Positions 1 to 64,000 of a stretch of DNA of 64,000 nucleotides are shown here, one piece after another (within the stretch, counting starts at the first letter, position 1; every line of letters starts with the position of its first letter). The DNA comes from an uncultured Actinomycetes bacterium (GTDB taxonomy: Bacteria > Actinomycetota > Thermoleophilia > RBG-16-64-13): assembly GCA_963806155.1 (NCBI GenBank), contig CAWDXC010000011.1:129819-193818 (forward strand). Reading direction: 5' to 3'. The translations under genes and the position numbers were made by a program. The notes beneath the pieces were generated by a model. The model worked only from the letters and a program-made list of their open reading frames with translations, was not told the origin of the DNA and made no database searches.

Positions 1-178
1 GCTTTCTACTGCAGCTACCAAGGCCTTGCTTTCGGCTGGGGCTTTTTTCTCCAGGCCCTACGGGGAGAACGCTGACCTAATCATGAACCGAGACGCGGCT
101 ACGGTTGATCTACTAAACAGACTGAAGGGCATCTTCGATCCTAACAAGGTGATGAATCCCGGCAAATTGTGCTGGTAG
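1..178 (+). CDS. FAD-linked oxidase (GlcD-like), C-terminal fragment of a gene starting upstream of the window
   Basis: Frame 2 translates to ...LNRLKGIFDPNKVMNPGKLCW*, the conserved C-terminus of FAD-binding oxidases (GlcD / D-lactate dehydrogenase family). Stop at 176-178. Confidence 0.6.
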   Translation, partial: LSTAATKALLSAGAFFSRPYGENADLIMNRDAATVDLLNRLKGIFDPNKVMNPGKLCW

Positions 179-227
179 ATCTAGACGGTGCGGCAGGTCG
201 TTGCAACGACCATAGGAGAGGATAGAT

Positions 228-1496
228 ATGGAGCTTAAGAAGTACTTGGGCGATACCGAGATGTGCTGTCGCTGTTCCTGCTGCAAGTTCATTCCTCTAC
301 AGAAGATTATGGGAGAAGATTACTCGTACGTGTGTCCGAGCGTGGCCCGCTACAATTTCCACCACTATTCAGGTGGGGGAAGGCTGAACATCATCGACGC
401 CGCCATTAAGCGTGGACCCGATTATTCCGCCATGATCCTTGACTCCATCAAGAACTGCCAGTTGTGCGGGGCTTGCGGCGTTTCCTGTAACTACGCGATG
501 AACATGGAAGTGAATGAGCCGATCCAGGAGTTCCGGATCCAATCGGTGAAGGACGGCCACACGGTGGCGGCTCTAGACCAGGCGGTGAGCGGCCTGCGTA
601 GTCGCAACGCGATGGTGCCCGGCGACGCGGCCAAACGGGGCGATTGGGCACAGGGTCTGAATCTCAAGGACTTCACGGCCGAACCCGTTGAGGTTATCTA
701 CCACGCCGGCTGCCAAACGAGCTTCAACAGGGACCTGTGGAAGCTCGCTCGGGCCACTGCCGGCCTGCTGCGGAAGGCGGGCGTCGACTTCGGGATCGGC
801 GGCGCACGTGAGATCTGCTGCGCGGGCCGGGCCTATCAGATGGGCTACGAGGAGGATTTTCTCGTTCAGGCCCGGGAAAGTATGGAGAACATCCGAAAGT
901 CGGGTGCCAACGTACTGGTGACCGGCTGCGCAGATTGTTACCAGGCCTTCAAGGTCCTCTACGAGAAGATTCACCTGAGGGGCGGCTTGGAGGTCCTCCA
1001 CACCAGTGAGTACTTCGCCCGCCTTCTCGCGGACGGCAGGCTGCAACCGTCGAAGTCGGTGGAGCTGACGGTCACCTATCATGATCCTTGCCGTCTAGGC
1101 CGGTTAGGCGAACCCTGGGTCCACTGGGAAGGCACCAAAATACCCGGCCCCGCGTTCATCTTCGATCCGCAAAGGCCTTATCGCACCGGCGCGCACGGCG
1201 TGTACGAGTCGCCGCGAGACGTGCTCCGCGGCATTCCGGGATTGAGATTGAATGAGATGGTTCGCATCAAAGAGTACGCCTGGTGCTGCGGCTCCGGCGG
1301 GGGAGTGAGCGAAGCGAACCCCGAGTACGCACTGTGGACGGCTGAAGCCCGGATAGACGAAGCGGAGTCGACGGGTGCCGAGGCTTTGGTGACCAGCTGT
1401 CCTTGGTGCGAAAAGATCTTCGATCAAGTGGTCAGGGAGCGCGGCAGCAGTCTTCAGATCCTCGACCTGGTCGAGTTGCTGGACAAGGCCGTCTAG
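228..1496 (+). CDS. Fe-S oxidoreductase with two cysteine-rich CCG motifs (GlcF/LutA/heterodisulfide-reductase-like)
   Basis: ATG at 228 with RBS AGGAGAGG 7 nt upstream. Ferredoxin-like CxxCxxC motifs near the N-terminus (CCRCSCC, CQLCGACGVSC) and CCG-type motifs later (CCAG, CCGSGGG). 422 aa. Confidence 0.75.
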   Translation: MELKKYLGDTEMCCRCSCCKFIPLQKIMGEDYSYVCPSVARYNFHHYSGGGRLNIIDAAIKRGPDYSAMILDSIKNCQLCGACGVSCNYAMNMEVNEPIQEFRIQSVKDGHTVAALDQAVSGLRSRNAMVPGDAAKRGDWAQGLNLKDFTAEPVEVIYHAGCQTSFNRDLWKLARATAGLLRKAGVDFGIGGAREICCAGRAYQMGYEEDFLVQARESMENIRKSGANVLVTGCADCYQAFKVLYEKIHLRGGLEVLHTSEYFARLLADGRLQPSKSVELTVTYHDPCRLGRLGEPWVHWEGTKIPGPAFIFDPQRPYRTGAHGVYESPRDVLRGIPGLRLNEMVRIKEYAWCCGSGGGVSEANPEYALWTAEARIDEAESTGAEALVTSCPWCEKIFDQVVRERGSSLQILDLVELLDKAV

Positions 1497-1515
1497 GAAA
1501 GGAAGCGAGTGGACC

Positions 1516-2991
1516 ATGGCTCTAGCTAGGGACGTATATCGGGAATTCGAGGACGTGGTGGGGCCGGAAAACATCTCCGATGACCCGGCCATCATGCCCG
1601 CTTACCACGGATACAAGTTGGGTGCTGTCGTTTATCCGGCGAATACCAAGGAAGTCCAAGCCCTTGTGCGGCTGTGCAACAAGCACAAGGTTAAGTTCGC
1701 CCCGCTCTCGACCGATTTCACGGGCGTGATCGAGGACGGCACCATCTACCTCGATCTGCGGCGCATGAACCGCATCATCGAGATTAACGAGAAGAACATG
1801 TATGCCGTGGTAGAGCCGTACGTCATTGTCGCGGAGCTGCAGGCGGAGTTGTTCAAGCGGGGCCTGCACTGCAACACCAAGGGATCGGGCACCCAGGGTA
1901 CGGCGATTCTCGCGGGTCACGGCGAAATGGATCAGTCGACCAGCTGCGACGATCGCAACATCCTGGCTGTGGAATGGGTCACACCCCAGGGAGAGCTAGT
2001 CCGCGCGGGTTCGTGGGGATCGGCCGACGAGTGGTTCTGCGGGGACGGACCCGGCCCTTCCCTGAGGTGCGTCATAAACACCGCCATACCTCCTTTGCCG
2101 TCACCGGGGATACTCACAAAGCTCTCGAGGAAGTGCTACCACTGGCCGGGTCCGACCAGCCTTCCGGTCAAGGGCGTCTCGCCACGGTACACGATGAGTG
2201 ACATCCCGCCCAACATGATGGCCGCCTACTTCAGTTTCCCCTCGATCGAGAAGCTGTACGAGGCTGAGCGGAAGATCGGCGAGGCCGAAATCGCCGACAT
2301 GGTCATGGGCTACAATCCGGCGATGATGGCGGCCAACGTCAGCACCACCATCGAAGCAACGGCCGAGGTATACGAACGAATCAAGAAGGAAGTGCAGGGG
2401 CCAGGCTTCTACGTAATGATCTTTGGCATATCGGCCAAAGATTTTGAATACAAGAATAAGGTCCTGGACCTGATAATCAGCGAGACAGAGGGTGAGCGTC
2501 TGTCGCTTCTTCACGAACCGGATATTGAGGGCATGATGATTGCTCACGGCACAAGGGTCAGCAAGTCGATTAGAGAAACATTCAGAACTGGAGGGTTGTT
2601 TACCTCAATTCCTATCATCAGCCAGAGGGACTTGACCATCAGGTGGGCGGTGGGCGCTGGAACAGCCAAGTTGCCATTGATTGAACAAGGTCTGATCCTG
2701 GATGATGGTGGTGGCTTCTTCGGGTGGGGGATTGAGCATGGCCACCTGGGCAAAACAGAGATCTTCTGTGTATATGATCCAACGAACGCCGAGGCAAGAG
2801 CTGCGGTACTGGCGTGGAGAGACGAACAAGGGGGAAGGGCGCTCAGGGAAAGGTACTTTGCCCCCCTACACATTGGCGATCCGGCCCACGTTGGTGCGGA
2901 TCTGAGTGACTTCCATCTATGGAACAAGAAGATCAGGCAGGTGCTAGATCCGAATGATGTCGCCGCGGTGGTGGGTTTGACGGCGACGTAG
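1516..2991 (+). CDS. FAD-binding (PCMH-type) oxidase, GlcD/GlcE-like
   Basis: ATG with RBS GAAAGGAAG. The N-terminal FAD_binding_4-like region (VVYPANTKEVQALVRLCNKHKVKF...) matches this family. Lies directly downstream of the CCG Fe-S protein. Confidence 0.7.
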   Translation: MALARDVYREFEDVVGPENISDDPAIMPAYHGYKLGAVVYPANTKEVQALVRLCNKHKVKFAPLSTDFTGVIEDGTIYLDLRRMNRIIEINEKNMYAVVEPYVIVAELQAELFKRGLHCNTKGSGTQGTAILAGHGEMDQSTSCDDRNILAVEWVTPQGELVRAGSWGSADEWFCGDGPGPSLRCVINTAIPPLPSPGILTKLSRKCYHWPGPTSLPVKGVSPRYTMSDIPPNMMAAYFSFPSIEKLYEAERKIGEAEIADMVMGYNPAMMAANVSTTIEATAEVYERIKKEVQGPGFYVMIFGISAKDFEYKNKVLDLIISETEGERLSLLHEPDIEGMMIAHGTRVSKSIRETFRTGGLFTSIPIISQRDLTIRWAVGAGTAKLPLIEQGLILDDGGGFFGWGIEHGHLGKTEIFCVYDPTNAEARAAVLAWRDEQGGRALRERYFAPLHIGDPAHVGADLSDFHLWNKKIRQVLDPNDVAAVVGLTAT

Positions 2992-3529
2992 TCGATGCGC
3001 GAGAGGCTCAGGCTGGGGTTTGCGTATGGACAGGCGGATTAGCCGTTCGTGGAACGTCTTCTCACACCGGTTTGGCGTGGAATGTGCATCCCCTTCGCCT
3101 CTTTTGAGCGACGAGCTGATAGCGGAGAGCATCTTCGGCTCCGCTGACTTCCGGTACCGCATCTCGAGCAATAGAGACAGGCGGCAGGAGCTGATTCGCG
3201 CTCACATGCGGCTGATCCTAGCCGCACTCCAGGCACGCAATAAAGGCGGGGATATCGAATCTGACTTCCGACGCCTTGACGGACTCGTCGAGCATTTCGT
3301 CACACACATGCCCCCGTGTCCCCCTTCTCTGCAAGTGCCGTACGGGGAAAGCTGAACTCTGCAGAAACAGCGCGCGCCCACGTACTCGCTCGGTCCAGTG
3401 CTGTGTCATATGATATTACATTTGACACTAGTAACCTAGACGTGGCAGTATTTGAACAGCAACACCCAGGCATGCAGTCGTGTTGGACCTGAGTGATCAA
3501 GCGACATATCGTCGATTCGAGAGGGAGAG

Positions 3530-5056
3530 GTGGAGATGGGTGCCGAGGCGAGTAGCAAGACGCCGGATATTCAGGCCGATATCGTCATCGTCGGTGCAGG
3601 GGGCGCAGGCCTGGCGGCTGCCATCACCGCGGCCGAGAAGGGCTGCAATAGCATCATCCTCGTGGAGAAGACCGGGTCCCCCGGTGGTAGCACTGCCATG
3701 GCCCACGACATCTTCGGTGTCGAAAGTCCGGTGCAGGACCGCGCATGGATGGACACCTCGAAGGACGAGATCTTCAATATCCACATGGATTGGACCCACT
3801 GGACCGTGGATCCGCGCATCGTGCGGATGTTCGTCGACCGGGCAGGTGACACCGTTCGGTGGCTTGAAGAAAAAGGGATGGAGTTCCGGCTCTGGCCGAT
3901 GTATCCGAATCAGGCGCCGATCATCCGCCACGCCATCAAGGGGCGGGGAGTCGAGCTGTGCAAGATGCTTCGCAGGAACGTCGAAGAGCTGGGAGGCAAG
4001 ATCCTCACCCGCACAAAGGTGACCAAGATCCTGCGTGCGGATAGCGGTGAGGTGACCGGCATCGTCGCCCAGACTAAAGACGGCGAGATTGCCATCGGGG
4101 CCAAGACGGTCATCATCAGTACCGGTGGATATGGCGCCAACCGCGAGATGCTGAAGAAGTACTACCCGTACTACCACGACACCATGGAGTACGACGGCCC
4201 GCGCAATAACACCGGTGATGGCATCGTTCTGGCCCAAGAGGCGGGCGCGGCTCTTGCGGGTTTGGGTTCGATGAACCTGAGTGGCCCAAGCAGCCTGCCT
4301 CGCTCCGGCAACGACTTCGTGAATGTCGATGGAGCAGTGGATGCCAAGGGTGATCCCCTGAAGATCTGGTTCACTCCATTCTTCCTTGAACCAGACTCCC
4401 TCTGGGTGAACCTGAACGGCAAGCGCTACGTGAACGAGGGCTACATCCTTCAATTCTTCGCCTACGGGCACATCACCGCCCGTCAGCCGCAGGGTCTGTC
4501 CTTCACTCTCTACGATAGCGACGCCATCCGTCGCAAAGAGAAAGAGGGCATCTACAACCAGATGGCGCCCTGCTGGTTCCCGGCCGAGACCTACGTGTGC
4601 CACATCCCGCTGCCCGGACTGGAGCGAGAACTGCGCAGGCCCAACGATCTCATCAAGATCGCCGACACGATCGAGGACCTTGCCGAGTGGATGGGCGTGG
4701 ACCCTGCAATGTTGAAGGCCACCATCGATGAGTACAACGCGGCCTGCGATGCGGGCTATGACGGTGTCTTCGGCAAGGACCGGAAGTACCTGCAACCGCT
4801 GCGGACGCCGCCGTTCTTCGCGCTCAAAGGCCACGTAAACATCTGCGACACCATCGGCGGCATCAAGATTAACGAGAAGATGGAAGTCATCGACGTCGAG
4901 GGCAAGGTCATTCCCGGTCTCTACGCTGCCGGCGTGACCACAGGCGGTTGGGAAGGCGAGACCTACGACTATAACCTCACCGGCCACCTGGTGGGTTTCG
5001 CCGTCAATTCGGGTCGCACTGCCGGCGAGAGTGCGTACGCATACGTGGGGAAGTGA
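3530..5056 (+). CDS. FAD-dependent oxidoreductase, fumarate-reductase / 3-ketosteroid-dehydrogenase-like flavoprotein (FAD_binding_2)
   Basis: Dinucleotide-binding motif DIVIVGAGGAGLAAA, plus GSxxM, ISTGGYGAN and HLxGxxVxNSGRTAGE motifs. GTG at 3530 or ATG at 3536 with RBS GAGGGAGAGG. 508 aa. Confidence 0.8.
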   Translation: MEMGAEASSKTPDIQADIVIVGAGGAGLAAAITAAEKGCNSIILVEKTGSPGGSTAMAHDIFGVESPVQDRAWMDTSKDEIFNIHMDWTHWTVDPRIVRMFVDRAGDTVRWLEEKGMEFRLWPMYPNQAPIIRHAIKGRGVELCKMLRRNVEELGGKILTRTKVTKILRADSGEVTGIVAQTKDGEIAIGAKTVIISTGGYGANREMLKKYYPYYHDTMEYDGPRNNTGDGIVLAQEAGAALAGLGSMNLSGPSSLPRSGNDFVNVDGAVDAKGDPLKIWFTPFFLEPDSLWVNLNGKRYVNEGYILQFFAYGHITARQPQGLSFTLYDSDAIRRKEKEGIYNQMAPCWFPAETYVCHIPLPGLERELRRPNDLIKIADTIEDLAEWMGVDPAMLKATIDEYNAACDAGYDGVFGKDRKYLQPLRTPPFFALKGHVNICDTIGGIKINEKMEVIDVEGKVIPGLYAAGVTTGGWEGETYDYNLTGHLVGFAVNSGRTAGESAYAYVGK

Positions 5057-5082
5057 CTTCTTCATCGACTAAGGGAGCCTAG

Positions 5083-5349
5083 ATGGCATACAAGATCAGC
5101 GACGAGTGCGCGATGTGCGGGATGTGCGTGTGGGAGTGCCCGAACAGCGCGATCACTGAGGGCGACATGATCATGGAGATCGATCCGTACAAGTGCACGG
5201 AGTGCGTGGGCTCGAACCCTTCGCCTCGATGCGTGAAGGAATGCCCGAACGACGCCGTGGTGCTTGACCCTGCCCACGAAGAAACCAAGGAGCAGCTGCT
5301 AGCGAAGTGGGAGGGACTTCATCCTGGTGAGACACCAAAGATCTTCTGA
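5083..5349 (+). CDS. 2[4Fe-4S] ferredoxin (YfhL-like)
   Basis: CAMCGMCVWECP and CTECVGSNPSPRCVKECP cluster motifs. RBS AAGGGAG. 88 aa. Paralog of 8705..8986. Confidence 0.8.
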   Translation: MAYKISDECAMCGMCVWECPNSAITEGDMIMEIDPYKCTECVGSNPSPRCVKECPNDAVVLDPAHEETKEQLLAKWEGLHPGETPKIF

Positions 5350-5597
5350 TTCTTCGTAGTCTCAGTTCTCTAAAAGGGGCGGCAGTTGTAGTTTGCACCG
5401 GCTTGGGTGAGGTTTCAGGCGCCCTGTGGGCCGAGGGAACCCCCAACAATTCGGACACCCCGTTTCTCTGGTCTCTGGTCCATCTGCCTCGGGGAAGTGC
5501 CATCTTCTCAGCTGCTTCCTGTCCGCAGGCCGGTGCAAGTAGCCGCCGCGACCTGTCATTGTGCCGAAGAGTGTTGGCGAACCCCAAGGAGATCAGC

Positions 5598-6381
5598 ATG
5601 AGTTCGACTGGCCAACAACTCTATGCGGAACGCGAGAGACGGTTCAATGACATCGTGGCGCTGAAAAGGCCGGACCGGGTTCCCGTGATTCATCTTGTCA
5701 ATCTCTATTTCCCCACGGCGATCAAGGGGATCTCACATCGGGACGCCGGCTACGACCATGAGCTGCGTACAGATGCATGAGGGAAGCGGATCTCGATTTC
5801 GGCTGGGACTTCGCGGTGCCCAACGCGCTCTTCTCCTTCCTGAGCCTGGAGGCCTTCGGCATCAAACAGATCAAATTGCCGGGAGGCGATCTTTCCGAGG
5901 ATTCGCCCTTTCAGTTCGTCGAGGATGAGTAGCTGCGCGAGGACGAGTACGACGCCTTTCTTGGCGACCCGAACGGTTTCACCATGCGAACGATGTTTCC
6001 GCGGCTGGGGGACAAGCTCGCCCGCCTCGGGCAGGTGCCGCTACCCCCGCTGTTCTGGTTCTCCACCTCGTACCACCTGCCAATCGACGGTAGCAACATG
6101 CTTGCCGCTCCGCCGATGCGGAGCGCTCTTCAGGCGCTACTCGACCTGGCTGAGGCAACCAAAGAGAACAACATCGCTCTGGCAGCGCACATTACGGGAT
6201 GGCGACCCTCGACTACCCCTACGGCTTCGGCGTAGCTGGGGCCGCTGCCTTGGACGTGGTCTCGGATTTTTTCCGAGGCCTGCGGGGCGGCAGCCTCGAC
6301 ATCTACAGAAACCCGGCCAAACTCCTCGCGACCATCGAGCTGATGCACCCGTGCAGCACTCGGGCCGCGGCTACTAAGTAA
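5598..6381 (+). pseudogene. Uroporphyrinogen-decarboxylase-family (URO-D/MtaA-like) gene, disrupted
   Basis: Good start (AAGGAG-N7-ATG at 5598) and a URO-D-like N-terminus MSSTGQQLYAERERRFNDIVALKRPDRVPV. The reading frame then passes through three frames with an in-frame TAG near 5928 (…FQFVEDE*LREDEYDAFLGDPNG…). The C-terminal part (…SDFFRGLRGGSLDIYRNP…) is in a third frame. Confidence 0.45.
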
Positions 6382-6580
6382 AATAGGATATGGATTGAAA
6401 AGGCGCAGTAATTAGGATATCTTGGGGGCGACCGCCTGCAGGTCCTAATGGACGTGGCGGGTTCGACGGCCTGTGGCTCGGGCTTCCCGCCTCGACATCG
6501 CATCGCAAAGCGGCGGGCATTGCGAGCGTCAACGCCAGCGTGGATCGCGCAGGACTGACTGAGCAAGGGAGACCGGAATC

Positions 6581-8101
6581 ATGGATCTTACGGCAACAGG
6601 AAAGAGCCCCGACGTGCGGGCAGACGTAGCCATCATAGGCGGCGGGGGCGCCGGCTTGTCAGCCGCCCTCGCCGCCCTCGAGCTGGGCTCTACGTCGGTC
6701 TTGCTGCTCGAGAAGATGCCCTCTCCAGGCGGGAGTACCGTCATGGCTCACGACATCTTCGGTATCGAAAGTCCTGTGCAGAAACGGGCCTGGTTCAATA
6801 CCTCGCGGGACGAGATCTTCAAGACCCACATGGACTGGACCCACTGGACGGTCAATCCTCGGATCGTTCGCGCCTTTGTCGACAAATCGGGCGACACCAT
6901 CGCCTGGCTCGAGACAATGGGGCTCAGCTTCCGGCTTCTGCCCATGTATCCCAACCAGTCGCCACTCATCCGGCATTCGATCGAAGGGCGGGGGATCAAG
7001 CTGGTGAAGGTCCTGCGCGAGAACGCCGAGGGCCGGGGTTTGAAGCTACTCACCCGGACACGGGCCAAGAAGATCCTACGGGCCCAGAGTGGAGAGGTGG
7101 TCGGCGTGCTGGCCGAGACTGCCAACGGTGAGGTGACCATAGGGGCGAAGACGGTCATCATCGCCACGGGCGGCTACGGAGGCAACCGGGAGATGCTCAA
7201 GAAGTATTATCCTCACTACAAAGAGAGCATGACCTATGACCCGCCCCGTAGCAACACCGGGGACGGCATCACTATGGCCATCGAGGCCGGTGCCGACACC
7301 GCCGGTTTGGGCGCCGTGAACCTGCACGGCCCGGCTTTCTTGCCCCGGTCGGCTGCCGACATGATGGAGATCGACGACGTCTTGGACGCCCACGGCAGCC
7401 CGCTGAAGCTGCCCATCATGATCGCGTCGCTGGAGCCCGACACCATCTGGGTGAACAAACTGGGCGAGCGCTTCACCGACGAGGGTCGCATCCTTCAGTT
7501 CTTCGCCTACGGTTACGCCGTAGTCAGGCAGCCCGAAGGCCTTGCCTACACGCTTTACGACAGCGACCTGGTGCAACAAAAGGAGAAGGAGGGCGTCTAC
7601 TGCCAGCCGGCGCCTGGGTGGCACCCGCATGACACGTACTGCGCCCATTTCCCCTTGCCCGGTTTCGAACGGGAGATGCGCAAAGGTAATGACAAGATCA
7701 AGATTGCAGATTCCTGGGACGAGATCGCAGTGTGGATGGGAGCGGATCCCCCCGCGCTCCGAGCCACCGTGAACGAATACAACGTCGCCTGCGATCAGGG
7801 CCACGACCCGGTCTTCAACAAAGACCGTCAGTATCTGCGTCCGCTGCGCACGCCGCCCTTCTACGCGATCGAAGGGCACGCCATGATCGCCGATACCGTT
7901 GGCGGTATCAAGATCAACGAAAAGATGGAAGTCATTGACACCGCGGGCCGCGTCATCCCCGGACTACTCGCGGCCGGCACCACCACCGGAGAGTGGGAGG
8001 CCGAGGCCTACGACTACCACCTGACTGGTCACTTGGTGGGCTTTGCCATCAACTCCGGCCGCATCGCCGGGGAGACCGCCATGGGCTACTTGGCGGGCTA
8101 G
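6581..8101 (+). CDS. FAD-dependent oxidoreductase, paralog of 3530..5056 (~60% identity by eye)
   Basis: DVAIIGGGGAGLSAA motif and the same conserved blocks as 3530..5056. RBS GGGAGACC. 506 aa. Confidence 0.8.
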   Translation: MDLTATGKSPDVRADVAIIGGGGAGLSAALAALELGSTSVLLLEKMPSPGGSTVMAHDIFGIESPVQKRAWFNTSRDEIFKTHMDWTHWTVNPRIVRAFVDKSGDTIAWLETMGLSFRLLPMYPNQSPLIRHSIEGRGIKLVKVLRENAEGRGLKLLTRTRAKKILRAQSGEVVGVLAETANGEVTIGAKTVIIATGGYGGNREMLKKYYPHYKESMTYDPPRSNTGDGITMAIEAGADTAGLGAVNLHGPAFLPRSAADMMEIDDVLDAHGSPLKLPIMIASLEPDTIWVNKLGERFTDEGRILQFFAYGYAVVRQPEGLAYTLYDSDLVQQKEKEGVYCQPAPGWHPHDTYCAHFPLPGFEREMRKGNDKIKIADSWDEIAVWMGADPPALRATVNEYNVACDQGHDPVFNKDRQYLRPLRTPPFYAIEGHAMIADTVGGIKINEKMEVIDTAGRVIPGLLAAGTTTGEWEAEAYDYHLTGHLVGFAINSGRIAGETAMGYLAG

Positions 8102-8157
8102 ACGCGCGAGAACATCACTAGTTAAAGATACTCACATCTGACTCGGGGGTGGTTTGC

Positions 8158-8625
8158 ATGGAGCTCACATATGACAGCATGGTCAAGTTCATGGAGGAGT
8201 ACTTCCCCGTATACAGCGAATACGGCCAGTTTCCAGAGACCGTGAACCGCATGAAGGACTTCTTCGCGCCGGACCTGGAATTCACCGGGTACATGGGCTT
8301 TCCCGAAGGGCTGCTGGTCTACCCGGACCGCAAGTCATTCCTGGACTTCGACATTTCGCATCCCTGGGCTATCGAGAGACTGACTCCTCTCGACATGATG
8401 GTTGACGAGAGACGGAGAATAGTATTCGTGATAATCAAGTTCGAATTCGTGGACACGGAGACGGGAAAGGTCCTGGTCGAGGACCTGGGGGTGACCCAGT
8501 ACCACCTGGCGCTGGACGAAAACGACACCATAAAGATCAAGAAGCTGATCTTCTTCCCACAGCGGCTCGTGCCTGGAGCGAAGACCGGCAGCGACGTCTT
8601 TGGGTTCGATCATCGGCAGGGCTGA
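8158..8625 (+). CDS. Hypothetical small protein, possibly NTF2/SnoaL-like fold
   Basis: ATG at 8158 with RBS GGGGGTGG. 155 aa, no recognisable motifs. Inserted between the flavoprotein and ferredoxin of the second module. Confidence 0.35.
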   Translation: MELTYDSMVKFMEEYFPVYSEYGQFPETVNRMKDFFAPDLEFTGYMGFPEGLLVYPDRKSFLDFDISHPWAIERLTPLDMMVDERRRIVFVIIKFEFVDTETGKVLVEDLGVTQYHLALDENDTIKIKKLIFFPQRLVPGAKTGSDVFGFDHRQG

Positions 8626-8704
8626 CACGCAGACTGGTCGTAACTGTCCCCGGCCTCCTCAGATGAGGCAGGGGCGATCGACTGAGGCAGGAGAGGAACA
8701 AACC

Positions 8705-8986
8705 ATGGCTTACATGATTACCGATGACTGCATAATGTGTGGGCTGTGCGCATGGGAATGCCAGAACGAGGCGATCACTGAGGGTGATGGGAAGTTCGTG
8801 ATCGACCCTGACAGATGCTCGGAGTGCGTGGGCGCTGCGCCCGCACCGAAATGCGTGAACGAGTGCACGACGGGCGCCACCGTCCCAGACCCCTCTCGCC
8901 AGGAGACCCGGGAGCAGCTGCTCGCCAAGTGGCAGGCTCTTCACCCAGGCAAGACTCCGAGGACCTTCAACGGGACAGGGGCATAG
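8705..8986 (+). CDS. 2[4Fe-4S] ferredoxin (YfhL-like), paralog of 5083..5349
   Basis: CIMCGLCAWECQ and CSECVGAAPAPKCVNECT motifs. ATG at 8705 with RBS GGAGAGGAAC. The six-frame ORF 8600..8986 carries an N-terminal extension that lacks an RBS. Confidence 0.8.
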   Translation: MAYMITDDCIMCGLCAWECQNEAITEGDGKFVIDPDRCSECVGAAPAPKCVNECTTGATVPDPSRQETREQLLAKWQALHPGKTPRTFNGTGA

Positions 8987-8990
8987 CCGA

Positions 8991-11615
8991 ATGCCTGAAT
9001 CCAGCGGGCGGCCCCCACGCGAGGCCGGAGAGCAGACCCAGGTTCGCAACATCAGCTGGGTTGGTCCGCCGTCGGGCGCCAACGCCTCCATGGTGGACGT
9101 GAAGGACGGCAAGATCGTCCGCATCCGTCCCGCCCGCTACTACGAGCAGTACACGAGAGAAGAGGTCAAGCCCTGGGTGATGCACGCCCGCGGCCAGACC
9201 TTCGAGCCCAGCAACAAGAGCCTCATCCCGCCACTCAGCCTCGCCTACAAAAAGCGCGTGTTCTCGCCGGGCCGGGTGCGCTATCCGCTCAAGCGCGTCG
9301 ACTTCGATCCCACGGGCGCGCCGGGCTCCACCGGCTCGGGCGGCCGCAATGCCCAGAACCGCGGGGTCAGCAAGTATGAGCGCATCTCCTGGGATAAGGC
9401 GCTCGACATCATCGCCGCCGAGATGCTGCGGGTCAAGAAGACCTACGGGTCGACTGCGATCTTCAGCCAGTCTGACTGCCACGGCGAGACCAAAGTGGTG
9501 CATGGCTCACATGGAGCTATGCGTAAGCTGCTGACGATGTTCGGCGGCTACACCCTTCAGTCCCGCGACCCCGATAGTTGGGAAGGCTGGTGGTGGGGAG
9601 CCAAGCACGTCTGGGGGTGCGAACCGGTCGGACAGCAAATGCCGCAAGTCAATGTGGTTTATGACATAGCCAAGCATACTGAGCTCCTGCTCTTCTGGGG
9701 ATGCGATCAAGAGACCACGCCCTGGGGTTGGGGTGGGCAGTTGCCCAGCCGGCTCAGCTTCTGGTGGACGGACCTTGGCATCAAGCAGATCTACATTGCT
9801 CCTGACCTCAACTATGCTGCCGCTGTCCATGCCGACAAGTGGATCCCCATCCTCCCCAACACCGACGCCGCCCTCTACCTGGCTATCGCGTACGAGTGGT
9901 TCAAGAACGGCACCTACGACAAGGAGTACCTCGAGACCCGCGCCTACGGCGTGGATGAGTTCGAGGACTATGTCATGGGCCGGGAGGACGGCCAGGCCAA
10001 AACGGCCGAATGGGCCGCGCCCATCACCGGGGTGCCGGCCCGCATCATCAAAGCGCTGGCCGCCGAGTGGGCTTTCAAGCGCACGACGGTGGCGATCGGC
10101 AACGGGGGGCCGGGCATCCGCGGCCCCTACGCCACCGAGCCGGCCCGCCTGCAGGCGCTCTGCCTCGCCATGCAGGGTCTGGGCAAACCGGGCTGCCACC
10201 AGGCGAAGATGATTGAGTGGTCCTTGCTCGGTGATCCGGGCAGTCTCTCGTCCCCGAATCCGGTCGTCATGTCCAACATGATGCCCGCCTACCGGGGGAG
10301 TCACCCAGGCGTCACCAATCATCCTTCTTTCATTCCAAAGAGCCTGGTGCCAAAAGCCCTTCTCGAGGGACAGATCGACTGGTATGGGTGCGAGGCTGAG
10401 TTCGCTTCGCGCGAGGACCAGTTCGTTCACTACCAGTACCCGGCAGAAGGCTGCTCAAAAATCCACATGATCTGGACAGACTCACCATCGTGGATCACCT
10501 GCTGGAACTGCGGGAACGATTATGTCAAGGCCGTCCGGACTCCAGATATCGAGTTCATGCTGGCCCAGCATCCCTGGCTGGAGAACGACTGCCTCTTCGC
10601 CGACATCATCCTGCCCGTCAACACCATGATGGAAGAGGACGACATCGGTGACGATGCGTTCAGCGGCCAGGTCAGCCTCGTATTCGCTGCAGATCGGGCG
10701 ATCGAGTCCTTGGGCGAGTCGGTCAGCGACTACGAGGTGGTCTGCAAGATCGCCGAGCGGCTGGGCATGCTGGAGGAATACACGGAAGGGAAGACAGTAT
10801 CCGAGTGGATCAGATTCGGGTATGAGGCGAGTGGCATAGCGGAGCGCGTCAGCTGGGATGAATTCCGGAAGAAGGGTTACTACGCGATTGAAACCGACCC
10901 CGATTGGGAGAAGCGCCCCGCCGGCCTCGTCAAGTTCTACGAAGACCCCGAGAACAACCCGCTCAGCACCCCCACCGGCAAGATTGAGTTCTGCTCGACA
11001 GGTCTGGCTGAGCACTTCCCCAACGACGAGGAGCGGCCCCCGGTGCCCCATTGGATCCCGGAGGGGGTGTCTCACCAGGAGACATTAGGGACCGAGCGCT
11101 CGAAGAAGTATCCTCTACTGGTGATGAGTAACCATCCCCGTTGGGGAGTGCACTCCCAGCACGACGACGTCACCTGGCTCCGGGAGATCGAGACCTGCAA
11201 GGTGAAGGGGCCCGACGGGTACCTGTACCACCCCCTGTGGATGAATCCCGCTGACGCGACGACACGGGGGATCGAGCACGGGGACGTAGTGGCCCTCTTC
11301 AATGAGCGGGGCACCGTCTTGGCCGGGGCCTACCTCACCCAGCGCATCATGCCGGGAGCGGTAGGCATCGACCACGGAGCCAAGTACGATCCCATCGCCG
11401 TCGGGGAGACCGACCGTGGTGGCGCCATCAACACCATCGTGCCCCGCAATGTCACCTCCAAGAACGCCTGCGGCCATGCCGTCTCCGGCTTCTTGGCCGA
11501 GGTAAAGAAGGCCGACCTGGCAGCGCTCAAGGCGAAGTATCCCGAAGCCTTCAGCCGGGAGTGTCACATCACCGCCGGGCCTTGCCTCGCCGGCTTCACC
11601 GAGGGAGGTACCTGA
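8991..11615 (+). CDS. Molybdopterin (bis-MGD) oxidoreductase of the pyrogallol-phloroglucinol transhydroxylase large-subunit (AthL) / resorcinol-hydroxylase family
   Basis: 874 aa. There is no N-terminal Cys cluster, which fits AthL-type enzymes. Long conserved blocks are shared with the paralog at 46433..49012 (HNPDSWEGW.WG, MQGLGKPG, CTNFERWDI, YPL..SPHPR.S.H). The start is 4 nt after the ferredoxin stop, suggesting translational coupling. Confidence 0.8.
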   Translation: MPESSGRPPREAGEQTQVRNISWVGPPSGANASMVDVKDGKIVRIRPARYYEQYTREEVKPWVMHARGQTFEPSNKSLIPPLSLAYKKRVFSPGRVRYPLKRVDFDPTGAPGSTGSGGRNAQNRGVSKYERISWDKALDIIAAEMLRVKKTYGSTAIFSQSDCHGETKVVHGSHGAMRKLLTMFGGYTLQSRDPDSWEGWWWGAKHVWGCEPVGQQMPQVNVVYDIAKHTELLLFWGCDQETTPWGWGGQLPSRLSFWWTDLGIKQIYIAPDLNYAAAVHADKWIPILPNTDAALYLAIAYEWFKNGTYDKEYLETRAYGVDEFEDYVMGREDGQAKTAEWAAPITGVPARIIKALAAEWAFKRTTVAIGNGGPGIRGPYATEPARLQALCLAMQGLGKPGCHQAKMIEWSLLGDPGSLSSPNPVVMSNMMPAYRGSHPGVTNHPSFIPKSLVPKALLEGQIDWYGCEAEFASREDQFVHYQYPAEGCSKIHMIWTDSPSWITCWNCGNDYVKAVRTPDIEFMLAQHPWLENDCLFADIILPVNTMMEEDDIGDDAFSGQVSLVFAADRAIESLGESVSDYEVVCKIAERLGMLEEYTEGKTVSEWIRFGYEASGIAERVSWDEFRKKGYYAIETDPDWEKRPAGLVKFYEDPENNPLSTPTGKIEFCSTGLAEHFPNDEERPPVPHWIPEGVSHQETLGTERSKKYPLLVMSNHPRWGVHSQHDDVTWLREIETCKVKGPDGYLYHPLWMNPADATTRGIEHGDVVALFNERGTVLAGAYLTQRIMPGAVGIDHGAKYDPIAVGETDRGGAINTIVPRNVTSKNACGHAVSGFLAEVKKADLAALKAKYPEAFSRECHITAGPCLAGFTEGGT

Positions 11616-11675
11616 TAGGCAGGGTACTAGTGATCGATCCCGCTATCTGCCACCAGCTGGGAGACGGGACAGAAG

Positions 11676-11843
11676 GTGAGCACCGTGACCGACAACCACG
11701 GAGACTTCTGGCTCACGGGACTGCCCGACATCACTTACACGTTTACGATCGAGAAGGAAGGTTATCCAACCCAGAAGCTAGGACCCCTCGATGCAACCGC
11801 CGCCGATCAGAACGTGGAGGACGTGGAGTTGCGGCACGAGTGA
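11676..11843 (+). CDS. Small ORF or gene fragment encoding a carboxypeptidase-regulatory-like (transthyretin-like) beta-sandwich segment
   Basis: VSTVTDNHGDFWLTGLPDITYTFTIEKEGYPTQKLGPLD matches the TD..G.F.L.GLP.G.Y.L....GY pattern of CarboxypepD_reg domains. Only ~56 codons, possible GTG start, weak RBS. Lies 60 nt downstream of the AthL-like gene. Confidence 0.2.
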   Translation: MSTVTDNHGDFWLTGLPDITYTFTIEKEGYPTQKLGPLDATAADQNVEDVELRHE

Positions 11844-12047
11844 TGGCGGCTGACTAGACACCCCAAGGGTATGGGTTTCTGTGCGTCCGAGGTGAGTGAT
11901 TTGAAATGGCACACGAAAGCGAAAACCACATATGAGCGCTCAGGCGGAGGGGGAAGGAGGTGGGCATAGCCGTCGGCACGCGAAGAATGGCCTGGGCCGT
12001 TGAGGGAAGGCTTGAAGGACGCAGACAAAGGATTGGGGGTAGTTGCT

Positions 12048-13493
12048 ATGGACGAAGAGCGTAGGATATGCAGCAGGCGGGAGTTTCTTCAGCTCGCAGG
12101 TATCGCGGGCGCGAGTTTGGGGCTCGCCGGAGGTTTGGGGGGGGTGCTATCCGCGTGTGGCGGAGAAGAGACGACGACCACGGCCAGTTCCAGTACGGGA
12201 AGTACGGGAGGTGGGACCCAGACGACTGCGGCGGAGAGTACGACCACGTCCGTCAGTGCGACAACTTCGGTGTCCACGTCGGGTGAGGCCGGCCGGACGC
12301 TGAAGATCGGCATGGTTACACCGACCACGGGGGCTCTTGCGCCGTTTGCCCTATACGATGACTGGGCGGTCAAACACCTGGGGGGAGCCCTCAAGGACGG
12401 GTTGGTGTGCGCCGACGGCAAAGTGCGCCAGATCGAAGTCATCAAAAAAGATACCCAATCAGACTCCAACCGGTCGGCCACAATCACCGGCGACCTCATT
12501 CAGAACGACAATGTCGACGTGGTCGTCAGTTCGGGCGCTCCTGACACCACCAGCCCCTCGGCCGACGTAGCCGAGTCCCTGGGTTGTCCGAGCATAAGCT
12601 CGGCCGGACCCTGGCAGGCTTTCTACTTCGACCGCAAGCCACCGGAAGGGGGCTTCAAATGGACCTACGGATTCCTGATCGGGTCGGAGCAGACCATCCT
12701 GAACTTCTCCGTGATGTTCGACCAGGTCCCCAACAATAAAGTAGTAGGTATGTTGCTCCCCAACGATGCCGATGCCCATGGCTGGATGGCCGAAAACGCC
12801 GCCCCGGCTGTATTTAAGGAGAAGGGCTACACCCTGGTCCTGTCTGACTGGTACACGCCGGGAACGGAGGACTTCACCAGCATCATCAGCCTCTTCAAGA
12901 GCGAAGGGTGCGAGATCGTGTGCGGCACCAACACCGCGCCCGATTTCACCAACTTCTGGAAGCAGGCCTACCAACAGGGCTACCAACCCAAGCTCGTCAG
13001 CACCGGTAAGGCCCTCCTCTTTCCGCAAACCTTGGACGCTATAGGCGATATCGCCGACGGTCTTCTGGGCGAAATCGGTTGGGATCGCACGTACCCTTAC
13101 AAAGATTCGCTCACCGGCCAGACATCGGAAGAGCTGTGGCAGGAAATCGAGGCCGACACAGGTATCCAGCCCGGGCCGGCCAGCACGGGCATGTATGCCT
13201 CTCTCGAATGGGTTATAGACGCCTGCAGACGGGCGACGAACCCCGAAGACAAGAACGCATTCATCGAGGCCCTCAAGACCACCAACAACACGTTCGTCTG
13301 CGGCAAGCTCGACATGACCGCGCCTATGGAGCCCGACTGGCATCCCGTCCCTAACGTCTACAAGATGGCGTTCGCCGGAGGCCAATGGCGTCTCTCCAAC
13401 GGCGGCAAATACAAGTTCGAACTGCATGTGTGCGCCGCGGTAACGTGCCCGGGTCTGGAAGTCAAAGACCAGGTCGTGCCTATGGCCTACTAG
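12048..13493 (+). CDS. ABC transporter substrate-binding lipoprotein, Liv/branched-chain-amino-acid-type (Peripla_BP_6-like)
   Basis: Tat-like RREFLQLAG motif and a lipobox LSAC, followed by a Thr/Ser-rich linker. ATG at 12048. The ORF-track start at 12000 is TTG. Confidence 0.8.
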   Translation: MDEERRICSRREFLQLAGIAGASLGLAGGLGGVLSACGGEETTTTASSSTGSTGGGTQTTAAESTTTSVSATTSVSTSGEAGRTLKIGMVTPTTGALAPFALYDDWAVKHLGGALKDGLVCADGKVRQIEVIKKDTQSDSNRSATITGDLIQNDNVDVVVSSGAPDTTSPSADVAESLGCPSISSAGPWQAFYFDRKPPEGGFKWTYGFLIGSEQTILNFSVMFDQVPNNKVVGMLLPNDADAHGWMAENAAPAVFKEKGYTLVLSDWYTPGTEDFTSIISLFKSEGCEIVCGTNTAPDFTNFWKQAYQQGYQPKLVSTGKALLFPQTLDAIGDIADGLLGEIGWDRTYPYKDSLTGQTSEELWQEIEADTGIQPGPASTGMYASLEWVIDACRRATNPEDKNAFIEALKTTNNTFVCGKLDMTAPMEPDWHPVPNVYKMAFAGGQWRLSNGGKYKFELHVCAAVTCPGLEVKDQVVPMAY

Positions 13494-13563
13494 GGTCCGG
13501 GAACAGGCGGGAGCCGAGTGCTGTTGACGCCCCTCGGCAATGGCGTCTTGCTAGCGCTGATAT

Positions 13564-13601
13564 GCCGCCCTCAGCTCCTCTCACGACAGACTGAGGGCGG
13601 C
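13564..13601 (+). terminator. GC-rich hairpin downstream of the binding-protein gene (11-bp stem, 16-nt loop)
   Basis: GCCGCCCTCAG at 13564-13574 pairs with CTGAGGGCGGC at 13591-13601. No U-tract follows. Confidence 0.25.
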
Positions 13602-13966
13602 GCTTGCTGGTCACTAGGGACGTCGAGCCTGTGCGCGGGAGATGCAGCTTGAACCGGCCCACCTGGCGTCTCGGGGTTCATCTCGGCGCTTCCGGTATTC
13701 GAATATACTCTACTGTTTGATACAACGTTCTAGAAACGCTAGTATGAGTAGCATGATTCGGCCCGGCGAGTTGCCAGCACTTCAAGGCGTAGGCGGTGAA
13801 TGGTGCGCCGCTCAGCCCGAGGCGAAAGCTGAGCGGCCGCCGCAGTCGCTGATGGCGATAGGAGGCACCGTCTTTCTAGTCGGGTGGAGGATTCTTCTTC
13901 GCTGACGGTATGGTTGGTCGTGCCGCGACTCGGCCGGCTGGTTCGTAATGTCGCTGAGGTTTGAGA

Positions 13967-14920
13967 ATGGTACGCGTATTAAGTCTGAGGGAACTCGAGA
14001 GAGTGAGCGGCGAGCCACGCTCCACCATCTATTACTACCTCGGCCGTGGCTTGCTTCCCAAGCCACAGAAGACCGCATCTGGCCGCTCGCTCTACTCCGA
14101 GGATCACCTCAACTTGTTGCTCGAGATCGCCGCGTTGAAGAGTTCAGGGCTGTCGCTCTTCGAGATTGAGCGGCATCTGCAGCATAAAGTCACCCGCGTT
14201 GACCAGGCGAGCGTCGACCTAGCCTCACAGGAGCACAAGCGGCTCCACAACCACATTCTTGCCGTAGCAGCCGATGAGTTCTTCACGAAGGGTTACAAAG
14301 GAACGCACGTCAACGACATCATTCATAGACTTGGAATCACCGTTACTGTCTTCTACACCCACTTCCCAAGCAAGCATGCTCTGTTGGGAGAGTGTGTCGT
14401 GGCACTGGTCGATTGGAGCAACGAGTACGTCGAATATCAGCGCCCCCTGATTCACGATTCCATCGATGAACTCCTGTGGTCTCTGTTCGCGCAATTCCGC
14501 GTGTTTCAGCTTGGTTCAGCTGCGCGGGCAGTGCTCGAGGTGGAGGGGCCGAGGAAAGAGGGCAGCCTCCAGCGAAGCCTGGAAGCAGCTCATGCGAGCA
14601 TCGTCGATCGAATCACGAGAGTGGTACGCGAATTCACTGTCGCGCGAGATGGGTCGTCCGAGGTTGCGCCCGAACTCATCGCTGAGATGATTTTTGCCGC
14701 GTCAGACCCACTATTCCGTTTTTCATCACAGGGGCAGGATCGGAGGGCACTCATACAGGCAAACCTCTATGTTATTCTGTCGATCCTTCTCGCCCTCAGC
14801 GGGCGGGCGGACATCGATGCCGAAATGCGGCGCTACGAGAAGTTGGCGGACTATATGTCGGCCCATATGCCTCCTCTGCCGCCGGTCCTCGAATTGCAGG
14901 CGGACTTCTCCAGCTCGTGA
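13967..14920 (+). CDS. Transcriptional regulator with an N-terminal MerR-type HTH fused to a TetR-type HTH and ligand-binding domain
   Basis: Residues 1-70 (LSLRELERVSGEPRSTIYYYLGRGLLPKPQKTASGRSLYSEDHLNLLLEIAALKSSGLSLFEI) fit the MerR consensus. Residues ~85-140 (ILAVAADEFFTKGYKGTHVNDIIHRLGITVTVFYTHFPSKHALL) fit the TetR_N consensus. ATG at 13967 with RBS GAGGT. Confidence 0.75.
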   Translation: MVRVLSLRELERVSGEPRSTIYYYLGRGLLPKPQKTASGRSLYSEDHLNLLLEIAALKSSGLSLFEIERHLQHKVTRVDQASVDLASQEHKRLHNHILAVAADEFFTKGYKGTHVNDIIHRLGITVTVFYTHFPSKHALLGECVVALVDWSNEYVEYQRPLIHDSIDELLWSLFAQFRVFQLGSAARAVLEVEGPRKEGSLQRSLEAAHASIVDRITRVVREFTVARDGSSEVAPELIAEMIFAASDPLFRFSSQGQDRRALIQANLYVILSILLALSGRADIDAEMRRYEKLADYMSAHMPPLPPVLELQADFSSS

Positions 14921-15131
14921 TGAACGATCCCCGGTGCGCCGCGCCTTCGCGCGTCGACACACGGCGCTTCCAACCGCTCGCTCGACCGTGTCGTGCCCAA
15001 AGCGACAAGCCCACATACCATACGGCCTGGTCACATCAAGGCTCTCGATCTATTCCCCCGGTTCGCTGCGTGACGAGGGTGGGGATTGAAGCTCGTTGAA
15101 TCAGAACCGCGAGAGACTAGGAGGGGCCACC

Positions 15132-16352
15132 ATGGATTTATGGCAGGAGATCAACAACCTGAAGATCATCGATGGGCACCTTCACGCCGTCGACCCCTGG
15201 TACTGGATGAAGGCGGTCGGTTCCTACGCGTTTGAGGAGCTGGTGGCGAAACTACCGGTGCCGAACAAGTTCACCACCATCACGCGGACGCGGACCTTGA
15301 TGCGCTGCTACCAGGAGATCTGGGACTTTCCCTACGACGAACTGACCCCGGAGAACGTCGAGGAGCTTGACCGACTCTACACTGAGAGCAGAAAGGACGA
15401 GGCTTCCTATGTGATGAAGGCCTTCGACAAGGCCGGCATCGAAAAGGGACTCCAGGTGTGTCTCAGCAGCCCGGTGCTGCCGCCCGGTTTGGATGCGGAC
15501 CGGTTTGCGAGGGCGCAACTGGTCGACGGCTTCCTGATCCCTCTCGACAACAGCGGCATCGGCTCCACCGTACGCGAGAAACAGTTCGTCAAGATGACCG
15601 AGTACTTTCCCGGCATCATCCGGGAGAGGATGCAGCCTAAGACCTTCGACGACTACCTGGCCATGGTCTCGGCCACTCTGGACGAACTGGCCGGCCAGGG
15701 CGTGGCCGCCCTCAAGATGAACTTCTCCTACTGGCGGGACATCGCGGTCGATGTGGTCGACAAGGAGGACGCGGAAGGCGTCTTCGGCAAGAAGGACAAC
15801 TCTCCCCGGCGCTACAAGGTGCTGCAGGACTACATCTTGCGGCATCTGATCGCCAAGGCCGCGACCCTTGGCCTACCCATCCACATCCACGTGGGGCCGA
15901 CTGGGGTGACCAAGCCGATGGAGACGACTTCACCGGCCCGCTTCGACCCCTTCCTGTGGCTTCCCGATATCAGACCGGCCAAGATCGTACTGCTTCACGG
16001 CTGCTATCCCTACACGCGCGAGGCAGGGTTCATGGTCAGCCGGATGGGGGACGTGCCCAATCTGTACCTGGACGTATCGCTGATGTGGTACTGGGTCCCC
16101 GGCGTGCCGGAAGTACTTGTCCCGATCTTCCGGGATTGGATCCTAGCGGGTCTGGTGCCTCGGATGATCTACGGGAGCGATTCGCCGAGCCTCATCGGCA
16201 TCATGCTGAGCGCGATCAACGCGCGCCACACACTGTACCTGACTCTCCAGGGCTTGGTTGACGAGGGTTCGATAAGTGAAAGCCAGGCGCTCGAGATGGC
16301 GACGGCGATATTTCGGGACAACGCCAAAGCGCTGTACCAAGGAAAGTTGTAG
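15132..16352 (+). CDS. Amidohydrolase-2 (ACMSD/LigW-like metal-dependent TIM-barrel hydrolase/decarboxylase)
   Basis: The IIDGHLHAV metal-binding motif near the N-terminus, HIHVGPTG and a conserved Asp near the C-terminus. ATG at 15132 with RBS AGGAGG. Confidence 0.75.
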   Translation: MDLWQEINNLKIIDGHLHAVDPWYWMKAVGSYAFEELVAKLPVPNKFTTITRTRTLMRCYQEIWDFPYDELTPENVEELDRLYTESRKDEASYVMKAFDKAGIEKGLQVCLSSPVLPPGLDADRFARAQLVDGFLIPLDNSGIGSTVREKQFVKMTEYFPGIIRERMQPKTFDDYLAMVSATLDELAGQGVAALKMNFSYWRDIAVDVVDKEDAEGVFGKKDNSPRRYKVLQDYILRHLIAKAATLGLPIHIHVGPTGVTKPMETTSPARFDPFLWLPDIRPAKIVLLHGCYPYTREAGFMVSRMGDVPNLYLDVSLMWYWVPGVPEVLVPIFRDWILAGLVPRMIYGSDSPSLIGIMLSAINARHTLYLTLQGLVDEGSISESQALEMATAIFRDNAKALYQGKL

Positions 16353-16795
16353 GGGTTGAGGGGCGCATTTGTTCCGCGCAGTCGACGGACTGCGGGTGAT
16401 CTTGCCCTCTGAGGTGTGATCGCCTGAGGTGATCGTTAAAACGGTCTTGGCTAGTCCTGACAGCCTTGCGGACGGTCGGCCGCCACGGGAGTGCAGGGCC
16501 CGCGTATGAGTGAACCATCCTAGTGTTGGCACTCGTGCCGGGCATGTTCACGCTAGTCGTGCCGTCGATGGCCCGATGCTCAGGTGTGGCTTCGCCCGGA
16601 CCTCTTCGGCGCGGACTTCCCATTTCGCCCTCACGATCGAACAATGGTGTGCGCCCAGCTTTGGGTCGTAGGTTACGGTGCGCACCCGGAGGACAAGCGT
16701 TGGTGGGGGAGAGGACCATCACAATGTCCTTGACTTACCGGGCGGGTAGAGTGACTAATGGGTGGAGACGATAATCCGGGGCAAAGGACCAGGTC

Positions 16796-16966
16796 ATGGC
16801 GCAAACGTTCACAGTGAGGATCACCGAATCCCAAGGCGAGATCCTGGATCTGCGCTACCGCTTCATCTGGAGCGCGTGGCTCTCCGGCCGGCTCGTGGGC
16901 AAAGGTCATGCCTTCAAACCTGATGAAGCCGTTGCCCGGGCCCAGGAGAAGAGGGACAGCGCGTGA
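16796..16966 (+). CDS. Small hypothetical ORF (56 aa) at the edge of the mobile-element region
   Basis: ATG..TGA open frame, not in the ORF track because it is under 60 aa. Its stop overlaps the start of the next ORF. No homology recognised. Confidence 0.2.
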   Translation: MAQTFTVRITESQGEILDLRYRFIWSAWLSGRLVGKGHAFKPDEAVARAQEKRDSA

Positions 16967-17420
16967 GCGAGACAAGCGCCGCCTTCGGATTCTCCCGTCC
17001 CTCCTTCTATGTGGCGCAGGCTGCCTTCAACGAAGCGGGGCTCCCCGGTCTTGTGCCGGAGCGGCCGGGACCCAGACGGGCGCACAAGCTCTCCGAGAAG
17101 TTGTCGACTTGCTGGAGGAGATCCTCGCCGAAGATGCCTCCTTATCGAGTACGGATCTCGCCCGGCTGCTCGAGGAGCGGCTGGCTCTCAAGGTCCACCC
17201 GCGCAGCATCGAGCGGGCCCTGGCCAGGCGAGCCAAAAAAGGGGCTCCGGGGACGACCCCGAAGATAAGGGCTCCGGCGGCCGAGCTTGCCCAAGGCTAT
17301 GAAGCCCTGCGGGCCCAGGCCCTGGGCGAGCTTCTTCCCTTCACCCCCGGGGATTGGCCGTGTTTCTGGACAGCGGTCTTACCGGCTGGATGTCGGCCTG
17401 CCCGCCCCGGGATCCCCCGA
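16963..17420 (+). pseudogene. Frameshifted helix-turn-helix protein, IS630-like transposase N-terminal HTH type
   Basis: …PERPGPRRAHKL in frame 1 continues as …VVDLLEEILAEDASLSSTDLARLLEERLALKVHPRSIERALARRAKKG in frame 0. No transposase catalytic domain follows. Confidence 0.35.
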
Positions 17421-17481
17421 AGCCGCCGAAGGCAATGATCAGCCGACTCCCCAGCTCGCGCCCCCTCGGCGGCCCGGCCGC

Positions 17482-19694
17482 ATGAGCGCCGAGCTCGTGC
17501 AGCTGCTTGGCCGAGATGGCCCTAACGAGCCAGAGGAGGTCCTCCACGTGAACCCCGAAAAGCATCTTAAGGTGACGGCCGGCCACCTCGAGCGGCGTGC
17601 CTATCTTTACGTCCGCCAGAGCACGCTCCGGCAGGTCCTTGAAAACACGGAGAGCACCAAGCGCCAGTATGCGCTAGGGAACGAGCGATCGCCTTGGGTT
17701 GGCCCCTGAGCGGATCGTGGTCATCGATCGCGATCAGGGGCTCTCCGGGGACAGACAGCGACCGGGAGGGCTTCCAGCAGCTCGTGGCCGCTGTGGGGTT
17801 GGGCGAGGTCGGAGTGGTGCTCGGCCTCGAGGTCTCCCGCCTGGCCCGCAGCTCGTCGGACTGGCACCGGCTGCTTGAGATCTGCGCCCTCACCGACACG
17901 CTCATCCTGGACGAGGACGGCCTCTACGACCCCGCCCATTTCAACGATCGGCTGCTTCTTGGGCTCAAGGGCACCATGTCGGAAGCCGAGCTCCATGTGC
18001 TGCGCGCCCGGCTTATCGGCGGGCAGCGGGCCAAGGCCGCCCGGGGGGAACTTCTGATGAAGCTGCCCGTGGGACTGGTCCACGACGCCGCCGGGCGGGT
18101 CGTTCTCGACCCTGATCTGGCCGTGCAGGAGGCCGTACGCACCTTGTTCGCCACCTTCCGCCGCACCGGTTCGGCCACCGGCACCGTGCGCGCCTTTCGG
18201 AAAGAGGGCCTCCTCTTCCCCCGCCGGCTTTCGACCGGACCAAACAAGGGGGAGATCGCCTGGGGACCGCTCCTCCACAGTCGCGCCCTGAGAGTGCTCA
18301 AGAATCCCCGCTATACGGGCGCCTTCGTATACGGGCGCAGCGAGACCCGACACCGTGCGGGCGGGAAGGAGAGCCGCCGAGCACTGCCTCGGGAAAAGTG
18401 GCACACGGTGATCCTCGGGGCGCATCCCGGATACTTAAGCTGGGAGGAGTACGAGGCGAACCTCGCCCGCCTCCGTGAGAACGCCCAGGCGAACGGCGCC
18501 GAGCGCCGCAAGAGCCCCCCGCGGGAAGGCCCCGCTCTCCTTCAGGGCCTCGTCGTTTGCGGCCGCTGTGGCGGGCGCATGACCGTCCGCTATTACGTGA
18601 GCCACGGCCAAGTCGTTCCCGAGTACGTCTGCCAGCGGGAGGGGATTGAGAAGGCGGAGCCTTTCTGCCAGCGCCTGGTCGGGGCGCGCAATCGACCAGG
18701 CGGTGGGGGAACTCCTCGTCGAGACGGTGACCCCGCTTGCCCTGGAGGTGGCTCTCGCCGTACAGGAGGAACTTGAAGCCCGCGCCCGCGAGGCCGACGA
18801 CTTGCGCCGAAAGCAGGTGGAACGAGCCCGCTACGAGGCCGAACTCGCTCAGCGCCGCTATCTCCTCGTCAGTCCCGAGAATCGCCTGGTGGCCGACTCC
18901 CTGGAGGCGGACTGGAACCGCAAGCTCGGGCCTTGGCTGAGGCCGAGGCCAACTACGAGCGCCGGCGGGAGGCTGACGGTGGTGTCTTGAGCGGCGAGGA
19001 CCGATCGCAGATCCTCAGCCTTGCCGCCGACTTTCCCCGTCTGTGGCGGGATCCCGCTGTGTCACAACGAGAGCGCAAGCGCATGCTGCGTCTCCTGGTG
19101 GAGGACGTCACCCTCGTGCGGGCCGAGGAGGTTCTCGTCCAGGTGCGCTTTCGGGGCGGGGCCACCGAGTGCCTGCACCTGCCGCTCCCCCTAAATGCGG
19201 CCCAGTTGCGCAAGGTCGATCGGGCCGTGGTGGCCGAGATCGATCGACTCCTTGACGAGCATACCGACGCCGAGATCGTCGACATCCTAAATGCTCGGGG
19301 TCTGCGGCCCGGAGTGGCCGACCGCTTCAGCCTCCGGATCCTCTACCGCCTCCGGCGCACCTACGGCTTAGAGGACCGCTACACCCGCCTGCGCCGCCAA
19401 GGACTACTCACGCTCACGGAGATGGCCACGCTCCTCGGCGTCACCCCCTGCACAGTCAAGATCTGGGCCCGGGAGGGCCACATCCCCTCCCAGGTCTACA
19501 ATGACAAAGGCCAGCGGCTCTATGAGCGCTCGGCCAGCCTCCAGCAGTCCTGCCAGTGGTGTGGCCGCCCCATACCTGCCGTGCCCTCGCTCCGCCGGGG
19601 CAAGAAGTGGTGCAGCCAGCGCTGCTTGCTCCAGGCCTATAACAGCCGGAAACGAGCGGCGAGACAGGGCGCCCGGCAGGAGAAGGTGGCATGA
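17482..19694 (+). pseudogene. Large serine recombinase (resolvase/invertase catalytic domain + recombinase domain + zinc-ribbon/coiled-coil), multiply frameshifted
   Basis: Catalytic N-terminus …RRAYLYVRQSTLRQ… is in frame 1. It is followed by …ERIVVIDRDQGLSG… and …GFQQLVAAVGLGEVGVVLGLEVSRLARS… in other frames. The recombinase domain (17694..18776 frame), the coiled-coil segment (18646..) and the C-terminal RLWRDP…RERKRMLRLLVEDVTL motif (18933..19694) are each in a different frame, giving four or more frameshifts. Confidence 0.7.
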
Positions 19695-19744
19695 ACAGCG
19701 AGGATTTCATGTCGGATGTGCTGAACGAGGAGCAGTCAGATGCG

Positions 19745-20562
19745 CAAGCCTTGGCTTTCGGAGAGCGTATCGGGGTGTAGATGACGCGCACTCCCTCCGT
19801 GCGAAACACCTCGTCGAAAGGTCCCGAGTACTTGGCGTCGCGGTCATGGATCACGAACTGGACCTGAGCCAATCGATCTTCTATGGCCAAGTTGCGAGCC
19901 TGCTGGGTGACCCAGGAAGAATCGGGATGGGCACTGACCCCGGCCAGGTGCGCCTTGCGGGTCAAGAGCTCGATGAAGAAAAGGACGTAGATCGTCTTTG
20001 ACCAGACGGTCTCTACGCAGAAGAAGTCGGACGCCAGGATGCCGGCCGCCTGCTGAGTCAAGAACTCCCTCCACGAAGGGCCGACTCGTCGCGGAGAAGG
20101 CGGGAGACCGTGACGGCGAAGCAGTAGGCAGATGGCGGTTGCCGAAACTGAGACGCCCAGCTTCCTTAGCTCACCCTGGAGGCGCCGGTAGCCCCAGCGG
20201 GGGTTCTCCCGAGCGAGCCGCAGGACGAGCGTCGCCACCTCCTCCGAGATTCTCGGTCGACCCGGCCGGCGTCTACCTCGGTAGGTCCGCTTGCGTCCTA
20301 CCAGCTCACGGTGCCAGCGCAGCACGGTGTGTGGCGAAACCGGCAGACATCGCCACAGTTCACGCGGCAGGAGCTGGCTTGCTGCCGCCAGCAGGATCCG
20401 ATCCCCACGCCGTAGTCCCAGCCGACGACCTCGTGAGAGAACGCGCAACTGGTGACGCAAGACCAGGATCTCAATGTCGCGAGCAGCACCGTCACGATCG
20501 CTGCCTAGGGTGAGAACACGCAGAAGCCGACGGAGGGCAAAGTAGAAAAGCGACAGTAGCAT
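19745..20562 (-). pseudogene. DDE (rve) transposase, C-terminally truncated
   Basis: The ORF-track frame continues to 19456, but the residues after …RSPKA are unrelated read-through that overlaps the serine recombinase remnant. Confidence 0.65.
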
Positions 20563-20651
20563 CCGGACTCCAGGATGAAGAGGTGGCTGGAAGCCGTAAT
20601 CCTAGCGGATGCCGGCGCCAATACGAGCAGGTACAGAGTTTATGGACCCCT
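19745..20651 (-). mobile_element. Truncated IS copy (rve/DDE integrase-core transposase family, IS481/IS3-like); 3' part missing
   Basis: The transposase N-terminus MLLSLFYFALRRLLRVL…DRDGAARDIEILVLRHQL… and the DDE core up to …VIYTPIRSPKA are present. Homology stops near 19745, before the expected C-terminal NAxxERxxRTxxxE block. The ~90 nt beyond the ATG (20563-20651) are shared with the other copies and define the IS end. Confidence 0.65.
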
Positions 20652-21086
20652 CAGGATGACATCGGTAGAGATGAAGGTGCCTTTGCAGCCATAAAGCAGA
20701 CCGACGAGTTCAAGCGGCGCGCCCAGGTCTACAGGGATTTCATTCAGCCGTCGAAGCCGGCGAAGTAAGTTCAAAGCGTGGCCGCCGAGCACGTTCTTTG
20801 AAGCCGCAGAGATCTTGCGAGTGTTCGTGCAGGGCACCGACCTCAACAGCTACGAAGGTGAAGGCCTGCGCTACGCCAACCACCACTCTCTGCGCAACTA
20901 TGGCGGGCACGTCGTCTACACCGAAGCCGGGTAAAACAGCCACGTGCTGTTACCGATGGTGGAGGCCCGGTCGTGGGCCGGGCCTCCGGAGAGCTAGAAC
21001 GGATCACACGGTGGAACAGCCAGCGTTCTGTCGCCCGACTATCGAGAGAGCCGTGGACGAGGCGCTGATCGCCTTAGGGACCGTGG

Positions 21087-21584
21087 TCACATGACCGGAC
21101 CAGGCTCCTCCACTAGTTCATCGAAACAGAAGATGACGTGGCTGATCTCTTTGTTCCGGTAGCCGAACAGCTCGGTGTCACCGGTCGCTCCCGAGCCATA
21201 GGAGAACAGGTTCGCTCCCCGTCCGGCTTTGACGATTACCGCAGAGATCGGATAGGTCGAGCTCCAGTCGAAAGCGTAGCCGTTGCTGTTCGAAATGGTT
21301 ATAGTAAACGAGATGTCGCCATCGGGGCACGTGCAGGTAACCTCATAGGTCCCGTCCATTCCGGCGACCGGGTCCCATTCGTCGAGCTTGTAACCGCAGT
21401 CATATCCCTGTGAGGCCGCCACCCACGAAGCATCACCAGATTTCCAGTTATCGATGACGGTCGGCGACACACTTGCTGCCGCCGCTGGCGCCGTGAGTAA
21501 TGCCGCCAGAACCAGAGCCAGCAAGATGATGAGTGCTCCCGCCTTCGGACGACGTCCTGACCTGCGACTTCTACGCCCTTCCAT
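21087..21584 (-). CDS. Hypothetical secreted or membrane-anchored protein
   Basis: Arg-rich N-terminus followed by a hydrophobic signal/anchor (ALIILLALVLAALLTAPAAAAS). 165 aa. Isolated between two IS copies. Confidence 0.4.
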   Translation of the reverse strand: MEGRRSRRSGRRPKAGALIILLALVLAALLTAPAAAASVSPTVIDNWKSGDASWVAASQGYDCGYKLDEWDPVAGMDGTYEVTCTCPDGDISFTITISNSNGYAFDWSSTYPISAVIVKAGRGANLFSYGSGATGDTELFGYRNKEISHVIFCFDELVEEPGPVM

Positions 21585-22001
21585 CTTTCCTCCTTGAGTA
21601 GCAGTTGCTTTTTGCCGGTACTGCCTTCAGAACCCAACATCGGGGTCCGTCATGTCACGTGCTGTCCCGGGGGACTGGAGCTTTGGCGACTTCGGGCAAC
21701 CATTTCGCGCCCTCGGAGGTCGAAGCACCCCAGTTTTCAGCAGTGCTTGGCAGAGAGCGGCTTCTCCTGAGTTGTATCGACCATCAGCACTTTCTGCTTT
21801 AGTGCAATGGGACAGAGCCGGGCTTTCAGAGGTCAGTCATCTCTGTGGACAGGCACCGGAGGAAATACCTGCTATGGAACACGTTGGAGTAAGCAATGGA
21901 CACATCACTCTGGAACTCTTAATCCGACGGTGGTGGTTGAGCCCATCACCCCGGAAGTGGCGAGGCCGGCGTCGGGCCTCCTCACTCGCGTCCGAAGAGA
22001 G

Positions 22002-22202
22002 GTCAGCCTCGAAACCCCAGGTCCCGAGAAATGGCGGTACCCGCCCGCCTGATCGCCGCCGCGATCGATTCCCGCTCGGCCGGACCGAAGCGGTCGACAG
22101 GAACCACCACAGCCATGGTCGCAATCACTTCCCCGGAGCTATCCCTGACCGGGACCCCTACCGCACAGACCCCTTTCGCTGTCTCTTCGATGTCCCAATC
22201 CT
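22002..22202 (-). pseudogene. IclR-family transcriptional regulator, C-terminal 66-aa fragment truncated by IS copy 2
   Basis: DWDIEETAKGVCAVGVPVRDSSGEVIATMAVVVPVDRFGPAERESIAAAIRRAGTAISRDLGF matches the IclR effector-domain C-terminus. The upstream portion is replaced by the IS sequence starting at ~22190. Confidence 0.5.
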
Positions 22203-22690
22203 TAACTCACCCTGGAGCCGGCGGTAGCCTCAGCGGGGGTTCTCCCGAGCGAGCCGCAGGACGAGTACGGCCACCTCCTCCGAGATTCTCGGTCGACCCG
22301 ATCGCCGCCTGCCTCGGCAGGTCCATTTCCGCCTCACCAGCTCACGGTGCCAGCGCAGCACGGTATGTGGCGACACAAGCAATGACTGCCACCGTTCGCG
22401 CGGCAGGAGCCGGCTTGCCGCTGCAAGCAGGATCCGATCCCCACGCCGTAGTCCCAGCCGACGACCTCGTGAGAGAACGCGCAACTGGTGACGCAAGACC
22501 AGGATCCCAATGTCGCGAGCAGCACCGTCACGATCGCTCCCCAGGGTGAGAGCACGCAGAAGCCGACGGACGGCAAAGTAGAGAAGCGCCAGTAGCATCC
22601 GGACTCCAGGATGAAGAGGTGGCTGGAAGCCGTAATCCTAGCGGATGCCAGCGCCAATACGAGCATGGACAGAGTTTATGGACCCCTCAG
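22190..22690 (-). mobile_element. Second copy of the same IS, retaining only the ~500 nt of the left end
   Basis: 122-aa transposase N-terminus (22230..22598), ~90% identical to copy 1. It carries a W-to-stop (TGA) at the position matching copy-1 PRWGYRRL. The 90-nt terminal segment at 22599-22690 is identical. Confidence 0.6.
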
Positions 22691-22758
22691 CTATACTCGC
22701 TCATGTTGGTGCGCACAGCTGACTGGGCAACGATTCGCCCGAGATTGGGGGACACCAA

Positions 22759-23799
22759 ATGGTCATAGATATCAACATGCACGCCTTGCCCGCCGACCTT
22801 TTCGATGACGAAGAGAGGTTGGAGTCGTACCTCCGCATCGCCCCTCAAGGACACGGCGAACACGCGAGGCTCTCGACCGTGCCGGAAACCGGCAAGAAGC
22901 AGATCGTCGTCGAGAAGCCCCGCGGGTACGAGAATCTCAACTTCGGCTACAACAACGTCGATTCGCGGGCCAGGATCGAGGTCATGGACAGGGCCGGGCT
23001 GGACAAGGCCATCCTGCGTACGCCCTGCTGGCACGAATGGTTGACGCTCGAGATGTGCCGGCAGGTGAACGACAGCATGGCCGGGTATGTAGCTGAATAC
23101 CCGGACAGGCTGTGCGCGCTTGGCACGGTGCCGCCGTGGGGCGACAAGGGCTGCCTGCGGGAGCTCGAGCGCTGCATCGGCGACCTGGGTTTTGTCGGAA
23201 TGGAGGTCTCCGCCCACTACGGCAGCCTCTATCTGGACGACACGGCCTTTCGGCCGTACTTCAAAGTGCTGAACGAGCTCGATGTGCCGGTGGTGGTCCA
23301 TCACACTCCTCTGCCGGTGGAGTACGGCAGCCTCTTCGAATACACGAATCTGCGTCGCTCGATCGGACGGTGCATCGACCAGATGACCGCGGTGGGCAGG
23401 GAGCTGTTCAGCGGGCTGTTCGAGGAATGTCCGAATCTCAAGCTCGTTCACACCATGCTCGGCGGCGGCATGTTCGCCCTCACTGAACAGATACTGCCGA
23501 GGAGATCGCAGGTGCAGGAGGAGATCCAGAGGTTCAGCTCGGAGGTCCCCCGGTTCAAAGACTACTTCCGAAGGAATCTCTACTTCGATATCACCACGCC
23601 CCTCGCGTGGAGCAAGGCCCAACTCGAGTGCGCGGTCAAGGAGCTGGGAGCGGACCATATCCTATACGGCAGCAGCTACCCGGTGAGGTTGGACTGGGTC
23701 CTCAATGGGGTGGAGCACGTCAAGAGTCTCGACCTCACCAACCAGGAGAAGGACCTGATCTTTTCGGGGAACGCGAGAAGGCTTTTCAAGATCAACTAA
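22759..23799 (+). CDS. Amidohydrolase-2 (ACMSD-family decarboxylase/hydrolase)
   Basis: 346 aa, ATG at 22759. Conserved blocks with predicted metal ligands are present (e.g. VVHHTP and a C-terminal Asp). Lies between IS remnants 2 and 3. Confidence 0.75.
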   Translation: MVIDINMHALPADLFDDEERLESYLRIAPQGHGEHARLSTVPETGKKQIVVEKPRGYENLNFGYNNVDSRARIEVMDRAGLDKAILRTPCWHEWLTLEMCRQVNDSMAGYVAEYPDRLCALGTVPPWGDKGCLRELERCIGDLGFVGMEVSAHYGSLYLDDTAFRPYFKVLNELDVPVVVHHTPLPVEYGSLFEYTNLRRSIGRCIDQMTAVGRELFSGLFEECPNLKLVHTMLGGGMFALTEQILPRRSQVQEEIQRFSSEVPRFKDYFRRNLYFDITTPLAWSKAQLECAVKELGADHILYGSSYPVRLDWVLNGVEHVKSLDLTNQEKDLIFSGNARRLFKIN

Positions 23800-24004
23800 G
23801 AACTCGTTTCAAAATGCCGCAAGGGACGCGCTGGGCGAGCACGAGAGAAGAACGCAGGGAGCGCGAATAGCGGCGCTACGTGCGCGACCGAGGACGCGCT
23901 ATCGTGCCGTTCCTCGCAGAGGGGACCCGGCACTAGGCGTGAGGGGTACATTTACTACGATTCACGCTGCCATTGTGTTGATACTCGTGAATTAGTCCGC
24001 CGAG

Positions 24005-24208
24005 CCGGTGCCAGGATCTCAACATCGCGAGCAACATTGGCACGATCACCATGCGCAGCTAGAAAGCGCAAGAGGCGGCGAACGGCCGAGTAGATGAGCG
24101 AGAGCAGCATCGGCAATCCACAGAAGTAGGTTGGGAAACCCTGATCCTAAGAAATGGTGCGGCTCAGATGGGCGACTAAGGGTTTGTGGACCCCTTAGGA
24201 CCAACGAA
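24005..24208 (-). mobile_element. Third, more divergent remnant of the same IS left end
   Basis: CCAGGATCTCAACATCGCGAGCA…GAGCGAGAGCAGCATCGGCAATCCACAGAAGTAGG…GGTTTGTGGACCCCTTAGG aligns with 20470-20651 of copy 1 at ~75% identity. Only ~25 codons of the transposase remain. Confidence 0.45.
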
Positions 24209-24249
24209 CTGGGTCAGATCAGAGTCGAAACGCTTGTTCGACCCTAGGC

Positions 24250-24594
24250 TCACCGACCGAGCACGACGTCGATCCCATACAGGATCAGCTCCAGCTTGTT
24301 CTCCGGCAGCCTGCCGACTAGGTCGGTCAATACGCCAAGGTCCAGGGTGACCGGCTGGGAGACGTTGGCGACGGAGTCCTTGGGCAGACCGGTCACCTCG
24401 GAGGTGAGAAGGACGTTACCGGGCGCGTCGGCCCATTTCAGGTTGCCGGTAAGCGGCACGCACACTACCGTTGAGATACGGCTGCGGTTGAACGCGTTGC
24501 CCTGCACGACGACGACAGGGCGACGGAACCCAGGCTCGGAGCCTTTTGGCTCGCCCAGATCAGCCCACCAGACCTCGCCTTGCGAGATCACCAT
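24250..24594 (-). CDS. mazF: Type II toxin, PemK/MazF-family endoribonuclease
   Basis: MVISQGEVWWADLGEPKGSEPGFRRPVVVVQ… is the typical MazF/PemK N-terminus. 114 aa. Overlaps the upstream antitoxin by 7 nt. Confidence 0.8.
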   Translation of the reverse strand: MVISQGEVWWADLGEPKGSEPGFRRPVVVVQGNAFNRSRISTVVCVPLTGNLKWADAPGNVLLTSEVTGLPKDSVANVSQPVTLDLGVLTDLVGRLPENKLELILYGIDVVLGR

Positions 24595-24824
24595 TCGGAC
24601 TGCTCGAGGGTGCGCTTCGCAGCGGTCGCCGTGAAGTCGTCCACCGCGACGGTTCCGTCAGCGCACAGTGAGTCCAGCGCGGCGGTGACGCTATCTGAAG
24701 AGTGGCGCGCGACGTACTCGCGCACCGCGCGGCTGTACAGCTGGCTGCGGGACTGCTTGAGTTCGCGCGCGAGCTGCTCCGCTTCGCTGAACACGTCGTC
24801 AGGTATTGAAATCGCTGTCTTCAT
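24588..24824 (-). CDS. mazE: Antitoxin (MazE/RHH or AbrB-like), partner of MazF
   Basis: 78 aa. MKTAISIPDDVFSEAEQLARELKQSRSQLYSRAVREYV is a DNA-binding antitoxin-like N-terminus. ATGGTGA overlap with the toxin start. Confidence 0.6.
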   Translation of the reverse strand: MKTAISIPDDVFSEAEQLARELKQSRSQLYSRAVREYVARHSSDSVTAALDSLCADGTVAVDDFTATAAKRTLEQSEW

Positions 24825-25125
24825 ACCAGAAGTATAACCCGCTGAGGGGCGCTATGCCTACCCCGTGGCATTCAAGCGGTGCGACCCGGAATCACGCTGC
24901 GGCCAGCAGCAGACGTCGACCTACTTCTGCGCGCTTCTGCCTGTGGCACCTCACCTCCACGATCACTCGGCCCACGTCCAGGCGCCTGAGGGCAATCTCG
25001 GCATAGGAGTCGGCGTGGGCGTAGTAGTGATCAGGGCTTCGTCGTACCCAGCGAGCCCGCTTGGCCCCGGTCTCCGGGTCCTCATCTACGGTGCGCAGGA
25101 TGTTGGTGAGCTTTGCCGCACGTCG

Positions 25126-25345
25126 ATTGTTCGTAGACTGGATCAGGATCTGGCCGGCGCTTACCGGGCTTCTTGAGGCCATGAGATCAACGGCCGCGAT
25201 CGAGGAGGCGTGGTGGCTGCGACTTGCCCAGACCCTGACCGAGAATCGAGCCGCTCTGCGTGCGGAGGGTTTTGAGGTCGAGATCGGCGACTTGCGGGGA
25301 TAAGACCAAGACGCTACGACAGCCGCTCCCGGCCCTACTCCACCG
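25126..25345 (+). repeat. Partial duplicate of the 3' end of gene 30054..31070 plus ~45 nt of its downstream sequence
   Basis: ~95% identical to 30816-31104 except for a 78-nt internal deletion. Encodes LFVDWIRIWPALTGLLEAMRSTAAIEEAWWLRLA…AALRAEGFEVEIGDLRG*. Confidence 0.6.
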
Positions 25346-25558
25346 GCTCGACCGACCTGACAGATGGGGCACCGGGGACGAGCCACCAAGGTCAGTGAGC
25401 CCGTTCCCCGGCACTGAGGGATCGCCGAAACGCCGGCCAAGCACAGGGTGAAGATGCCGAAGACCGGTTAGGAAGGGGCCCCCGGGGGCTGGGTTGGCGG
25501 CCTCGCCTTCTGGGTAACTTTGGCTTGATTCAGTAGCGAATCCAGCAAGGAGCGGCCC

Positions 25559-27724
25559 GTGGCCGGACTTGCCCGGTGGTGCTACCGGCACCGCGTCATC
25601 GTCCTTGTCGCCTGGCTGGTAGTTCTCGTGTCCGTCATCGGCATCGAACGAGCGGTCGGCAGTTCATACACCGACTCCTTCAGCTTGCCCGGGACCGAGT
25701 CCTCACGTGGCCTCCAGCTGCTCCGTTCCGAACTTCCCCAGCAATCGGGCGACTCCGGCACGATCGTCTGGCACACCCCGGATGCCTCCGTGAACGACCC
25801 GGCGGTCAAGGCGCGCATCCAATCTATGCTCGAGCAAGTCGCGGCAGCGTCGTCGGTCGCCTCAGTGAATGGCCCCTACGATCCGGCGGGGGCCGGACAG
25901 ATCAGCAAGGACGCCCAGACCGCCTACGCGACCGTGACGTTTGTCGGACGGGGTTCGTCGCTGCCCAAGCAGGACGTTCTTCACGTTGTAGACCTGGTTC
26001 GTGCTGCCCGGGCCCCAGGTGTGCAGGTCGAGGTGGGCGGCCACGCCATCGAGCACGCGACCGAGGGCTCTCTGTCGAGCAGCATGGCCGTCGGGCTGAT
26101 CGCGGCCGCCGTGATCATTCTGGTCGCCTTCGGCTCGTTCTTCGGCATGCTGCTGCCGCTCATCACGGCCGGGGTAGCGCTGGGTATGACGATGTTCGGC
26201 ATCGAACTGGTCTCCCATGCGGTCCCCATCAATTCCGTCGCTCCGACCATGGCCATCGTCATCGGGCTGGGTGTGGGCATCGACTACGCGCTCTTCATAG
26301 TCACCAGGTACCGTCACGGTCTCAAGATGGGGATGCCGCCGGAAGGGGCGGCCATGGAAGCGCTGAACACAGCCGGCCGGGCAGTGCTTGTCGCCGGCGG
26401 GACGGTCTGCATCGCACTGCTGGGCCTGCTGGTGCTCCGCATGAGCTTGCTCGACGGCCTGGCCTACTCATCGGTCTTTGCTGTGGCGCTCACCATGGCT
26501 ACCGCCATCACGCTCTTGCCCGCGCTCCTGGGCTTCATGGGCCCGCGGGTGCTCAGTCGTCGTGAGCGGGCCCGACTGGCCAAGACGGGACCGCAGGAAG
26601 GCCATGGGGGCGGCTTCTGGCCACGCCTGGGAGGCTTTGTCTCCGGCCGCCCCGTGATCCTCGCGGTGAGCGCATCGATCCTGATGCTCGTCCTCGCCAG
26701 CCCCTTCCTTTCCTTGCGGCTGGGCTTGTCCGACGCCGGGAACGACCCTGCCTCCTCGACCACACGCAAGGCCTACGACCTGATGGCGCAGGGCTTTGGC
26801 CCCGGCTTCAACGGTCCGCTGCTCCTGGTGGCGCAGTTGGGTTCGTTGGCCGACACGGCCGCTCTTGAACGATTGACCAAGGCCCTCGAGGGCGAGGACG
26901 GCGTGGCCGCCGTGGTTCCCTTTCCCACCCAGCCGGGGGCGAAGGTGGCTATCGTCCAGCTCATCCCCACGACCTCATCTCAGGACGCGCGCACCGGTGA
27001 CTTGATAACCCGTCTTCGGAGCGACGTGATCCCGGCAGCCGAAGAGGGGAGCGATCTGCAGGTGCTCGTCAGTGGAGGCCCAGCGATCGCCCATGACTTC
27101 GCCGCCGCCATCACCTCCAAGTTGCCGCTCTTCGTCGGTGTCATCGTCGCGCTCGGTTTCCTCCTCCTGTTCGTCGCCTTCCGTAGCTTCGTGGTCCCCG
27201 CTACCGCCGCTCTTATGAATCTCCTCGCGGCCGCGGCCGCGTTCGGCGTCGTCATCGCCTTCTTTCAGTTCGGCTGGGGATCGGACCGGCTGGGGCTGGG
27301 GCGGGCCGGGCCGGTGGAGGCGTTTCTGCCGGTGATCATGCTGGCCGTGCTTTTCGGCCTCTCCATGGACTATCAGGTGTTCCTCGTGAGCCGCATACAC
27401 GAGGAGTGGGTCCATACGCACGACAACCGCCGTTCGGTCATTGCAGGGCAGGCCGCCACCGGACGCGTGATAACCGCGGCGGCCGCCATCATGATCTGTG
27501 TGTTTGTAGCTTTTGTCCTGGGCGGCCAGCGGGTCATCGCCGAGTTCGGCGTCGGACTCGCCGCCGCCGTTCTGCTGGACGCCTTCGTACTGCGGACCTT
27601 TCTCGTGCCGTCTCTGATGCATCTTTTCGGCAGGGCGAACTGGTGGCTTCCGCGCTGGGTCGATCGTCGCCTGCCCCATCTGGCGGTGGCGCCGGCCGAG
27701 GACCCGAGCGAGCCCGACCTCTAA
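25559..27724 (+). CDS. MMPL-family (RND superfamily) membrane transporter
   Basis: 721 aa with two hydrophobic transmembrane bundles separated by soluble domains. GTG start with AAGGAG 7 nt upstream. Confidence 0.8.
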   Translation: MAGLARWCYRHRVIVLVAWLVVLVSVIGIERAVGSSYTDSFSLPGTESSRGLQLLRSELPQQSGDSGTIVWHTPDASVNDPAVKARIQSMLEQVAAASSVASVNGPYDPAGAGQISKDAQTAYATVTFVGRGSSLPKQDVLHVVDLVRAARAPGVQVEVGGHAIEHATEGSLSSSMAVGLIAAAVIILVAFGSFFGMLLPLITAGVALGMTMFGIELVSHAVPINSVAPTMAIVIGLGVGIDYALFIVTRYRHGLKMGMPPEGAAMEALNTAGRAVLVAGGTVCIALLGLLVLRMSLLDGLAYSSVFAVALTMATAITLLPALLGFMGPRVLSRRERARLAKTGPQEGHGGGFWPRLGGFVSGRPVILAVSASILMLVLASPFLSLRLGLSDAGNDPASSTTRKAYDLMAQGFGPGFNGPLLLVAQLGSLADTAALERLTKALEGEDGVAAVVPFPTQPGAKVAIVQLIPTTSSQDARTGDLITRLRSDVIPAAEEGSDLQVLVSGGPAIAHDFAAAITSKLPLFVGVIVALGFLLLFVAFRSFVVPATAALMNLLAAAAAFGVVIAFFQFGWGSDRLGLGRAGPVEAFLPVIMLAVLFGLSMDYQVFLVSRIHEEWVHTHDNRRSVIAGQAATGRVITAAAAIMICVFVAFVLGGQRVIAEFGVGLAAAVLLDAFVLRTFLVPSLMHLFGRANWWLPRWVDRRLPHLAVAPAEDPSEPDL

Positions 27725-27855
27725 CGTCGGGGTCATTTCTTGTTTGTGTGGGAGCCGCAGTTCGAACGAAACGGGCTGGGCCGGCCGGAATGTTCACCGA
27801 ATGTACACGCCGCACGGCGGAATTGCCTCAGCCACCTCGGTCGAATACCAGCCGT

Positions 27856-28690
27856 CTAGTGTTTGAGTTGATAGGTGATGGTCACGTTGATGTAGATGTC
27901 CAAGTTCTGAGGGTTGATCGGCGGGGGAGAAACCGCGGCGCCGGCCGTGGTCGTAGTATATGCGGCTTCTCCCCCGTAGTAGTAGACAGGGGACGAGTAG
28001 CCCTCGGTAAGGACGAGCACGTCGCCCAGGGTCACTCCGTTCGCAGCGGCAAACGCCTCGGCTTTGGCGTGGGCTTGGGCAGAGGCTTGGGCGAGCGCTT
28101 GGGTCTGGGCTTTGGTGTTATCGGAGAGCTGCCAGGTAGGGCCGGAGAGGTTGTTGGCCCCAGCCTCGGCCGCGGCGGCGAATACGCTTCCAATGGCGCT
28201 GAAGTCGGTCAGGGTGACCTTCACCGAGTTTGAGGCCTGGTAGCTGGTGCCGGTCTGCTTGCCGGTCTTCTGGTCGTAGACGGGGATACCCGTAGACACT
28301 GACGTTGGTGGTCTCGACGGCCGAGTCCGGTATCCCGTCCGCTTTGAGACGAGCAAGGACGTCCTGCATTTGTTTGGAATTGGCATCGAGAGCCGCTGCT
28401 GCCGTAGCCGCGCTGCCTTGAACACCTATGTTGATGACGGCCTGGTCGGGAAGCGCGCTCATGTGACCGGTGCCGGAAACGGTGACGGTGTGAAGAAGAG
28501 GACTCTGCGCTTCTGGTGCGCTGACTGTCGTCGTGGTCGAGATCTGCGTTTGAGTCGACCCGCTAGCCGTGGTTGTCGAACTTCCCGCCGTTGTTGACAC
28601 GGTTGAACCCGAGGCGCAGGCGGCGACGCCGAAGACCAACAGCGCGAGCGCCAACACAACGCCGCCCGCGAGCGTCAACCTTTTCCCCAT
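27856..28690 (-). pseudogene. SIMPL-domain (DUF541) lipoprotein with a single +1 frameshift
   Basis: The N-terminal part (lipobox VAACASGS, …QAVINIGVQGSAATAAAALDANSKQMQDVLARLKADGIP…) is in the frame of 28118..28828. The C-terminal part (…PQNLDIYINVTITYQLK) is in the frame of 27856..28425. The junction is near 28290 (GGTATCCCC). Confidence 0.6.
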
Positions 28691-29015
28691 CCTGGTGAAT
28701 GGCACGGTGCCCCCCTTTCTCGTGGATAGCCGCAGCCGCTCCCTCGGTCTGCCAGCGAATCCGCGTGCCCCCATAAAGCTCTCAGTCACGTTCGACTGCT
28801 GGCGTCCCGAGGTTGTTCCCAACAGCACCAGACCATGTTACTCCTCGCCTGGACGTCACCATGTGTGCATCGTGTCTGCTCTGGTCGCCCGGGGTGCCCG
28901 AGGAATCCCCGGCGAGGTACGATTGGGTCTACATCTGGATGTAGCTCCAACCGCAAGTGACTCGACTCCCGCGCTACACGAGCTCTGGTGCCAACTGCAA
29001 CGAGGCGATCCCTAA

Positions 29016-29192
29016 ATGACAGCGTGGCGAGTCGATCATCTTCTTGTCGTCGATGTGGAGACGACCGGCCTGTACAACTCGGACCGGGTTGTGGAGGTAG
29101 CCGCGGTGACGCTGTCGGCGGGCGGACAGATCGTCGACTCCACCATCATCATCGGGCCCTGGCGGACGCACGTGCGACTGCGCGACTTCTGA
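29016..29192 (+). pseudogene. DnaQ-like (DEDDh) 3'-5' exonuclease, N-terminal 58-aa stub
   Basis: MTAWRVDHLLVVDVETTGLYNSDRVVEVAAVTLSAGGQIVDS… carries Exo motif I, then stops after 58 codons. Confidence 0.4.
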
Positions 29193-29437
29193 TCGCTGCC
29201 CGATGCGAGGTGGACGAGTCTTCGCCCGCGAGAGTCGGGAGTCTTAGCAGCCCGGCCTGCCCCCGCACTCTTCGACGGGACGCCGTTTTCGCCGATACCA
29301 GCGCAGAGGTGCCCTACCCCGCACTTCTTTGCCGGTACAGCCGGTCCTTCTCGGCCTTGGTATTCCGCCGGAGGACTTCTATTGACCATGTAGAAAGGTC
29401 ATAATGACCGTGTCAAGTAGTCATAGGAGCGCGGCTT

Positions 29438-30061
29438 TTGGGGGGACAGGTGTTCAACCAGCGAGAATCAGTGGACGAGGCTTTCTCGCTCTTGAGTGCT
29501 GCTCTTGAGGCGGAAGGGCACGGGCTCTGCGAGATTGTCGTCATAGGCGGCGCGGCGCTCAGCATTCTGGGCTTCGGCATCCGTCCAACAAAAGACGTCG
29601 ATGTTCTTGGGTTGTGCGAGACATCAGTCAACCCTGCGCGACTTGTTGTGACTAAGCACAAACCCCTTCCGGCACCGCTGCTTCAGGCAGCATCTCAGGT
29701 TGCAGACGCTCTCGGATTGAGTTCTGATTGGCTGAATGCCGGGCCGGCCGACCTCCTGGATCAGGGGCTGCCCACAGGTTTCGAACAGCGACTGATCGCC
29801 AGAAGGTACGAGCCACGTCTCACGGTGTGGCTACCCGCACGCGAGGATCTCATTTGCTTCAAGACATACGCGGCTGCTGATACCGGCATTGGCCGGCACA
29901 CAGAAGATCTTCGTGCTCTTCGGCCGTCTTGCGAGGAGTTGCTCGCCGGCGCCTTGTGGGCACGATCACAGGACCCTTCCGAAGCCTTCAGGGACATGCT
30001 GGTCGGGTTGCTTCGGTACTTTCATTGTGAAGAGGCGGCGGAGGAGATTGGCCATGGATAG
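29438..30061 (+). CDS. Minimal nucleotidyltransferase-fold protein (Pol-beta superfamily)
   Basis: IVVIGGAALSILGFGIRPTKDVDVL fits the hG[GS]x9-13DxD nucleotidyltransferase motif. TTG start with AGGAGC 8 nt upstream. 207 aa. Overlaps the next gene by 8 nt. Confidence 0.55.
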   Translation: MGGQVFNQRESVDEAFSLLSAALEAEGHGLCEIVVIGGAALSILGFGIRPTKDVDVLGLCETSVNPARLVVTKHKPLPAPLLQAASQVADALGLSSDWLNAGPADLLDQGLPTGFEQRLIARRYEPRLTVWLPAREDLICFKTYAAADTGIGRHTEDLRALRPSCEELLAGALWARSQDPSEAFRDMLVGLLRYFHCEEAAEEIGHG

Positions 30062-31070
30062 ACGCAGCCTTATCGAGCAGGGTCTCAGAGAAGCAACGCT
30101 CGAGCTGTGTTGGAGGCAATGGACCGCTGCGGGACTGGCCGGAACACAGGAAGAGTCGAGAACTCTCATCGACCCGGAGGCTCTCCTCGTCGCCTCTCTC
30201 ACTCTGGGGCGCTGCGACGCTCGTCTGTTCGATGAGCTACTGGACTGGCTGATCGGGAACTGGCAACTTCTTGATTCTGCACGTCTGAAGCGGATTGCCC
30301 GGGGCGCTTCGCCCAGCGAGCGTGCGTTGCTCGCGGTTGCTAGTCAAATGGCGTCCTCGGGTAAAGGGGCAACGAAGCTCCGAGACGTGCTGGCACGTGA
30401 TCTGGAGCAGCGGACGACCGCTTCGGACGCACCCCAGAGCCTCTTCTTCTCCCAGACGAGGGAGGAACAAGATTGGACACAGCCCGATCCCGTCTTTGAA
30501 GCGGCCGGGTTTCTCCGGTCGCCCGTTCATCTTCGCGGACTCTCTCGCCGGCCTAGAGTCTCGAATCCCGCCTGTCTGCGGTTCAAGCTGCGAGCGCTCG
30601 TCGGTATCGGATCAAGGGCCGAAGTGCTCGCCTATCTCCTCACCCATGACTGGACTCATGGGCGATTGATTGCCGATCGTGCCGCCTACCCGCAAGGACC
30701 AGTCGCCTCCTATCTTGTTTCGCTCTTCGAAGCGGGCATCGTGGATCGCCGCCAGGAGGGAAAGAAGGCGCTCTATCGTCTTGAGGAGGATGTTCGGAGC
30801 GCCTTCGTAGCAGATCCATTGTTCGTAGACTGGATCAGGATCTGGCCGGCGCTTACTGGGCTTCTTGAGGCCATGAGATCAACGGCCGCGATCGAGGAGG
30901 CGTGGTGGCTGCGACTTGCCGAGGCCCTGACCAAGAATCGAGCGGCTCTGCGTGCGGAGGGTTTTGAGGTCGAGATCGGCGACTTGCGGGGATGGGGGCT
31001 TCAGGGAACCAACATCCTCGAACTTGCGCTAACGAAGGTGACAATGAGAGTCAGAGAGCTCTCGGTCTAA
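30054..31070 (+). CDS. Hypothetical protein with a C-terminal winged-helix (ArsR-like) DNA-binding domain
   Basis: 338 aa. AEVLAYLLTHDWTHGRLIADRAAYPQGPVASYLVSLFEAGIVDRRQEGKKALYRLEE is a wHTH. No HEPN Rx4-6H motif is evident. Its 3' end is duplicated at 25126-25345. Confidence 0.5.
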   Translation: MDRRSLIEQGLREATLELCWRQWTAAGLAGTQEESRTLIDPEALLVASLTLGRCDARLFDELLDWLIGNWQLLDSARLKRIARGASPSERALLAVASQMASSGKGATKLRDVLARDLEQRTTASDAPQSLFFSQTREEQDWTQPDPVFEAAGFLRSPVHLRGLSRRPRVSNPACLRFKLRALVGIGSRAEVLAYLLTHDWTHGRLIADRAAYPQGPVASYLVSLFEAGIVDRRQEGKKALYRLEEDVRSAFVADPLFVDWIRIWPALTGLLEAMRSTAAIEEAWWLRLAEALTKNRAALRAEGFEVEIGDLRGWGLQGTNILELALTKVTMRVRELSV

Positions 31071-31104
31071 GACCAAGACGCTACTACAGCCGCTCCCGGC
31101 CCTA

Positions 31105-31215
31105 CTCAATGAGCGAAAGCAGCGTCGGAACTCCAAAGTGAGGTGGGCCGAGGAACCCTGATCCTAACGAATGCTGCCGCTCACGCGAGTGGGTTCGGGG
31201 TTTGTGGATCCCTTG
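31105..31215 (-). mobile_element. Fourth remnant (~110 nt) of the same IS left end
   Basis: CTCAATGAGCGAAAGCAGCGTCGGAACTCCAAAGTGAGGTGGGCCGAGGAACCCTGATCCTAACGAATG…GGTTTGTGGATCCCTTGTGG aligns with 24095-24208 and 20540-20651. Confidence 0.4.
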
Positions 31216-31358
31216 TGGCCGACTTTGAGCCGAGCGCTGTCAAAGGCCGCGGCGCTTTCCGGCCTTGCCTACTGGCCTGAGCCGGATCCCCCGTGGTCGC
31301 CTGAGATGTGTGATACAACGGAGGCACATCGACAGAGCAGCTCACCAGAGGAGTCATC

Positions 31359-33443
31359 ATGTTTGAGATCGTGATTGATACCGGTGGGACGTTCACGGAT
31401 GCCGTGTTGATGGACGAAGATAGAAGTATACGCACGGCCAAGTTCTTGACCGATACCTCGGAACCAGCGAACAGCATAATGGGCTGTATCGATATTCTCG
31501 CCGACCAGCTCGGCGTAACCGAGCACGACGTGTTGGCAAAAACCTCCACTCTGGTGATCGGGACGACCCTGTCGACGAACTGCGTTCTCGAAAAGAAAGG
31601 GGCGAAGTGCTGCCTCCTCTACACCAAGGGCTTTAGGGACATACCGGAGCTCGGTGAGAAGGTGCGGCACAGGGACATTTACAATCTAAAGACTCCGCCA
31701 CCGAGCTATCTGATCCCACGTTACCTGCGCTTTGGCATCGAGGAGCGCACTCTCTACGACGGGCAGATCCTGACGCCCCTCAACGAGGCCGACGTCCGCG
31801 AGGCAGTCAGAAAGGCTAAAGCCCAGGATGTGGAAGTGCCGGTCATATGTTTTCTACACTCCTACAGTAACCCTGAACATGAGGAGAAAGCGGCGGAACT
31901 GATACGGGATGACTACCCTGATGTGGTGGTGTCATCGCACATCCTCCGGCGTTGGATGCAGTACTACCGCCTGAGCACCGCCGAGCTGGCGGCATACGTG
32001 AAGCCTACGACAGCGCGGTTCGTCAGATCCTTGGACAAGCGGATGAAGGACTCGAGCTTCAAGGGGACGTCTCTGTTCGTCACGTGCGCCGGCGGCGTCA
32101 CAACCCCCGAGTTGTGTCTGGACAATCCCACGCTCTTGATCGGCTCGGGGCCCGCCGCTGGACCCTTGCTCGGCAAGTTCTTGGCCGAACTGGCCGGCTT
32201 CGACGACGTGATCGTCCTCGATGTGGGAGGCACGAGTTCCGATCTCGCCCTGCTTCCGGACCTGACGATCGCCACGACGACCCAGACGAGGATCGGCGAA
32301 TTCACCAACGCGACCGAGGCGGTCGACGTAGGTAGCATCGGGGCCGGTGGCGGCAGTATCGCTCGGCTCGACGAGCGTAATATCCTCTATGTGGGGCCCG
32401 CCAGCGCCGGTGCCGATCCGGGCCCCGCGTGCTACGGCAAGGGGGGCAAGCTGCCGGCGGTCACTGACGCCGACGTCGTCCTAGGGCACATTCCCGCGGA
32501 CTATTTCCTCGGCGGCACGATGTCCCTCGATGTCGCCGCCGCAGAGAAGGCGATAGAAGAGACCATAGCGAAGCCGCTCGGCCTCGATGTCGTCGAGGCG
32601 GCTGCCGCTATCTCGTCGCTCGTCGAAGACAACATGGCCAGTGCCATCTTCCTCGAAGCTGTGAAGAAGGGACTCGATCCCCGGAACTTCACGCTGGTCG
32701 TTGGAGGCGGGGCTGGCCCAGTCCATTCGGTCGCCGTCGCTGCCAAGCTGGGGATACGCCAGGTTTATATACCGAGACAGGCGGCGGTGTTCTGTGCGTT
32801 CGGAGCCGCCTTGGCGGACTACACATATATCCTCAACCGTTTCCTCTATAAGCGCGACGACCAGGTGGATCTTGAGGAAGTGAAATCGCTATACGATTCT
32901 TTGGAGGAAGAAGGCAGAGCCGTCCTTGCTCGACAAGGGGTCCAACCGGAGAACATGAAGCTGATCCGGGGAGCGGAGATGCGCTACTACGGGCAACTCA
33001 ACGACGTCAGCGTCTCTATTCCGGACAGCGACCACGGGAACGATTTCTCGGAGGACACCCTCAAGGAGCTGAGCCGAACCTTCCACGACCAGCACAAGAC
33101 GCTGTTCGGCTGGTCGGACCGGGCTATGCCAACAGTCCTAGCAATGCTAAAGCTCCAGGCCGTGGGCGTGAGACCTCCGCTCACGCTCCTCAAACGGCCG
33201 GTCGCTTCGGAAGATGCCTCGGCGGCAGTGAAGCGCCGACGAAGCGTGTACATGAAAGAGCTCGGTAGTTTCGAGGAAACGCCATGTTACGACGCGGATC
33301 TCTTGCAGCACGGGCACAGGATCGAGGGACCGGCCATCGTCGAGGAGACGAAGACCACGGTGGTGCTGCCACCGGGGGCGGAACTCACCGTCGATGCCTA
33401 CGAAAACTACCTGGTGACTCTCTCACGGGAGGCGGGGCAGTGA
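31359..33443 (+). CDS. hyuA: Hydantoinase A / N-methylhydantoinase A / 5-oxoprolinase beta-type subunit
   Basis: N-terminal VIDTGGTFTD motif, then LGIGGGS-type ATPase motifs. 694 aa. RBS GAGGAG. Confidence 0.85.
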   Translation: MFEIVIDTGGTFTDAVLMDEDRSIRTAKFLTDTSEPANSIMGCIDILADQLGVTEHDVLAKTSTLVIGTTLSTNCVLEKKGAKCCLLYTKGFRDIPELGEKVRHRDIYNLKTPPPSYLIPRYLRFGIEERTLYDGQILTPLNEADVREAVRKAKAQDVEVPVICFLHSYSNPEHEEKAAELIRDDYPDVVVSSHILRRWMQYYRLSTAELAAYVKPTTARFVRSLDKRMKDSSFKGTSLFVTCAGGVTTPELCLDNPTLLIGSGPAAGPLLGKFLAELAGFDDVIVLDVGGTSSDLALLPDLTIATTTQTRIGEFTNATEAVDVGSIGAGGGSIARLDERNILYVGPASAGADPGPACYGKGGKLPAVTDADVVLGHIPADYFLGGTMSLDVAAAEKAIEETIAKPLGLDVVEAAAAISSLVEDNMASAIFLEAVKKGLDPRNFTLVVGGGAGPVHSVAVAAKLGIRQVYIPRQAAVFCAFGAALADYTYILNRFLYKRDDQVDLEEVKSLYDSLEEEGRAVLARQGVQPENMKLIRGAEMRYYGQLNDVSVSIPDSDHGNDFSEDTLKELSRTFHDQHKTLFGWSDRAMPTVLAMLKLQAVGVRPPLTLLKRPVASEDASAAVKRRRSVYMKELGSFEETPCYDADLLQHGHRIEGPAIVEETKTTVVLPPGAELTVDAYENYLVTLSREAGQ

Positions 33444-33488
33444 ACACGAACGCCACCAAGTGACACGGGCAAGAGCCCGATCGATCCG

Positions 33489-35282
33489 TTGACCCTGTCT
33501 CTTATCGAAGGCAGATTGACGTCGATGAACGAGGAGTTGGGCGACAGGGTGTTCCGCCAGGCCTTCTCTGTCGTGACCGCGCACATCCACGATCTCGGCA
33601 CTACGTTGTTCGATAGCAAGGAACGAACGATAACGATCGGCAACTGGATGCCCGTGCACACGGCCGGAGCCGACGTTTGCCTGCGGGGCATGCTTGATTA
33701 TCTCGGCCGCGAGACTATCAGGCCGGACGACTTCCTTGTCTCCAACGATCCCTTCATCGTGAAGTTCGGCCACGCACCCGACTGGTCGTTCGTTCGTCCG
33801 ATCTTCTTCGAGGGCGACCTCGTCTTCTATCACTTCCTGCGTACGCACGAATACGACAGCGGCGGTGCCTTCCAGGGCTCCTACTATCCACGAATGTATG
33901 ACTGTCACGGCGAAGGGCTGATGATCCCTCCGGTCAAGATCATCGAGTCAGGTGTGATCGACGAAAAGGTCTTCTCGGTCATCCTGCGCAATGTAAGGGG
34001 GTCGGCGCTGGTCAGGGCCGACACGATGCTCGTGTTCGAGGCGATGAGGAAGGCCGAGGCGCGGGTGATAGACATGCTGCGGAGTTACGGGAAGGAGACC
34101 GTGCTTGGAGCCTGCGACGAATTGATCAGGCGGACGGAACAGGCAGTGCGCAAGATCATCTCCGGCTGGCCGGCCGGCACGTACTACGCGGAACGCGCTG
34201 CAGACTGGGACGGCACGACCGATAGACCGGTGTGGGTGCGGCTGGCCATGACCGTCAAGCCGGAAGAGGGGCAAGTGATCTTCGACTTCACGGAGAGCGA
34301 CCGCCAGGTCGACTTCATCAACTGTCCGGAGGGCCAGGCGGCGGCGGCCGTCGTCAGCGGCGTTGCGTGGTCGCTCCCGCCGGGTACACCTCGTAACCAG
34401 GGATTGATCGACTGCCTCACGATCCTCAGGAAGGAGGGCACAGTTCTGTGGCCGACCTACCCGCACACCACGGGCGGGCAGGCACCGTCGGTCGGGACAC
34501 ACGTGACCGAGTGCGTACAGCTCGCGCTGGCCCAGGTGGTGCCGAGAGAGACGTCGGCGATATGGTCGCGCCATCTGAGCCCCATCGTTACAGGCAAGGT
34601 CCGCGATCAGATCGACCCGCGGACCGGCGCGCCTCGCGTCTACTGGGCCTCGCCCTTCCATCAAGACGGTTCCAGCGGCGCTCTCTACGGCTTCGACGGC
34701 ATCGATGGCCTTGGCCCGTGCCACGCCGGCGGCGCGGTGGTCAGGGCGCCGGTCGAGGTCGAAGAATGGGACACGCCGTATCGCTGGCTGCACTACGAGT
34801 TCCTGCAGGATTCCGCGGGCGACGGCGAGTGGCGCGGCGGAGCTGGGACCGACGTCGTGATCCAGAACCTGTGTGACCCCGAGTCATGGCAGCCTCACGA
34901 TCAGGTCGTCATGACAGGCAACTCCGACGGCGAGAAGTTCACCGCTGCCGGGCTCATGGGCGGTACTGACGGCCTTGCTCACCGGCTCGGCATCCTCCGG
35001 CGGGGCGAGCAGGTGCAGCTGCGCTGCTGCGACATCCAGTACACCGAACCGGGCGACATCATCTGGACCAAGTCGGGCGGTGGAGGCGGCTATGGCGACC
35101 CGCTGGACAGAAAGATCGAGATGGTCCGCTGGGATGCCTTGAACGAGTACATCTCGGCAAAGAGGGCCCGTGAGGTCTATGGTGTCGTGCTGGACGCCAC
35201 TACTTTCGAAGTGGACTATGAAGCAACGGAAGCTCTCAGGAAGAAGCTGAAGGCGGAGAGAAAGGCAGCAGCCACGAGCTGA
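33489..35282 (+). CDS. hyuB: Hydantoinase B / oxoprolinase alpha-type subunit
   Basis: The DPLTLSLIEGRLTSMNEELGDRVFRQAFS N-terminus is typical of the family. 597 aa. Start uncertain: the TTG at 33489 would omit the conserved DP, and no ATG or GTG lies between the hyuA stop at 33441 and 33489. Confidence 0.75.
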   Translation: MTLSLIEGRLTSMNEELGDRVFRQAFSVVTAHIHDLGTTLFDSKERTITIGNWMPVHTAGADVCLRGMLDYLGRETIRPDDFLVSNDPFIVKFGHAPDWSFVRPIFFEGDLVFYHFLRTHEYDSGGAFQGSYYPRMYDCHGEGLMIPPVKIIESGVIDEKVFSVILRNVRGSALVRADTMLVFEAMRKAEARVIDMLRSYGKETVLGACDELIRRTEQAVRKIISGWPAGTYYAERAADWDGTTDRPVWVRLAMTVKPEEGQVIFDFTESDRQVDFINCPEGQAAAAVVSGVAWSLPPGTPRNQGLIDCLTILRKEGTVLWPTYPHTTGGQAPSVGTHVTECVQLALAQVVPRETSAIWSRHLSPIVTGKVRDQIDPRTGAPRVYWASPFHQDGSSGALYGFDGIDGLGPCHAGGAVVRAPVEVEEWDTPYRWLHYEFLQDSAGDGEWRGGAGTDVVIQNLCDPESWQPHDQVVMTGNSDGEKFTAAGLMGGTDGLAHRLGILRRGEQVQLRCCDIQYTEPGDIIWTKSGGGGGYGDPLDRKIEMVRWDALNEYISAKRAREVYGVVLDATTFEVDYEATEALRKKLKAERKAAATS

Positions 35283-35348
35283 GGAGGCGCGGAGCCTCTG
35301 CGACTCGGGCCCGCGGGTGTGCTTTGCCGTCGTCCAAACATGGACGGA

Positions 35349-36287
35349 CTAGGCGGATTGCGCGACGCGATCGTTGAACCGCGGTGACGGACAGTAGAAG
35401 ATGCAGGCTCCGCACTGAGGGACAAAAGTAAACTGACCCAAAGCAGCATCAAACGGATGAGGCCTGGTCGAGGTGACCACCGCCTGGAAGTCCTCTTCGG
35501 TCGGGTCGGTTGGCATCGCAACCTTGGTCCTGCGGAAGCCTTTCTCTGCGAACGGCCACTTGCACTTGACCGGATGGAGTCGGGCGTGCGAGAAGGTTCT
35601 GTCCCCGATGGAGAATGATGTCCTTCCGGTCATCGCCCCGGTGGGACAACTCTCGATACACGCCAGCCCACAGTGATCCGGGCAACACAATTCGGGCCCA
35701 TCGTACATGGGTGACGGTTCAAGCGGTGCATCTGTGATGATTGAAACGAGCCTCTGTCTCGGTCCGAACTGCGGGGTCAACAGAAGGCCGCTGAACCCGA
35801 TCTCGCCAAGGCCGGCAGCCACAGCTGCGTGTCGATGCGAAAAGTCTGCTCTATTCCCATGCTTGTAGAGTAGGCCCGTGGGGGGGAAAGGCAGCCCGCG
35901 GAAGCCGTGTGTCTCGATTGATCTTGCCAGACGGTTTGCAGCCGAAGAAAGGTCCCAATTCAGCACTGGGTAGCCATACCACATGTATGGGCCGAGCGTC
36001 TTGCCCGGCCGGTCGTAGTGCCCGGCAACTTCGACGACGGCATCAAGTATCTTCGCGGCAAGGACTATGACAGATCTGGCCGTGGGCAAATAGTCGGTGG
36101 GTCTTCCCCCTTCCGGCCCCCCGCCGAGACGCCCCGCCGGTGCTACCCCAAACAGGTCAACACCCAGCTGTCCAGTGGCCAGGTCTCGCAGGCTCTGAGT
36201 CAAGTCGCCTCCGGTTGCTTGGGTCACGGTTCTCCTCCCAGTGAAGTGGCGCACCCGCCGTGCTGCCTGTGGCGTGGCTCTCCGCAC
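35349..36287 (-). CDS. Fe-S protein related to epoxyqueuosine reductase QueG / reductive-dehalogenase-associated DUF1730 proteins
   Basis: SHRHAAVAAGLGEIGFSGLLLTPQFGPRQRLVSIITDAPLEP resembles the QueG core. Two Cys clusters are present (CCPDHCGLACIESCP, CGACIFYCP). Start unresolved; the annotated GTG start may be upstream of the true one. Confidence 0.45.
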   Translation of the reverse strand: MRRATPQAARRVRHFTGRRTVTQATGGDLTQSLRDLATGQLGVDLFGVAPAGRLGGGPEGGRPTDYLPTARSVIVLAAKILDAVVEVAGHYDRPGKTLGPYMWYGYPVLNWDLSSAANRLARSIETHGFRGLPFPPTGLLYKHGNRADFSHRHAAVAAGLGEIGFSGLLLTPQFGPRQRLVSIITDAPLEPSPMYDGPELCCPDHCGLACIESCPTGAMTGRTSFSIGDRTFSHARLHPVKCKWPFAEKGFRRTKVAMPTDPTEEDFQAVVTSTRPHPFDAALGQFTFVPQCGACIFYCPSPRFNDRVAQSA

Positions 36288-36426
36288 CTGGCCACGCCAT
36301 TCGAGCGAGTGTCCCCACCGTGTCTCGTGGGGCCCTCATATGATAGTGCGCGGCCGGCCGTGGTGTGAGCGGCGACTCGGAAGGAAGCTACGAACCGCAA
36401 TTCGCGCTCTTAGCCCTGAAAGGTCG

Positions 36427-37663
36427 CTAGAGGGGCTCCCGTACCGTCCGCGGCCGTGCTTCTCCCGAAACCCTGCGGAAACCGAGCGCGATGAGCGCCA
36501 CGATGACCACCGGAAGCGCGACGGCTGCCATCGCTGCCCGGAACCCTACGCTGGCAGCCATCGGACCGAAAAGATACGGGAACACCATGGCTCCGATGCC
36601 CCCCGTGAACTCGACGGTGGAGAACAGCACTCCCGCGTGCCAATGGGGGAACTTGCTGGAGTAGCTGGAGATCAGGGAGAAGCTGGCAGCGGAACCAAGG
36701 CCGGCGGCGAACGTCATTATGAGCGAGATCTCCTGGGAGGGCGAGGCCGCAATCGCCCCCACGAAGACGGCCAGCAAGATCGAGAAGACGAACAACAGGG
36801 ACGAGGCCAGATACCGGCGGGTCAAGGGGATAGAGACCAGCCTGCCGATTATCTGACCCGCCATGTAGAGCGTGACCGTAAAGGCGGCCCATGTCTCACC
36901 CGCCCCAAAGACCTCGACCTCGAACTTGGGTAGCCACGTTATGAGGGTCATTTCTGCCCCCAGGTACATGAAGGCACCCCCGGCGATCAGGGCCAGAAGC
37001 CAGGGACTGAAACGCGGCGACCGCTCTGAGTTCGCGCAGACCCAGACTCTTTCTCCCCGGGATGTCGGCAAGAGGAAGCAGAGCGAAAACCACGGCTGCC
37101 GCGAGGACAAAGACGGCCTCGCCCGCATAGATCGTCCTCCAGGTAACGCCCCAACTGAGGAGCGACCCCAAGACCAGCGGGGCGATCGTCATGCCCGACA
37201 CCGAGGACAGCATCATGAGATTCATGGCCCAGGCGGTCGCCTGTCTTACGTGCACGCTCACCCACATGCCGGGCACAGCGGTCAAAATCACGCAGGGGAA
37301 GCCCACGAAGAAATACGCGACGCAGAACGACCACAATCCCTGCGCCAAGAGACCGGAGGCAGCTAGCGCTGCAGCTTCCATCAGGGCCGCTCCGACGAGG
37401 ATCCTTTTCACCGGCACTCTGGCCAGGAAGACATTGAGGAATATGATGGAAACGGCCGATCCCAGAGAGAAGGCCAGCGCCGGCAACCCGCCTTGGGCAA
37501 GGGGTATGCCCAGATCGTGCAGGATGGAGTCCAGCAGCGGACCGAGCGATACGAATATCACCCCGCTCTGGAAGTGAGCGAGATAGATGGGCAGGCCCAG
37601 GCTGGGCTCGCCCGCTGTCGGCTGCTGTGCGCCCGCGGTCATAGGTGCACTATGGACAGCCAC
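36427..37663 (-). pseudogene. MFS transporter split by one frameshift
   Basis: The N-terminal half of the MFS transporter (36896..37663) and the C-terminal half (36427..37128) are in different frames and overlap by ~230 nt. Junction ~37040-37100. Confidence 0.55.
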
Positions 37664-37948
37664 CCGCGGGAAGGCAAGCGGGTACTGGCGGCGCGGTTCG
37701 GGAGATCCAGGAGATCAGGACCGCTAAGGCCTCCTGAGCCCTGCGGAAGGGCCCCTCTCTCGCAGATGACACGCCGGGTCAGCGTGATAACGCCTGTTTT
37801 CCCTGCACAGAGGCAAGATACCGAACGGCAGCATGCCCAGCGCGGTGGCGGAACTGGAACTCGGAGATTATGGCCCTTCTGTCGGGAGGTATTGTTCGGT
37901 GGTCTTACCGTTTAACTGAATGACGGAATTCAGATGGTAGTTTCAGTC

Positions 37949-38455
37949 TTAGCCCACCATAATCCCCATTGTGTCAAACATATCTTCCATTTCCGGCGGG
38001 CAGTCATGCAACTGGAATACAATGCCCCCAGTCTTGTCAGGATCAAGGAAAGCCATGCGAACGCCATTCTTATATTGCGACCGTCCGATAATTTCAATGC
38101 CTTTCTTGTTCATCTCGGCAATCGTTGCGTCGAACTGTTCCCTGCTCACCGAGTAGCCAAAATGCCAAATGCCTTCTCCTTTGGCTTCCAGAAACTTCTC
38201 TACTATGGGGAAGGATATCGGTTCAAATAGCTCAATGACAATTGGTCCCCACTTGGCCAAAGCCACTTTACATCTGTTAGCCATTCCCCCCTCATAGTCC
38301 CTCGTTTCAAAATCATGCCCGCCATCAGCCTCCCCCAGGATATAACGGCGCCACGGTCCCAAGCCCAAATCCTCAAAATTCTTCACGGTCTTATCTATAT
38401 CCCTTACGGCCCATCCCAAGTGGGCTATGTTAGCAAACGGCAATCCTGGTATCAT
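37949..38455 (-). CDS. VOC-family protein (glyoxalase/bleomycin-resistance/dioxygenase fold)
   Basis: 168 aa with two beta-alpha-beta-beta-beta modules (…IAHLGWAVRDIDKTVKNFEDLGLGPW…, …WHFGYSV…). The gene and its ~150-nt AT-rich upstream region are ~47% GC, against ~62% for the window. Confidence 0.65.
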   Translation of the reverse strand: MIPGLPFANIAHLGWAVRDIDKTVKNFEDLGLGPWRRYILGEADGGHDFETRDYEGGMANRCKVALAKWGPIVIELFEPISFPIVEKFLEAKGEGIWHFGYSVSREQFDATIAEMNKKGIEIIGRSQYKNGVRMAFLDPDKTGGIVFQLHDCPPEMEDMFDTMGIMVG

Positions 38456-39005
38456 TTTGTTGTACCTCCTTTAGAAACTATATCTGTATTGAGTATCTCA
38501 TATCAATCGACAAATAAATACGTTTGATATCTTGTATCGGTCGATACCACATTTCTATCTCGATGGGTATGCAAAATCCGGTTAGCTCTTCCTTTCTCCC
38601 ATACCACCCCCTCCTTCAGGTCTCCGATGACAGAGAAGTACCTCTGCGAAGTGAACTGTCCCGCATCCGCCCGCCTCGATACTACGAGCCAGCGCCTCGC
38701 CGTTCATAGCGCTTCCCCCACGCTGGCTTTTCCGGCCAACGGGCGGCCTCGCCGCCAAGTTCCTGCTGAAGAGCATCCCACCCGCAGAGGCTTTGAAACG
38801 CGGGGTTGGCCTCAGGTACGCAGTGGTCATGGGCGCGCTGCAGTACGCCCTGCTCGCCAACGATGCAGTCTCCTTGCTTCATGGCTCTTACACAGGTGGT
38901 GCAGTACACCCACCAATCATCGCTCCTATCCTTCAACTGGGCTTGCGTTCAGAGACCGTCCTTCAGTCTTTTTCACCTCCTCATCGTTGGGAGGTTAAGC
39001 CTCAG

Positions 39006-40781
39006 TCAGTCACTGTTACAATCCAGCGCGATGATCGGTAGGAGCAGGTGTGACGGATACTCGCCGTTGTGATAGACCTTGTGGAGCACCGTCTTGCTGC
39101 TGCACACGTGAGGAGCGGCATATTCTATGTTCGTGAGCCCTCCGGTCCCAGTCGCCACGTCCATGCAGGTGATGTCCAGGCAGATCCGGTGACCGGCTTT
39201 GAACATGTTGGCGGTGGAGAGGATCTCGATCTGGTACTCATTGATTTCGCCCGGCACCACCGGTAGTTGCGCCTCTCGGGTCAGCGGGTGCCAGGGAGCC
39301 CATGGCGGTGAGCGTTCCGGGTCGATGGCGCGGTGCGAGGCCTTCAGCCAGCCGCGGGTCAATTCCCGTTCGGGCAGGTCGTCGGGCACGAAGCGTTCGC
39401 CCTCGCGCTGCGTGCGGACAGACACGTCCGGGCCCACGTCCTTGAGCACCACGATCCAGTTGGTGTCCTTCTGGTCGAGTTCCGCGTAGAGAGTCAGAGA
39501 GATAGGCCCAGCGACCAGGGTATCCTCGGGCAACGGGTCGGTCATGTAACGCAGTCGCTCGATCTTCATGGTCTTGGTGGGAGGCATCTGCACGAACGCG
39601 TCAGGCTCGCGCTCGACCGCCTGGGTCACTGCGGCCGGCAGATGAGGTTCCGTCTTGAGCCTCTCCCAACTGTGCAGGTAATACTTGGTCCATTGGGTGT
39701 TGGGGATGGGCCAGTCCTCCGCCGTGCGGTAGACGTTCTCTCCCATCACCCAGTACTTGACCGGCGGGTCGTCCATTATCCCGGTGTCTTCGCCCTTGAG
39801 CCAATAGTCGTACCAGCGCAGGATCTCGTCGTGCATCTCCCAGAATGGGCGCTCCATGTGAGCGGGACCGTTGATGATCATCTTCTTCGGCACGCCCCGG
39901 ATATTCTGGAACCAGTGCTGCATGCCTTGCCAGTGGAGCTTGTAACTGTAGGCATAGGCACCAGAACCTGTGTAGAAGGGAATCTTGATCTTCTTGAACA
40001 ACTCCTCGCTCTGGGCGAGGGCTGCAGAGTCGTCATAAGGGTTGACCAGGAAGTCGTACATTCCATGGTTACGCTGCCCCTTCTGGGTCAGGATGCCCCA
40101 AAGGTGCGCGTACATCTTGTAGTCGGGGTTCTTGATGGCCCACTCCCACCGTTCCTGCTCTTCTGGAGGCAAACTCTCGGGCGGCGCGCCGCAGGGCTCG
40201 TGCACGGTGCCCAGGGGGAACAGGTAGTACATCATGGTGTGCACCACCCCGCCGGGATTGAATTCCCGGAAGCTCCACATACCGCCGTAGGCGCCCATGG
40301 GGTCATAGGGGAAGATGGCCTTCAGTGCCGGGTGCCCCTGCGCCGCAGCCCGGAACTGCTCGCCTCCGAACGCTGAGATGCCGACCATGCCCACGTTGCC
40401 GTCAGACCAGGGCTGCTGTGTGATCCATTCGATCATGTCGTAGTGGTCGGTCTCGTCCTCGCCGTAGTTGCCCTCCGACTTTCCGGCACCCCTGAGTTGG
40501 CAGTGCACGTGGACATAGCCGTTGGCGACAAACCGTTTGGTGTCGCCGCTCTCGACCACTCCGTACCAGAGGGGAGAATAAGCAGGTTGAGGGGGAATGA
40601 CATCCGCGATCTCGGGCCGTTGCAGATCCTTGTTGTGGACCGCGCAGGTGTAAAGGGTGGGGAATCTGCCCGGGGCATCCGGACGATAGATGTCGGCTAC
40701 GAGCCTCACCCCGTCGCGCATAGATATCTTGATGTCCTCCTCTTCGATCATGCGCTCATAGACCGTCTTTTCGGATCCCAT
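39006..40781 (-). CDS. CocE/NonD-family (X-Pro dipeptidyl-peptidase S15-like) alpha/beta hydrolase
   Basis: 591 aa from the ATG at 40781 (RBS AAGGAG). An N-terminal hydrolase domain, with the nucleophile motif GxSxGG as GISAFGG, plus a C-terminal beta-sandwich domain. The ORF track extends to 40985 with no RBS. Confidence 0.7.
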   Translation of the reverse strand: MGSEKTVYERMIEEEDIKISMRDGVRLVADIYRPDAPGRFPTLYTCAVHNKDLQRPEIADVIPPQPAYSPLWYGVVESGDTKRFVANGYVHVHCQLRGAGKSEGNYGEDETDHYDMIEWITQQPWSDGNVGMVGISAFGGEQFRAAAQGHPALKAIFPYDPMGAYGGMWSFREFNPGGVVHTMMYYLFPLGTVHEPCGAPPESLPPEEQERWEWAIKNPDYKMYAHLWGILTQKGQRNHGMYDFLVNPYDDSAALAQSEELFKKIKIPFYTGSGAYAYSYKLHWQGMQHWFQNIRGVPKKMIINGPAHMERPFWEMHDEILRWYDYWLKGEDTGIMDDPPVKYWVMGENVYRTAEDWPIPNTQWTKYYLHSWERLKTEPHLPAAVTQAVEREPDAFVQMPPTKTMKIERLRYMTDPLPEDTLVAGPISLTLYAELDQKDTNWIVVLKDVGPDVSVRTQREGERFVPDDLPERELTRGWLKASHRAIDPERSPPWAPWHPLTREAQLPVVPGEINEYQIEILSTANMFKAGHRICLDITCMDVATGTGGLTNIEYAAPHVCSSKTVLHKVYHNGEYPSHLLLPIIALDCNSD

Positions 40782-40917
40782 ACTGATCTCCTTGCTCTCG
40801 GACCTCGTTATCTGGCAGTCGACACAAACCAACGCATCGACCGGCGATCCACCCCCGCGGTGATTGCCCGCCCGCGTACTGTTCCTCGAACTCCATCCGC
40901 CTGACGCTCCAACCCAG

Positions 40918-41841
40918 TCAGGAGCCTGCGCAGAGAGCCTGAAGCACCTTGAAGCGGTGGTCCACTTGGCCCTGAAGAACGGCAAGGTCGTCCTCGCGTA
41001 GGTGCTTGAACTTGCCCAAGGTCTTGGTCAGTTCGCCCACGGGCTTGGGGTCCCTGACGGGCTGGGTTATGCGGCACACGCCGTTTTCCATCTCCCAAAG
41101 GGGGAAGTAGTTCGTCCTGACTGCGTCCCGGCACACCTGAATCGACGAGTCCTCGGGAATCCTCCAGCCCACCACGCACGGGCAGAATACGTGCAGGTAG
41201 GCGAAGCCCTCTTTGGCCTTCTCTTTGGCCTTAACCAGCTTCTTGGCGTAGTCCTCGAGGTGGCTGAGGGTAGCGGTGGCCACGTAAGGAATGTCGTGCA
41301 TGGCCATCACCAACGGCATGTTCTTGGAGGCGGTAGTCTTGCCTCGGGCAGCGCTGCCCACTGGGGTCGTGCTGGTCGCAGAGCCGTAAGGCGTGGCGCT
41401 GCTCTGCTGGATGCCGGTGTTCATGTAGCCTTCGTTGTCGTAGGTGATGTAGATCATCTTTTCGTTGCGCTCGGCGGCGCCGCTCAGGGTCTGAAAGCCG
41501 ACGTCTTGGGCGCAGCCGTCCCCCGTATGACAGACCACGGTCGCGTCGATGCCGGCCTGCTGGTAGTAGCGGGTGAGTCCGGAGGCGCTGGAAGCCACCC
41601 CGGTCATGGTGCAGGCGTAGTAAGCGTGGCGATGCCAGGCGCCCACGTTTTGCCCGTGCAGGACGGGCGCCGAGCAAGACGGGGTGCCCACGAAGATGAT
41701 GTCCTTGCCCAGCACCCTCGATACGAACCTCAGGTTCAGCTCGAGGGTGCACCCCGCACAGAAGGCCACCCCCGGCGAGAACTGGTCCTCGTTCTGGTAG
41801 TAATCACATGCCTTGGGCTGTCTCTTTCTTTGCTCCGCCAT
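40918..41841 (-). CDS. porB: 2-oxoacid:ferredoxin oxidoreductase beta subunit (TPP-binding)
   Basis: The CAGCTL N-terminal Cys motif and the TPP motif GDG…N. 307 aa. Confidence 0.8.
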   Translation of the reverse strand: MAEQRKRQPKACDYYQNEDQFSPGVAFCAGCTLELNLRFVSRVLGKDIIFVGTPSCSAPVLHGQNVGAWHRHAYYACTMTGVASSASGLTRYYQQAGIDATVVCHTGDGCAQDVGFQTLSGAAERNEKMIYITYDNEGYMNTGIQQSSATPYGSATSTTPVGSAARGKTTASKNMPLVMAMHDIPYVATATLSHLEDYAKKLVKAKEKAKEGFAYLHVFCPCVVGWRIPEDSSIQVCRDAVRTNYFPLWEMENGVCRITQPVRDPKPVGELTKTLGKFKHLREDDLAVLQGQVDHRFKVLQALCAGS

Positions 41842-41978
41842 TTCAGGCCCTCACTCGCGCTCTGGTGACGGGGTCGCTCGTGGCGCCAGGGGCGAGGCTG
41901 ACGCAGCCGCGCTGCCCGCGCCGGCCATGCCGACTACGTCGTTCGACGCGCTCGCACACGCCATGCCGACCGCGCCGC

Positions 41979-43169
41979 TCACGGTAACCACCTCACTTGC
42001 TGGTAGGGCGACCCTTGAGAGGCCGCGTGAATGTCGTCGATCATGGTGGCGATGTGTTCCTGGGTGATGTCCATGTTGGCCAGGCCGTCGATGAAGCTTA
42101 GCATCGGCACGACGCCGATCCGGGGCGTCAGCGCCAGGGTCTCCATGTAGAGTGGTCCGCAATCCCAACCGAAGCAGATGCTGCGATCGAGCACGCCGAT
42201 GGCCTTCTTTCCCCTGAGCGCTTCAGCCAGGCGTTCAACCGGGAAGGGGCGGTAGAGCCGCAGCTTGACCAGGCCCACCTTGACCCCCTCCTCGCGCTTG
42301 GCATCGACGACTGTGCGCGCGGTCCCCACGGCGCTGCCGCTGGTGACCAGCACGATCTCGGCGTCTTGGGTACGGTACTCCTCGATCTGGCCGCCATATC
42401 CACGGCCGAAGGCGACCTCGAAGTCTTGCTCGATCTCTTCCAGCTTGGGCTTGACCCGCTCCAGGGCCGCCATGTGCTTCTTACGGAGCTCGACATAGCC
42501 CATGCCGATCCCGTGGCTGCCGCATCCCAGCGGGACTCCGGGCATCAACGTCGGCCGCGGAGGCTGGCTCTTCAGCACGGCGAGATAGTCATCCACCTCC
42601 GCACTACTCGGAATCTCCACCGATTCTGCCAGGAATGAGAGGTAGTAGCCGTCGTAGTTGACGATCACCGGCAGCTGGATGTCGTAGTCTTCGGCTAAAC
42701 GGAAGGCCATGATGGTGGTATCCAGTATCTCCTGGCAGTTCTCCACGATCAGCTGAACCCAGCCTGTGTCCCGGACCGAGATCATGTCCTGTTGTCCGGA
42801 ACAGACCGCGAGGATCCCGGGCGGCTCCCGGTTCACGTTGATCATCACCACGGGCGCCCGATAGCCCGCCGTGTTGAACATGGCATCGTACATGTAGACC
42901 AGGCCGTAGGAAGAGGTGGCAGTGAACGCCCGCCCGCCAGCTATGGTCGCCGCGCACACCACGTTCTGGGCCGAGTTCTCCCCCTCCACGGTCACGTACT
43001 GGCAATCCAACACGCCATCGGCGTGGAACTTGGCCAGCTGCTCGATCACCTCGCTCTGAGGAGTGATGGGATAGGCGGCCACCACGTCCGGCCGGCACAG
43101 GAGCGCCGCGTACGCAGCCGCTCCGTTGCCCGTTATGACCTTCGTCTGTCTATCCAACACGACAGTCAT
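41979..43169 (-). CDS. porA: 2-oxoacid:ferredoxin oxidoreductase alpha subunit
   Basis: 396 aa. The POR domain I/II pattern is present (…GNGAAAYAAL…, …TSSYGLVYMYDAMF…). Confidence 0.8.
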   Translation of the reverse strand: MTVVLDRQTKVITGNGAAAYAALLCRPDVVAAYPITPQSEVIEQLAKFHADGVLDCQYVTVEGENSAQNVVCAATIAGGRAFTATSSYGLVYMYDAMFNTAGYRAPVVMINVNREPPGILAVCSGQQDMISVRDTGWVQLIVENCQEILDTTIMAFRLAEDYDIQLPVIVNYDGYYLSFLAESVEIPSSAEVDDYLAVLKSQPPRPTLMPGVPLGCGSHGIGMGYVELRKKHMAALERVKPKLEEIEQDFEVAFGRGYGGQIEEYRTQDAEIVLVTSGSAVGTARTVVDAKREEGVKVGLVKLRLYRPFPVERLAEALRGKKAIGVLDRSICFGWDCGPLYMETLALTPRIGVVPMLSFIDGLANMDITQEHIATMIDDIHAASQGSPYQQVRWLP

Positions 43170-43464
43170 CGGCGTAGTCTCCTTCGGGGGTCATGGTTAT
43201 CGCCCCTTTGGGGCACTCCCGGGCGCAGACGCCGCACCCCTTGCAGTACTCGAGATCGGCCTTGTAGTGGATGCCGTCCTTGTCGTCACCGATGCACTGG
43301 ATCGGGCAGTAGATATAGCAGAACCCGCAGGCGTTGCATTTGTCCTTGTCGAAGACGGGCCGCTCCGTGCGCCAGTCACCCGTGTGCAGGCACAGCAGGA
43401 CGCCGCTCGCATCGGACCAGCTGGCCTCGGTCTCGAAGATGTCCTGGGGCTCGGTATCTACCAT
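43150..43464 (-). CDS. porD: 2-oxoacid:ferredoxin oxidoreductase delta subunit (2[4Fe-4S] ferredoxin)
   Basis: CNACGFCYIYCP and CKGCGVCARECP motifs. ATG at 43464. The ORF-track N-terminal extension lacks support. Confidence 0.75.
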   Translation of the reverse strand: MVDTEPQDIFETEASWSDASGVLLCLHTGDWRTERPVFDKDKCNACGFCYIYCPIQCIGDDKDGIHYKADLEYCKGCGVCARECPKGAITMTPEGDYADDCRVG

Positions 43465-44012
43465 GTCGTCACTTCCACTTCCTCGTAGCCGCGCTCGACG
43501 TTGCGGATGTTCCTTTTCAGCATGTCGCCCTCCAGATAGTCCCCCAGCCCTTTTAGCGCCGAGTCCAGCCCAACCCAGCCGGTGACCCGGGCCAGCGCGC
43601 CGACAAGGCATGTGTTGGGGATGTCGCGGCCGATCTCGCAGAGGGCTATCGATGTCGCGTTGACGATGCCCGCTTTCTTGAGATTCGGGTGGGGCTGACT
43701 GTCCAACGGCTTCGCCCGGTTGAGGATGAGCACTCCCTCGGGTTTCAGCCCGTCGAAGAGGTTCTTGAGGGTGAGGAGGGTCGGGTCGATGACGACCAGG
43801 CAGTCAGGCGTATAGATCTGGGTCTTCTCGCGGATGGGTTGGTCGTCGAAGCGGGTGAAGGCCACCACCGGCATCCCCCGCCGCTCGAACCCGTACATGG
43901 GGAAGCTGGCCACGTATTTGCCCTCGGCCGCACAGGCCGAGGCCAGCATCCTCGCGGCAAGCACGGCCCCCTGCCCTCCACGGCCGTGGAAGCGGATCTC
44001 AGTCGCAGACAA
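43458..44012 (-). CDS. porG: 2-oxoacid:ferredoxin oxidoreductase gamma subunit
   Basis: IRFHGRGGQGAV N-terminus. 184 aa. Overlaps porD by 7 nt. Confidence 0.75.
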   Translation of the reverse strand: MSATEIRFHGRGGQGAVLAARMLASACAAEGKYVASFPMYGFERRGMPVVAFTRFDDQPIREKTQIYTPDCLVVIDPTLLTLKNLFDGLKPEGVLILNRAKPLDSQPHPNLKKAGIVNATSIALCEIGRDIPNTCLVGALARVTGWVGLDSALKGLGDYLEGDMLKRNIRNVERGYEEVEVTTW

Positions 44013-44054
44013 TATCGCTCCTTTGTGCTCCTTCGTTAATGGCCCGTGCGCAGG

Positions 44055-45737
44055 CTACGCCTTCGGTGCCTCTCCGGCGACGGCCTCGGCCTCCAGTTTC
44101 TTGCGGATATCTTCGCGCAAAACTTGTTTGTTGAGCTTCTGCACGTTCGTGTACGGCATCTCCTCGACGAACTCGATGCGCTCCGGCAGTTGCTGCACCG
44201 ACGCTTTTTCCTCACGCAGGAAGACGATGATCTCCTCAAAGGTCAGTACGACGCCCGGGATCGGCTCGACGTAGGCGCAAACCCGCTCTCCCATGACCGG
44301 ATCGGGCATCGGTACGACGGCGCACACCGCCACTTCCGGGTGCCGGGTGATGAGGCCCTCGATGACCGTGGCGCTGATGCTCTCGCCGCCGCGGTTGATC
44401 ATCTCCTTGAGACGGCCGGTGAGCGTAACGTAGCCGTTCTCGTCGATGACCGCCACGTCACCGGTCTTGAAGAACCCGTCCTGGTCGAAGACCTTGGCGT
44501 TCTCCTCAGGGTTCTTGTAGTAGCCGGAGAACACCGAGGGACCCTTGACCAGCAGTTCACCTGCCGTGTTCGGAGGCAGGGTGTTGCCGTCTCGGTCGGC
44601 CACCTTGTAGATATCGCGCTGGCAGGTAGGCCTGCCCACGGTGGAACAGATCACCTCGATGTCGTCCTCGGCGCAAGTGATAGTGGTCATGCCTTCGGTG
44701 GCGCCGTAGCCGTTGTGGAACCTCATGTTGAGCCGGCCGAACACTTCGCGTACCAGCTCGGGAAATGCAGCGCCGCCCGCGCTGTGCATCTTCTTCAAGC
44801 TAGTCAGGTCGTACTTGTGGAGATCTTCGAACTGGAGCAGCCGTTGGGCAAGGGTGGGTACCCAGATGACCGAGGTGACCCGCTCGCGCTCGATGGTCTC
44901 GCAGATGGTGGCGGCATCGGTGGAGTCGAGCATCACGAGCCTGCCGAGCGTCAGGACGCTGCCCAAGAAGCCTTTGGACAAGGGCAGATGGTGACCGATT
45001 GATCCTACGATCAGGTTCACGTCCTCGCAGTGCTGGTCCCACGCTTTGGAGCAGTACTCCACGTTGCAGCCCAGGTCGTTGTGGGTGAGGGGCACCAGCT
45101 TCGGCTCCCCCGTCGTGCCTCCGGTGGGACCCATGTGAGCCACCTGTCTCGCATCGGGACGACGCTCGGCCAAGCGGGCCAGATCCTCCTCTGTGGGCTC
45201 CGTTTCCGCAATCAGCCGTTCCAGACTGGAGAAGCCCGGCCGGTCGACCTCGCCCCGGACCGTGATGACGTGGACGATCTGAGGACACAACTGCAGAGTG
45301 CCCTCGATGATGGGGAGAAACTCCGTCTTGCCGTACCTCAGCGGCACTATCCAAGTGGTCGCCTCCGCGATCTCGGCCAGACGTTCGATCTCGTGCTGCC
45401 GGTAGCGGTCGATCAGCATCACCGTGATGGCACCGATCTTCTGGCAGGCGAAGTAGGCGTCTACGAACTCGCTCCAGGTGGGCATCTGCACCAAGACCCG
45501 GTCTCGCGGCTGGACACCCAGCTCCGTTAAGCCGATGGCCAACCGGTCCGCCCTCTCCTTCGCCTGGGCGTAGGTGAGACGGTTCTGCCTATCGACGAAG
45601 GCTTCCCGATTCGGATGGAGATATGCGGCCCGATCAAGCAGTTCGCCCAGCGTCAGGCCGCTCCACCATCTGCCCTCGAGATACTCCCGGGAGTCTTCCT
45701 CGGCGTAGGGCGTCGCTCCCGCCAGTATCTGGAACAT
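44055..45737 (-). CDS. AMP-forming acyl/aryl-CoA ligase (class I adenylate-forming enzyme)
   Basis: The MGPTGGTTGEPK (A3), YGATE (A5) and GDVAV…GRLKEMINRGGE (A7/A8) motifs. 560 aa. Confidence 0.8.
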   Translation of the reverse strand: MFQILAGATPYAEEDSREYLEGRWWSGLTLGELLDRAAYLHPNREAFVDRQNRLTYAQAKERADRLAIGLTELGVQPRDRVLVQMPTWSEFVDAYFACQKIGAITVMLIDRYRQHEIERLAEIAEATTWIVPLRYGKTEFLPIIEGTLQLCPQIVHVITVRGEVDRPGFSSLERLIAETEPTEEDLARLAERRPDARQVAHMGPTGGTTGEPKLVPLTHNDLGCNVEYCSKAWDQHCEDVNLIVGSIGHHLPLSKGFLGSVLTLGRLVMLDSTDAATICETIERERVTSVIWVPTLAQRLLQFEDLHKYDLTSLKKMHSAGGAAFPELVREVFGRLNMRFHNGYGATEGMTTITCAEDDIEVICSTVGRPTCQRDIYKVADRDGNTLPPNTAGELLVKGPSVFSGYYKNPEENAKVFDQDGFFKTGDVAVIDENGYVTLTGRLKEMINRGGESISATVIEGLITRHPEVAVCAVVPMPDPVMGERVCAYVEPIPGVVLTFEEIIVFLREEKASVQQLPERIEFVEEMPYTNVQKLNKQVLREDIRKKLEAEAVAGEAPKA

Positions 45738-45881
45738 GGCCTCGTCCCCCTTCCCAGCTCACACCGCGCAGCCGGCGAGCACGCCTTCGCGGACCGCCTC
45801 CGCCATCAGTCCCGGTTCCCGGCAGCTGCTCACCGCTACGCGCCGTCCTAAAAACTGCGTGGAGATTCCGGTCTTCCTGCC

Positions 45882-46268
45882 CTAGTCGGCTATCGGCTCT
45901 AGGGATGGGGTCTTGCCTTGCCAGGCGACCTCCCAGCGCTTGGTCCAAAGGACCTTCTCTGGTCCGGCGGAACCGCCGGCATGAACTTCCACGGCAAACC
46001 GTTCCCGGGGACGAAAGAGCTCCAGGGGGACACGAAAGCGGAGGGTGGTCTGGAGGTCTGCCCGCAGGACTAGGGTGGTGTCCCGGCCGACAAATGAGCC
46101 GATGCTGTAGTGGAAAGTGGCCTCGCCCTTCGCCCCCTCGCCCACGATACGGAGGGGAACGCGGACCAGCACGAAGCTACTGCTGGGCGGGAGCTCACAC
46201 GTCTCCGACCCGTATTGCTCTATCTTGAGAATATCGGCCTCCTTCGGCACGCGGCTTAGGCCCAGCAT
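45882..46268 (-). CDS. Hypothetical 128-aa beta-rich protein downstream of the AthL-like gene
   Basis: ATG start with no clear RBS and no recognised motifs. The position matches where the transhydroxylase small subunit (BthL) would sit, but no Fe-S Cys clusters are present. Confidence 0.3.
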   Translation of the reverse strand: MLGLSRVPKEADILKIEQYGSETCELPPSSSFVLVRVPLRIVGEGAKGEATFHYSIGSFVGRDTTLVLRADLQTTLRFRVPLELFRPRERFAVEVHAGGSAGPEKVLWTKRWEVAWQGKTPSLEPIAD

Positions 46269-46432
46269 CCTAGCAGGAGTCCGCGGCCGCCGGTAGGGTT
46301 GGGAAAGGGAGTGACCACTCGAATCTCACGGAAAAGAGCCCAATCAGACGCGGAAGAGACAAAGGCTGAGGATCGGGAAGGTCCTCAGAAATCGCCCAGC
46401 CGTTTGGCCTCGAGGCCGTAACGCATGTCTTC

Positions 46433-49012
46433 TTAGGACTTCCTCTCCCATTTCTCCACCTGCACGAGGCAGGAGTTTGATGCCATGCCAACAGAGGTCG
46501 GGGTGACGTGGCGTCTTGAGGTCAGAAGATTGATGCACCCGGCGCGGTCCGGCGATTCCCCCGGTGTGCCGAGCGGTAGGTAGTCGGCGCAGGACTCGTA
46601 GGAGTGAACGGTGCCGGGAGGAAGACGTTCGGTCACCTGCGCCGCGAGGATGACCGAACCGCGATCGTTGAACGCGCGGACGAGATCTCCGCCCTGGATC
46701 CCGCGGGTGCTGGCGTCTTCTGTATTGATCCGCATGATCCAATAGTGGTGACCGTCTATGAGAACGCGGTGGTCCTTGACATCGTTTGTCCACGACCCTT
46801 TTGCATCCCCGTGGGTATGGAAGCTGAAGCGAGGGTGAGGGCTAACCAGTTGCAGTGGGTATTTGCCGAGCAGCTCCTCCGTGTGGTGGCCTTCCCAGGA
46901 AGGGATGTACTGCGGGCCCATGGCGGGGCGCTCGGGATCGTCCAGGGCTGCCCGTGTGAGACTGGAAGCCACGAACTCGATCTTGCCGGAAGTGGTCTGC
47001 AGCCCCTTGTTTCTCAGAGTATCCCACGGCGCCGGTCCCCAGTTGGGGGTATCCCTTTCCCGATCTTCGGCGAACCATCGAAACGACGGAGTGGATTTGT
47101 GATCGGCGGGGAAGGGGACCACGTAGTAGCCCTTCTTCTCGAACTCCTCCCAGCTCATGCGGCTAGAGATATCGCTCGCCTCGAAGATCCGCTTGACCCA
47201 CTCGAGATCGCTCTGCCCGCCTTCGGTGTAGATCCCACCCAGGCCCAGACGGTCGGCGAGAAGCGCGAAGATGTCGTAGTCGGACTTCGACTGGCCCACA
47301 GGCTCTATGCACTTCTTCTGCAGGACTATTACCCTGTGGTTCAGTTGGCTGAAGGTGTCACATCCATATCCGGCCGCACTGGTCCATTCGCCGATGTCCC
47401 AGCGCTCGAAGTTGGTGCAGGCCGGCAGAACTATGTCGGCGAATTTCGTCTCGCCTTCAAACCAGATCGACTGATTGACCACGAAGGGCACCTTGCCCTC
47501 CCGATACGCTTTCACATACCGATTGGTCTCGGTCATGGTCCCGAAGTAGGAGTTGCCGTACTTGTAGTACATGCCCACGTGGGGATAGCCGGGTGCCGGG
47601 TACTCGTATTTCTGGAACTGGGACTGGATCGATGACCCGCAGAAGCCCTTGCCCCGCCATTCGAGATGCTCGTGCATCATGGCCTCTGGGACATGGAGAC
47701 GGGGCACCGTCTGGCCTTCCGTGGAATGGTGAGGATTCCCGGGTAGATACCCGTTGGGCCACATCCGATTGAGAAGGCGGTAACCCGAGGCGGTGTTGAC
47801 CGGGTCGCCGGAGATGCCACCCTCGCCGTATCCGGGGAACCAGAACGATTCGTCCGACGGAGCCCCGGTGGTCGTGGACCAGATATTGCTGCCAGGTTTG
47901 CCCAGCCCTTGCATGGCGGCTAGGGCAATCATGGTTCGGGCCCATTCGTTGCCCGTCGCGGAACGACATGCGCCTCCCCAGCCAGTGAACCCGCCGGCGG
48001 CCAACATGGTCTTCTTGCTGCCCCATTCCCGAGCGAGCGCCCGGATCTCCCGGGCCGGCACGCCGCATTCGGTCTCGGCCCACTGCGGTGTCTTCGGTCG
48101 GCCGTCCGTACGTCCGAGCACGTAGTCCTTCCACTCCTCAAAACCGACCGTGCGGGACTCAATGTACTCCTGGTCGTAGAGGTCTTCGGTAAGCCAGATG
48201 AAGGCGATGGCCAAACCGAGGGCCACATCGGTGCCGAGCCGGGGCGCGAGCCACTTGTCCGAGAACAGTCCCGCCGTATGGTTGAAATAGGGGTCGATGA
48301 AGACCATCTTCACCCCCATCTCTTTCAACCAAAATCGGCGGCTGGTGCTCTCGAAAGCCGCGTAGCAGCCGCTTGTTGACTCTGGGTCGGACGACCAGAA
48401 GACCACCATATCGGTATGCTTGAGAGCGTCTTCCAAGAGGTCATACTGCTCGGGGATGCCGAGGCGGTCGCTGCAACCCCACATATGCATGCCACCCCAG
48501 TGCCAGCCCTCCCAGCTGTCCGGATTATGCTCGGCGTGGGTCCAGCCCACCAGATTCATGAACCGATAGTAAGCACTAAAGCGATAGCCCAGATTTCCCC
48601 AGAGATGGTGAGACCCCACGGACGAAAGAATCCCTGCGGGACCCAGTTCCCGCTTTACGCGGGCCATCTCCTCGGCCACTATGTCCAGCGCTTCTTCCCA
48701 GGCGATGGGCTCGTAGCCGGACTCGCCTCGCCGGTTAGTGTTGCGATCGCCCTTGGGGTCGAAATCCACACGCTTGAGGGGGGTGAGGATGCGCTTCGGC
48801 GAGTAGATGGTCGACCTATGGGCCAGTGTGTAGGGAGACAAGGTAGTCCGGTGGGGCGGGGCGAAGGCTCGTCCTTTTGCCTGTATCGTCCAAGATGGTG
48901 CGTCATCACTGTCGAACTGAAGAGGTACGATCCGAACAATAGTGCCGTCCCGGACATCGACATGTACCGGTCCGCCGGTCGTCAGGTTGGTCAATCGTTC
49001 AACCCGCTCCAT
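46433..49012 (-). CDS. Pyrogallol-phloroglucinol transhydroxylase large-subunit (AthL)-like bis-MGD molybdoenzyme
   Basis: 859 aa. The N-terminus MERVERLTNLTTGGPVHVDVRDGTIVRIVP and blocks such as HNPDSWEGWHWGGMHMWG, GKPGSNIWSTT, CTNFERWDIGEW and YPLQLVSPHPRFSFHTHGD match what I recall of AthL. No N-terminal Fe-S Cys motif. Confidence 0.85.
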   Translation of the reverse strand: MERVERLTNLTTGGPVHVDVRDGTIVRIVPLQFDSDDAPSWTIQAKGRAFAPPHRTTLSPYTLAHRSTIYSPKRILTPLKRVDFDPKGDRNTNRRGESGYEPIAWEEALDIVAEEMARVKRELGPAGILSSVGSHHLWGNLGYRFSAYYRFMNLVGWTHAEHNPDSWEGWHWGGMHMWGCSDRLGIPEQYDLLEDALKHTDMVVFWSSDPESTSGCYAAFESTSRRFWLKEMGVKMVFIDPYFNHTAGLFSDKWLAPRLGTDVALGLAIAFIWLTEDLYDQEYIESRTVGFEEWKDYVLGRTDGRPKTPQWAETECGVPAREIRALAREWGSKKTMLAAGGFTGWGGACRSATGNEWARTMIALAAMQGLGKPGSNIWSTTTGAPSDESFWFPGYGEGGISGDPVNTASGYRLLNRMWPNGYLPGNPHHSTEGQTVPRLHVPEAMMHEHLEWRGKGFCGSSIQSQFQKYEYPAPGYPHVGMYYKYGNSYFGTMTETNRYVKAYREGKVPFVVNQSIWFEGETKFADIVLPACTNFERWDIGEWTSAAGYGCDTFSQLNHRVIVLQKKCIEPVGQSKSDYDIFALLADRLGLGGIYTEGGQSDLEWVKRIFEASDISSRMSWEEFEKKGYYVVPFPADHKSTPSFRWFAEDRERDTPNWGPAPWDTLRNKGLQTTSGKIEFVASSLTRAALDDPERPAMGPQYIPSWEGHHTEELLGKYPLQLVSPHPRFSFHTHGDAKGSWTNDVKDHRVLIDGHHYWIMRINTEDASTRGIQGGDLVRAFNDRGSVILAAQVTERLPPGTVHSYESCADYLPLGTPGESPDRAGCINLLTSRRHVTPTSVGMASNSCLVQVEKWERKS

Positions 49013-49590
49013 TCTCGTCTCCTCTCGGGGATTTCCTATGGGTCAGACCATTCCTGACCTGAGCCCATGAGCTGGTCGATTTCTTATCATACCGCCGGGT
49101 TGCCCTCATTCGTGAAGGCCCGCGGCGGGGAGGATGCTCGGATCCGGCAGTGGTTCCGCTCAAGCTATAAGGCACCTCTACGCGTGCGCGGCTTGGCCGA
49201 TCATCGGAGGCTAGCAGTTGACGAAGGGAATGGACGGTTGCCCGAGAGTAGAGCGTCTTGCGCGAGACGGGCCTGGGTTCACTATCGGATCTTCACCACC
49301 TTCACTCTATGGTCCTCGTTCCCGAACGGGCATTCTTGCTCAAGAGGGCGGTGATCCTTGATGCCGGGTGTGGCGCGCCAGGGTTGCCCGTGAGGCCATT
49401 ACTCTGCACACCATTACTCTGCAACATTCTGCCAACGCTTTGCCAACGAACCGCCCAGAACGGGTCGTCATGGGATCGCTGTATGAGAATCCTCCGCGTC
49501 TTCTTGACTGGTACCGCGAAACGCCGAAAGGCAGGAGCCTCAGTTCTGCTGTACCCTGGTGCGGAAGAGGCGCCGATAGGGAGGTACAGA

Positions 49591-50637
49591 GTGCGCGCAG
49601 TAATCCTCGAAGAAGACGAACAGATCCATGTCGCCGATGTTCCGGATGCTCGGCTGAAGGAGGAATCAGACGTTCTGGCGCGCGTGACGCTTGCCGCCAT
49701 ATGCGGGACCGACGTGCACATCAAACATGGTGGCCTACCCGGCATTGAGCCCGGATCGATCCTTGGACACGAGTTCGTTGGGGTCGTTGAGGAGGTAGGG
49801 TCCCGTGTCCGGCGGTTCCAGGTCGGAGATCGAGTCGCATCGCCCCCAGCTCTCTGGTGCGGGACCTGCGCGGCTTGCCAGTTATCCGTCCTGCAGAACT
49901 GTTCGCAGTTGTCCATGTATGGCGGAGGTCCGTTCCTGTCTCCGATGGGTCTCGACGGGGTCCAGGCGGAACTGGTTCGGGTTCCCAACGCCGATCTCGT
50001 ATTGACCCCTATCCCGGCGAGCGTCCCGGACGAGCAGGCGCTCCTGGTCGTCGACATGCTCCTGACCGGCTACCACGCTGCCAACGAGGCGAAGATCAAG
50101 GTGGCGGACACGGTGGCCGTCTCCGGCTGCGGCCCCGTCGGCCTGTGCGCCATCCTCGCCGCCTGGCAACACGGACCGAGCCAAGTCTTCGCCATCGACC
50201 TTTTCGACAATCGTCTTGCCCTGGCCGAGCGCTACGGCGCGATCCCGATAGACATCCGGAAAGGCGACCCCGTTCAGCAGATACTTGCGGCCACCGGTGG
50301 GGAAGGCGTCGGTGTGGTCCTTGAGGCCAGCGGCAATACGGACGCATTCTTGAACGCCACGCGCATGATCAAGAAGTACGGCACCATCTCCTGCGTGGGA
50401 CTGTTCGCCCAGCCAGTGGAATTCCCGGTGCAGGAGCTTATCTTCCGGGGAGTGAAAGTGGTCATGGGTCTAGGTAATCTCGTACATGTCCCCAAGCTCA
50501 TGAAGCTGGTCGAGCACGGGCGGGTCGACCTCGGGGCCATCGGGACACACACTTTTGCGCTCGAGGAGGCCGGTCAAGCCTACGACCTTTTCGAGCATCA
50601 CAAGGATCTCTGTCTGAAGGTGTTTCTGAGACCGTGA
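49591..50637 (+). CDS. Zn-dependent alcohol dehydrogenase (MDR superfamily)
   Basis: GTG at 49591 with RBS GGGAGGT. CGTDVH and GHEFVG catalytic-Zn motifs, structural-Zn Cys motif C..C..C, and a GCGPVG Rossmann motif. 348 aa. The ORF track extends upstream to 49258 without support. Confidence 0.75.
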   Translation: MRAVILEEDEQIHVADVPDARLKEESDVLARVTLAAICGTDVHIKHGGLPGIEPGSILGHEFVGVVEEVGSRVRRFQVGDRVASPPALWCGTCAACQLSVLQNCSQLSMYGGGPFLSPMGLDGVQAELVRVPNADLVLTPIPASVPDEQALLVVDMLLTGYHAANEAKIKVADTVAVSGCGPVGLCAILAAWQHGPSQVFAIDLFDNRLALAERYGAIPIDIRKGDPVQQILAATGGEGVGVVLEASGNTDAFLNATRMIKKYGTISCVGLFAQPVEFPVQELIFRGVKVVMGLGNLVHVPKLMKLVEHGRVDLGAIGTHTFALEEAGQAYDLFEHHKDLCLKVFLRP

Positions 50638-50870
50638 CGATATGCTGGACGAGACCCCTGCTCTAGTTCGTGTCTGGCAGTTCACCTCAGCACTATCTCC
50701 CTGGCAATAGCGGGAGAGGGAGAGAGTCAGGAAGGCCACATGAATATGTAGATTCGTCTCAAACCACGCTTGCGCAATGACCGTTGGAAGGGATACAGTT
50801 CGGTACGAGGGTCCGCCAATCCGGCCGGCCCTTTGGGGGCTCACCGAGCAGAACGCAAAAGGGGGAAGCA

Positions 50871-52196
50871 ATGAGGAAAGCGTTGATCCTGGGACTGGTG
50901 CTGGTGTTCGCCCTTACCATGGGGCTGGTCGCCTGCGCCGAAGAGGAAGCGACTACCACCACCGCAGCTGGCGAAACCACCACCACCGCAGCTGGCGAAA
51001 CCACCACGACCGCAGCCGCCGAGACCACCACGACCGCCGCCGGGGCCACAAAAGACAAAGTACTCATAGGGTATGTGGACGCGTTCACAGGTGTGTTCGC
51101 GCCGGGTCCGCAACTATGGGGAACCATCTGGTTCGAAGCCCTCATCGCCGACTACAATGCCGCCGGAGGGCTCTACGTTCCGGAGTACGGCAAGAAACTG
51201 CCCATCGAGCTGATCAAGTACGATTCAGCAAGCGACACGGAGACACTGATCAGGCTCACCGAGAAGGCTATGACCGAGGACAAAGTCGACTTGATGATAT
51301 CTCCGTGGGGAACGTCACAGAACTTCGCCGTCTATTCGCTCTATGAAAAATACGAGTACCCGGCTATTCAGCACGCCATGGGTAGTGGTCAAATAGTCGA
51401 CCTTATCCAAAGTGGCGGAGCACAATGGGCGTTCCCGGTACTATCCCAGCCGCCCTATGGGGCCAAGCAGGCGGCGGACCTCATGCAGGCGAATGGGGCG
51501 ACCAACATAGGGATCATTGGCATAAACGACCTGCACGGCATAGAGTGGACCGGGCGGTTACAAGCGGAGCTGTCAGCAAGGAACATGCCGGTCGCGGTGG
51601 GGCCTGAGCTCTACCCGCTGACGGTCACGGACCTATCGCCCATAATCAAGAAGCTTCAGGAAGCCAACGTGGATTGTCTGTGGGCTTCCACCTATCCGGC
51701 TGACGGCACCCTGCTGGTGCAACAGATGATGGAGCTTGGCTATTCTCCAAAAATAATGTTCATGGGCCCGGGGGCTCAGTATCCATTGGTGATGGTGCCG
51801 ACATTCGGAGTTCCCGCTCTGACAGGGATCATGGAATACCATGGATTCGAAGTAGACTTCTACACATCGCCCGACTTGATGGCGCTTGCCGAAAAATACA
51901 AGGCGGCAGCAGGCGGGTGGCCTGGCGCAAACACCATAGCAGCCTATGTGAGCTATGAGGCGCTCTTCAAAGCTGTGGAAGAAGTCGGCCTCGACAGGGT
52001 GAAGATCAGAGACGCCCTCAAGACCGAAACATTCGAGACGGTGCTTGGGCCTACGAAGTGGAACTGGGAAGACGTTCGCCTGGAGGCCCCCGCCGCTGGT
52101 GACATCTGCCAGTGGCAAGGCAAGGACATGTTGCAGGTAGTCTGGCCAGCAGATAAGGCTAGTGCCGCCTGGATTCCGAAACCTGCTTGGCCGTAA
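50871..52196 (+). CDS. ABC transporter substrate-binding lipoprotein, Liv-type
   Basis: Signal peptide and lipobox LVAC, a (TTTTAAGE)n linker, then a Peripla_BP_6-like body. ATG at 50871 with RBS AAGGGGGAAG. Confidence 0.8.
   Translation: MRKALILGLVLVFALTMGLVACAEEEATTTTAAGETTTTAAGETTTTAAAETTTTAAGATKDKVLIGYVDAFTGVFAPGPQLWGTIWFEALIADYNAAGGLYVPEYGKKLPIELIKYDSASDTETLIRLTEKAMTEDKVDLMISPWGTSQNFAVYSLYEKYEYPAIQHAMGSGQIVDLIQSGGAQWAFPVLSQPPYGAKQAADLMQANGATNIGIIGINDLHGIEWTGRLQAELSARNMPVAVGPELYPLTVTDLSPIIKKLQEANVDCLWASTYPADGTLLVQQMMELGYSPKIMFMGPGAQYPLVMVPTFGVPALTGIMEYHGFEVDFYTSPDLMALAEKYKAAAGGWPGANTIAAYVSYEALFKAVEEVGLDRVKIRDALKTETFETVLGPTKWNWEDVRLEAPAAGDICQWQGKDMLQVVWPADKASAAWIPKPAWP
50952..51047 (+). 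repeat. Four tandem 24-nt repeats encoding the TTTTAAGE linker of the lipoprotein
   Basis: ACCACCACCACCGCAGCTGGCGAA repeated four times with progressive divergence. Confidence 0.5.
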
Positions 52197-52229
52197 AGCG
52201 GGTCACCCCGGGAATATGTCGTGAGTATC

Positions 52230-52261
52230 GTGGTACTCCACACCTAGCTGTGGAGTACCAC
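52230..52261 (+). promoter_or_regulatory. Perfect 13-bp inverted repeat (GTGGTACTCCACA-N6-TGTGGAGTACCAC) between the binding-protein and permease genes; intrinsic attenuator/terminator or regulator operator
   Basis: Seen directly in the sequence. Lies 34 nt after the lipoprotein stop and ~90 nt before livH. Confidence 0.4.
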
Positions 52262-52350
52262 CTCAACACCAGTGGCTTTGTCAGGCCGTAGCCCGGCCAT
52301 TAGTGACCTAGCGGATATTCTCCCATCACTCAGAAGCGTGGAGTAAGTCA

Positions 52351-53232
52351 ATGTCCCCACAAGTCGTTCTAGACATCACTATCGGCGGAGCACTTCTGGG
52401 CGCGGTCTATGCACTTGTTGCGGTGGGCCTCAATCTGGCATATGGGGTTACACGGATACTCAATGTAGCCCACGGCGATTTTCTGATGATTGGGGCCTAT
52501 CTTACCTATTTCTCCGTTACTCTCATTGGTCTGAACCCGTATACTTCCATATTGATAATAGGACCGTTTATGTTTTTGGTCGGCTTTCTAGTCTATATGA
52601 TAATGCTTCGCAGAGTTGTCAAATCTTCCCAATCAGGAGAAGAACTTGAGTTCCGTTCCCTTCTTTTGTGTTTTGGACTTTCGTTTGTTATTCAAAATCT
52701 GGCCATTGTTATGTGGACCGCCAACTATCGAGGTTATGAAGTACCTTCGTTGGGAATGGTTGAGATTTTTGGCGTCGCTTTTGAAATGAATCGCGTCATC
52801 ATTGCTGCGGTGTCAGTTTTTATCAATTTGCTTCTATATCTATTCTTGCGGTTCACGAAAGCGGGGATAGCTATGAGAGCCACCGTTGATCAGCCAGTCG
52901 GGTCTCAGTTGGTCGGAATCAACGTCTATAGTATTTGTGCTCTTTCGTTCAGTCTGGGCATCCTGTTGGCTGCGTGGGCCGGCAATCTGATAAGCGTCGT
53001 GTCTTCGACCATCAGCCCCTTTATGGGAGGGCCCTATACTCTTATCGCCCTGGTCCTGGTGATTCTGGCCGGCGTTGGGAGTTTCAAGGGCAATATCGTT
53101 GGAGGGCTGCTGATCGGCTATCTCTCCTATATAACGTTGAGGGTTATAGATCCCGCCCTCACGCTTGTGGTCGTTTACGCGGTGCTTATCTTGGCCCTCT
53201 TGATTAGGCCCAAGGGCCTTTTCGCAAGGTAG
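52351..53232 (+). CDS. livH: Branched-chain amino acid ABC transporter permease (LivH-type)
   Basis: 293 aa, multi-TM, typical BPD_transp_2 pattern. Noticeably lower GC (~46%). Confidence 0.8.
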   Translation: MSPQVVLDITIGGALLGAVYALVAVGLNLAYGVTRILNVAHGDFLMIGAYLTYFSVTLIGLNPYTSILIIGPFMFLVGFLVYMIMLRRVVKSSQSGEELEFRSLLLCFGLSFVIQNLAIVMWTANYRGYEVPSLGMVEIFGVAFEMNRVIIAAVSVFINLLLYLFLRFTKAGIAMRATVDQPVGSQLVGINVYSICALSFSLGILLAAWAGNLISVVSSTISPFMGGPYTLIALVLVILAGVGSFKGNIVGGLLIGYLSYITLRVIDPALTLVVVYAVLILALLIRPKGLFAR

Positions 53233-53260
53233 CCGGGTGAGATCTTTGACTGGTGCAAAG

Positions 53261-54148
53261 ATGTCATCGCTTTTGAAGTTTAGTCCCTTTGCTCTTTTTG
53301 TGGTACTAGCATTCGCGCCGCAATTGGCGAGTACTTACTACGTTTCCTTAATTACAAGTGTATTGGTGTGGGTCGGGTTAGCCGTTAGCTGGCATTTTTT
53401 TAGTGGGACCACTAAATATGTTTCGCTGGGTTCTGCGGCTTTCTTTGGAGTAGGCGTTTACGTAACAGCGAATCTTAGTGGTCGAGTGCCATTTATCGCA
53501 GTTCTCGTCGTTGCGGCCGCCATAAGTTTCGTCTTCGCTCTGGGTGTGGGTCTGGCTACTTTGAGGTTGAAGGGCGTATATTTTGCTATAGCTACTTTCG
53601 GGCTTGCTGAACTGCTTAGTAATGCCTTTACTTACTGGGAGCAACAGGTTACCGGTACGCGCGGAAGGTTTATCGCATCCATTGACGTTTATTACTATAT
53701 CTTAGTGATAACGTTCATCATAATAGGTGTCTTGGTCGTGTTAAGACGGGCGAAGCTTGGTTTAGGGTTGAAGATGATAGGACAGAGCGAAGAAGCGGCT
53801 ATTCATTATGGTGTTAATACCACGAGATATAAGGTCCTGGGGTTTGCCGTCAGTAGCATGTTCATGGGGGTATTGGGGGCGGCGTTTGCGCCTCGATGGG
53901 GATATGTTGACTCTGGAATGGCTTTTAGCACCTTATACTCTTTTATGCCTGCTATAATGACTCTTTTGGGTGGGACGGCGACGATTGTAGGACCTATTGT
54001 TGGAGCGGTAGGACTGTCGTTGATACAGGAGTGGTTGCTGACGACGTTTAAAGACTACTTTTTGATTATTCTGGGGGGAATAATGATCGTCATTATCTTG
54101 GCCCTGCCGGAGGGCATTACCGGGAGGCTGGCAAAGAAGAGATCCTGA
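53261..54148 (+). CDS. livM: Branched-chain amino acid ABC transporter permease (LivM-type)
   Basis: ATG at 53261. Multi-TM. Low GC. Confidence 0.75.
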   Translation: MSSLLKFSPFALFVVLAFAPQLASTYYVSLITSVLVWVGLAVSWHFFSGTTKYVSLGSAAFFGVGVYVTANLSGRVPFIAVLVVAAAISFVFALGVGLATLRLKGVYFAIATFGLAELLSNAFTYWEQQVTGTRGRFIASIDVYYYILVITFIIIGVLVVLRRAKLGLGLKMIGQSEEAAIHYGVNTTRYKVLGFAVSSMFMGVLGAAFAPRWGYVDSGMAFSTLYSFMPAIMTLLGGTATIVGPIVGAVGLSLIQEWLLTTFKDYFLIILGGIMIVIILALPEGITGRLAKKRS

Positions 54149-54219
54149 GCAGCTGTGGCTATCGGCAGGCGCGTGAAAGGGTTTCCTGTGCAGAGTTTTG
54201 CTGGGGTGAAAGGTGAGCC

Positions 54220-54954
54220 GTGAAGCTACTCGAGGGGATAGACGTCACAAAGCATTTTGGAGGCCTTGCTGCGCTTCACAAGGTCAGTTTTCACGTAGGT
54301 GAAGGCGAGATCGTCGGTCTAATAGGGCCAAATGGGGCGGGAAAGACCACACTGTTCAACGTTGTAGCCGGTACGTTCCCGCTCACCTCCGGCGCCGTGA
54401 GGTTTCAGGACCAGGATATTACCGCCTTGAAACCTCATAAGATCTGCAAACTGGGGATCGCGCGTACCTTTCAAATACCGAAACCGTTCCCTCGCATGGA
54501 CGTCTACGAGAACGTTTACGCGGTGTCCATCTTTGGCCATGACAAGAAGAAAGGAACCGCTTACACGAGGTCGGAGATCGATCACCTACTCGAGACATTT
54601 GGGTTGGCGGAGAAGAGGTCAACCCTTGCCTCGAACCTATCGGTATTCGAGTTAAGGATGCTTGAAATCGCGAGAGCCCTTGCCACCAGGCCGAAGCTCT
54701 TGCTGCTGGATGAGGTGATGGCTGGGCTGAATCCCACAGAAACGTCGCAAATAAGCGATATTGTCCGCAAGTTGCGTGAGGACGGTCTTACGATTCTGAT
54801 GATCGAGCACAACATGCGGGGAACAATGGGCGTATCGGACCGACTTATTGTGCTGGACCAGGGCATGAAGATAGCCGATGGAAGACCCGAAGAGGTATGC
54901 AGAGCTCCTCGGGTGGTAGAGGCATATTTGGGAGAGGCCTATGTTGCAAGTTAG
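54220..54954 (+). CDS. livG: ABC transporter ATP-binding protein (LivG-type)
   Basis: Walker A GPNGAGKTT, signature LSVFELRMLEIARAL, Walker B LLLDEVMAGL. GTG start with RBS AAAGGTGAG. Confidence 0.8.
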   Translation: MKLLEGIDVTKHFGGLAALHKVSFHVGEGEIVGLIGPNGAGKTTLFNVVAGTFPLTSGAVRFQDQDITALKPHKICKLGIARTFQIPKPFPRMDVYENVYAVSIFGHDKKKGTAYTRSEIDHLLETFGLAEKRSTLASNLSVFELRMLEIARALATRPKLLLLDEVMAGLNPTETSQISDIVRKLREDGLTILMIEHNMRGTMGVSDRLIVLDQGMKIADGRPEEVCRAPRVVEAYLGEAYVAS

Positions 54955-55645
54955 GAATGTAGATGTGATGCGTGGAGGTCTGCAGGTCCTCTGGGATATT
55001 TCGTTAGAGGTAGAAAAGAACGAGATTGTAGCTTTGATTGGTTCCAATGGGGCTGGCAAAACAACTCTTTTAGGCACCTTGGTAGGTTTGTTTAAACCAT
55101 CGGCCGGAAGTGTTTGGTTTAGCGACAAAGACATATCGGGGTTACCTCCACACAAGTATGTCAATTTGGGCATATCGTTTGTACCTGAGGATAGGAAGCT
55201 GTTTTCAAATTGTCTGGTCCGGGAGAATCTAGTATTAGGCGCATACAGTTCTAGGGCTAAGAAGCGAACAAAGGTAATGTTAGAAGAAATGTATGAGCTT
55301 TTCCCGATCGTGAAGGAGCGAAAGGATCAGCTTGCTGTTACCTTGAGTGGTGGCGAGCAAAGGATGTTGGCCATAGCGCGAAGTCTGATGTCGAGTCCAG
55401 ATTTGTTGATACTGGATGAGCCTTCGCAAGGACTATCGCCGCTGATGTCGCTTGAGGTGTTCAGGACCTTGGAGAAGCTGAAAGAGCGCGATATCAGCAT
55501 TTTTGTGGCAGAACAGAACGTGGCTCATGCCCTGAGGTTTGCCGACCGCGCCTACGTAATGGAAACGGGGAGGGTGACTTTGCAGGGAAAAAGCTCGGAA
55601 CTACTGGGAAACGACCTTGTTCGGGAGGCTTTCTTAGGTTGTTAG
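54941..55645 (+). CDS. livF: ABC transporter ATP-binding protein (LivF-type)
   Basis: Walker A GSNGAGKTT, signature LSGGEQRMLAIARSL, Walker B LILDEPSQGL. Overlaps livG by 14 nt. Confidence 0.8.
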   Translation: MLQVRNVDVMRGGLQVLWDISLEVEKNEIVALIGSNGAGKTTLLGTLVGLFKPSAGSVWFSDKDISGLPPHKYVNLGISFVPEDRKLFSNCLVRENLVLGAYSSRAKKRTKVMLEEMYELFPIVKERKDQLAVTLSGGEQRMLAIARSLMSSPDLLILDEPSQGLSPLMSLEVFRTLEKLKERDISIFVAEQNVAHALRFADRAYVMETGRVTLQGKSSELLGNDLVREAFLGC

Positions 55646-55687
55646 AAACCAGAATGAGGAGGATTTCGATGAGCAGGGAGGGTTTCA

Positions 55688-57826
55688 ATGGGAAGTGAAC
55701 CGGAGAGCCGCTACTATTGTTACACCGATGCGGGTGGTACTTTCACCGACACGCTGCTGATCGACCAGCGGGGCGCTATGTGGAGCGGAAAGGCGCCTAC
55801 CACTCCTGCATCGCTCGACGAAGGCCACATAGCCTCCATCGAGGCTGCCCTCAGCGGGTTGGGCATCACTATGGAAGAGCTGCTCTCCCGGTCGGAGGTC
55901 ATTGCCTTCGGCACCACAGCCATCATCAACACGATCGTTCAGCGGTCTGGTGCGAGAGTGGGGGCGCTCATCACCAAGGGTTTCGAGAGGGTCCCCTCCA
56001 TAGGAAGGGCCTCCCAGAACTACAGCGAGTACAGCTGGAGCGACATCCTCCATTCGGCTACCCACCGCCACCTCGAAGACCTCGTCCCCTACCTGGACAT
56101 CATAGGGGTCACCGAGCGGATCGATGCCAACGGCAAGGCCTTCATCCCCCTCTATGAGCACGAGGTGCGAGAAGGGGTCAATAAGCTGATCGACAGGGGG
56201 GTGGAGTCGATCATCATCCTCTTCCTCTATTCGTATATGGACCCGAGCCACGAGCTCCGGGCCAAGGAGATCGCGGAAGAGGTCATCAAAGAGCGGGGAG
56301 CGGACATCCGGGTCTTCACGAGCTACGAAGTCAGCCCGACTATGAAGGAGCTCAGCCGGTTCAACACCCTGGCCGTGGAAGCATACGCAGGAGGGATCGC
56401 GAGGAAGTCCCTGGCCAAGTCGGAAGACCGCCTGATGAAGCTCGGCGCCAAGACGAGACTTCAGGCCACTCTGTCCCACGGGGGACTGATGCCGGCAGCG
56501 CATGTCCTCATGGTCGATACGGCCATGTCGGGGCCGGCGGGGGGCATCCTCGGCGGGAAATACCTGGGCGATGTGTACGGGTATAAGAACATCATCACCA
56601 GCGACGTGGGCGGGACCAGCTTCGACGTGGGTCTCATCACCGGGGGCAGGATCAACATCAAGACAGAGCCCATAGTGGCCCGTTTCATCCTGGCCGCGCC
56701 TTGCGCGGAGGTCACCTCCATCGGCGCCGGCGGGGGCACGATCGCCTATCTCGATCCCTTCACCAACAGGCTGAAGGTGGGCCCGCAGAGCGCCGGATCC
56801 GTCCCCGGCCCCGCCTGCTACGGGATGGGCGGAGAGAACCCCACGGTCACCGACGCCGACGTTGTGTTGGGGTATATCGACTCCGACTACTTCCTGGGCG
56901 GGAGGATGAAGCTGGACGGGTCCCTGGCGGAGAAGGCCATCAAGGAGAAGATCGCTGACCCCTTGGGCTTAAGCGTCATAGACGCCGCCACCGGCATCAA
57001 GGAGATCATCGACGCGGAGATGGAGAACTACTGCCGCAGCCTGATCAGCACCCGGGGATACGCCGTGGAGGACTACGTGCTCCTGGCCTTCGGCGGCGCC
57101 GGGCCCACCCACGCGGCCGGATACACCAAGAACACCAAGTACAAAGAAGTGATCATCACCCCCTTTGCCTCGGTCTTCTGTGCCTTCGGGGGGGCGACGG
57201 CGGACTACAGCCGCCAATACCTTAGAGCCACCCGTGTCTTCATCCCGTACATGGCTGACGAGGAGACCAAGAAGAGGCATGCACAGACGCTCAGTGACCT
57301 CTGGGCCGACCTGGAAGCGGTTGCCAAAGAAGAGATGGCAGCGGCCGGTTTCAACCTCAAGGAAGTGGAGTTCGAGCACCTGGCCTTCACTCGCTACGGA
57401 GGCCAGCTCGACGAGATCGTCTTCAGATCACCCCATGCGAGACTCAAGGACGCTCAAGCGCTGGACGACTTCGTGGATGCTTTCGAGACGGAGTACTCAA
57501 GCGTCTTTACTGCCACAGGCAAGTATCCCCAGGCAGGCTATCTCACCCAGCACGTGGGTCTTGTGGCTAAGGTGGCCAAGCCCAAGCCGGTGATCGCTGT
57601 CAAGACGAAAGCCAAATCCGACAACCCGGGCTTCAAAGGCACCAGGACGGCCGTGTTCGATCGAAAGCCCTCGAACACCGAGGTATATGAGATGTCGCAG
57701 TTGTCACCGGGACAGCGGGTGCAGGGACCGGCCATCATCGAGCACATCGATACTACAGTCGTGGTGCCGCCCGAGTGCCACGTGGACGTGGATCAGTATG
57801 GAATGCTTTTCCTAAGGAGGGCGTAG
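55688..57826 (+). CDS. Hydantoinase-A-family subunit of an acetone/acetophenone-carboxylase-like enzyme (AcxA/Apc-like)
   Basis: 712 aa. YCYTDAGGTFTD N-terminus. RBS GGGAGGG. Second hydantoinase A paralog in the window. Confidence 0.8.
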   Translation: MGSEPESRYYCYTDAGGTFTDTLLIDQRGAMWSGKAPTTPASLDEGHIASIEAALSGLGITMEELLSRSEVIAFGTTAIINTIVQRSGARVGALITKGFERVPSIGRASQNYSEYSWSDILHSATHRHLEDLVPYLDIIGVTERIDANGKAFIPLYEHEVREGVNKLIDRGVESIIILFLYSYMDPSHELRAKEIAEEVIKERGADIRVFTSYEVSPTMKELSRFNTLAVEAYAGGIARKSLAKSEDRLMKLGAKTRLQATLSHGGLMPAAHVLMVDTAMSGPAGGILGGKYLGDVYGYKNIITSDVGGTSFDVGLITGGRINIKTEPIVARFILAAPCAEVTSIGAGGGTIAYLDPFTNRLKVGPQSAGSVPGPACYGMGGENPTVTDADVVLGYIDSDYFLGGRMKLDGSLAEKAIKEKIADPLGLSVIDAATGIKEIIDAEMENYCRSLISTRGYAVEDYVLLAFGGAGPTHAAGYTKNTKYKEVIITPFASVFCAFGGATADYSRQYLRATRVFIPYMADEETKKRHAQTLSDLWADLEAVAKEEMAAAGFNLKEVEFEHLAFTRYGGQLDEIVFRSPHARLKDAQALDDFVDAFETEYSSVFTATGKYPQAGYLTQHVGLVAKVAKPKPVIAVKTKAKSDNPGFKGTRTAVFDRKPSNTEVYEMSQLSPGQRVQGPAIIEHIDTTVVVPPECHVDVDQYGMLFLRRA

Positions 57827-57829
57827 GCG

Positions 57830-59971
57830 ATGGGTGAACTGAAAGAGCGCATGCTGAGAAGAGAGGAAGACCTGGCGCAGGGCAGGTACCCGTCCCTGGA
57901 ACTGCATGAGCAGGACACGATCAAGTGGGAGGTCCTGTACACCCGCCTCCTCGGCATCGTGAACGAAGGCAGGGAGACCGGCCGCCTGATCAGCGCCTCA
58001 CCCACTGTGCGGGAGTTCGGTGAATGCGTCTTTTGCGTGTTTAGTCCCGAAGGGGACTGTGTGGCCTTCTCGAGAGGCATCCTGCTTCACTTCGCCAGCT
58101 TCCAGGCCACCGTCAAGTGGATGCTCGAAAACGACTACGAAGAAGATCCGGGGATCAGAGACGGCGACATCTTCTGCAACAACGATCCCCAGATCGGCGG
58201 GGCTCACTCCGCCGACGTGGCCACCATCATGCCGGTGTTCTATAAGGACAGGCTCGTGGCCTGGGTGGGGGGGCTCACCCACGTCATGGAAGTGGGGGGG
58301 ACCGAACCCGGTGGGACCTCCCCCTCCGCACTCAGCCGCTACGATGACGGCTTGATGTTCCCGGCTCAGAAGGTCGGCGAGAACGACAAGTTTCACAAGT
58401 TGTACCACCTCAACGTGGACCGGAACACGCGGGACAGCAAGTGGTGGATCATTGACGACCTGGCCAAACTCGGCGGCTGCACGAAGATGAAGAAGGCTCT
58501 CGTCGACCTGATCGACGAATACGGGATCGACTACTACGAGAAGGCTGTCTACGAGATGATCGAGGAGGGAAGGCGCTTCGCGATCAACAAGATCAAGACG
58601 GTCTTGTTCCCGGGCAAGTACCGCACGGTGGACTTCTACGATGTTCTCAACGCCGAGCAGCCCGTGCGGTTCCAGAAGAACTACTACGTTCACGAACCAC
58701 TGGAGATCGCGGTCACGAAAAGCGGAGAGCTGACGGTCGACTACGACGGGAGCAGTTCCCCTGGGTACCACGCCAACAATGCCTCCCTGATCTGCGCCAC
58801 GGGACTTCACATCTACCAGGTGCTCCAGGAAGTGCTCTATGACGGTCTGTTCAATGCCGGTGTAGTTCAGGCACTGAAGTTCAACTTCCCGCAGAACTGT
58901 GTGCTCAACCCGGATATCCAGTACGCGTGTTCCTGCTGGGCCACAGCGATGACAGCGGCGGGCGGCAGCTTCCAGCGGGCGCTCTCGCGGGCCTACTTCG
59001 CCAAGGGCTTCCGGGAAGAGGGGTTCGCTAGTAAGGCCATAACCGCCTCCGTGTTCGCCGGCGGGGTCGACGAGAACGACAGGATGTTCTCGGTGGCCAA
59101 CTTCGAGATGAACTCCTCCGGCGCCGCGGCGCAGAGCAACAAGGACGGACTGGATGCCTCGAACTCGGTGTGGAATCCCGAGGCGAACCTGTCGGATATC
59201 GAGCCCTTCGAGCCCATCTGGCCGCTAAAGTGGCTGGGGCGAGGGGTGCAGACCGATGGGGGCGGGTACGGCAAGCACCGGGGAGGGGCAACGATCACTT
59301 CTCTGTACGTGATCGAACCGCCGATCAAGTTCGTCGAGTCCGGGACCTTTCAAGGTGGCGACAAAGCGTTCGTCTCGCCAGGGACCATGGGTGGATACCC
59401 TGCCCCGACACGGTACCGCTACACGCTGGTGGATACGAACTTCGAGGAAGCGGCCCGGCAGCAGTTGCCGCTTCCCCACGACGAAGGCGATCCTGCCAAT
59501 CCTGACTTTGCCCGGCTCCTGAAGGGGACCTTGAAGAGAACCCCGGGGCAAAGCGCGAGCGTACAGTTCAAACGGTATGACGTGATCCATAACACGTCCG
59601 GCGGCGGCGGCGGTTGGGGCGATCCGCTGGAGCGGTCCCCGGAGATGGTGGTGCAGGAGCTGAATGAAGGGCTCACCTTCCCGAAAACGGCCGAGACGGT
59701 CTATGGTGTGGCCACGAAGAAGACCGACGATGGCCTTCTTGCCCTCGATGCGGAGAAGACAGCCACACTGAGAGAGAAGATAAGGAAGAACCGCCTGAAG
59801 AAAGCCGTCCCCACCAAAGAGTACCTGGCCAACGCGAGGAAGGACGTGGTCGAAGGCGATTTCGTACCCGTTGTCAAGGAGATGTACAACAACTGCTTCA
59901 ACAACTCTCCTCGATTCTTGAGGGAATACCGAGAGTTCTGGAATCTCCCCGACACCTTTGTCGGGTTCTAG
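57830..59971 (+). CDS. Hydantoinase-B-family large subunit (AcxB/Apc-like)
   Basis: 713 aa, longer than a classical HyuB. RBS AAGGAGG. Starts 4 nt after the upstream stop. Confidence 0.8.
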   Translation: MGELKERMLRREEDLAQGRYPSLELHEQDTIKWEVLYTRLLGIVNEGRETGRLISASPTVREFGECVFCVFSPEGDCVAFSRGILLHFASFQATVKWMLENDYEEDPGIRDGDIFCNNDPQIGGAHSADVATIMPVFYKDRLVAWVGGLTHVMEVGGTEPGGTSPSALSRYDDGLMFPAQKVGENDKFHKLYHLNVDRNTRDSKWWIIDDLAKLGGCTKMKKALVDLIDEYGIDYYEKAVYEMIEEGRRFAINKIKTVLFPGKYRTVDFYDVLNAEQPVRFQKNYYVHEPLEIAVTKSGELTVDYDGSSSPGYHANNASLICATGLHIYQVLQEVLYDGLFNAGVVQALKFNFPQNCVLNPDIQYACSCWATAMTAAGGSFQRALSRAYFAKGFREEGFASKAITASVFAGGVDENDRMFSVANFEMNSSGAAAQSNKDGLDASNSVWNPEANLSDIEPFEPIWPLKWLGRGVQTDGGGYGKHRGGATITSLYVIEPPIKFVESGTFQGGDKAFVSPGTMGGYPAPTRYRYTLVDTNFEEAARQQLPLPHDEGDPANPDFARLLKGTLKRTPGQSASVQFKRYDVIHNTSGGGGGWGDPLERSPEMVVQELNEGLTFPKTAETVYGVATKKTDDGLLALDAEKTATLREKIRKNRLKKAVPTKEYLANARKDVVEGDFVPVVKEMYNNCFNNSPRFLREYREFWNLPDTFVGF

Positions 59972-59993
59972 GGAGAAGAAGGAGAGAAAGACG

Positions 59994-60459
59994 ATGGCGA
60001 CAAGAAAGACTGCTTGGTCCAAAGACGTCCTTCGCGATCTCACCGACGGGAACCTTGACCTGCCGGTCCTTTTGGAGATGCAGCGGGGTGACAAGGAAGA
60101 TGACCGCTTCGAGGCGATCCTGGCGGTAGAGCAGGAGAAGGTCGGATGGCCAGAAAAGATCCTCGTGCCTATCGGTGAACATCTCTTCGTGGTGGAGAAG
60201 GGAGCCGACCGGGTCGTGAAGTGCAGTTGTGGCAATGAATTCGGCGACTACCGGCAGAACTGGAAACTGAACGCAGCCGTGTATGTGCGGGACACCGAAG
60301 AGAGTCTGGACGAGATTGTACCCGGGTCCCAGAAAGTGCGACGTCACCTGGATGGGCCTCAGGGAGTTCTACTGCCCGGGCTGCGGCACACTTCTTGAGA
60401 TAGAAGCTGTGCCGCCGGGCTATCCCCTGGTCTTCGACTTTCTACCGGAGCTTGACTGA
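59994..60459 (+). pseudogene. Acetone-carboxylase gamma-subunit-like small Zn-binding protein with a +1 frameshift near 60318
   Basis: RBS GAAGGAGAG-N6-ATG. Frame A gives …VKCSCGNEFGDYRQNWKLNAAVYVRDTEESLDEI, then drifts to a stop. The +1 frame gives …YPGPRKCDVTWMGLREFYCPGCGTLLEIEAVPPGYPLVFDFLPELD*, a plausible Cys4 zinc-site C-terminus. Confidence 0.55.
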
Positions 60460-60485
60460 GTCGTCCGGTAGGAGAGGTGAGCGCC

Positions 60486-61399
60486 ATGGAAAAGGTGATC
60501 GTCACCTGTGCCATAACCGGCGGTGCGTCCCCGGCGGGTAATCCCTATCTGCCGAAGTCACCGGCTGAGCAGGTGACCTCGGCCGTAGAGGCCTTCAATG
60601 CGGGGGCCTCGGTGATCCACATACATGGCAGGAATCCTGAGACAGGGATGGCGGACGCCGACGCCCGCTTCATAGCGGACGCCGTTGCACCCATCAAGCA
60701 GCAGTGCCCGGGAGTGATCATCAACGTGTCGACCGGGGGCTCGGGAAAACGCTACGACGGTGACCATCTGTTCGAGGAGAACCCCAAGGAGAGCGTCAAG
60801 GGCAGGATCTCGGTCATAGCCGAACTGTCCAAGCGACCCCGAGACGAAACCCGACCTGGCGTCGTTCAACGCCGGGTCGCCGGTCATCGACATCTACAGC
60901 CGCAGCCAGAAAGACTGGCTCCTGAAGTTCGTGATGGTGCACACCTTCAACGACATGGCCTACATGGCCCAGGTCATGCAGGAGTGCGGGGTAAAGCCTG
61001 AGTTCGAATGTTATGACGTGGGGATGATCAACAACGTGCTCACCCTGAAGGAACTGGGGTATGTAAACGATCGCCGCTCTACTTCCAGTGCGTTATGGGG
61101 GTGATGGGGTGTATCCCGGCGACGCCGGACAACTTGTTGCACATGGTCCGGCAGATACCCAAGGAATACCCTGGTCGGTATGCGCGGTGGGCGCGGCCGA
61201 ATACCCCATGGTGACCATGGGCCTGGTCATGGGTGGCAACGTCCGGGTGGGATTCGAAGACAACATCTACCTGAATCCCGGCGTCCCGGCCAAGTCGAAC
61301 GCCGAGATGGTGGAAAAAGCCGTCAGGCTGGCCAAAGAGCTGGGACGAGAGATCGCCTCCCCGGAGGAGGCGCGCGCGATCCTGGGATTGGCCGGCTGA
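60486..61399 (+). pseudogene. Beta-keto-acid cleavage enzyme (BKACE/DUF849; 3-keto-5-aminohexanoate cleavage enzyme family) with three frameshifts
   Basis: N-terminus MEKVIVTCAITGG…PEQVTSAVEAFNAGASVIHIHGR is in frame 0. The middle (DPETKPDLASFNAGSPVIDIY…) is in +1 from ~60826. A further segment ([34 protein letters not shown]) follows ~61071. The C-terminus ([34 protein letters not shown]…[11 protein letters not shown]) follows ~61176. Confidence 0.65.
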
Positions 61400-61497
61400 T
61401 AGGGGACTGACACGGTGGGGCGTCGTCCGCCGGTGAAAGGTGGGCGGCGTCCCCACTGTCTCGGTTCGTCATAGACGAAGGGAGGAGCGAGATCGAA

Positions 61498-62416
61498 ATG
61501 TCCAGTTTCTTCAACGTAGCCATGGTGCAGATCACGTGCGACCTCACAAATGGAGATCTCGAGTCACGTAAAGTCGCACAGATAGCCAAGATCGACCGGT
61601 ACTTTGACACGGTTTTGAACATCAATCCAACCGTCGATCTCTTCGTCCTTCCTGAGACCCCTGTCTCCGGCTACGATCTCGCCAATTGGGCGAGGCTTGC
61701 AGAGACCATCCCGGGTCCCACAAGTGACTACTTCTGCCAGAAGGCGCGAGAGATGGGCAAGTGGATCTGCCCCGGCTCGATCATAGAGAAGGTAGCCGGC
61801 TCCGATGACACCCGCAACACAGCTCTGCTCATATCGCCGGCCGGCGAGATTGTCATGAGAGATCAGCAAACGCTTCGTACCCTACCCCTTCGAGACGGCC
61901 GTACGAGGGAACGAGTTTCCCGTGTTCAGCATCCCTGGCGTGGGCAAAGTCGGCATCATGAACTGCGCTGACACAGCGGTTCCTGAAGTGGCGCGCAATC
62001 TGGCCTTCAACGGAGCTGAGATCATAGTCAACGTCCTCTGCCAAGGCATCTTCATCGGTGGTCTTCGCCACCGTGTTCCAGTCACTCAGGTCAGGGCTAC
62101 AGAGAACCAGTGCTATGTCGTGGCGGTGAACCAGGCGGCTCCCGAGGGCATGGGGCACTCCACTATCTGCGATCCGGAGGGTCGGGTTCTTGAGGAGTTA
62201 GAAGAGGCGGAGTCGTTTGCGGTTGTGTCGCTGAACCTGGAAGAGGTACGACGGGTCCGAGAGTTCGGCTCGTTCGGTTGTCGCGTTCGGTTTCTCAACC
62301 TCACCCGGGATTGGCAGGTGCAGGGAGGGGCGCTGGATGCGTGCTATCGTCGGGGACTGGAGAACGCACCGGTCTTTGACAACCAGTCTGGCCCGGCTCC
62401 CCAGGAAGGCCGATAA
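61498..62416 (+). pseudogene. Carbon-nitrogen hydrolase (nitrilase superfamily) with one frameshift near 61865
   Basis: N-terminal part to …LISPAGEIVM is in one frame. …RFVPYPFETAVRGNEFPVFSIPGVGKVGIMNCADTAVPE (catalytic Cys in MNCAD) is in the next frame. RBS GGGAGGAG. Confidence 0.6.
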
Positions 62417-62579
62417 GATCACAGCCTGCTCATCTCGGCTATCAGAGATGCGAACCCGGTCGTGTTCCTGTAACACAAGATGCTCCATGCGCTGAAGCGG
62501 GGGTCCCTGAGGGCGAAGATGAGTGGCTTAGCGCGGACTGCCTGCCGCGCCTCGCGTTATGGAGAGGGGGCCCAGGAGG

Positions 62580-64000
62580 ATGTCTCAACCGTTATCGCTC
62601 GAAAAGGCGGGCAGCGTCTCTGCTCTGATAGCAGCCTCAATAGCGGCGGGCAAGACGGCCCTGGACGAATGGGAGTCTAAGATGCTTCTCGCCGCCTACG
62701 GCATCCCCGTACCCGATGGGGCCCTGGTGACGAGCGAAGCGGAGGCCGTCGAGGCAGCAGCTCGGATAGGCGGCCGAGTGGCCATGAAGGGCATCGCGTC
62801 GGAGATCCACCACAAGACCGAGGCCGGCTTGGTCGTCCTCGGCATTCTAGGTCGCAAGATGGTGGTGGAAACGTACCGACAGCTGGAGAACCGGGCAACT
62901 GGCGCGATCCGCGGAGTGCTTGTCGAGCAGATGCTCGTGAGTAACCGGGAACTGATGGTGGGGATGAAGCGTGACCCCGCATTTGGGCCGGTGGTGGCGT
63001 TCGGGTTGGGCGGGGTGCTGACCGAAGCGCTTGGCGATGTGGTGCTGGCTCTCGCCCCCCTTGGTGAGCGTGACGCCGAGGAGCTTCCGGGGTTGATCCG
63101 GGCCCAACGGCTGCTCGGACCTTTCCGTGGCTATCCGGCAGTCGATAGGGGGGCGCTCGCGAAAGTCGTCCAAGTTATCGGGCAGATAGCCCTCGACCAC
63201 CCCGCGATCGCTGAGATAGATATCAACCCGCTGCTCGTTCACGGGGACCAGCCGGTGGCGGCGGACGCACTGGTCATCCTAGCGCAGCTGGCGGGGCCTG
63301 AACCTAAGAAAAGCTCGTTCGTTCCCAACATGAAAGCCCTGCTCGCCCCGCGCTCCGTAACAGTCGTGGGTGCGTCCAGCGATATTGCCAGGTGGGGCGG
63401 GTCCGTCCTTCGCTCCATCCTCGACGGGGGCTACACTGGCAAGATCTACCCGGTCAGCCCTAAGGGCAGCGAGTTCTTCGGGCTTCAGTGTTATCCCAGC
63501 ATCGAAGCGTTGCCCGAGGTCCCCGATCTCGCTCTGCTGGCGGTGGGCGGCCATCAGATTGCTCCCACGCTGGAACAATGCGGCCGCAAGGGTATCCCGG
63601 CCGCTGTAGCCATCGCCGCCGGCTTTTCCGAGACCGGGGAGGCCGGAGCCGAGGCCGAGCGCGAGATAGCCCGGATCGCCATCGAGCATGGAGTCACTCT
63701 CATCGGCCCCAACTGCATGGGGCTAGTCTCCAACGAGAGTCAGCTCCATGCCATAGGCTTCATCGTGACGCATCCGAAGAAGGGCAGATTAAGCGTGGCT
63801 TCTCAATCGGGCAACATCGGAGTGCAGATCGTGAAAGCGTGTGAACGGCGGGGAATAGGCCTTGAGAAGTTCATCAGCGTGGGTAACGAGGCCCAGGTCA
63901 CTGCCATGGATGCCCTCGACTATCTGCGGGACGATCCTCATACGGAATGCGCGATGCTGTACCTGGAAGGTGTGGACGACGGTCTCCAGTTTCTCCGCTC
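62580..64000 (+). CDS. NDP-forming acyl-CoA synthetase (acetate--CoA ligase family: ATP-grasp domain followed by CoA-binding/ligase domains), extends beyond the window
   Basis: Open frame from ATG 62580 (alternative ATG 62559) to the window end. ATP-grasp segment …SKMLLAAYGIPVPDG…, then CoA-binding VTVVGASSDIARWGGSVLRSILDGGYTGKIYPVSPKG and …IGPNCMGLVS…. Confidence 0.7.
   Translation, partial: MSQPLSLEKAGSVSALIAASIAAGKTALDEWESKMLLAAYGIPVPDGALVTSEAEAVEAAARIGGRVAMKGIASEIHHKTEAGLVVLGILGRKMVVETYRQLENRATGAIRGVLVEQMLVSNRELMVGMKRDPAFGPVVAFGLGGVLTEALGDVVLALAPLGERDAEELPGLIRAQRLLGPFRGYPAVDRGALAKVVQVIGQIALDHPAIAEIDINPLLVHGDQPVAADALVILAQLAGPEPKKSSFVPNMKALLAPRSVTVVGASSDIARWGGSVLRSILDGGYTGKIYPVSPKGSEFFGLQCYPSIEALPEVPDLALLAVGGHQIAPTLEQCGRKGIPAAVAIAAGFSETGEAGAEAEREIARIAIEHGVTLIGPNCMGLVSNESQLHAIGFIVTHPKKGRLSVASQSGNIGVQIVKACERRGIGLEKFISVGNEAQVTAMDALDYLRDDPHTECAMLYLEGVDDGLQFLR

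Follow-up and report, generated by a model that had tools for sequence, protein, structure and literature searches.

In this study, we analysed a stretch of 64,000 nt from an uncultured Actinomycetes bacterium (hereafter, the window), which contains a compact cassette of two co-directional genes. The first one (gene A) encodes a predicted nucleotidyltransferase (NTase) and the second one (gene B) encodes a protein with a winged helix-turn-helix (wHTH) domain. The following features were assigned to this cassette:

29351-31105, + strand: cassette unit, composed of promoter/operator, NTase gene, gene B and a tail of ~35 nt; block shared with contig L005 of a Gaiellales MAG
29377-29405, + strand: putative sigma-70-type promoter (-35 TTCTAT at 29377-29382, 17-nt spacer, -10 CATAAT at 29400-29405)
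29382-29402, no strand: inverted repeat 1 of the putative operator, TTGACCA-N7-AGGTCAT, in the promoter spacer
29404-29424, no strand: inverted repeat 2 of the putative operator, ATGACCG-N7-TAGTCAT
29426-29429, + strand: GGAG, aligned with the ribosome-binding site (RBS) of relatives in the upstream-region alignment
29438, + strand: alternative TTG start of gene A (207 aa product)
29450-30061, + strand: gene A (GTG start, 203 aa), DUF6036/MenT1-like NTase
29546-29551, 29582, 29588-29590, 29594-29596 and 29600-29602, + strand: key codons of gene A for G33-G34, R45, T47, D49 and D51
29861-29863 and 29906-29908, + strand: downstream key codons of gene A for K138 and D153
30054-30061, + strand: overlap of genes A and B (8 nt, ATGGATAG), the start codon of B lying inside the 3' end of A
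30054-31070, + strand: gene B (338 aa), unclassified family
30054-30413, + strand: N-terminal helical domain of gene B (aa 1-~120), its best-conserved part
30567-30803, + strand: central ArsR-like wHTH of gene B (aa ~172-250), which follows a variable linker
30693-30731, + strand: recognition helix within the wHTH (aa 214-226)
30804-31067, + strand: C-terminal helical domain of gene B (aa 251-338, ~90 aa)

Residue numbers of gene A count from GTG 29450; with this start, the product has 203 aa, as is typical of its homologues. A previous sequence-only reading of this DNA had described two genes overlapping by 8 nt, and both open reading frames were indeed found on the + strand with the overlap ATGGATAG at 30054-30061. 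Such an overlap between the NTase and B genes was present in all of the 124 distinct intact pairs (8-44 nt, always of 3n+2 nt). The start codon of B lies within the end of the NTase gene, therefore B should be translated whenever the NTase is, and the universal overlap is likely to couple the translation of B to that of the NTase.

Gene A had been labelled a minimal NTase, which turned out to be inappropriate: it had no match to the MNT model PF01909 and instead passed the threshold of Pfam DUF6036 (PF19502; 30.3 bits vs a cut-off of 23.6, E=4.5e-7), a family matched by all of its 41 aligned relatives. Of these 41, 19 also matched Pfam AbiEii (PF08843) at E<=0.01, with 5.8e-7 as the best value, and window gene A itself gave no match to this model at E<=1. 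The GGx(n)DxD motif noticed before is present as G33-G34...D49-V-D51, within a metal site of the Pol-beta type G[GS]...DxD (G33-G34 ... R45-P-T47-K-D49-V-D51), and two residues N-terminal of the first Asp (D49) there is a Thr (T47), a candidate phospho-acceptor.

Single-sequence searches against PDB sequences retrieved nothing for gene A and ArsR matches for gene B, all of them sub-threshold. Profiles were needed instead. The profile of the NTase family matched the MenT1 structure 8an4 with marginal sequence similarity (E=0.0028), and the alignment placed T39/D41/D43/K137/D152 of MenT1, whose roles have been described (PMC10435456, PMC11375011), at T47/D49/D51/K138/D153 of gene A. Both K137 and D152 are required for the toxicity of MenT1 (PMC10435456). 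Among 245 unique NTase sequences, T47, K138 and D153 were invariant (245/245 each), followed by D51 (244/245) and D49 (242/245). T47 is the counterpart of MenT1 T39 and MenT3 S78. The AF2 model of gene A (pLDDT 95.4) had 5uvd, ANT(2'')-Ia (5kqj, second) and MenT1 as its best Foldseek matches; the MenT1 entries 8an5/8an4/8rr5, at ranks 3-8, were weak matches (TM 0.43-0.51, E 0.03-0.4) with scores similar to those of ANT(2'')-Ia and 5uvd, and the structural alignments of MenT1 and gene A had 16% identity. Based on the aligned residues, we infer that gene A encodes a MenT1/AbiEii-type NTase with a full catalytic set (D49, D51, K138 and D153). At the level of remote homology, it is linked to toxin NTases of the MenT/AbiEii type and not to metabolism.

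Gene B belongs to a large family (3015 clusters at 50% identity), and searches of Pfam and NCBIfam assigned it to no family at threshold; sub-cut-off scores were obtained for NCBIfam HTH_metalloreg (21 bits vs 55) and Pfam TrmB (17 vs 25.6). Its AF2 model is confident (pLDDT 91.7, pTM 0.91). In Foldseek searches of PDB and BFVD, the wHTH alone was matched, with the folds of CadC, SmtB, HlyU and AspA at probability 1.0, and the two helical domains had no structural match. A wHTH had been reported at the C-terminus of this protein: the domain is real, but its position is central (aa ~172-250 of 338) and a helical domain of ~90 aa follows it. That the partner could not be assigned to AbiEi or HEPN in the sequence-only reading agrees with our results. 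Models of AbiEi and HEPN gave no match; the AbiEi Pfam models matched 0/43 members of the B family at E<=0.1, and AbiEi 6y8q was not among the top 50 Foldseek matches of B. The HEPN Rx4-6H motif, whose absence had also been pointed out, was found neither in window B nor as a conserved motif in the B family, which has no conserved His column except H202 at 70%. No other nuclease motif was detected in gene B.

We then examined how the two genes occur together in other genomes and metagenomes. B was located directly downstream in 75/75 NTase-anchored metagenome loci with room downstream, a pairing far above chance, and an NTase or NTase remnant was located upstream in 82 of the 87 B copies. The cassette is patchily distributed, with 434 matches spread over many phyla and multiple copies per genome, and its flanking genes vary from locus to locus; as a unit, the pair is kept across phyla, which answers the question of cassette conservation raised by the sequence-only reading. 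Decay of the pair was asymmetric. A full-length B was found beside a fragmentary (15) or absent (4) NTase in ~19/77 B-anchored loci, and the reverse situation, an NTase without B, was never seen in the 75 NTase-anchored loci. This asymmetry suggests that the NTase is the dangerous member of the pair. The cassette therefore displays the features of toxin-antitoxin (TA) modules, including adjacent co-directional genes, putative autoregulation, mobility, patchy multi-copy spread and asymmetric decay.

Evidence for mobility was also obtained from the window itself. The cassette unit was 94% identical over 1755 nt to L005 3286-5040, with different flanks on both contigs. The following features were found around it:

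24019-24202: IS-end remnant
24250-24594 and 24588-24824, - strand: MazF (PemK) and RHH antitoxin (Pfam PemK_toxin E=2.9e-23; RHH_1 E=3.4e-4), context outside the cassette
25097-25371, + strand: remnant of a second cassette, comprising the ~65 final codons of a paralogue of gene B and downstream sequence; a 74-nt deletion removes the gene end
29016-29192: RNase_T stub
31112-31213, - strand: IS-end remnant on the right flank of the cassette, from an IS with HTH_32/rve_3 transposase; matches L005 2110-2207

The MazF/RHH pair, the exonuclease stub and the IS ends mentioned in the sequence-only reading were thus all found, but together they represent a scar of mobile elements and not a defence island of the classical kind. 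The right-flank remnant (31112-31213) is 74% identical to window 24094-24196. The ~100-nt repeat near 24094-24196 and 31109-31214 was also considered as an RNA gene and rejected, being an IS end; neither Rfam nor tRNA scans gave a match in the region. Duplication of the 3' end of gene B is real, with 93-94% identity between 25097/25111-25301 and 30787/30803-30993 and, after the 74-nt deletion, a match of 25301-25340 to 31068-31107. However, it was not copied from the intact gene of the window: the 25.1-kb sequence is closer to L005 (96% to 4738-4928, 94% to 5003-5073) and represents an independent second cassette remnant, nearer to the L005 allele. Relatives of B were not found in IMG/VR viral contigs, phage GenBank records or PLSDB plasmids by single-sequence tblastn, an insensitive search; therefore, a phage- or plasmid-borne origin is not supported.

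Upstream of gene A, a weak hairpin, but no promoter, came out of a generic promoter/terminator scan, and the promoter call was instead based on conservation across loci: relatives have TTGnnA-17-CATAAT at the aligned position, the -35 box of the window being weak. The promoter is embedded in a putative operator made of two tandem 7-7-7 inverted repeats (29377-29424 with the promoter), whose junction forms a perfect palindrome (GGTCAT-A-ATGACC, 29397-29409). In 14 loci, with protein identities of only 45-93%, the sequence aligned with repeat 1 is ATGACCG-N7-CGGTCAT. Four operator classes could be distinguished, each with its own recognition-helix sequence in gene B, although shared ancestry within each clade could also cause such covariation. 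B, the sole DNA-binding protein of the cassette, would bind these repeats via its winged helix and repress its own operon. In the window and L005, ~14 extra nt separate GGAG from GTG 29450, and the RBS may instead be a G-rich stretch at 29440-29446.

A link to defence comes from the genomic location of relatives nested in type I restriction-modification (R-M) operons, and not from the window context. hsdM was located directly upstream of the pair in ~27/164 loci, 25 of these 27 also having hsdS downstream. The window copy lies outside any R-M operon. In one clade, a small third gene seemed to be present upstream ('...LKELKKE...FKV*' at the C-terminus) and was rejected, as it is the 3' end of hsdM. 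PADLOC-DB v2 contained no model for either protein; the NTase had no match at E<=1, and B had weak matches in the wHTH region alone (Csa3, PDC-M05A; E>=2e-4). In the literature on DUF6036 and on NTase genes between hsdM and hsdS, we found no description of this pair. By association, a defence role is suggested for the cassette.

The sequence-only reading had proposed a variant of NTase-based TA or abortive-infection modules, and the conserved cassette, the MenT/AbiEii homology and a partner outside AbiEi and HEPN argue for it. The interpretation that we favour, and regard as reasonably probable, is that the NTase is a presumed MenT-like toxin and B its antitoxin and autorepressor, within an autonomous and self-repressed TA-like module. 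The operon would be read from the TTCTAT-17-CATAAT promoter buried in the inverted repeats. MenT1 attaches nucleotides to the 3' ends of tRNA, and its antitoxin causes it to auto-phosphorylate the active-site Thr (PMC10435456, PMC11375011). By homology, the NTase of the cassette would also add nucleotides to tRNA 3' ends, and translation would stop. B would neutralise it, probably through the well-conserved N-terminal helical domain, by direct binding, by induced auto-phosphorylation of the invariant T47, or by both. If B were lost or inactivated, e.g. by phage infection or stress, the NTase would be freed and growth arrest would follow. In E. coli, MenT1 has no toxic effect. One member of the superfamily, MenT2, is non-toxic (PMC7450476), so homology alone is no proof of toxicity.

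The MenT2 precedent (PMC7450476) is also in favour of a non-toxic regulatory pair, in which the NTase would adjust the activity of B, a transcription factor, through nucleotidylylation or through a ligand that the enzyme makes or consumes, and the pair would control its own operon or other genes with no growth arrest. The large multi-domain wHTH architecture of B, the conserved operator at its own promoter and the fact that about one locus in four has an intact B but no intact NTase, as might a free-standing regulator, would fit as well. However, no conserved target genes lie beside the cassette, whose neighbours differ at every locus, and its sole conserved operator is that of its own promoter. 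The NTase was never found without B in the 75 NTase-anchored loci, and the multi-copy, patchy, mobile and R-M-nested behaviour is typical of TA and defence genes and not of housekeeping regulators. Thus, we consider this explanation decidedly unlikely.

It is very unlikely that the NTase acts in the manner of ANT(2'')-Ia and nucleotidylylates an antibiotic or a metabolite, with B as a ligand-responsive ArsR-like repressor. The universal overlap, the decay confined to the NTase and the type I R-M nesting would all be unexpected for such a resistance or small-molecule enzyme, and although ANT(2'')-Ia was second in Foldseek with about the score of MenT1, and ArsR/MarR-type repressors often control resistance genes, the sequence profile matches MenT1 and Pfam AbiEii rather than the ANT families, T47, which is invariant, corresponds to the phospho-acceptor that regulates MenT toxins, and B (338 aa vs ~100-150 aa for simple repressors) is best conserved outside its wHTH. 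Reversed roles, with B as toxin and the NTase as nucleotidylylating antitoxin, appear the least credible: the NTase is the antitoxin in type VII HEPN-MNT modules (PMC3632139), where the NTase-first order is common, and in L004 a classical MNT gene precedes one B paralogue, but the NTase here is of AbiEii/MenT and not MNT type, B has neither HEPN Rx4-6H nor another nuclease motif, and a toxic B dependent on the NTase would kill the cell in the ~19/77 loci where intact B has no functional NTase beside it.

Among known systems, MenAT1 of M. tuberculosis (MenA1-MenT1, Rv0078B-Rv0078A) is comparable to the proposed NTase-toxin/B-antitoxin module in having an NTase of ~200 aa of the AbiEii/DUF1814 superfamily, a two-gene operon and aligned catalytic and regulatory residues. 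In contrast, MenA1, encoded upstream, is a helical peptide of 68 aa that lacks a DNA-binding domain, whereas B is a three-domain wHTH protein of 338 aa, encoded downstream and overlapping. MenA1-4 are all encoded upstream of the toxin, and the order of all four MenAT systems and of AbiE (PMC7450476) is opposite to that of the cassette, whose NTase comes first in 124/124 pairs. The earlier suggestion of a gene order and partner unlike those of MNT-HEPN and AbiEi-AbiEii is supported by the NTase-first overlap in every pair, opposite to the order of AbiE, and by a partner outside AbiEi/HEPN.

AbiE and MenAT3/MenAT4 (COG5340-DUF1814; type IV TA/abortive infection) also combine an NTase toxin with a wHTH antitoxin, which autorepresses via inverted repeats, and these systems are widespread, mobile and defence-associated (PMC7450476, PMC3632139). 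However, AbiEi is the product of the first gene and carries its wHTH at the N-terminus and its antitoxicity domain at the C-terminus, whereas B is encoded second and has a central wHTH; AbiEii/MenT3 are also longer (~250-300 aa vs 203 aa for gene A). HEPN-MNT (type VII) modules share the order of NTase gene and partner gene and occur in large numbers in defence and mobile contexts, but they consist of a PF01909-type MNT antitoxin and a HEPN RNase toxin, whereas the cassette has no HEPN motif and an NTase of another family. ArsR/SmtB repressors resemble B in the fold of the central domain, in weak sequence matches and in a palindromic putative operator over the promoter; unlike these single-domain dimers of ~100-120 aa, B adds two conserved helical domains without structural match.

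PrrC of EcoprrI is an abortive-infection gene in a type I R-M operon and encodes a single anticodon nuclease that is held inactive by the R-M complex. Similarities to the cassette are the nesting in type I R-M operons (~27 related loci, hsdM/hsdS) and a predicted tRNA-attacking effector, the difference being that PrrC is a single nuclease and the cassette an NTase with its own regulator. A more speculative extension of the TA reading, which we regard as rather unlikely, is that B represents an antitoxin/sensor of a new class, acts on MenT-like NTases by triggering auto-phosphorylation of T47 and has, outside the wHTH, a fold unseen in PDB, and that the pair in the order hsdM-NTase-B-hsdS guards type I restriction: phage anti-restriction would disable R-M, B would free the NTase, and translation would be shut via tRNA modification. 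If true, this would be a PrrC-like back-up made from unrelated parts.

The NTases of the MenT/AbiEii type are increasingly recognised as toxins that modify tRNA and as effectors of phage defence. To our knowledge, their known antitoxins belong to three unrelated families, all encoded upstream. The cassette would add a fourth and large partner family (about 3,000 clusters at 50% identity, many phyla), which is noteworthy for its confident but unmatched architecture, its toxin-first overlap and its frequent position in type I restriction operons. It also provides a functional hypothesis for Pfam DUF6036 and, with 203 + 338 aa and a 43-bp putative operator, a compact model for the generality of antitoxin-induced auto-phosphorylation and for cooperation with restriction systems.

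The NTase gene (gene A) and its partner (gene B) are arranged in the window as follows:

29450-30061 (GTG start) or 29438-30061 (TTG start), + strand: gene A, ORF
30054-31070, + strand: gene B, ORF

Because nearly all gene A homologues are 203 aa long, the GTG at 29450 was taken as the start, with the TTG at 29438 as the alternative. The 8-nt overlap noticed in the sequence-only reading was confirmed, the gene B ATG lying within the end of gene A (ATGGATAG).

Gene A matched Pfam DUF6036 (30.3 bits; threshold 23.6), as did 41 of 41 relatives, 19 of which also matched Pfam AbiEii. Two PDB sequences were matched by a family profile of 41 sequences (A2), the better being the Mycobacterium tuberculosis toxin MenT1 (8an4, E=0.0028), whose toxicity needs D41, K137 and D152 and whose auto-phosphorylation site, T39, switches the toxin off (PMC10435456, PMC11375011). 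In the profile alignment (the PDB chain index of MenT1 being the published numbering minus one), the equivalent gene A residues were as follows, with their conservation among 245 unique NTase sequences gathered from databases and from the loci:

MenT1 T39: gene A T47, kept in 245/245
MenT1 D41: gene A D49, kept in 242/245
MenT1 D43: gene A D51, kept in 244/245
MenT1 K137: gene A K138, kept in 245/245
MenT1 D152: gene A D153, kept in 245/245

The best PDB neighbours of the confident AlphaFold model of gene A (pLDDT 95.4) were the fungal NTase-like 5uvd, ANT(2'')-Ia and several MenT1 entries, with modest TM scores of 0.43-0.51. These results place gene A in the AbiEii/MenT NTase superfamily, as a small member with a conserved active site. 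It had initially been described as a minimal NTase; the NTase identity stood and the MNT type did not, since a gene of the HEPN-MNT kind is ruled out by this placement.

Gene B matched no Pfam or NCBIfam family at threshold, and its sole family signals were weak ArsR/TrmB-type matches at aa ~187-250. Its AlphaFold model, based on 43 homologues, was confident (pLDDT 91.7, pTM 0.91) and contained, in order:

N-terminal helical domain
aa ~100-140: linker, low confidence
aa ~172-250: central winged helix
C-terminal helical domain

Only the winged helix was matched by Foldseek in PDB and BFVD (CadC, SmtB, HlyU, AspA and MarR proteins). A winged helix had been expected at the C-terminus and is present, but the model places it centrally; the lack of a HEPN Rx4-6H motif in gene B was upheld by a motif check. 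The N-terminal domain is the best-conserved part (mean column identity 0.56; invariant W23, G27, D40-P-E-A-L44, R57 and W65), the recognition helix and C-terminal domain being more variable. At 50% identity the family comprises 3015 clusters (E<=1e-3) or 970 clusters (E<=1e-30), and nearly all members have 330-350 aa. Several long members of 520-780 aa (P0205, P0292, P0286, P0268 and P0284), with C-terminal DUF5677, Schlafen AlbA_2, DUF4238 or DUF1508+DUF2188 domains, are either true fusions or run-on calls into neighbouring genes.

Scanning a single genome for each GTDB species identified 434 confirmed gene B relatives in Actinomycetota, Coriobacteriia, Verrucomicrobiota, Clostridia, Acidobacteriota, Aminicenantes, Planctomycetota, Elusimicrobia, Omnitrophota and other taxa, with multiple copies in several genomes; the nearest (93%) belongs to an uncultured Gaiellales MAG. 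No relatives were found in the viral contigs, phage records or plasmid records searched. When purpose-built HMMs of both families were run over all loci, a same-strand NTase match lay directly upstream of 82 of 87 gene B copies, and B lay immediately downstream of the NTase in all 75 NTase-anchored metagenome loci with downstream room. The genes overlap in 124/124 distinct intact pairs, by 8-44 nt and always by 3n+2, which keeps a constant frame relation. Given these figures, the cassette is clearly conserved across genomes, and its overlapping pairing is obligatory.

Decay of the pair is one-sided. Among 77 B-anchored loci with sufficient upstream sequence, gene B was full length in all, and the NTase was intact in 58, present as fragments only in 15 (with internal stretches deleted, with the catalytic N-terminus lost, or as C-terminal stubs alone) and absent in 4; no intact NTase without B occurred among the 75 NTase-anchored loci. 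Such a pattern would be expected of a toxin and its indispensable antidote, and it argues against B as a toxin that needs the NTase, the logic of type VII modules. Distinct genomes share a shortened NTase gene (L002, 5577-5993; L166, 7616-8011) of 131-132 aa, in which the ~59 N-terminal residues, and with them the GG...TxDxD site, are missing; it still overlaps an intact gene B. Two convergent cassettes occur on a Verrucomicrobiia contig (L034, 3586-6916), one with a truncated NTase, the other with an intact NTase and a shortened B match. Another contig (L004; 3058-4711, 5907-7002) carries two gene B paralogues. Ahead of one, only 34 codons of a DUF6036 gene remain; in place of a DUF6036 NTase, the other has a classical MNT (NTP_transf_2) gene 110 nt upstream, an arrangement that may reflect a swap of partners or a chance neighbourhood.

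Of 164 loci, 27 have an hsdM gene that stops directly at the NTase start. In 25 of the 27, hsdS starts at or overlaps the end of B, and the remaining two contigs stop too soon to show it. Both hsd identities were Pfam-confirmed, and this order shows the pair nested in type I R-M operons of taxa that include Aminicenantes, Clostridia, Thermodesulfobacteriota and Verrucomicrobia:

L058, 1898-6710: hsdM-NTase-B-hsdS
L037, L041, L042, L047, L051, L052, L056, L059, L062-L065, L068: hsdM-NTase-B-hsdS
L076, L080, L102, L105, L110, L120, L123, L130, L134, L145, L148: hsdM-NTase-B-hsdS

Downstream of hsdS in L058 is a gene for a 242-aa HExxH-motif protein. Other loci lie beside AbiE, MazEF, PIN-Phd, Fic or HNH genes, or alone amid housekeeping genes.

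The cassette is also mobile. Its 1755 nt (29351-31105) are 94% identical to the Gaiellales contig and the flanks are unlike, so it moves or duplicates as a unit. The suspected second copy of the gene B 3' end was recovered (25097/25111-25301 versus 30787/30803-30993, 93-94% identity), followed by a 74-nt deletion and by 25301-25340, equivalent to 31068-31107. This remnant (25097-25371), nearer to the Gaiellales allele than to the intact copy, means that two cassette copies were once present in the window. The MazEF genes, exonuclease stub and IS ends reported nearby are all present, among other features:

17694-18776: serine recombinase
18933-19694: MerR/HTH_17 protein
19456-20655: fuller IS copy, HTH_32 transposase at 19456-20562, minus strand
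22206-22690: decayed IS copy
24019-24202 and 31112-31213: IS-end remnants
24250-24824, minus strand: MazF and RHH antitoxin
29016-29192, + strand: RNase_T stub, 58 aa (RNase_T/DnaQ-type exonuclease, DVETTG motif kept)

Many mobile elements thus occupy 17694-24202 and 31112-31213; the relative of the HTH_32 transposase on the Gaiellales contig (L005) also has rve_3. The RNase_T stub ends ~160 nt left of the cassette edge (29351), as if truncated by insertion. A SIMPL/DUF541 gene (27856-28828, minus strand), split across two ORFs that overlap (27856-28425 and 28118-28828), has probably become a pseudogene by frameshift, and a fragmentary ORF (24892-25110, minus strand) without a Pfam match adjoins the breakpoint of the remnant.

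An upstream architecture of TTGnnA, ATGACCG-N7-CGGTCAT, a single A, ATGACCG-N7-CGGTCAT and GGAG (5' to 3') is common to the window and 13 related loci, whose proteins are merely 45-93% identical. In the window it reads:

29377-29382: putative -35, TTCTAT, weak
29382-29402: inverted repeat 1, TTGACCA-N7-AGGTCAT, filling the promoter spacer
29400-29405: putative -10, CATAAT
29404-29424: inverted repeat 2, ATGACCG-N7-TAGTCAT, over the -10 and transcription start region

Other clades have different repeats at the same place. Each repeat type is paired with its own B recognition-helix sequence, a covariation of operator and helix:

ATGACC/GGTCAT: YGQAPVAxYL
GACTAC/GTAGTC: YSQRQVSEYL
ATGCTATTTATTGTGCG palindromes (Verrucomicrobia): YFERAVQGTL
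GATGTTnAACATC repeats: YAKRNVxETL

This pairing, read with the caveat of shared ancestry within clades, fits B as a predicted autorepressor.

A TA-like module is the best-supported reading of the pair, which is probably defence-associated. The MenT1-like NTase would be a growth-arresting enzyme, its toxicity presumably directed at tRNA and possibly modulated by auto-phosphorylation of T47. B would repress its own operon and neutralise the NTase, presumably by physical contact through its N-terminal domain, and the pair may serve in phage defence. Three other readings agree less well with the one-sided decay, the genomic settings and the family placement, and are less probable: a non-toxic regulatory pair, a small-molecule NTase with its repressor, and reversed roles, with B as toxin and the NTase as antitoxin.

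The proposal of a new variant of NTase-based TA or abortive-infection module with an unfamiliar partner is supported by the new partner family and gene order. No mention of DUF6036 was found in the literature searched, and it stands in Pfam as a DUF only; gene B has no family assignment, and PADLOC v2 contains no model for either protein. A categorically new mechanism is not claimed. The genes of the known MenA and AbiEi antitoxins precede those of their toxins (PMC7450476); B is unrelated to these antitoxins, and its gene comes second. As a putative NTase toxin system, the cassette is set apart by its new partner family, by this inverted gene order and by its repeated occurrence inside type I R-M operons.

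Follow-up and report, generated by a model that had tools for sequence, protein, structure and literature searches.

[quoted passage not shown]

46433-49012, minus strand: AthL-like molybdopterin enzyme of the pyrogallol hydroxytransferase large-subunit family (Pfam AhtL-like_1st, Molybdopterin, Molydop_binding)
49258-50637, plus strand: Zn-dependent alcohol dehydrogenase, MDR family (Pfam ADH_N, ADH_zinc_N)
50784-55645, plus strand: complete Liv-type ABC importer, 5 genes
50784-52196, plus strand: importer binding protein (Pfam Peripla_BP_6)
52351-53232 and 53237-54148, plus strand: importer permeases
54220-54954 and 54941-55645, plus strand: importer ATPases
55688-57826, plus strand: carboxylase nucleotide-binding subunit (HydA; hydantoinase-A type, equivalent to acetone carboxylase beta, AcxA), 712 aa, intact
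57830-59971, plus strand: carboxylase catalytic subunit (HydB; hydantoinase-B type, equivalent to acetone carboxylase alpha, AcxB), 713 aa, intact
59994-60459, plus strand: acetone-carboxylase gamma-like Cys4 zinc subunit, 154 aa once reconstructed, 1-base insertion G60318
60486-61399, plus strand: BKACE, 304 aa once reconstructed, 3 frame changes
61498-62416, plus strand: CN-hydrolase (nitrilase-superfamily, amidase-like), +1 insertion near 61861
62580-64000, plus strand: NDP-forming acyl-CoA synthetase, ATP-grasp domain first, cut by the window end (473 of about 740 aa)

All the components named in the original prediction were recovered where it had placed them or nearby, including the complete uptake ABC transporter just upstream, with its binding protein, two permeases and two ATPases. 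By Pfam, the nucleotide-binding subunit carries Hydant_A_N, Hydantoinase_A (the central domain, 271 bits) and Hydant_A_C, the catalytic subunit Hydantoinase_B (287 bits) and the gamma subunit Acetone_carb_G (122 bits), and the BKACE domain was matched with 306 bits against a gathering score of 24.8, followed by CN_hydrolase with 112 bits. The matches of gamma, BKACE and CN-hydrolase rest on reconstructed reading frames, each of which aligns with an intact orthologue as a single tblastn segment. HydA, HydB, gamma and BKACE all run in one direction, spaced 3, 22 and 26 nt apart, and no terminator-like site was found on the plus strand of the window after position 53393. The importer permeases and ATPases share 71-73% identity with Pfam-annotated BPD_transp_2 and ABC_tran genes of a related locus (L002; related loci are designated here by L numbers).

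Searches against the PDB gave acetone carboxylase as the top match of all three carboxylase subunits. The nucleotide-binding subunit reached 508 bits to acetone carboxylase beta, compared with 425 to acetophenone carboxylase 5l9w_B (the chain deposited as 'gamma subunit', 732 aa, of hydantoinase-A type), 323 to caprolactamase and 274 to N-methylhydantoinase. For the catalytic subunit, 476 bits to acetone carboxylase alpha stood against 182 to acetophenone carboxylase delta, 96 to N-methylhydantoinase and a further 84 in the whole comparison, while gamma reached 133 bits to XaAC gamma versus 38 in the comparison, with the CxC...CxxC motif aligned. Residues Glu89, His111, His150, Asp153 and His175 of XaAC alpha (PMC5543143, PMC10865871) correspond to Glu65, His87, His126, Asp129 and His151 of the catalytic subunit, five positions with no variation in a 23-sequence clade alignment; in the alignment to XaAC, both the catalytic metal ligands and the gamma Cys4 Zn site are kept. 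The H/D/H metal triad is also kept by a plain hydantoinase-B at 33489-35282, so that it indicates catalytic competence and is by itself no mark of a carboxylase.

The AcxABC enzymes of Xanthobacter autotrophicus and Aromatoleum aromaticum (PDB 5M45, 5SVB) display the same gene order of hydantoinase-A type, hydantoinase-B type and small Cys4 gamma subunit, and their Mn ligands Glu89, His150, Asp153 and His175 are identical in the window proteins, as are His111 close by and the four Cys of gamma, although the catalytic subunit is of 713 aa in the window and 776 aa in acetone carboxylase. Acetophenone carboxylase (Apc; Aromatoleum aromaticum, PDB 5L9W) belongs to the same superfamily and is likewise ATP-dependent, with a small Zn subunit; it acts on a methyl ketone larger than acetone, and its product, benzoylacetate, is the sort of beta-keto acid that BKACE could cleave. 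Apc requires two hydantoinase-A paralogues and an epsilon subunit (PMC5214803), whereas the window cluster has one hydantoinase-A gene and no epsilon, and 55688-60459 encodes no further subunit. The NCBIfam scores for ApcC, ApcA, ApcD and ApcB (448, 244, 187 and 35 bits) lay below their cut-offs (1500, 1250, 1500 and 250), and Apc was ruled out; no acetone-carboxylase model was found among the NCBIfam matches for window genes. The predicted ATP-dependent ketone-carboxylase architecture of HydA/HydB plus a Cys4 gamma was thus borne out in an acetone-carboxylase-like form, since 55688-60459 is closer to AcxABC than to Apc in all three subunits, gamma is AcxC-like, and no grouping with plain N-methylhydantoinases or oxoprolinases was seen. 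As judged from sequence comparison, the carboxylase is of the acetone-carboxylase type, its alpha, beta and gamma genes adjacent (gamma being frameshifted in the window copy), and well apart from acetophenone carboxylase, caprolactamase and N-methylhydantoinase. Its catalytic subunit sits in a separate clade of metagenomic sequences: beyond this clade (50-98% identity) and a group at 41-42%, 35 database homologues share 34-40% identity with it, in comparison with the 68% between two characterised acetone carboxylases (PMC10865871). The substrate is probably other than acetone.

The gene after gamma had been read as a beta-keto-acid cleavage enzyme, and both the Pfam match and the conserved residues agree. 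In the frame-corrected sequence, the residues aligned with His46, His48, Ser82, Glu143, Arg226, Glu230 and Asp231 of Kce (2Y7D) are identical, the Zn ligands (two His, one Glu) and the catalytic Ser, Glu, Arg and Asp being kept. Kce of lysine fermentation and triacetate acetoacetate-lyase (TAL; 3,5-dioxohexanoate:acetyl-CoA acetone transferase) of phloroglucinol degradation belong to the same family, PF05853, which the window BKACE matches at full length, and the family chemistry, in which a beta-keto acid and acetyl-CoA give an acyl-CoA and acetoacetate, is expected here too. The specificity position is Ala14, as opposed to Glu14 in Kce and Trp16 in CsTAL (PMC10470551). Neither identity was accepted: for Kce, NF052387 scored 245.6 bits against a cut-off of 382, and Ala replaces the Glu14 that binds the substrate amine; for TAL, NF053538 scored 233 against 430, with Ala for Trp. 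The 3-oxoadipate:acetyl-CoA acetyltransferase model gave 182 bits against a cut-off of 350 (NCBIfam), and the top PDB match is the uncharacterised protein 3LOT. A link to TAL and to AthL-like enzymes had also been proposed; of this, the TAL identity fails on score and residue, and the association with AthL-like genes near the module stands, orthologues of 55-70% identity lying beside the carboxylase-BKACE unit in L001, L012, L022 and L029.

Related loci with at least 75% HydB identity represent 13 distinct lineages of uncultured soil or sediment bacteria, with bins labelled Gaiellales, Thermoleophilia and Syntrophorhabdales. The order HydA-HydB-gamma-BKACE, with an intact BKACE (81-94% identity) directly after gamma, was found in every one of the 11 lineages that extend past gamma; the synteny with a BKACE on which the original prediction depended is constant among them. 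Furthermore, in L016, L030 and L006, whose carboxylases belong to more distant clades, the adjoining BKACEs are of unrelated subfamilies (32-37% identity), these clades having recruited other BKACE subfamilies. The five-gene importer set (68-88% identity) adjoins the carboxylase module in L002, L008/L026, L013 and L023. The closest long syntenic locus fetched, L022 (81% nucleotide identity over 6.7 kb), also carries a DAPG-hydrolase-family gene. Conversely, a BKACE 89% identical to that of the window occurs in L021 without an adjoining three-subunit carboxylase, and BKACEs of 67% identity are accompanied only by an ABC system and a 3-hydroxyacyl dehydrogenase in L019 and L020 (contigs of 8.2 and 3.3 Mb); these loci indicate that the BKACE subfamily is independent of the carboxylase. 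The L019 and L020 units, of carnitine-type logic, share the Liv-type ABC importer with the window module; the beta-keto acid would come there from 3-hydroxy acid oxidation, whereas in the window it is proposed to come from carboxylation.

Among the accessory genes, the Zn alcohol dehydrogenase probably has its true start near 49594, and its NCBIfam matches are sub-threshold (e.g., threonine 3-dehydrogenase, 166 bits); judging from its position, it may make the ketone or the beta-keto acid, and an SDR is present instead in L002, L022 and L024. The predicted nitrilase has to be renamed, as the gene shows only the superfamily domain CN_hydrolase and falls below every curated cut-off (aliphatic amidase 85 of 427, formamidase 79 of 406, archaeal nitrilase model 59 of 500), which leaves an amidase-like CN-hydrolase; an intact 293-aa orthologue occupies the same position in L024. 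Amide hydrolases recur near the module, as CN-hydrolases in the window, L022 and L024, as another type in L002 and as an amidase-signature enzyme in L010, but they are non-orthologous between loci and absent from several, the BKACE being constant. The NDP-forming acyl-CoA synthetase was found as predicted, with ATP-grasp_5, CoA_binding_2 and Succ_CoA_lig matched and its C-terminal part beyond the window; a homologue of 738 aa in L021 shares 64% identity with it, and all substrate-specific NCBIfam models are below cut-off. An acetoacetate-CoA ligase above its NCBIfam cut-off follows the module in L010, with homologues in L001 and L029, and in L016 the module is followed by both subunits, A and B, of a CoA-transferase.

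As written, the window copy contains five indels: the +1 insertion G60318 in gamma, frame changes of +1 near 60840, +2 near 61074 and -1 near 61172 that split BKACE across three frames, and the +1 insertion near 61861 in the CN-hydrolase. A decaying pseudogene cluster, with gamma, BKACE and CN-hydrolase truly frameshifted and the module dead at this locus, is a reading to which these data lend some colour, given that the indels are crowded into 60318-61861 (1.55 kb) with none in the flanking coding sequence (4.3 kb upstream, 1.4 kb downstream), lie mostly off homopolymers, include a 2-base insertion, and begin just where the sequence becomes more divergent from its nearest relative (about 10%, after about 2-3%); remnants of mobile elements and further split genes (SIMPL, MFS) are also present in the window, the split genes fitting an artefact as well. 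We nevertheless hold decay to be rather unlikely, because dN/dS (0.053 for gamma, 0.055 for BKACE) falls in the range of intact-intact pairs, and the window BKACE has the lowest dN of all pairs, so that no neutral substitution load accompanies the five indels; there are neither premature stops made by substitution nor large deletions. The extra G is absent from L018, the nearest relative (95.6% nucleotide identity), whose gamma is intact, as in all other relatives. In L022, HydA and the CN-hydrolase are frameshifted independently, at positions other than those in the window, and the acyl-CoA synthetase is called as two genes, as expected of indel-prone assemblies. With intact orthologues for all three genes and unrelaxed dN/dS, the frameshifts are probably assembly or sequencing indels rather than true inactivation.

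Our main reading, to which we give a probability of roughly 45%, is that the locus represents a conserved catabolic module in which an ATP-dependent ketone carboxylase of the acetone-carboxylase type would be coupled to a BKACE, the window frameshifts being artefacts. A polar precursor would enter the cell via the Liv-type ABC system and be converted to a methyl ketone R-CO-CH3, possibly aided by the neighbouring dehydrogenase or amide hydrolase; the carboxylase would then use ATP and bicarbonate to form the beta-keto acid R-CO-CH2-COO-, which the BKACE, with acetyl-CoA, would convert to R-CO-SCoA and acetoacetate. By this transfer to CoA, the acyl group would be activated without a separate CoA ligase, and the acetoacetate could be activated by the NDP-forming acyl-CoA synthetase in the window, or by acetoacetate-CoA ligase or 3-oxoacid CoA-transferase in relatives. 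As the BKACE step would be a null reaction for acetone, R is expected to be larger than methyl. From the Liv-type importer and the recurring amide hydrolases one would expect a substrate that is polar and may contain nitrogen, for which a simple methyl-ketone model does not account.

A supply of the BKACE by the carboxylase is deduced solely from gene order, and a parallel arrangement, both enzymes making acetoacetate, would fit these data too. A true acetone carboxylase might recapture acetone from spontaneous acetoacetate decarboxylation, and the BKACE might have as substrate another beta-keto acid, derived from an imported 3-hydroxy acid via the neighbouring dehydrogenase; the two would have in common only their product acetoacetate, to be activated by whichever ligase, transferase or acyl-CoA synthetase lies alongside. 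Such an arrangement, which we consider possible though on the doubtful side, draws on the self-contained units of BKACE, Liv-type ABC and 3-hydroxyacyl dehydrogenase in L019 and L020, on the recurrence of a dehydrogenase as neighbour (Zn-ADH in the window, SDR elsewhere), on acetoacetate-activating enzymes being the most consistent accessory genes, and on acetone carboxylase as best match of all three subunits. Canonical acx loci have a CoA-transferase and a thiolase as partner genes, and to our knowledge no BKACE is paired with them, in contrast to the window carboxylase; moreover, the gamma-BKACE adjacency in 11 of 11 lineages, together with independent BKACE recruitment, exceeds the usual effect of a shared product, and the catalytic subunit lies far from its 35 outlying homologues in relation to the two characterised acetone carboxylases.

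We regard as very improbable that HydA/HydB is an ATP-dependent hydantoinase or lactamase opening an imported cyclic amide, with the CN-hydrolase as carbamoylase or amidase and the BKACE incidental. The A/B fold is common to N-methylhydantoinase, oxoprolinase and caprolactamase, binders of amides and of urea are known among Liv-type binding proteins, and amide hydrolases recur at the module, but these are not the invariant element, which is the BKACE. Furthermore, the gamma subunit is a dedicated Acetone_carb_G protein, with no chain like it in the matched caprolactamase and N-methylhydantoinase PDB entries, and the catalytic subunit scores about 5 times higher to acetone carboxylase than to hydantoinase or caprolactamase.

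An extension of the carboxylase-BKACE coupling, improbable in our estimation, would place it as a new route in anaerobic polyphenol or polyketide breakdown. The methyl ketone would then arise from an acylphloroglucinol or from phloroglucinol-type ring cleavage, with acetylacetone (the spontaneous decarboxylation product of triacetate) or an acetyl-substituted phenol as candidates, and would undergo ATP-driven carboxylation before the BKACE passes the beta-keto acid directly to CoA. If true, a leaking intermediate would be salvaged and activated without a ligase, and the AthL/BthL-like transhydroxylase genes of L001, L012, L022 and L029 would be part of this route, together with the DAPG-hydrolase-family gene of L022.

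The original prediction knew of no described pathway in which a carboxylase feeds a BKACE, and the literature searched likewise gave no paper naming such a carboxylase together with BKACE, DUF849 or Kce. Although both enzyme types are already known, their pairing is genuine and conserved, and apparently undescribed, and the recurrence of the four-gene unit in relatives points to an undescribed route of ketone degradation.

[quoted passage not shown] The array comprises:

49258-50637, +, Zn-ADH
50784-55645, +, complete Liv-type ABC importer
55688-57826, +, hydantoinase-A-type gene (HydA, nucleotide-binding subunit), 712 aa
57830-59971, +, hydantoinase-B-type gene (HydB, catalytic subunit), 713 aa
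59994-60459, +, Acetone_carb_G gene (gamma, small Cys4 Zn subunit)
60486-61399, +, BKACE
61498-62416, +, CN-hydrolase
from 62580, running off the window, +, NDP-forming acyl-CoA synthetase (ATP-grasp_5, CoA_binding_2, Succ_CoA_lig)

Successive genes from HydA to the BKACE lie 3, 22 and 26 nt apart. On the + strand, consensus scanning detected no terminator-like site after 53393, and the promoter and terminator signals did not exceed chance overall. Between 52001 and 56000, over the ABC permease and ATPase genes, the G+C content is 0.49-0.52, compared with about 0.60 elsewhere, and a strongly negative AT skew; this low G+C could reflect either a membrane-protein codon effect or a foreign origin.

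The three-subunit enzyme was expected to be of the ketone-carboxylase type rather than a plain hydantoinase or oxoprolinase, and this assignment stands, with an AcxC-like gamma subunit and a similarity ranking that favours acetone carboxylase. When searched against the whole PDB, HydA matched acetone carboxylase beta best (508 bits), against 425 for acetophenone carboxylase 5l9w_B (732 aa, of hydantoinase-A type although deposited as 'gamma subunit'), 323 for caprolactamase and 274 for N-methylhydantoinase. For HydB the best match was acetone carboxylase alpha (476 bits), against acetophenone carboxylase delta (182), N-methylhydantoinase (96) and the caprolactamase B subunit (84), and gamma scored 133 bits to acetone carboxylase gamma versus 38 to the small subunit of acetophenone carboxylase. 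The alpha, alpha', beta, gamma, epsilon architecture of the latter enzyme is absent from the cluster. A hydantoinase or lactamase function is unlikely, in view of both this ranking and the presence of a gamma subunit, which retains the Zn motif CxC...CxxC. HydB carries identical residues at the positions aligned with Glu89, His150, Asp153 and His175, the Mn ligands of the Xanthobacter autotrophicus acetone carboxylase, and with His111, whose role is likewise described (PMC5543143, PMC10865871); none of them varies across a 23-sequence alignment of the clade.

A second hydantoinase pair lacking gamma (31359-35282, +; hydantoinase-A type of 694 aa, hydantoinase-B type of 597 aa) is of the plain hydantoinase/oxoprolinase type; its hydantoinase-B shares just 24% identity with the catalytic subunit of the carboxylase, and keeps the H/D/H metal triad. 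The triad was consequently rejected as proof of carboxylase identity, and it is the gamma subunit and the similarity ranking that discriminate. Judged by sequence, the catalytic subunit does not rank as a close orthologue of the acetone carboxylases that have been characterised: its clade consists of metagenome-only proteins of about 713 aa at 50-98% identity, beyond which lie a small group at 41-42% and other acetone-carboxylase-type matches at 34-40%. No equivalog-level NCBIfam name was obtained above cut-off for any cluster protein.

The BKACE gave a full-length Pfam match of 306 bits, with all residues aligned to the Zn ligands and catalytic residues of Kce, a characterised member of the family, being conserved. 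It falls below the curated NCBIfam cut-offs for Kce, triacetate acetoacetate-lyase (TAL) and 3-oxoadipate:acetyl-CoA acetyltransferase. The position of Kce Glu14, which binds the substrate amine in that enzyme, corresponds to Trp16 in the TAL of Clostridium scatologenes (PMC10470551) and to Ala in the window. The protein is thus predicted to be an active-type BKACE without an assigned specificity and, given the sub-cut-off score and this residue, is not a TAL.

Related loci (L001-L033) were collected by exact-protein look-ups and by scans of species-representative genomes and of metagenomes, and compared to the window by tblastn, with lineages distinguished by HydB nucleotide identity. At a clade limit of at least 75% amino-acid identity, 13 distinct lineages were recognised, 11 of which reach past gamma (window/L018, L001, L002, L004, L008/L026, L009, L010/L027, L012, L022, L024 and L029). 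In all 11, a BKACE of the same subfamily (81-94% identity) invariably lies immediately after gamma, so that the expected synteny in relatives is borne out. These bacteria are uncultured, and their bins are labelled Gaiellales, Thermoleophilia and Syntrophorhabdales/Syntrophorhabdaceae, one being from peatland (SPRUCE). A contig binned as 'Chitinivibrionia' (L011) is 100% identical over HydB to one binned as Syntrophorhabdaceae (L012), which renders the former label doubtful and at least one of the two wrong.

Among more distant carboxylases, the gene directly following gamma in L030 (65%) and in L016 (52%, Syntrophomonadaceae) encodes a BKACE of another subfamily (32-37% identity), and L006 (55%, Pseudomonadota) has a BKACE gene two genes upstream; no BKACE was found in the distant loci L007, L015, L031 and L033. 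Since other subfamilies stand beside distant carboxylase clades, the link recurs and seems to have arisen more than once. The window's subfamily also occurs apart from the carboxylase: an 89% homologue in L021, a locus with no three-subunit carboxylase, is accompanied by a CoA-transferase, an aminotransferase, an amino-acid dehydrogenase, a 2-oxoacid:ferredoxin oxidoreductase and an acyl-CoA synthetase 64% identical to that of the window, and 67% homologues, on large contigs of 8.2 and 3.3 Mb, adjoin an ABC system and a 3-hydroxyacyl dehydrogenase. Subunits of a 2-oxoacid:ferredoxin oxidoreductase similar to that of L021 (POR_N, TPP_enzyme_C and a gamma-like ORF) are also encoded upstream in the window, at 40918-44012 (-).

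Three genes of the array are not intact as written, with five indels in total: one extra G at position 60318 in gamma, frame changes of +1 near 60840, +2 near 61074 and -1 near 61172 in the BKACE, and a +1 insertion near 61861 in the CN-hydrolase. We consider assembly or sequencing errors the likelier explanation, at a probability of about 0.7, on the basis of intact orthologues, low dN/dS, split genes elsewhere in the window and different frameshifts in a syntenic relative. Once frame-corrected, gamma aligns end to end with intact orthologues in L018, L004, L008 and L009, the BKACE with those of L004, L008 and L009 and with numerous database proteins at identities reaching 94%, and the CN-hydrolase with the intact 293-aa ORF of L024; L018, the nearest relative (95.6% DNA identity), lacks the G at 60318. 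Nei-Gojobori dN/dS values were 0.053 for gamma (window versus L018) and 0.055 for the BKACE (window versus L004), both within the range of intact-intact pairs, and of all the pairs compared, dN was lowest for the window's BKACE. Five neutral indels would normally bring many substitutions, and none were seen. Frameshifts are not confined to the cluster, as at least two further window genes are split likewise, namely SIMPL (DUF541; 27856-28828, -) and an MFS transporter (36427-37663, -), each consisting of two overlapping ORFs in different frames that match the same Pfam family; the SIMPL halves match consecutive profile parts, and the MFS halves both match profile positions 2-186, as expected for the two repeated halves of such proteins. 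In L022 (81% DNA identity), it is HydA and the CN-hydrolase that are frameshifted, and the acyl-CoA synthetase is called as two genes.

A real and very recent decay of the three genes in this copy is possible, and would agree with the clustering of the five indels within 1.55 kb and with a jump in divergence from L018 (JGI sample 3300061209), which is about 2-3% across HydB and about 10% from near 60050 onward (segment 60050-60620). This rise is nearly all synonymous (dS 0.10 versus 0.48) and suggests a boundary left by recombination or a strain mosaic; it falls where the indel cluster begins.

Genes for acetoacetate activation recur next to the BKACE: an acetoacetate-CoA ligase in L010 (813 bits with TIGR01217, whose cut-off is 521), homologues of it in L001 and L029, and 3-oxoacid CoA-transferase subunits in L016. 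In the window, L022 and L024, a CN-hydrolase followed by an NDP-forming acyl-CoA synthetase is found instead. The CN-hydrolase was rejected as a core member, being orthologous only in L022 and L024 and replaced or absent elsewhere; amide hydrolases of unrelated families recur, L002 having a CN-hydrolase and L010 an amidase-signature enzyme. Orthologues of the five-gene ABC system adjoin the module in L002, L008/L026, L013 and L023, and L010 has a distant analogue.

Two AthL-like molybdopterin enzymes are encoded in the window (8991-11615, +; 46433-49012, -), neither with an adjacent BthL-like Fe-S subunit within it. Orthologues of the second (55-70% identity) flank the carboxylase-BKACE module in L001, L012, L022 and L029, in all cases beside BthL-like genes, with an FmdE-like gene in L001, L012 and L029 and a DAPG-hydrolase-family gene in L022. 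Overall, the window resembles a catabolic island for aromatics or polyphenols. Encoded at 13961-14920, 15096-16352, 22759-23799 and 228-8101 (all +) are a MerR-TetR fusion regulator, two proteins of the Amidohydro_2 family, to which hydroxybenzoate decarboxylases belong, two FAD_binding_2 flavoproteins and a CCG/FAD_binding_4 pair. A serine recombinase without the start of its resolvase domain (17694-18776, +) and an HTH_32 transposase-like ORF (19456-20562, -) look like mobile-element remnants inside the island.

The analysis establishes the identities and conservation of the components, their unvarying adjacency and the recurrence of enzymes that activate acetoacetate; from this arrangement we infer that the carboxylase may act before the BKACE: the former would convert a methyl ketone, bicarbonate and ATP to a beta-keto acid, from which the latter, with acetyl-CoA, would produce an acyl-CoA and acetoacetate. 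Such a series would explain why the BKACE is so closely linked to gamma and why genes for acetoacetate activation are present, and predicts a ketone larger than acetone, as the BKACE reaction with acetoacetate would be degenerate. Chief among the alternatives is a parallel scheme, in which the carboxylase would salvage acetone lost from acetoacetate and the BKACE would act on an imported, oxidised 3-hydroxy acid. The simple methyl-ketone model does not account for a polar, possibly nitrogen-containing imported substrate, to which the Liv-type importer and the recurrent amide hydrolases point.

The two known enzyme families form a conserved pairing undescribed in the searchable literature, which leaves out most subscription papers. 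There, no paper was found that names acetone carboxylase alongside any of BKACE, DUF849, 'keto acid cleavage enzyme' and 3-keto-5-aminohexanoate, nor one that contains '3-keto-5-aminohexanoate cleavage' as well as carboxylase and hydantoinase, and those in which phloroglucinol and acetone carboxylase both appear deal with each on its own. The NetSyn preprint on BKACE genomic contexts makes no mention of a hydantoinase or carboxylase context. In line with the original prediction, no pathway in which a carboxylase feeds a BKACE was found described in the literature searched. The intact orthologues in L004, L024, L009 and L010 constitute a defined set with which the pairing is directly testable. 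As it often adjoins AthL-like enzymes, the module may bear on anoxic polyphenol turnover and, if its enzymes act in series, it would convert a methyl ketone to an acyl-CoA and acetoacetate with neither CoA ligase nor thiolase, giving ketones a new way into central metabolism.
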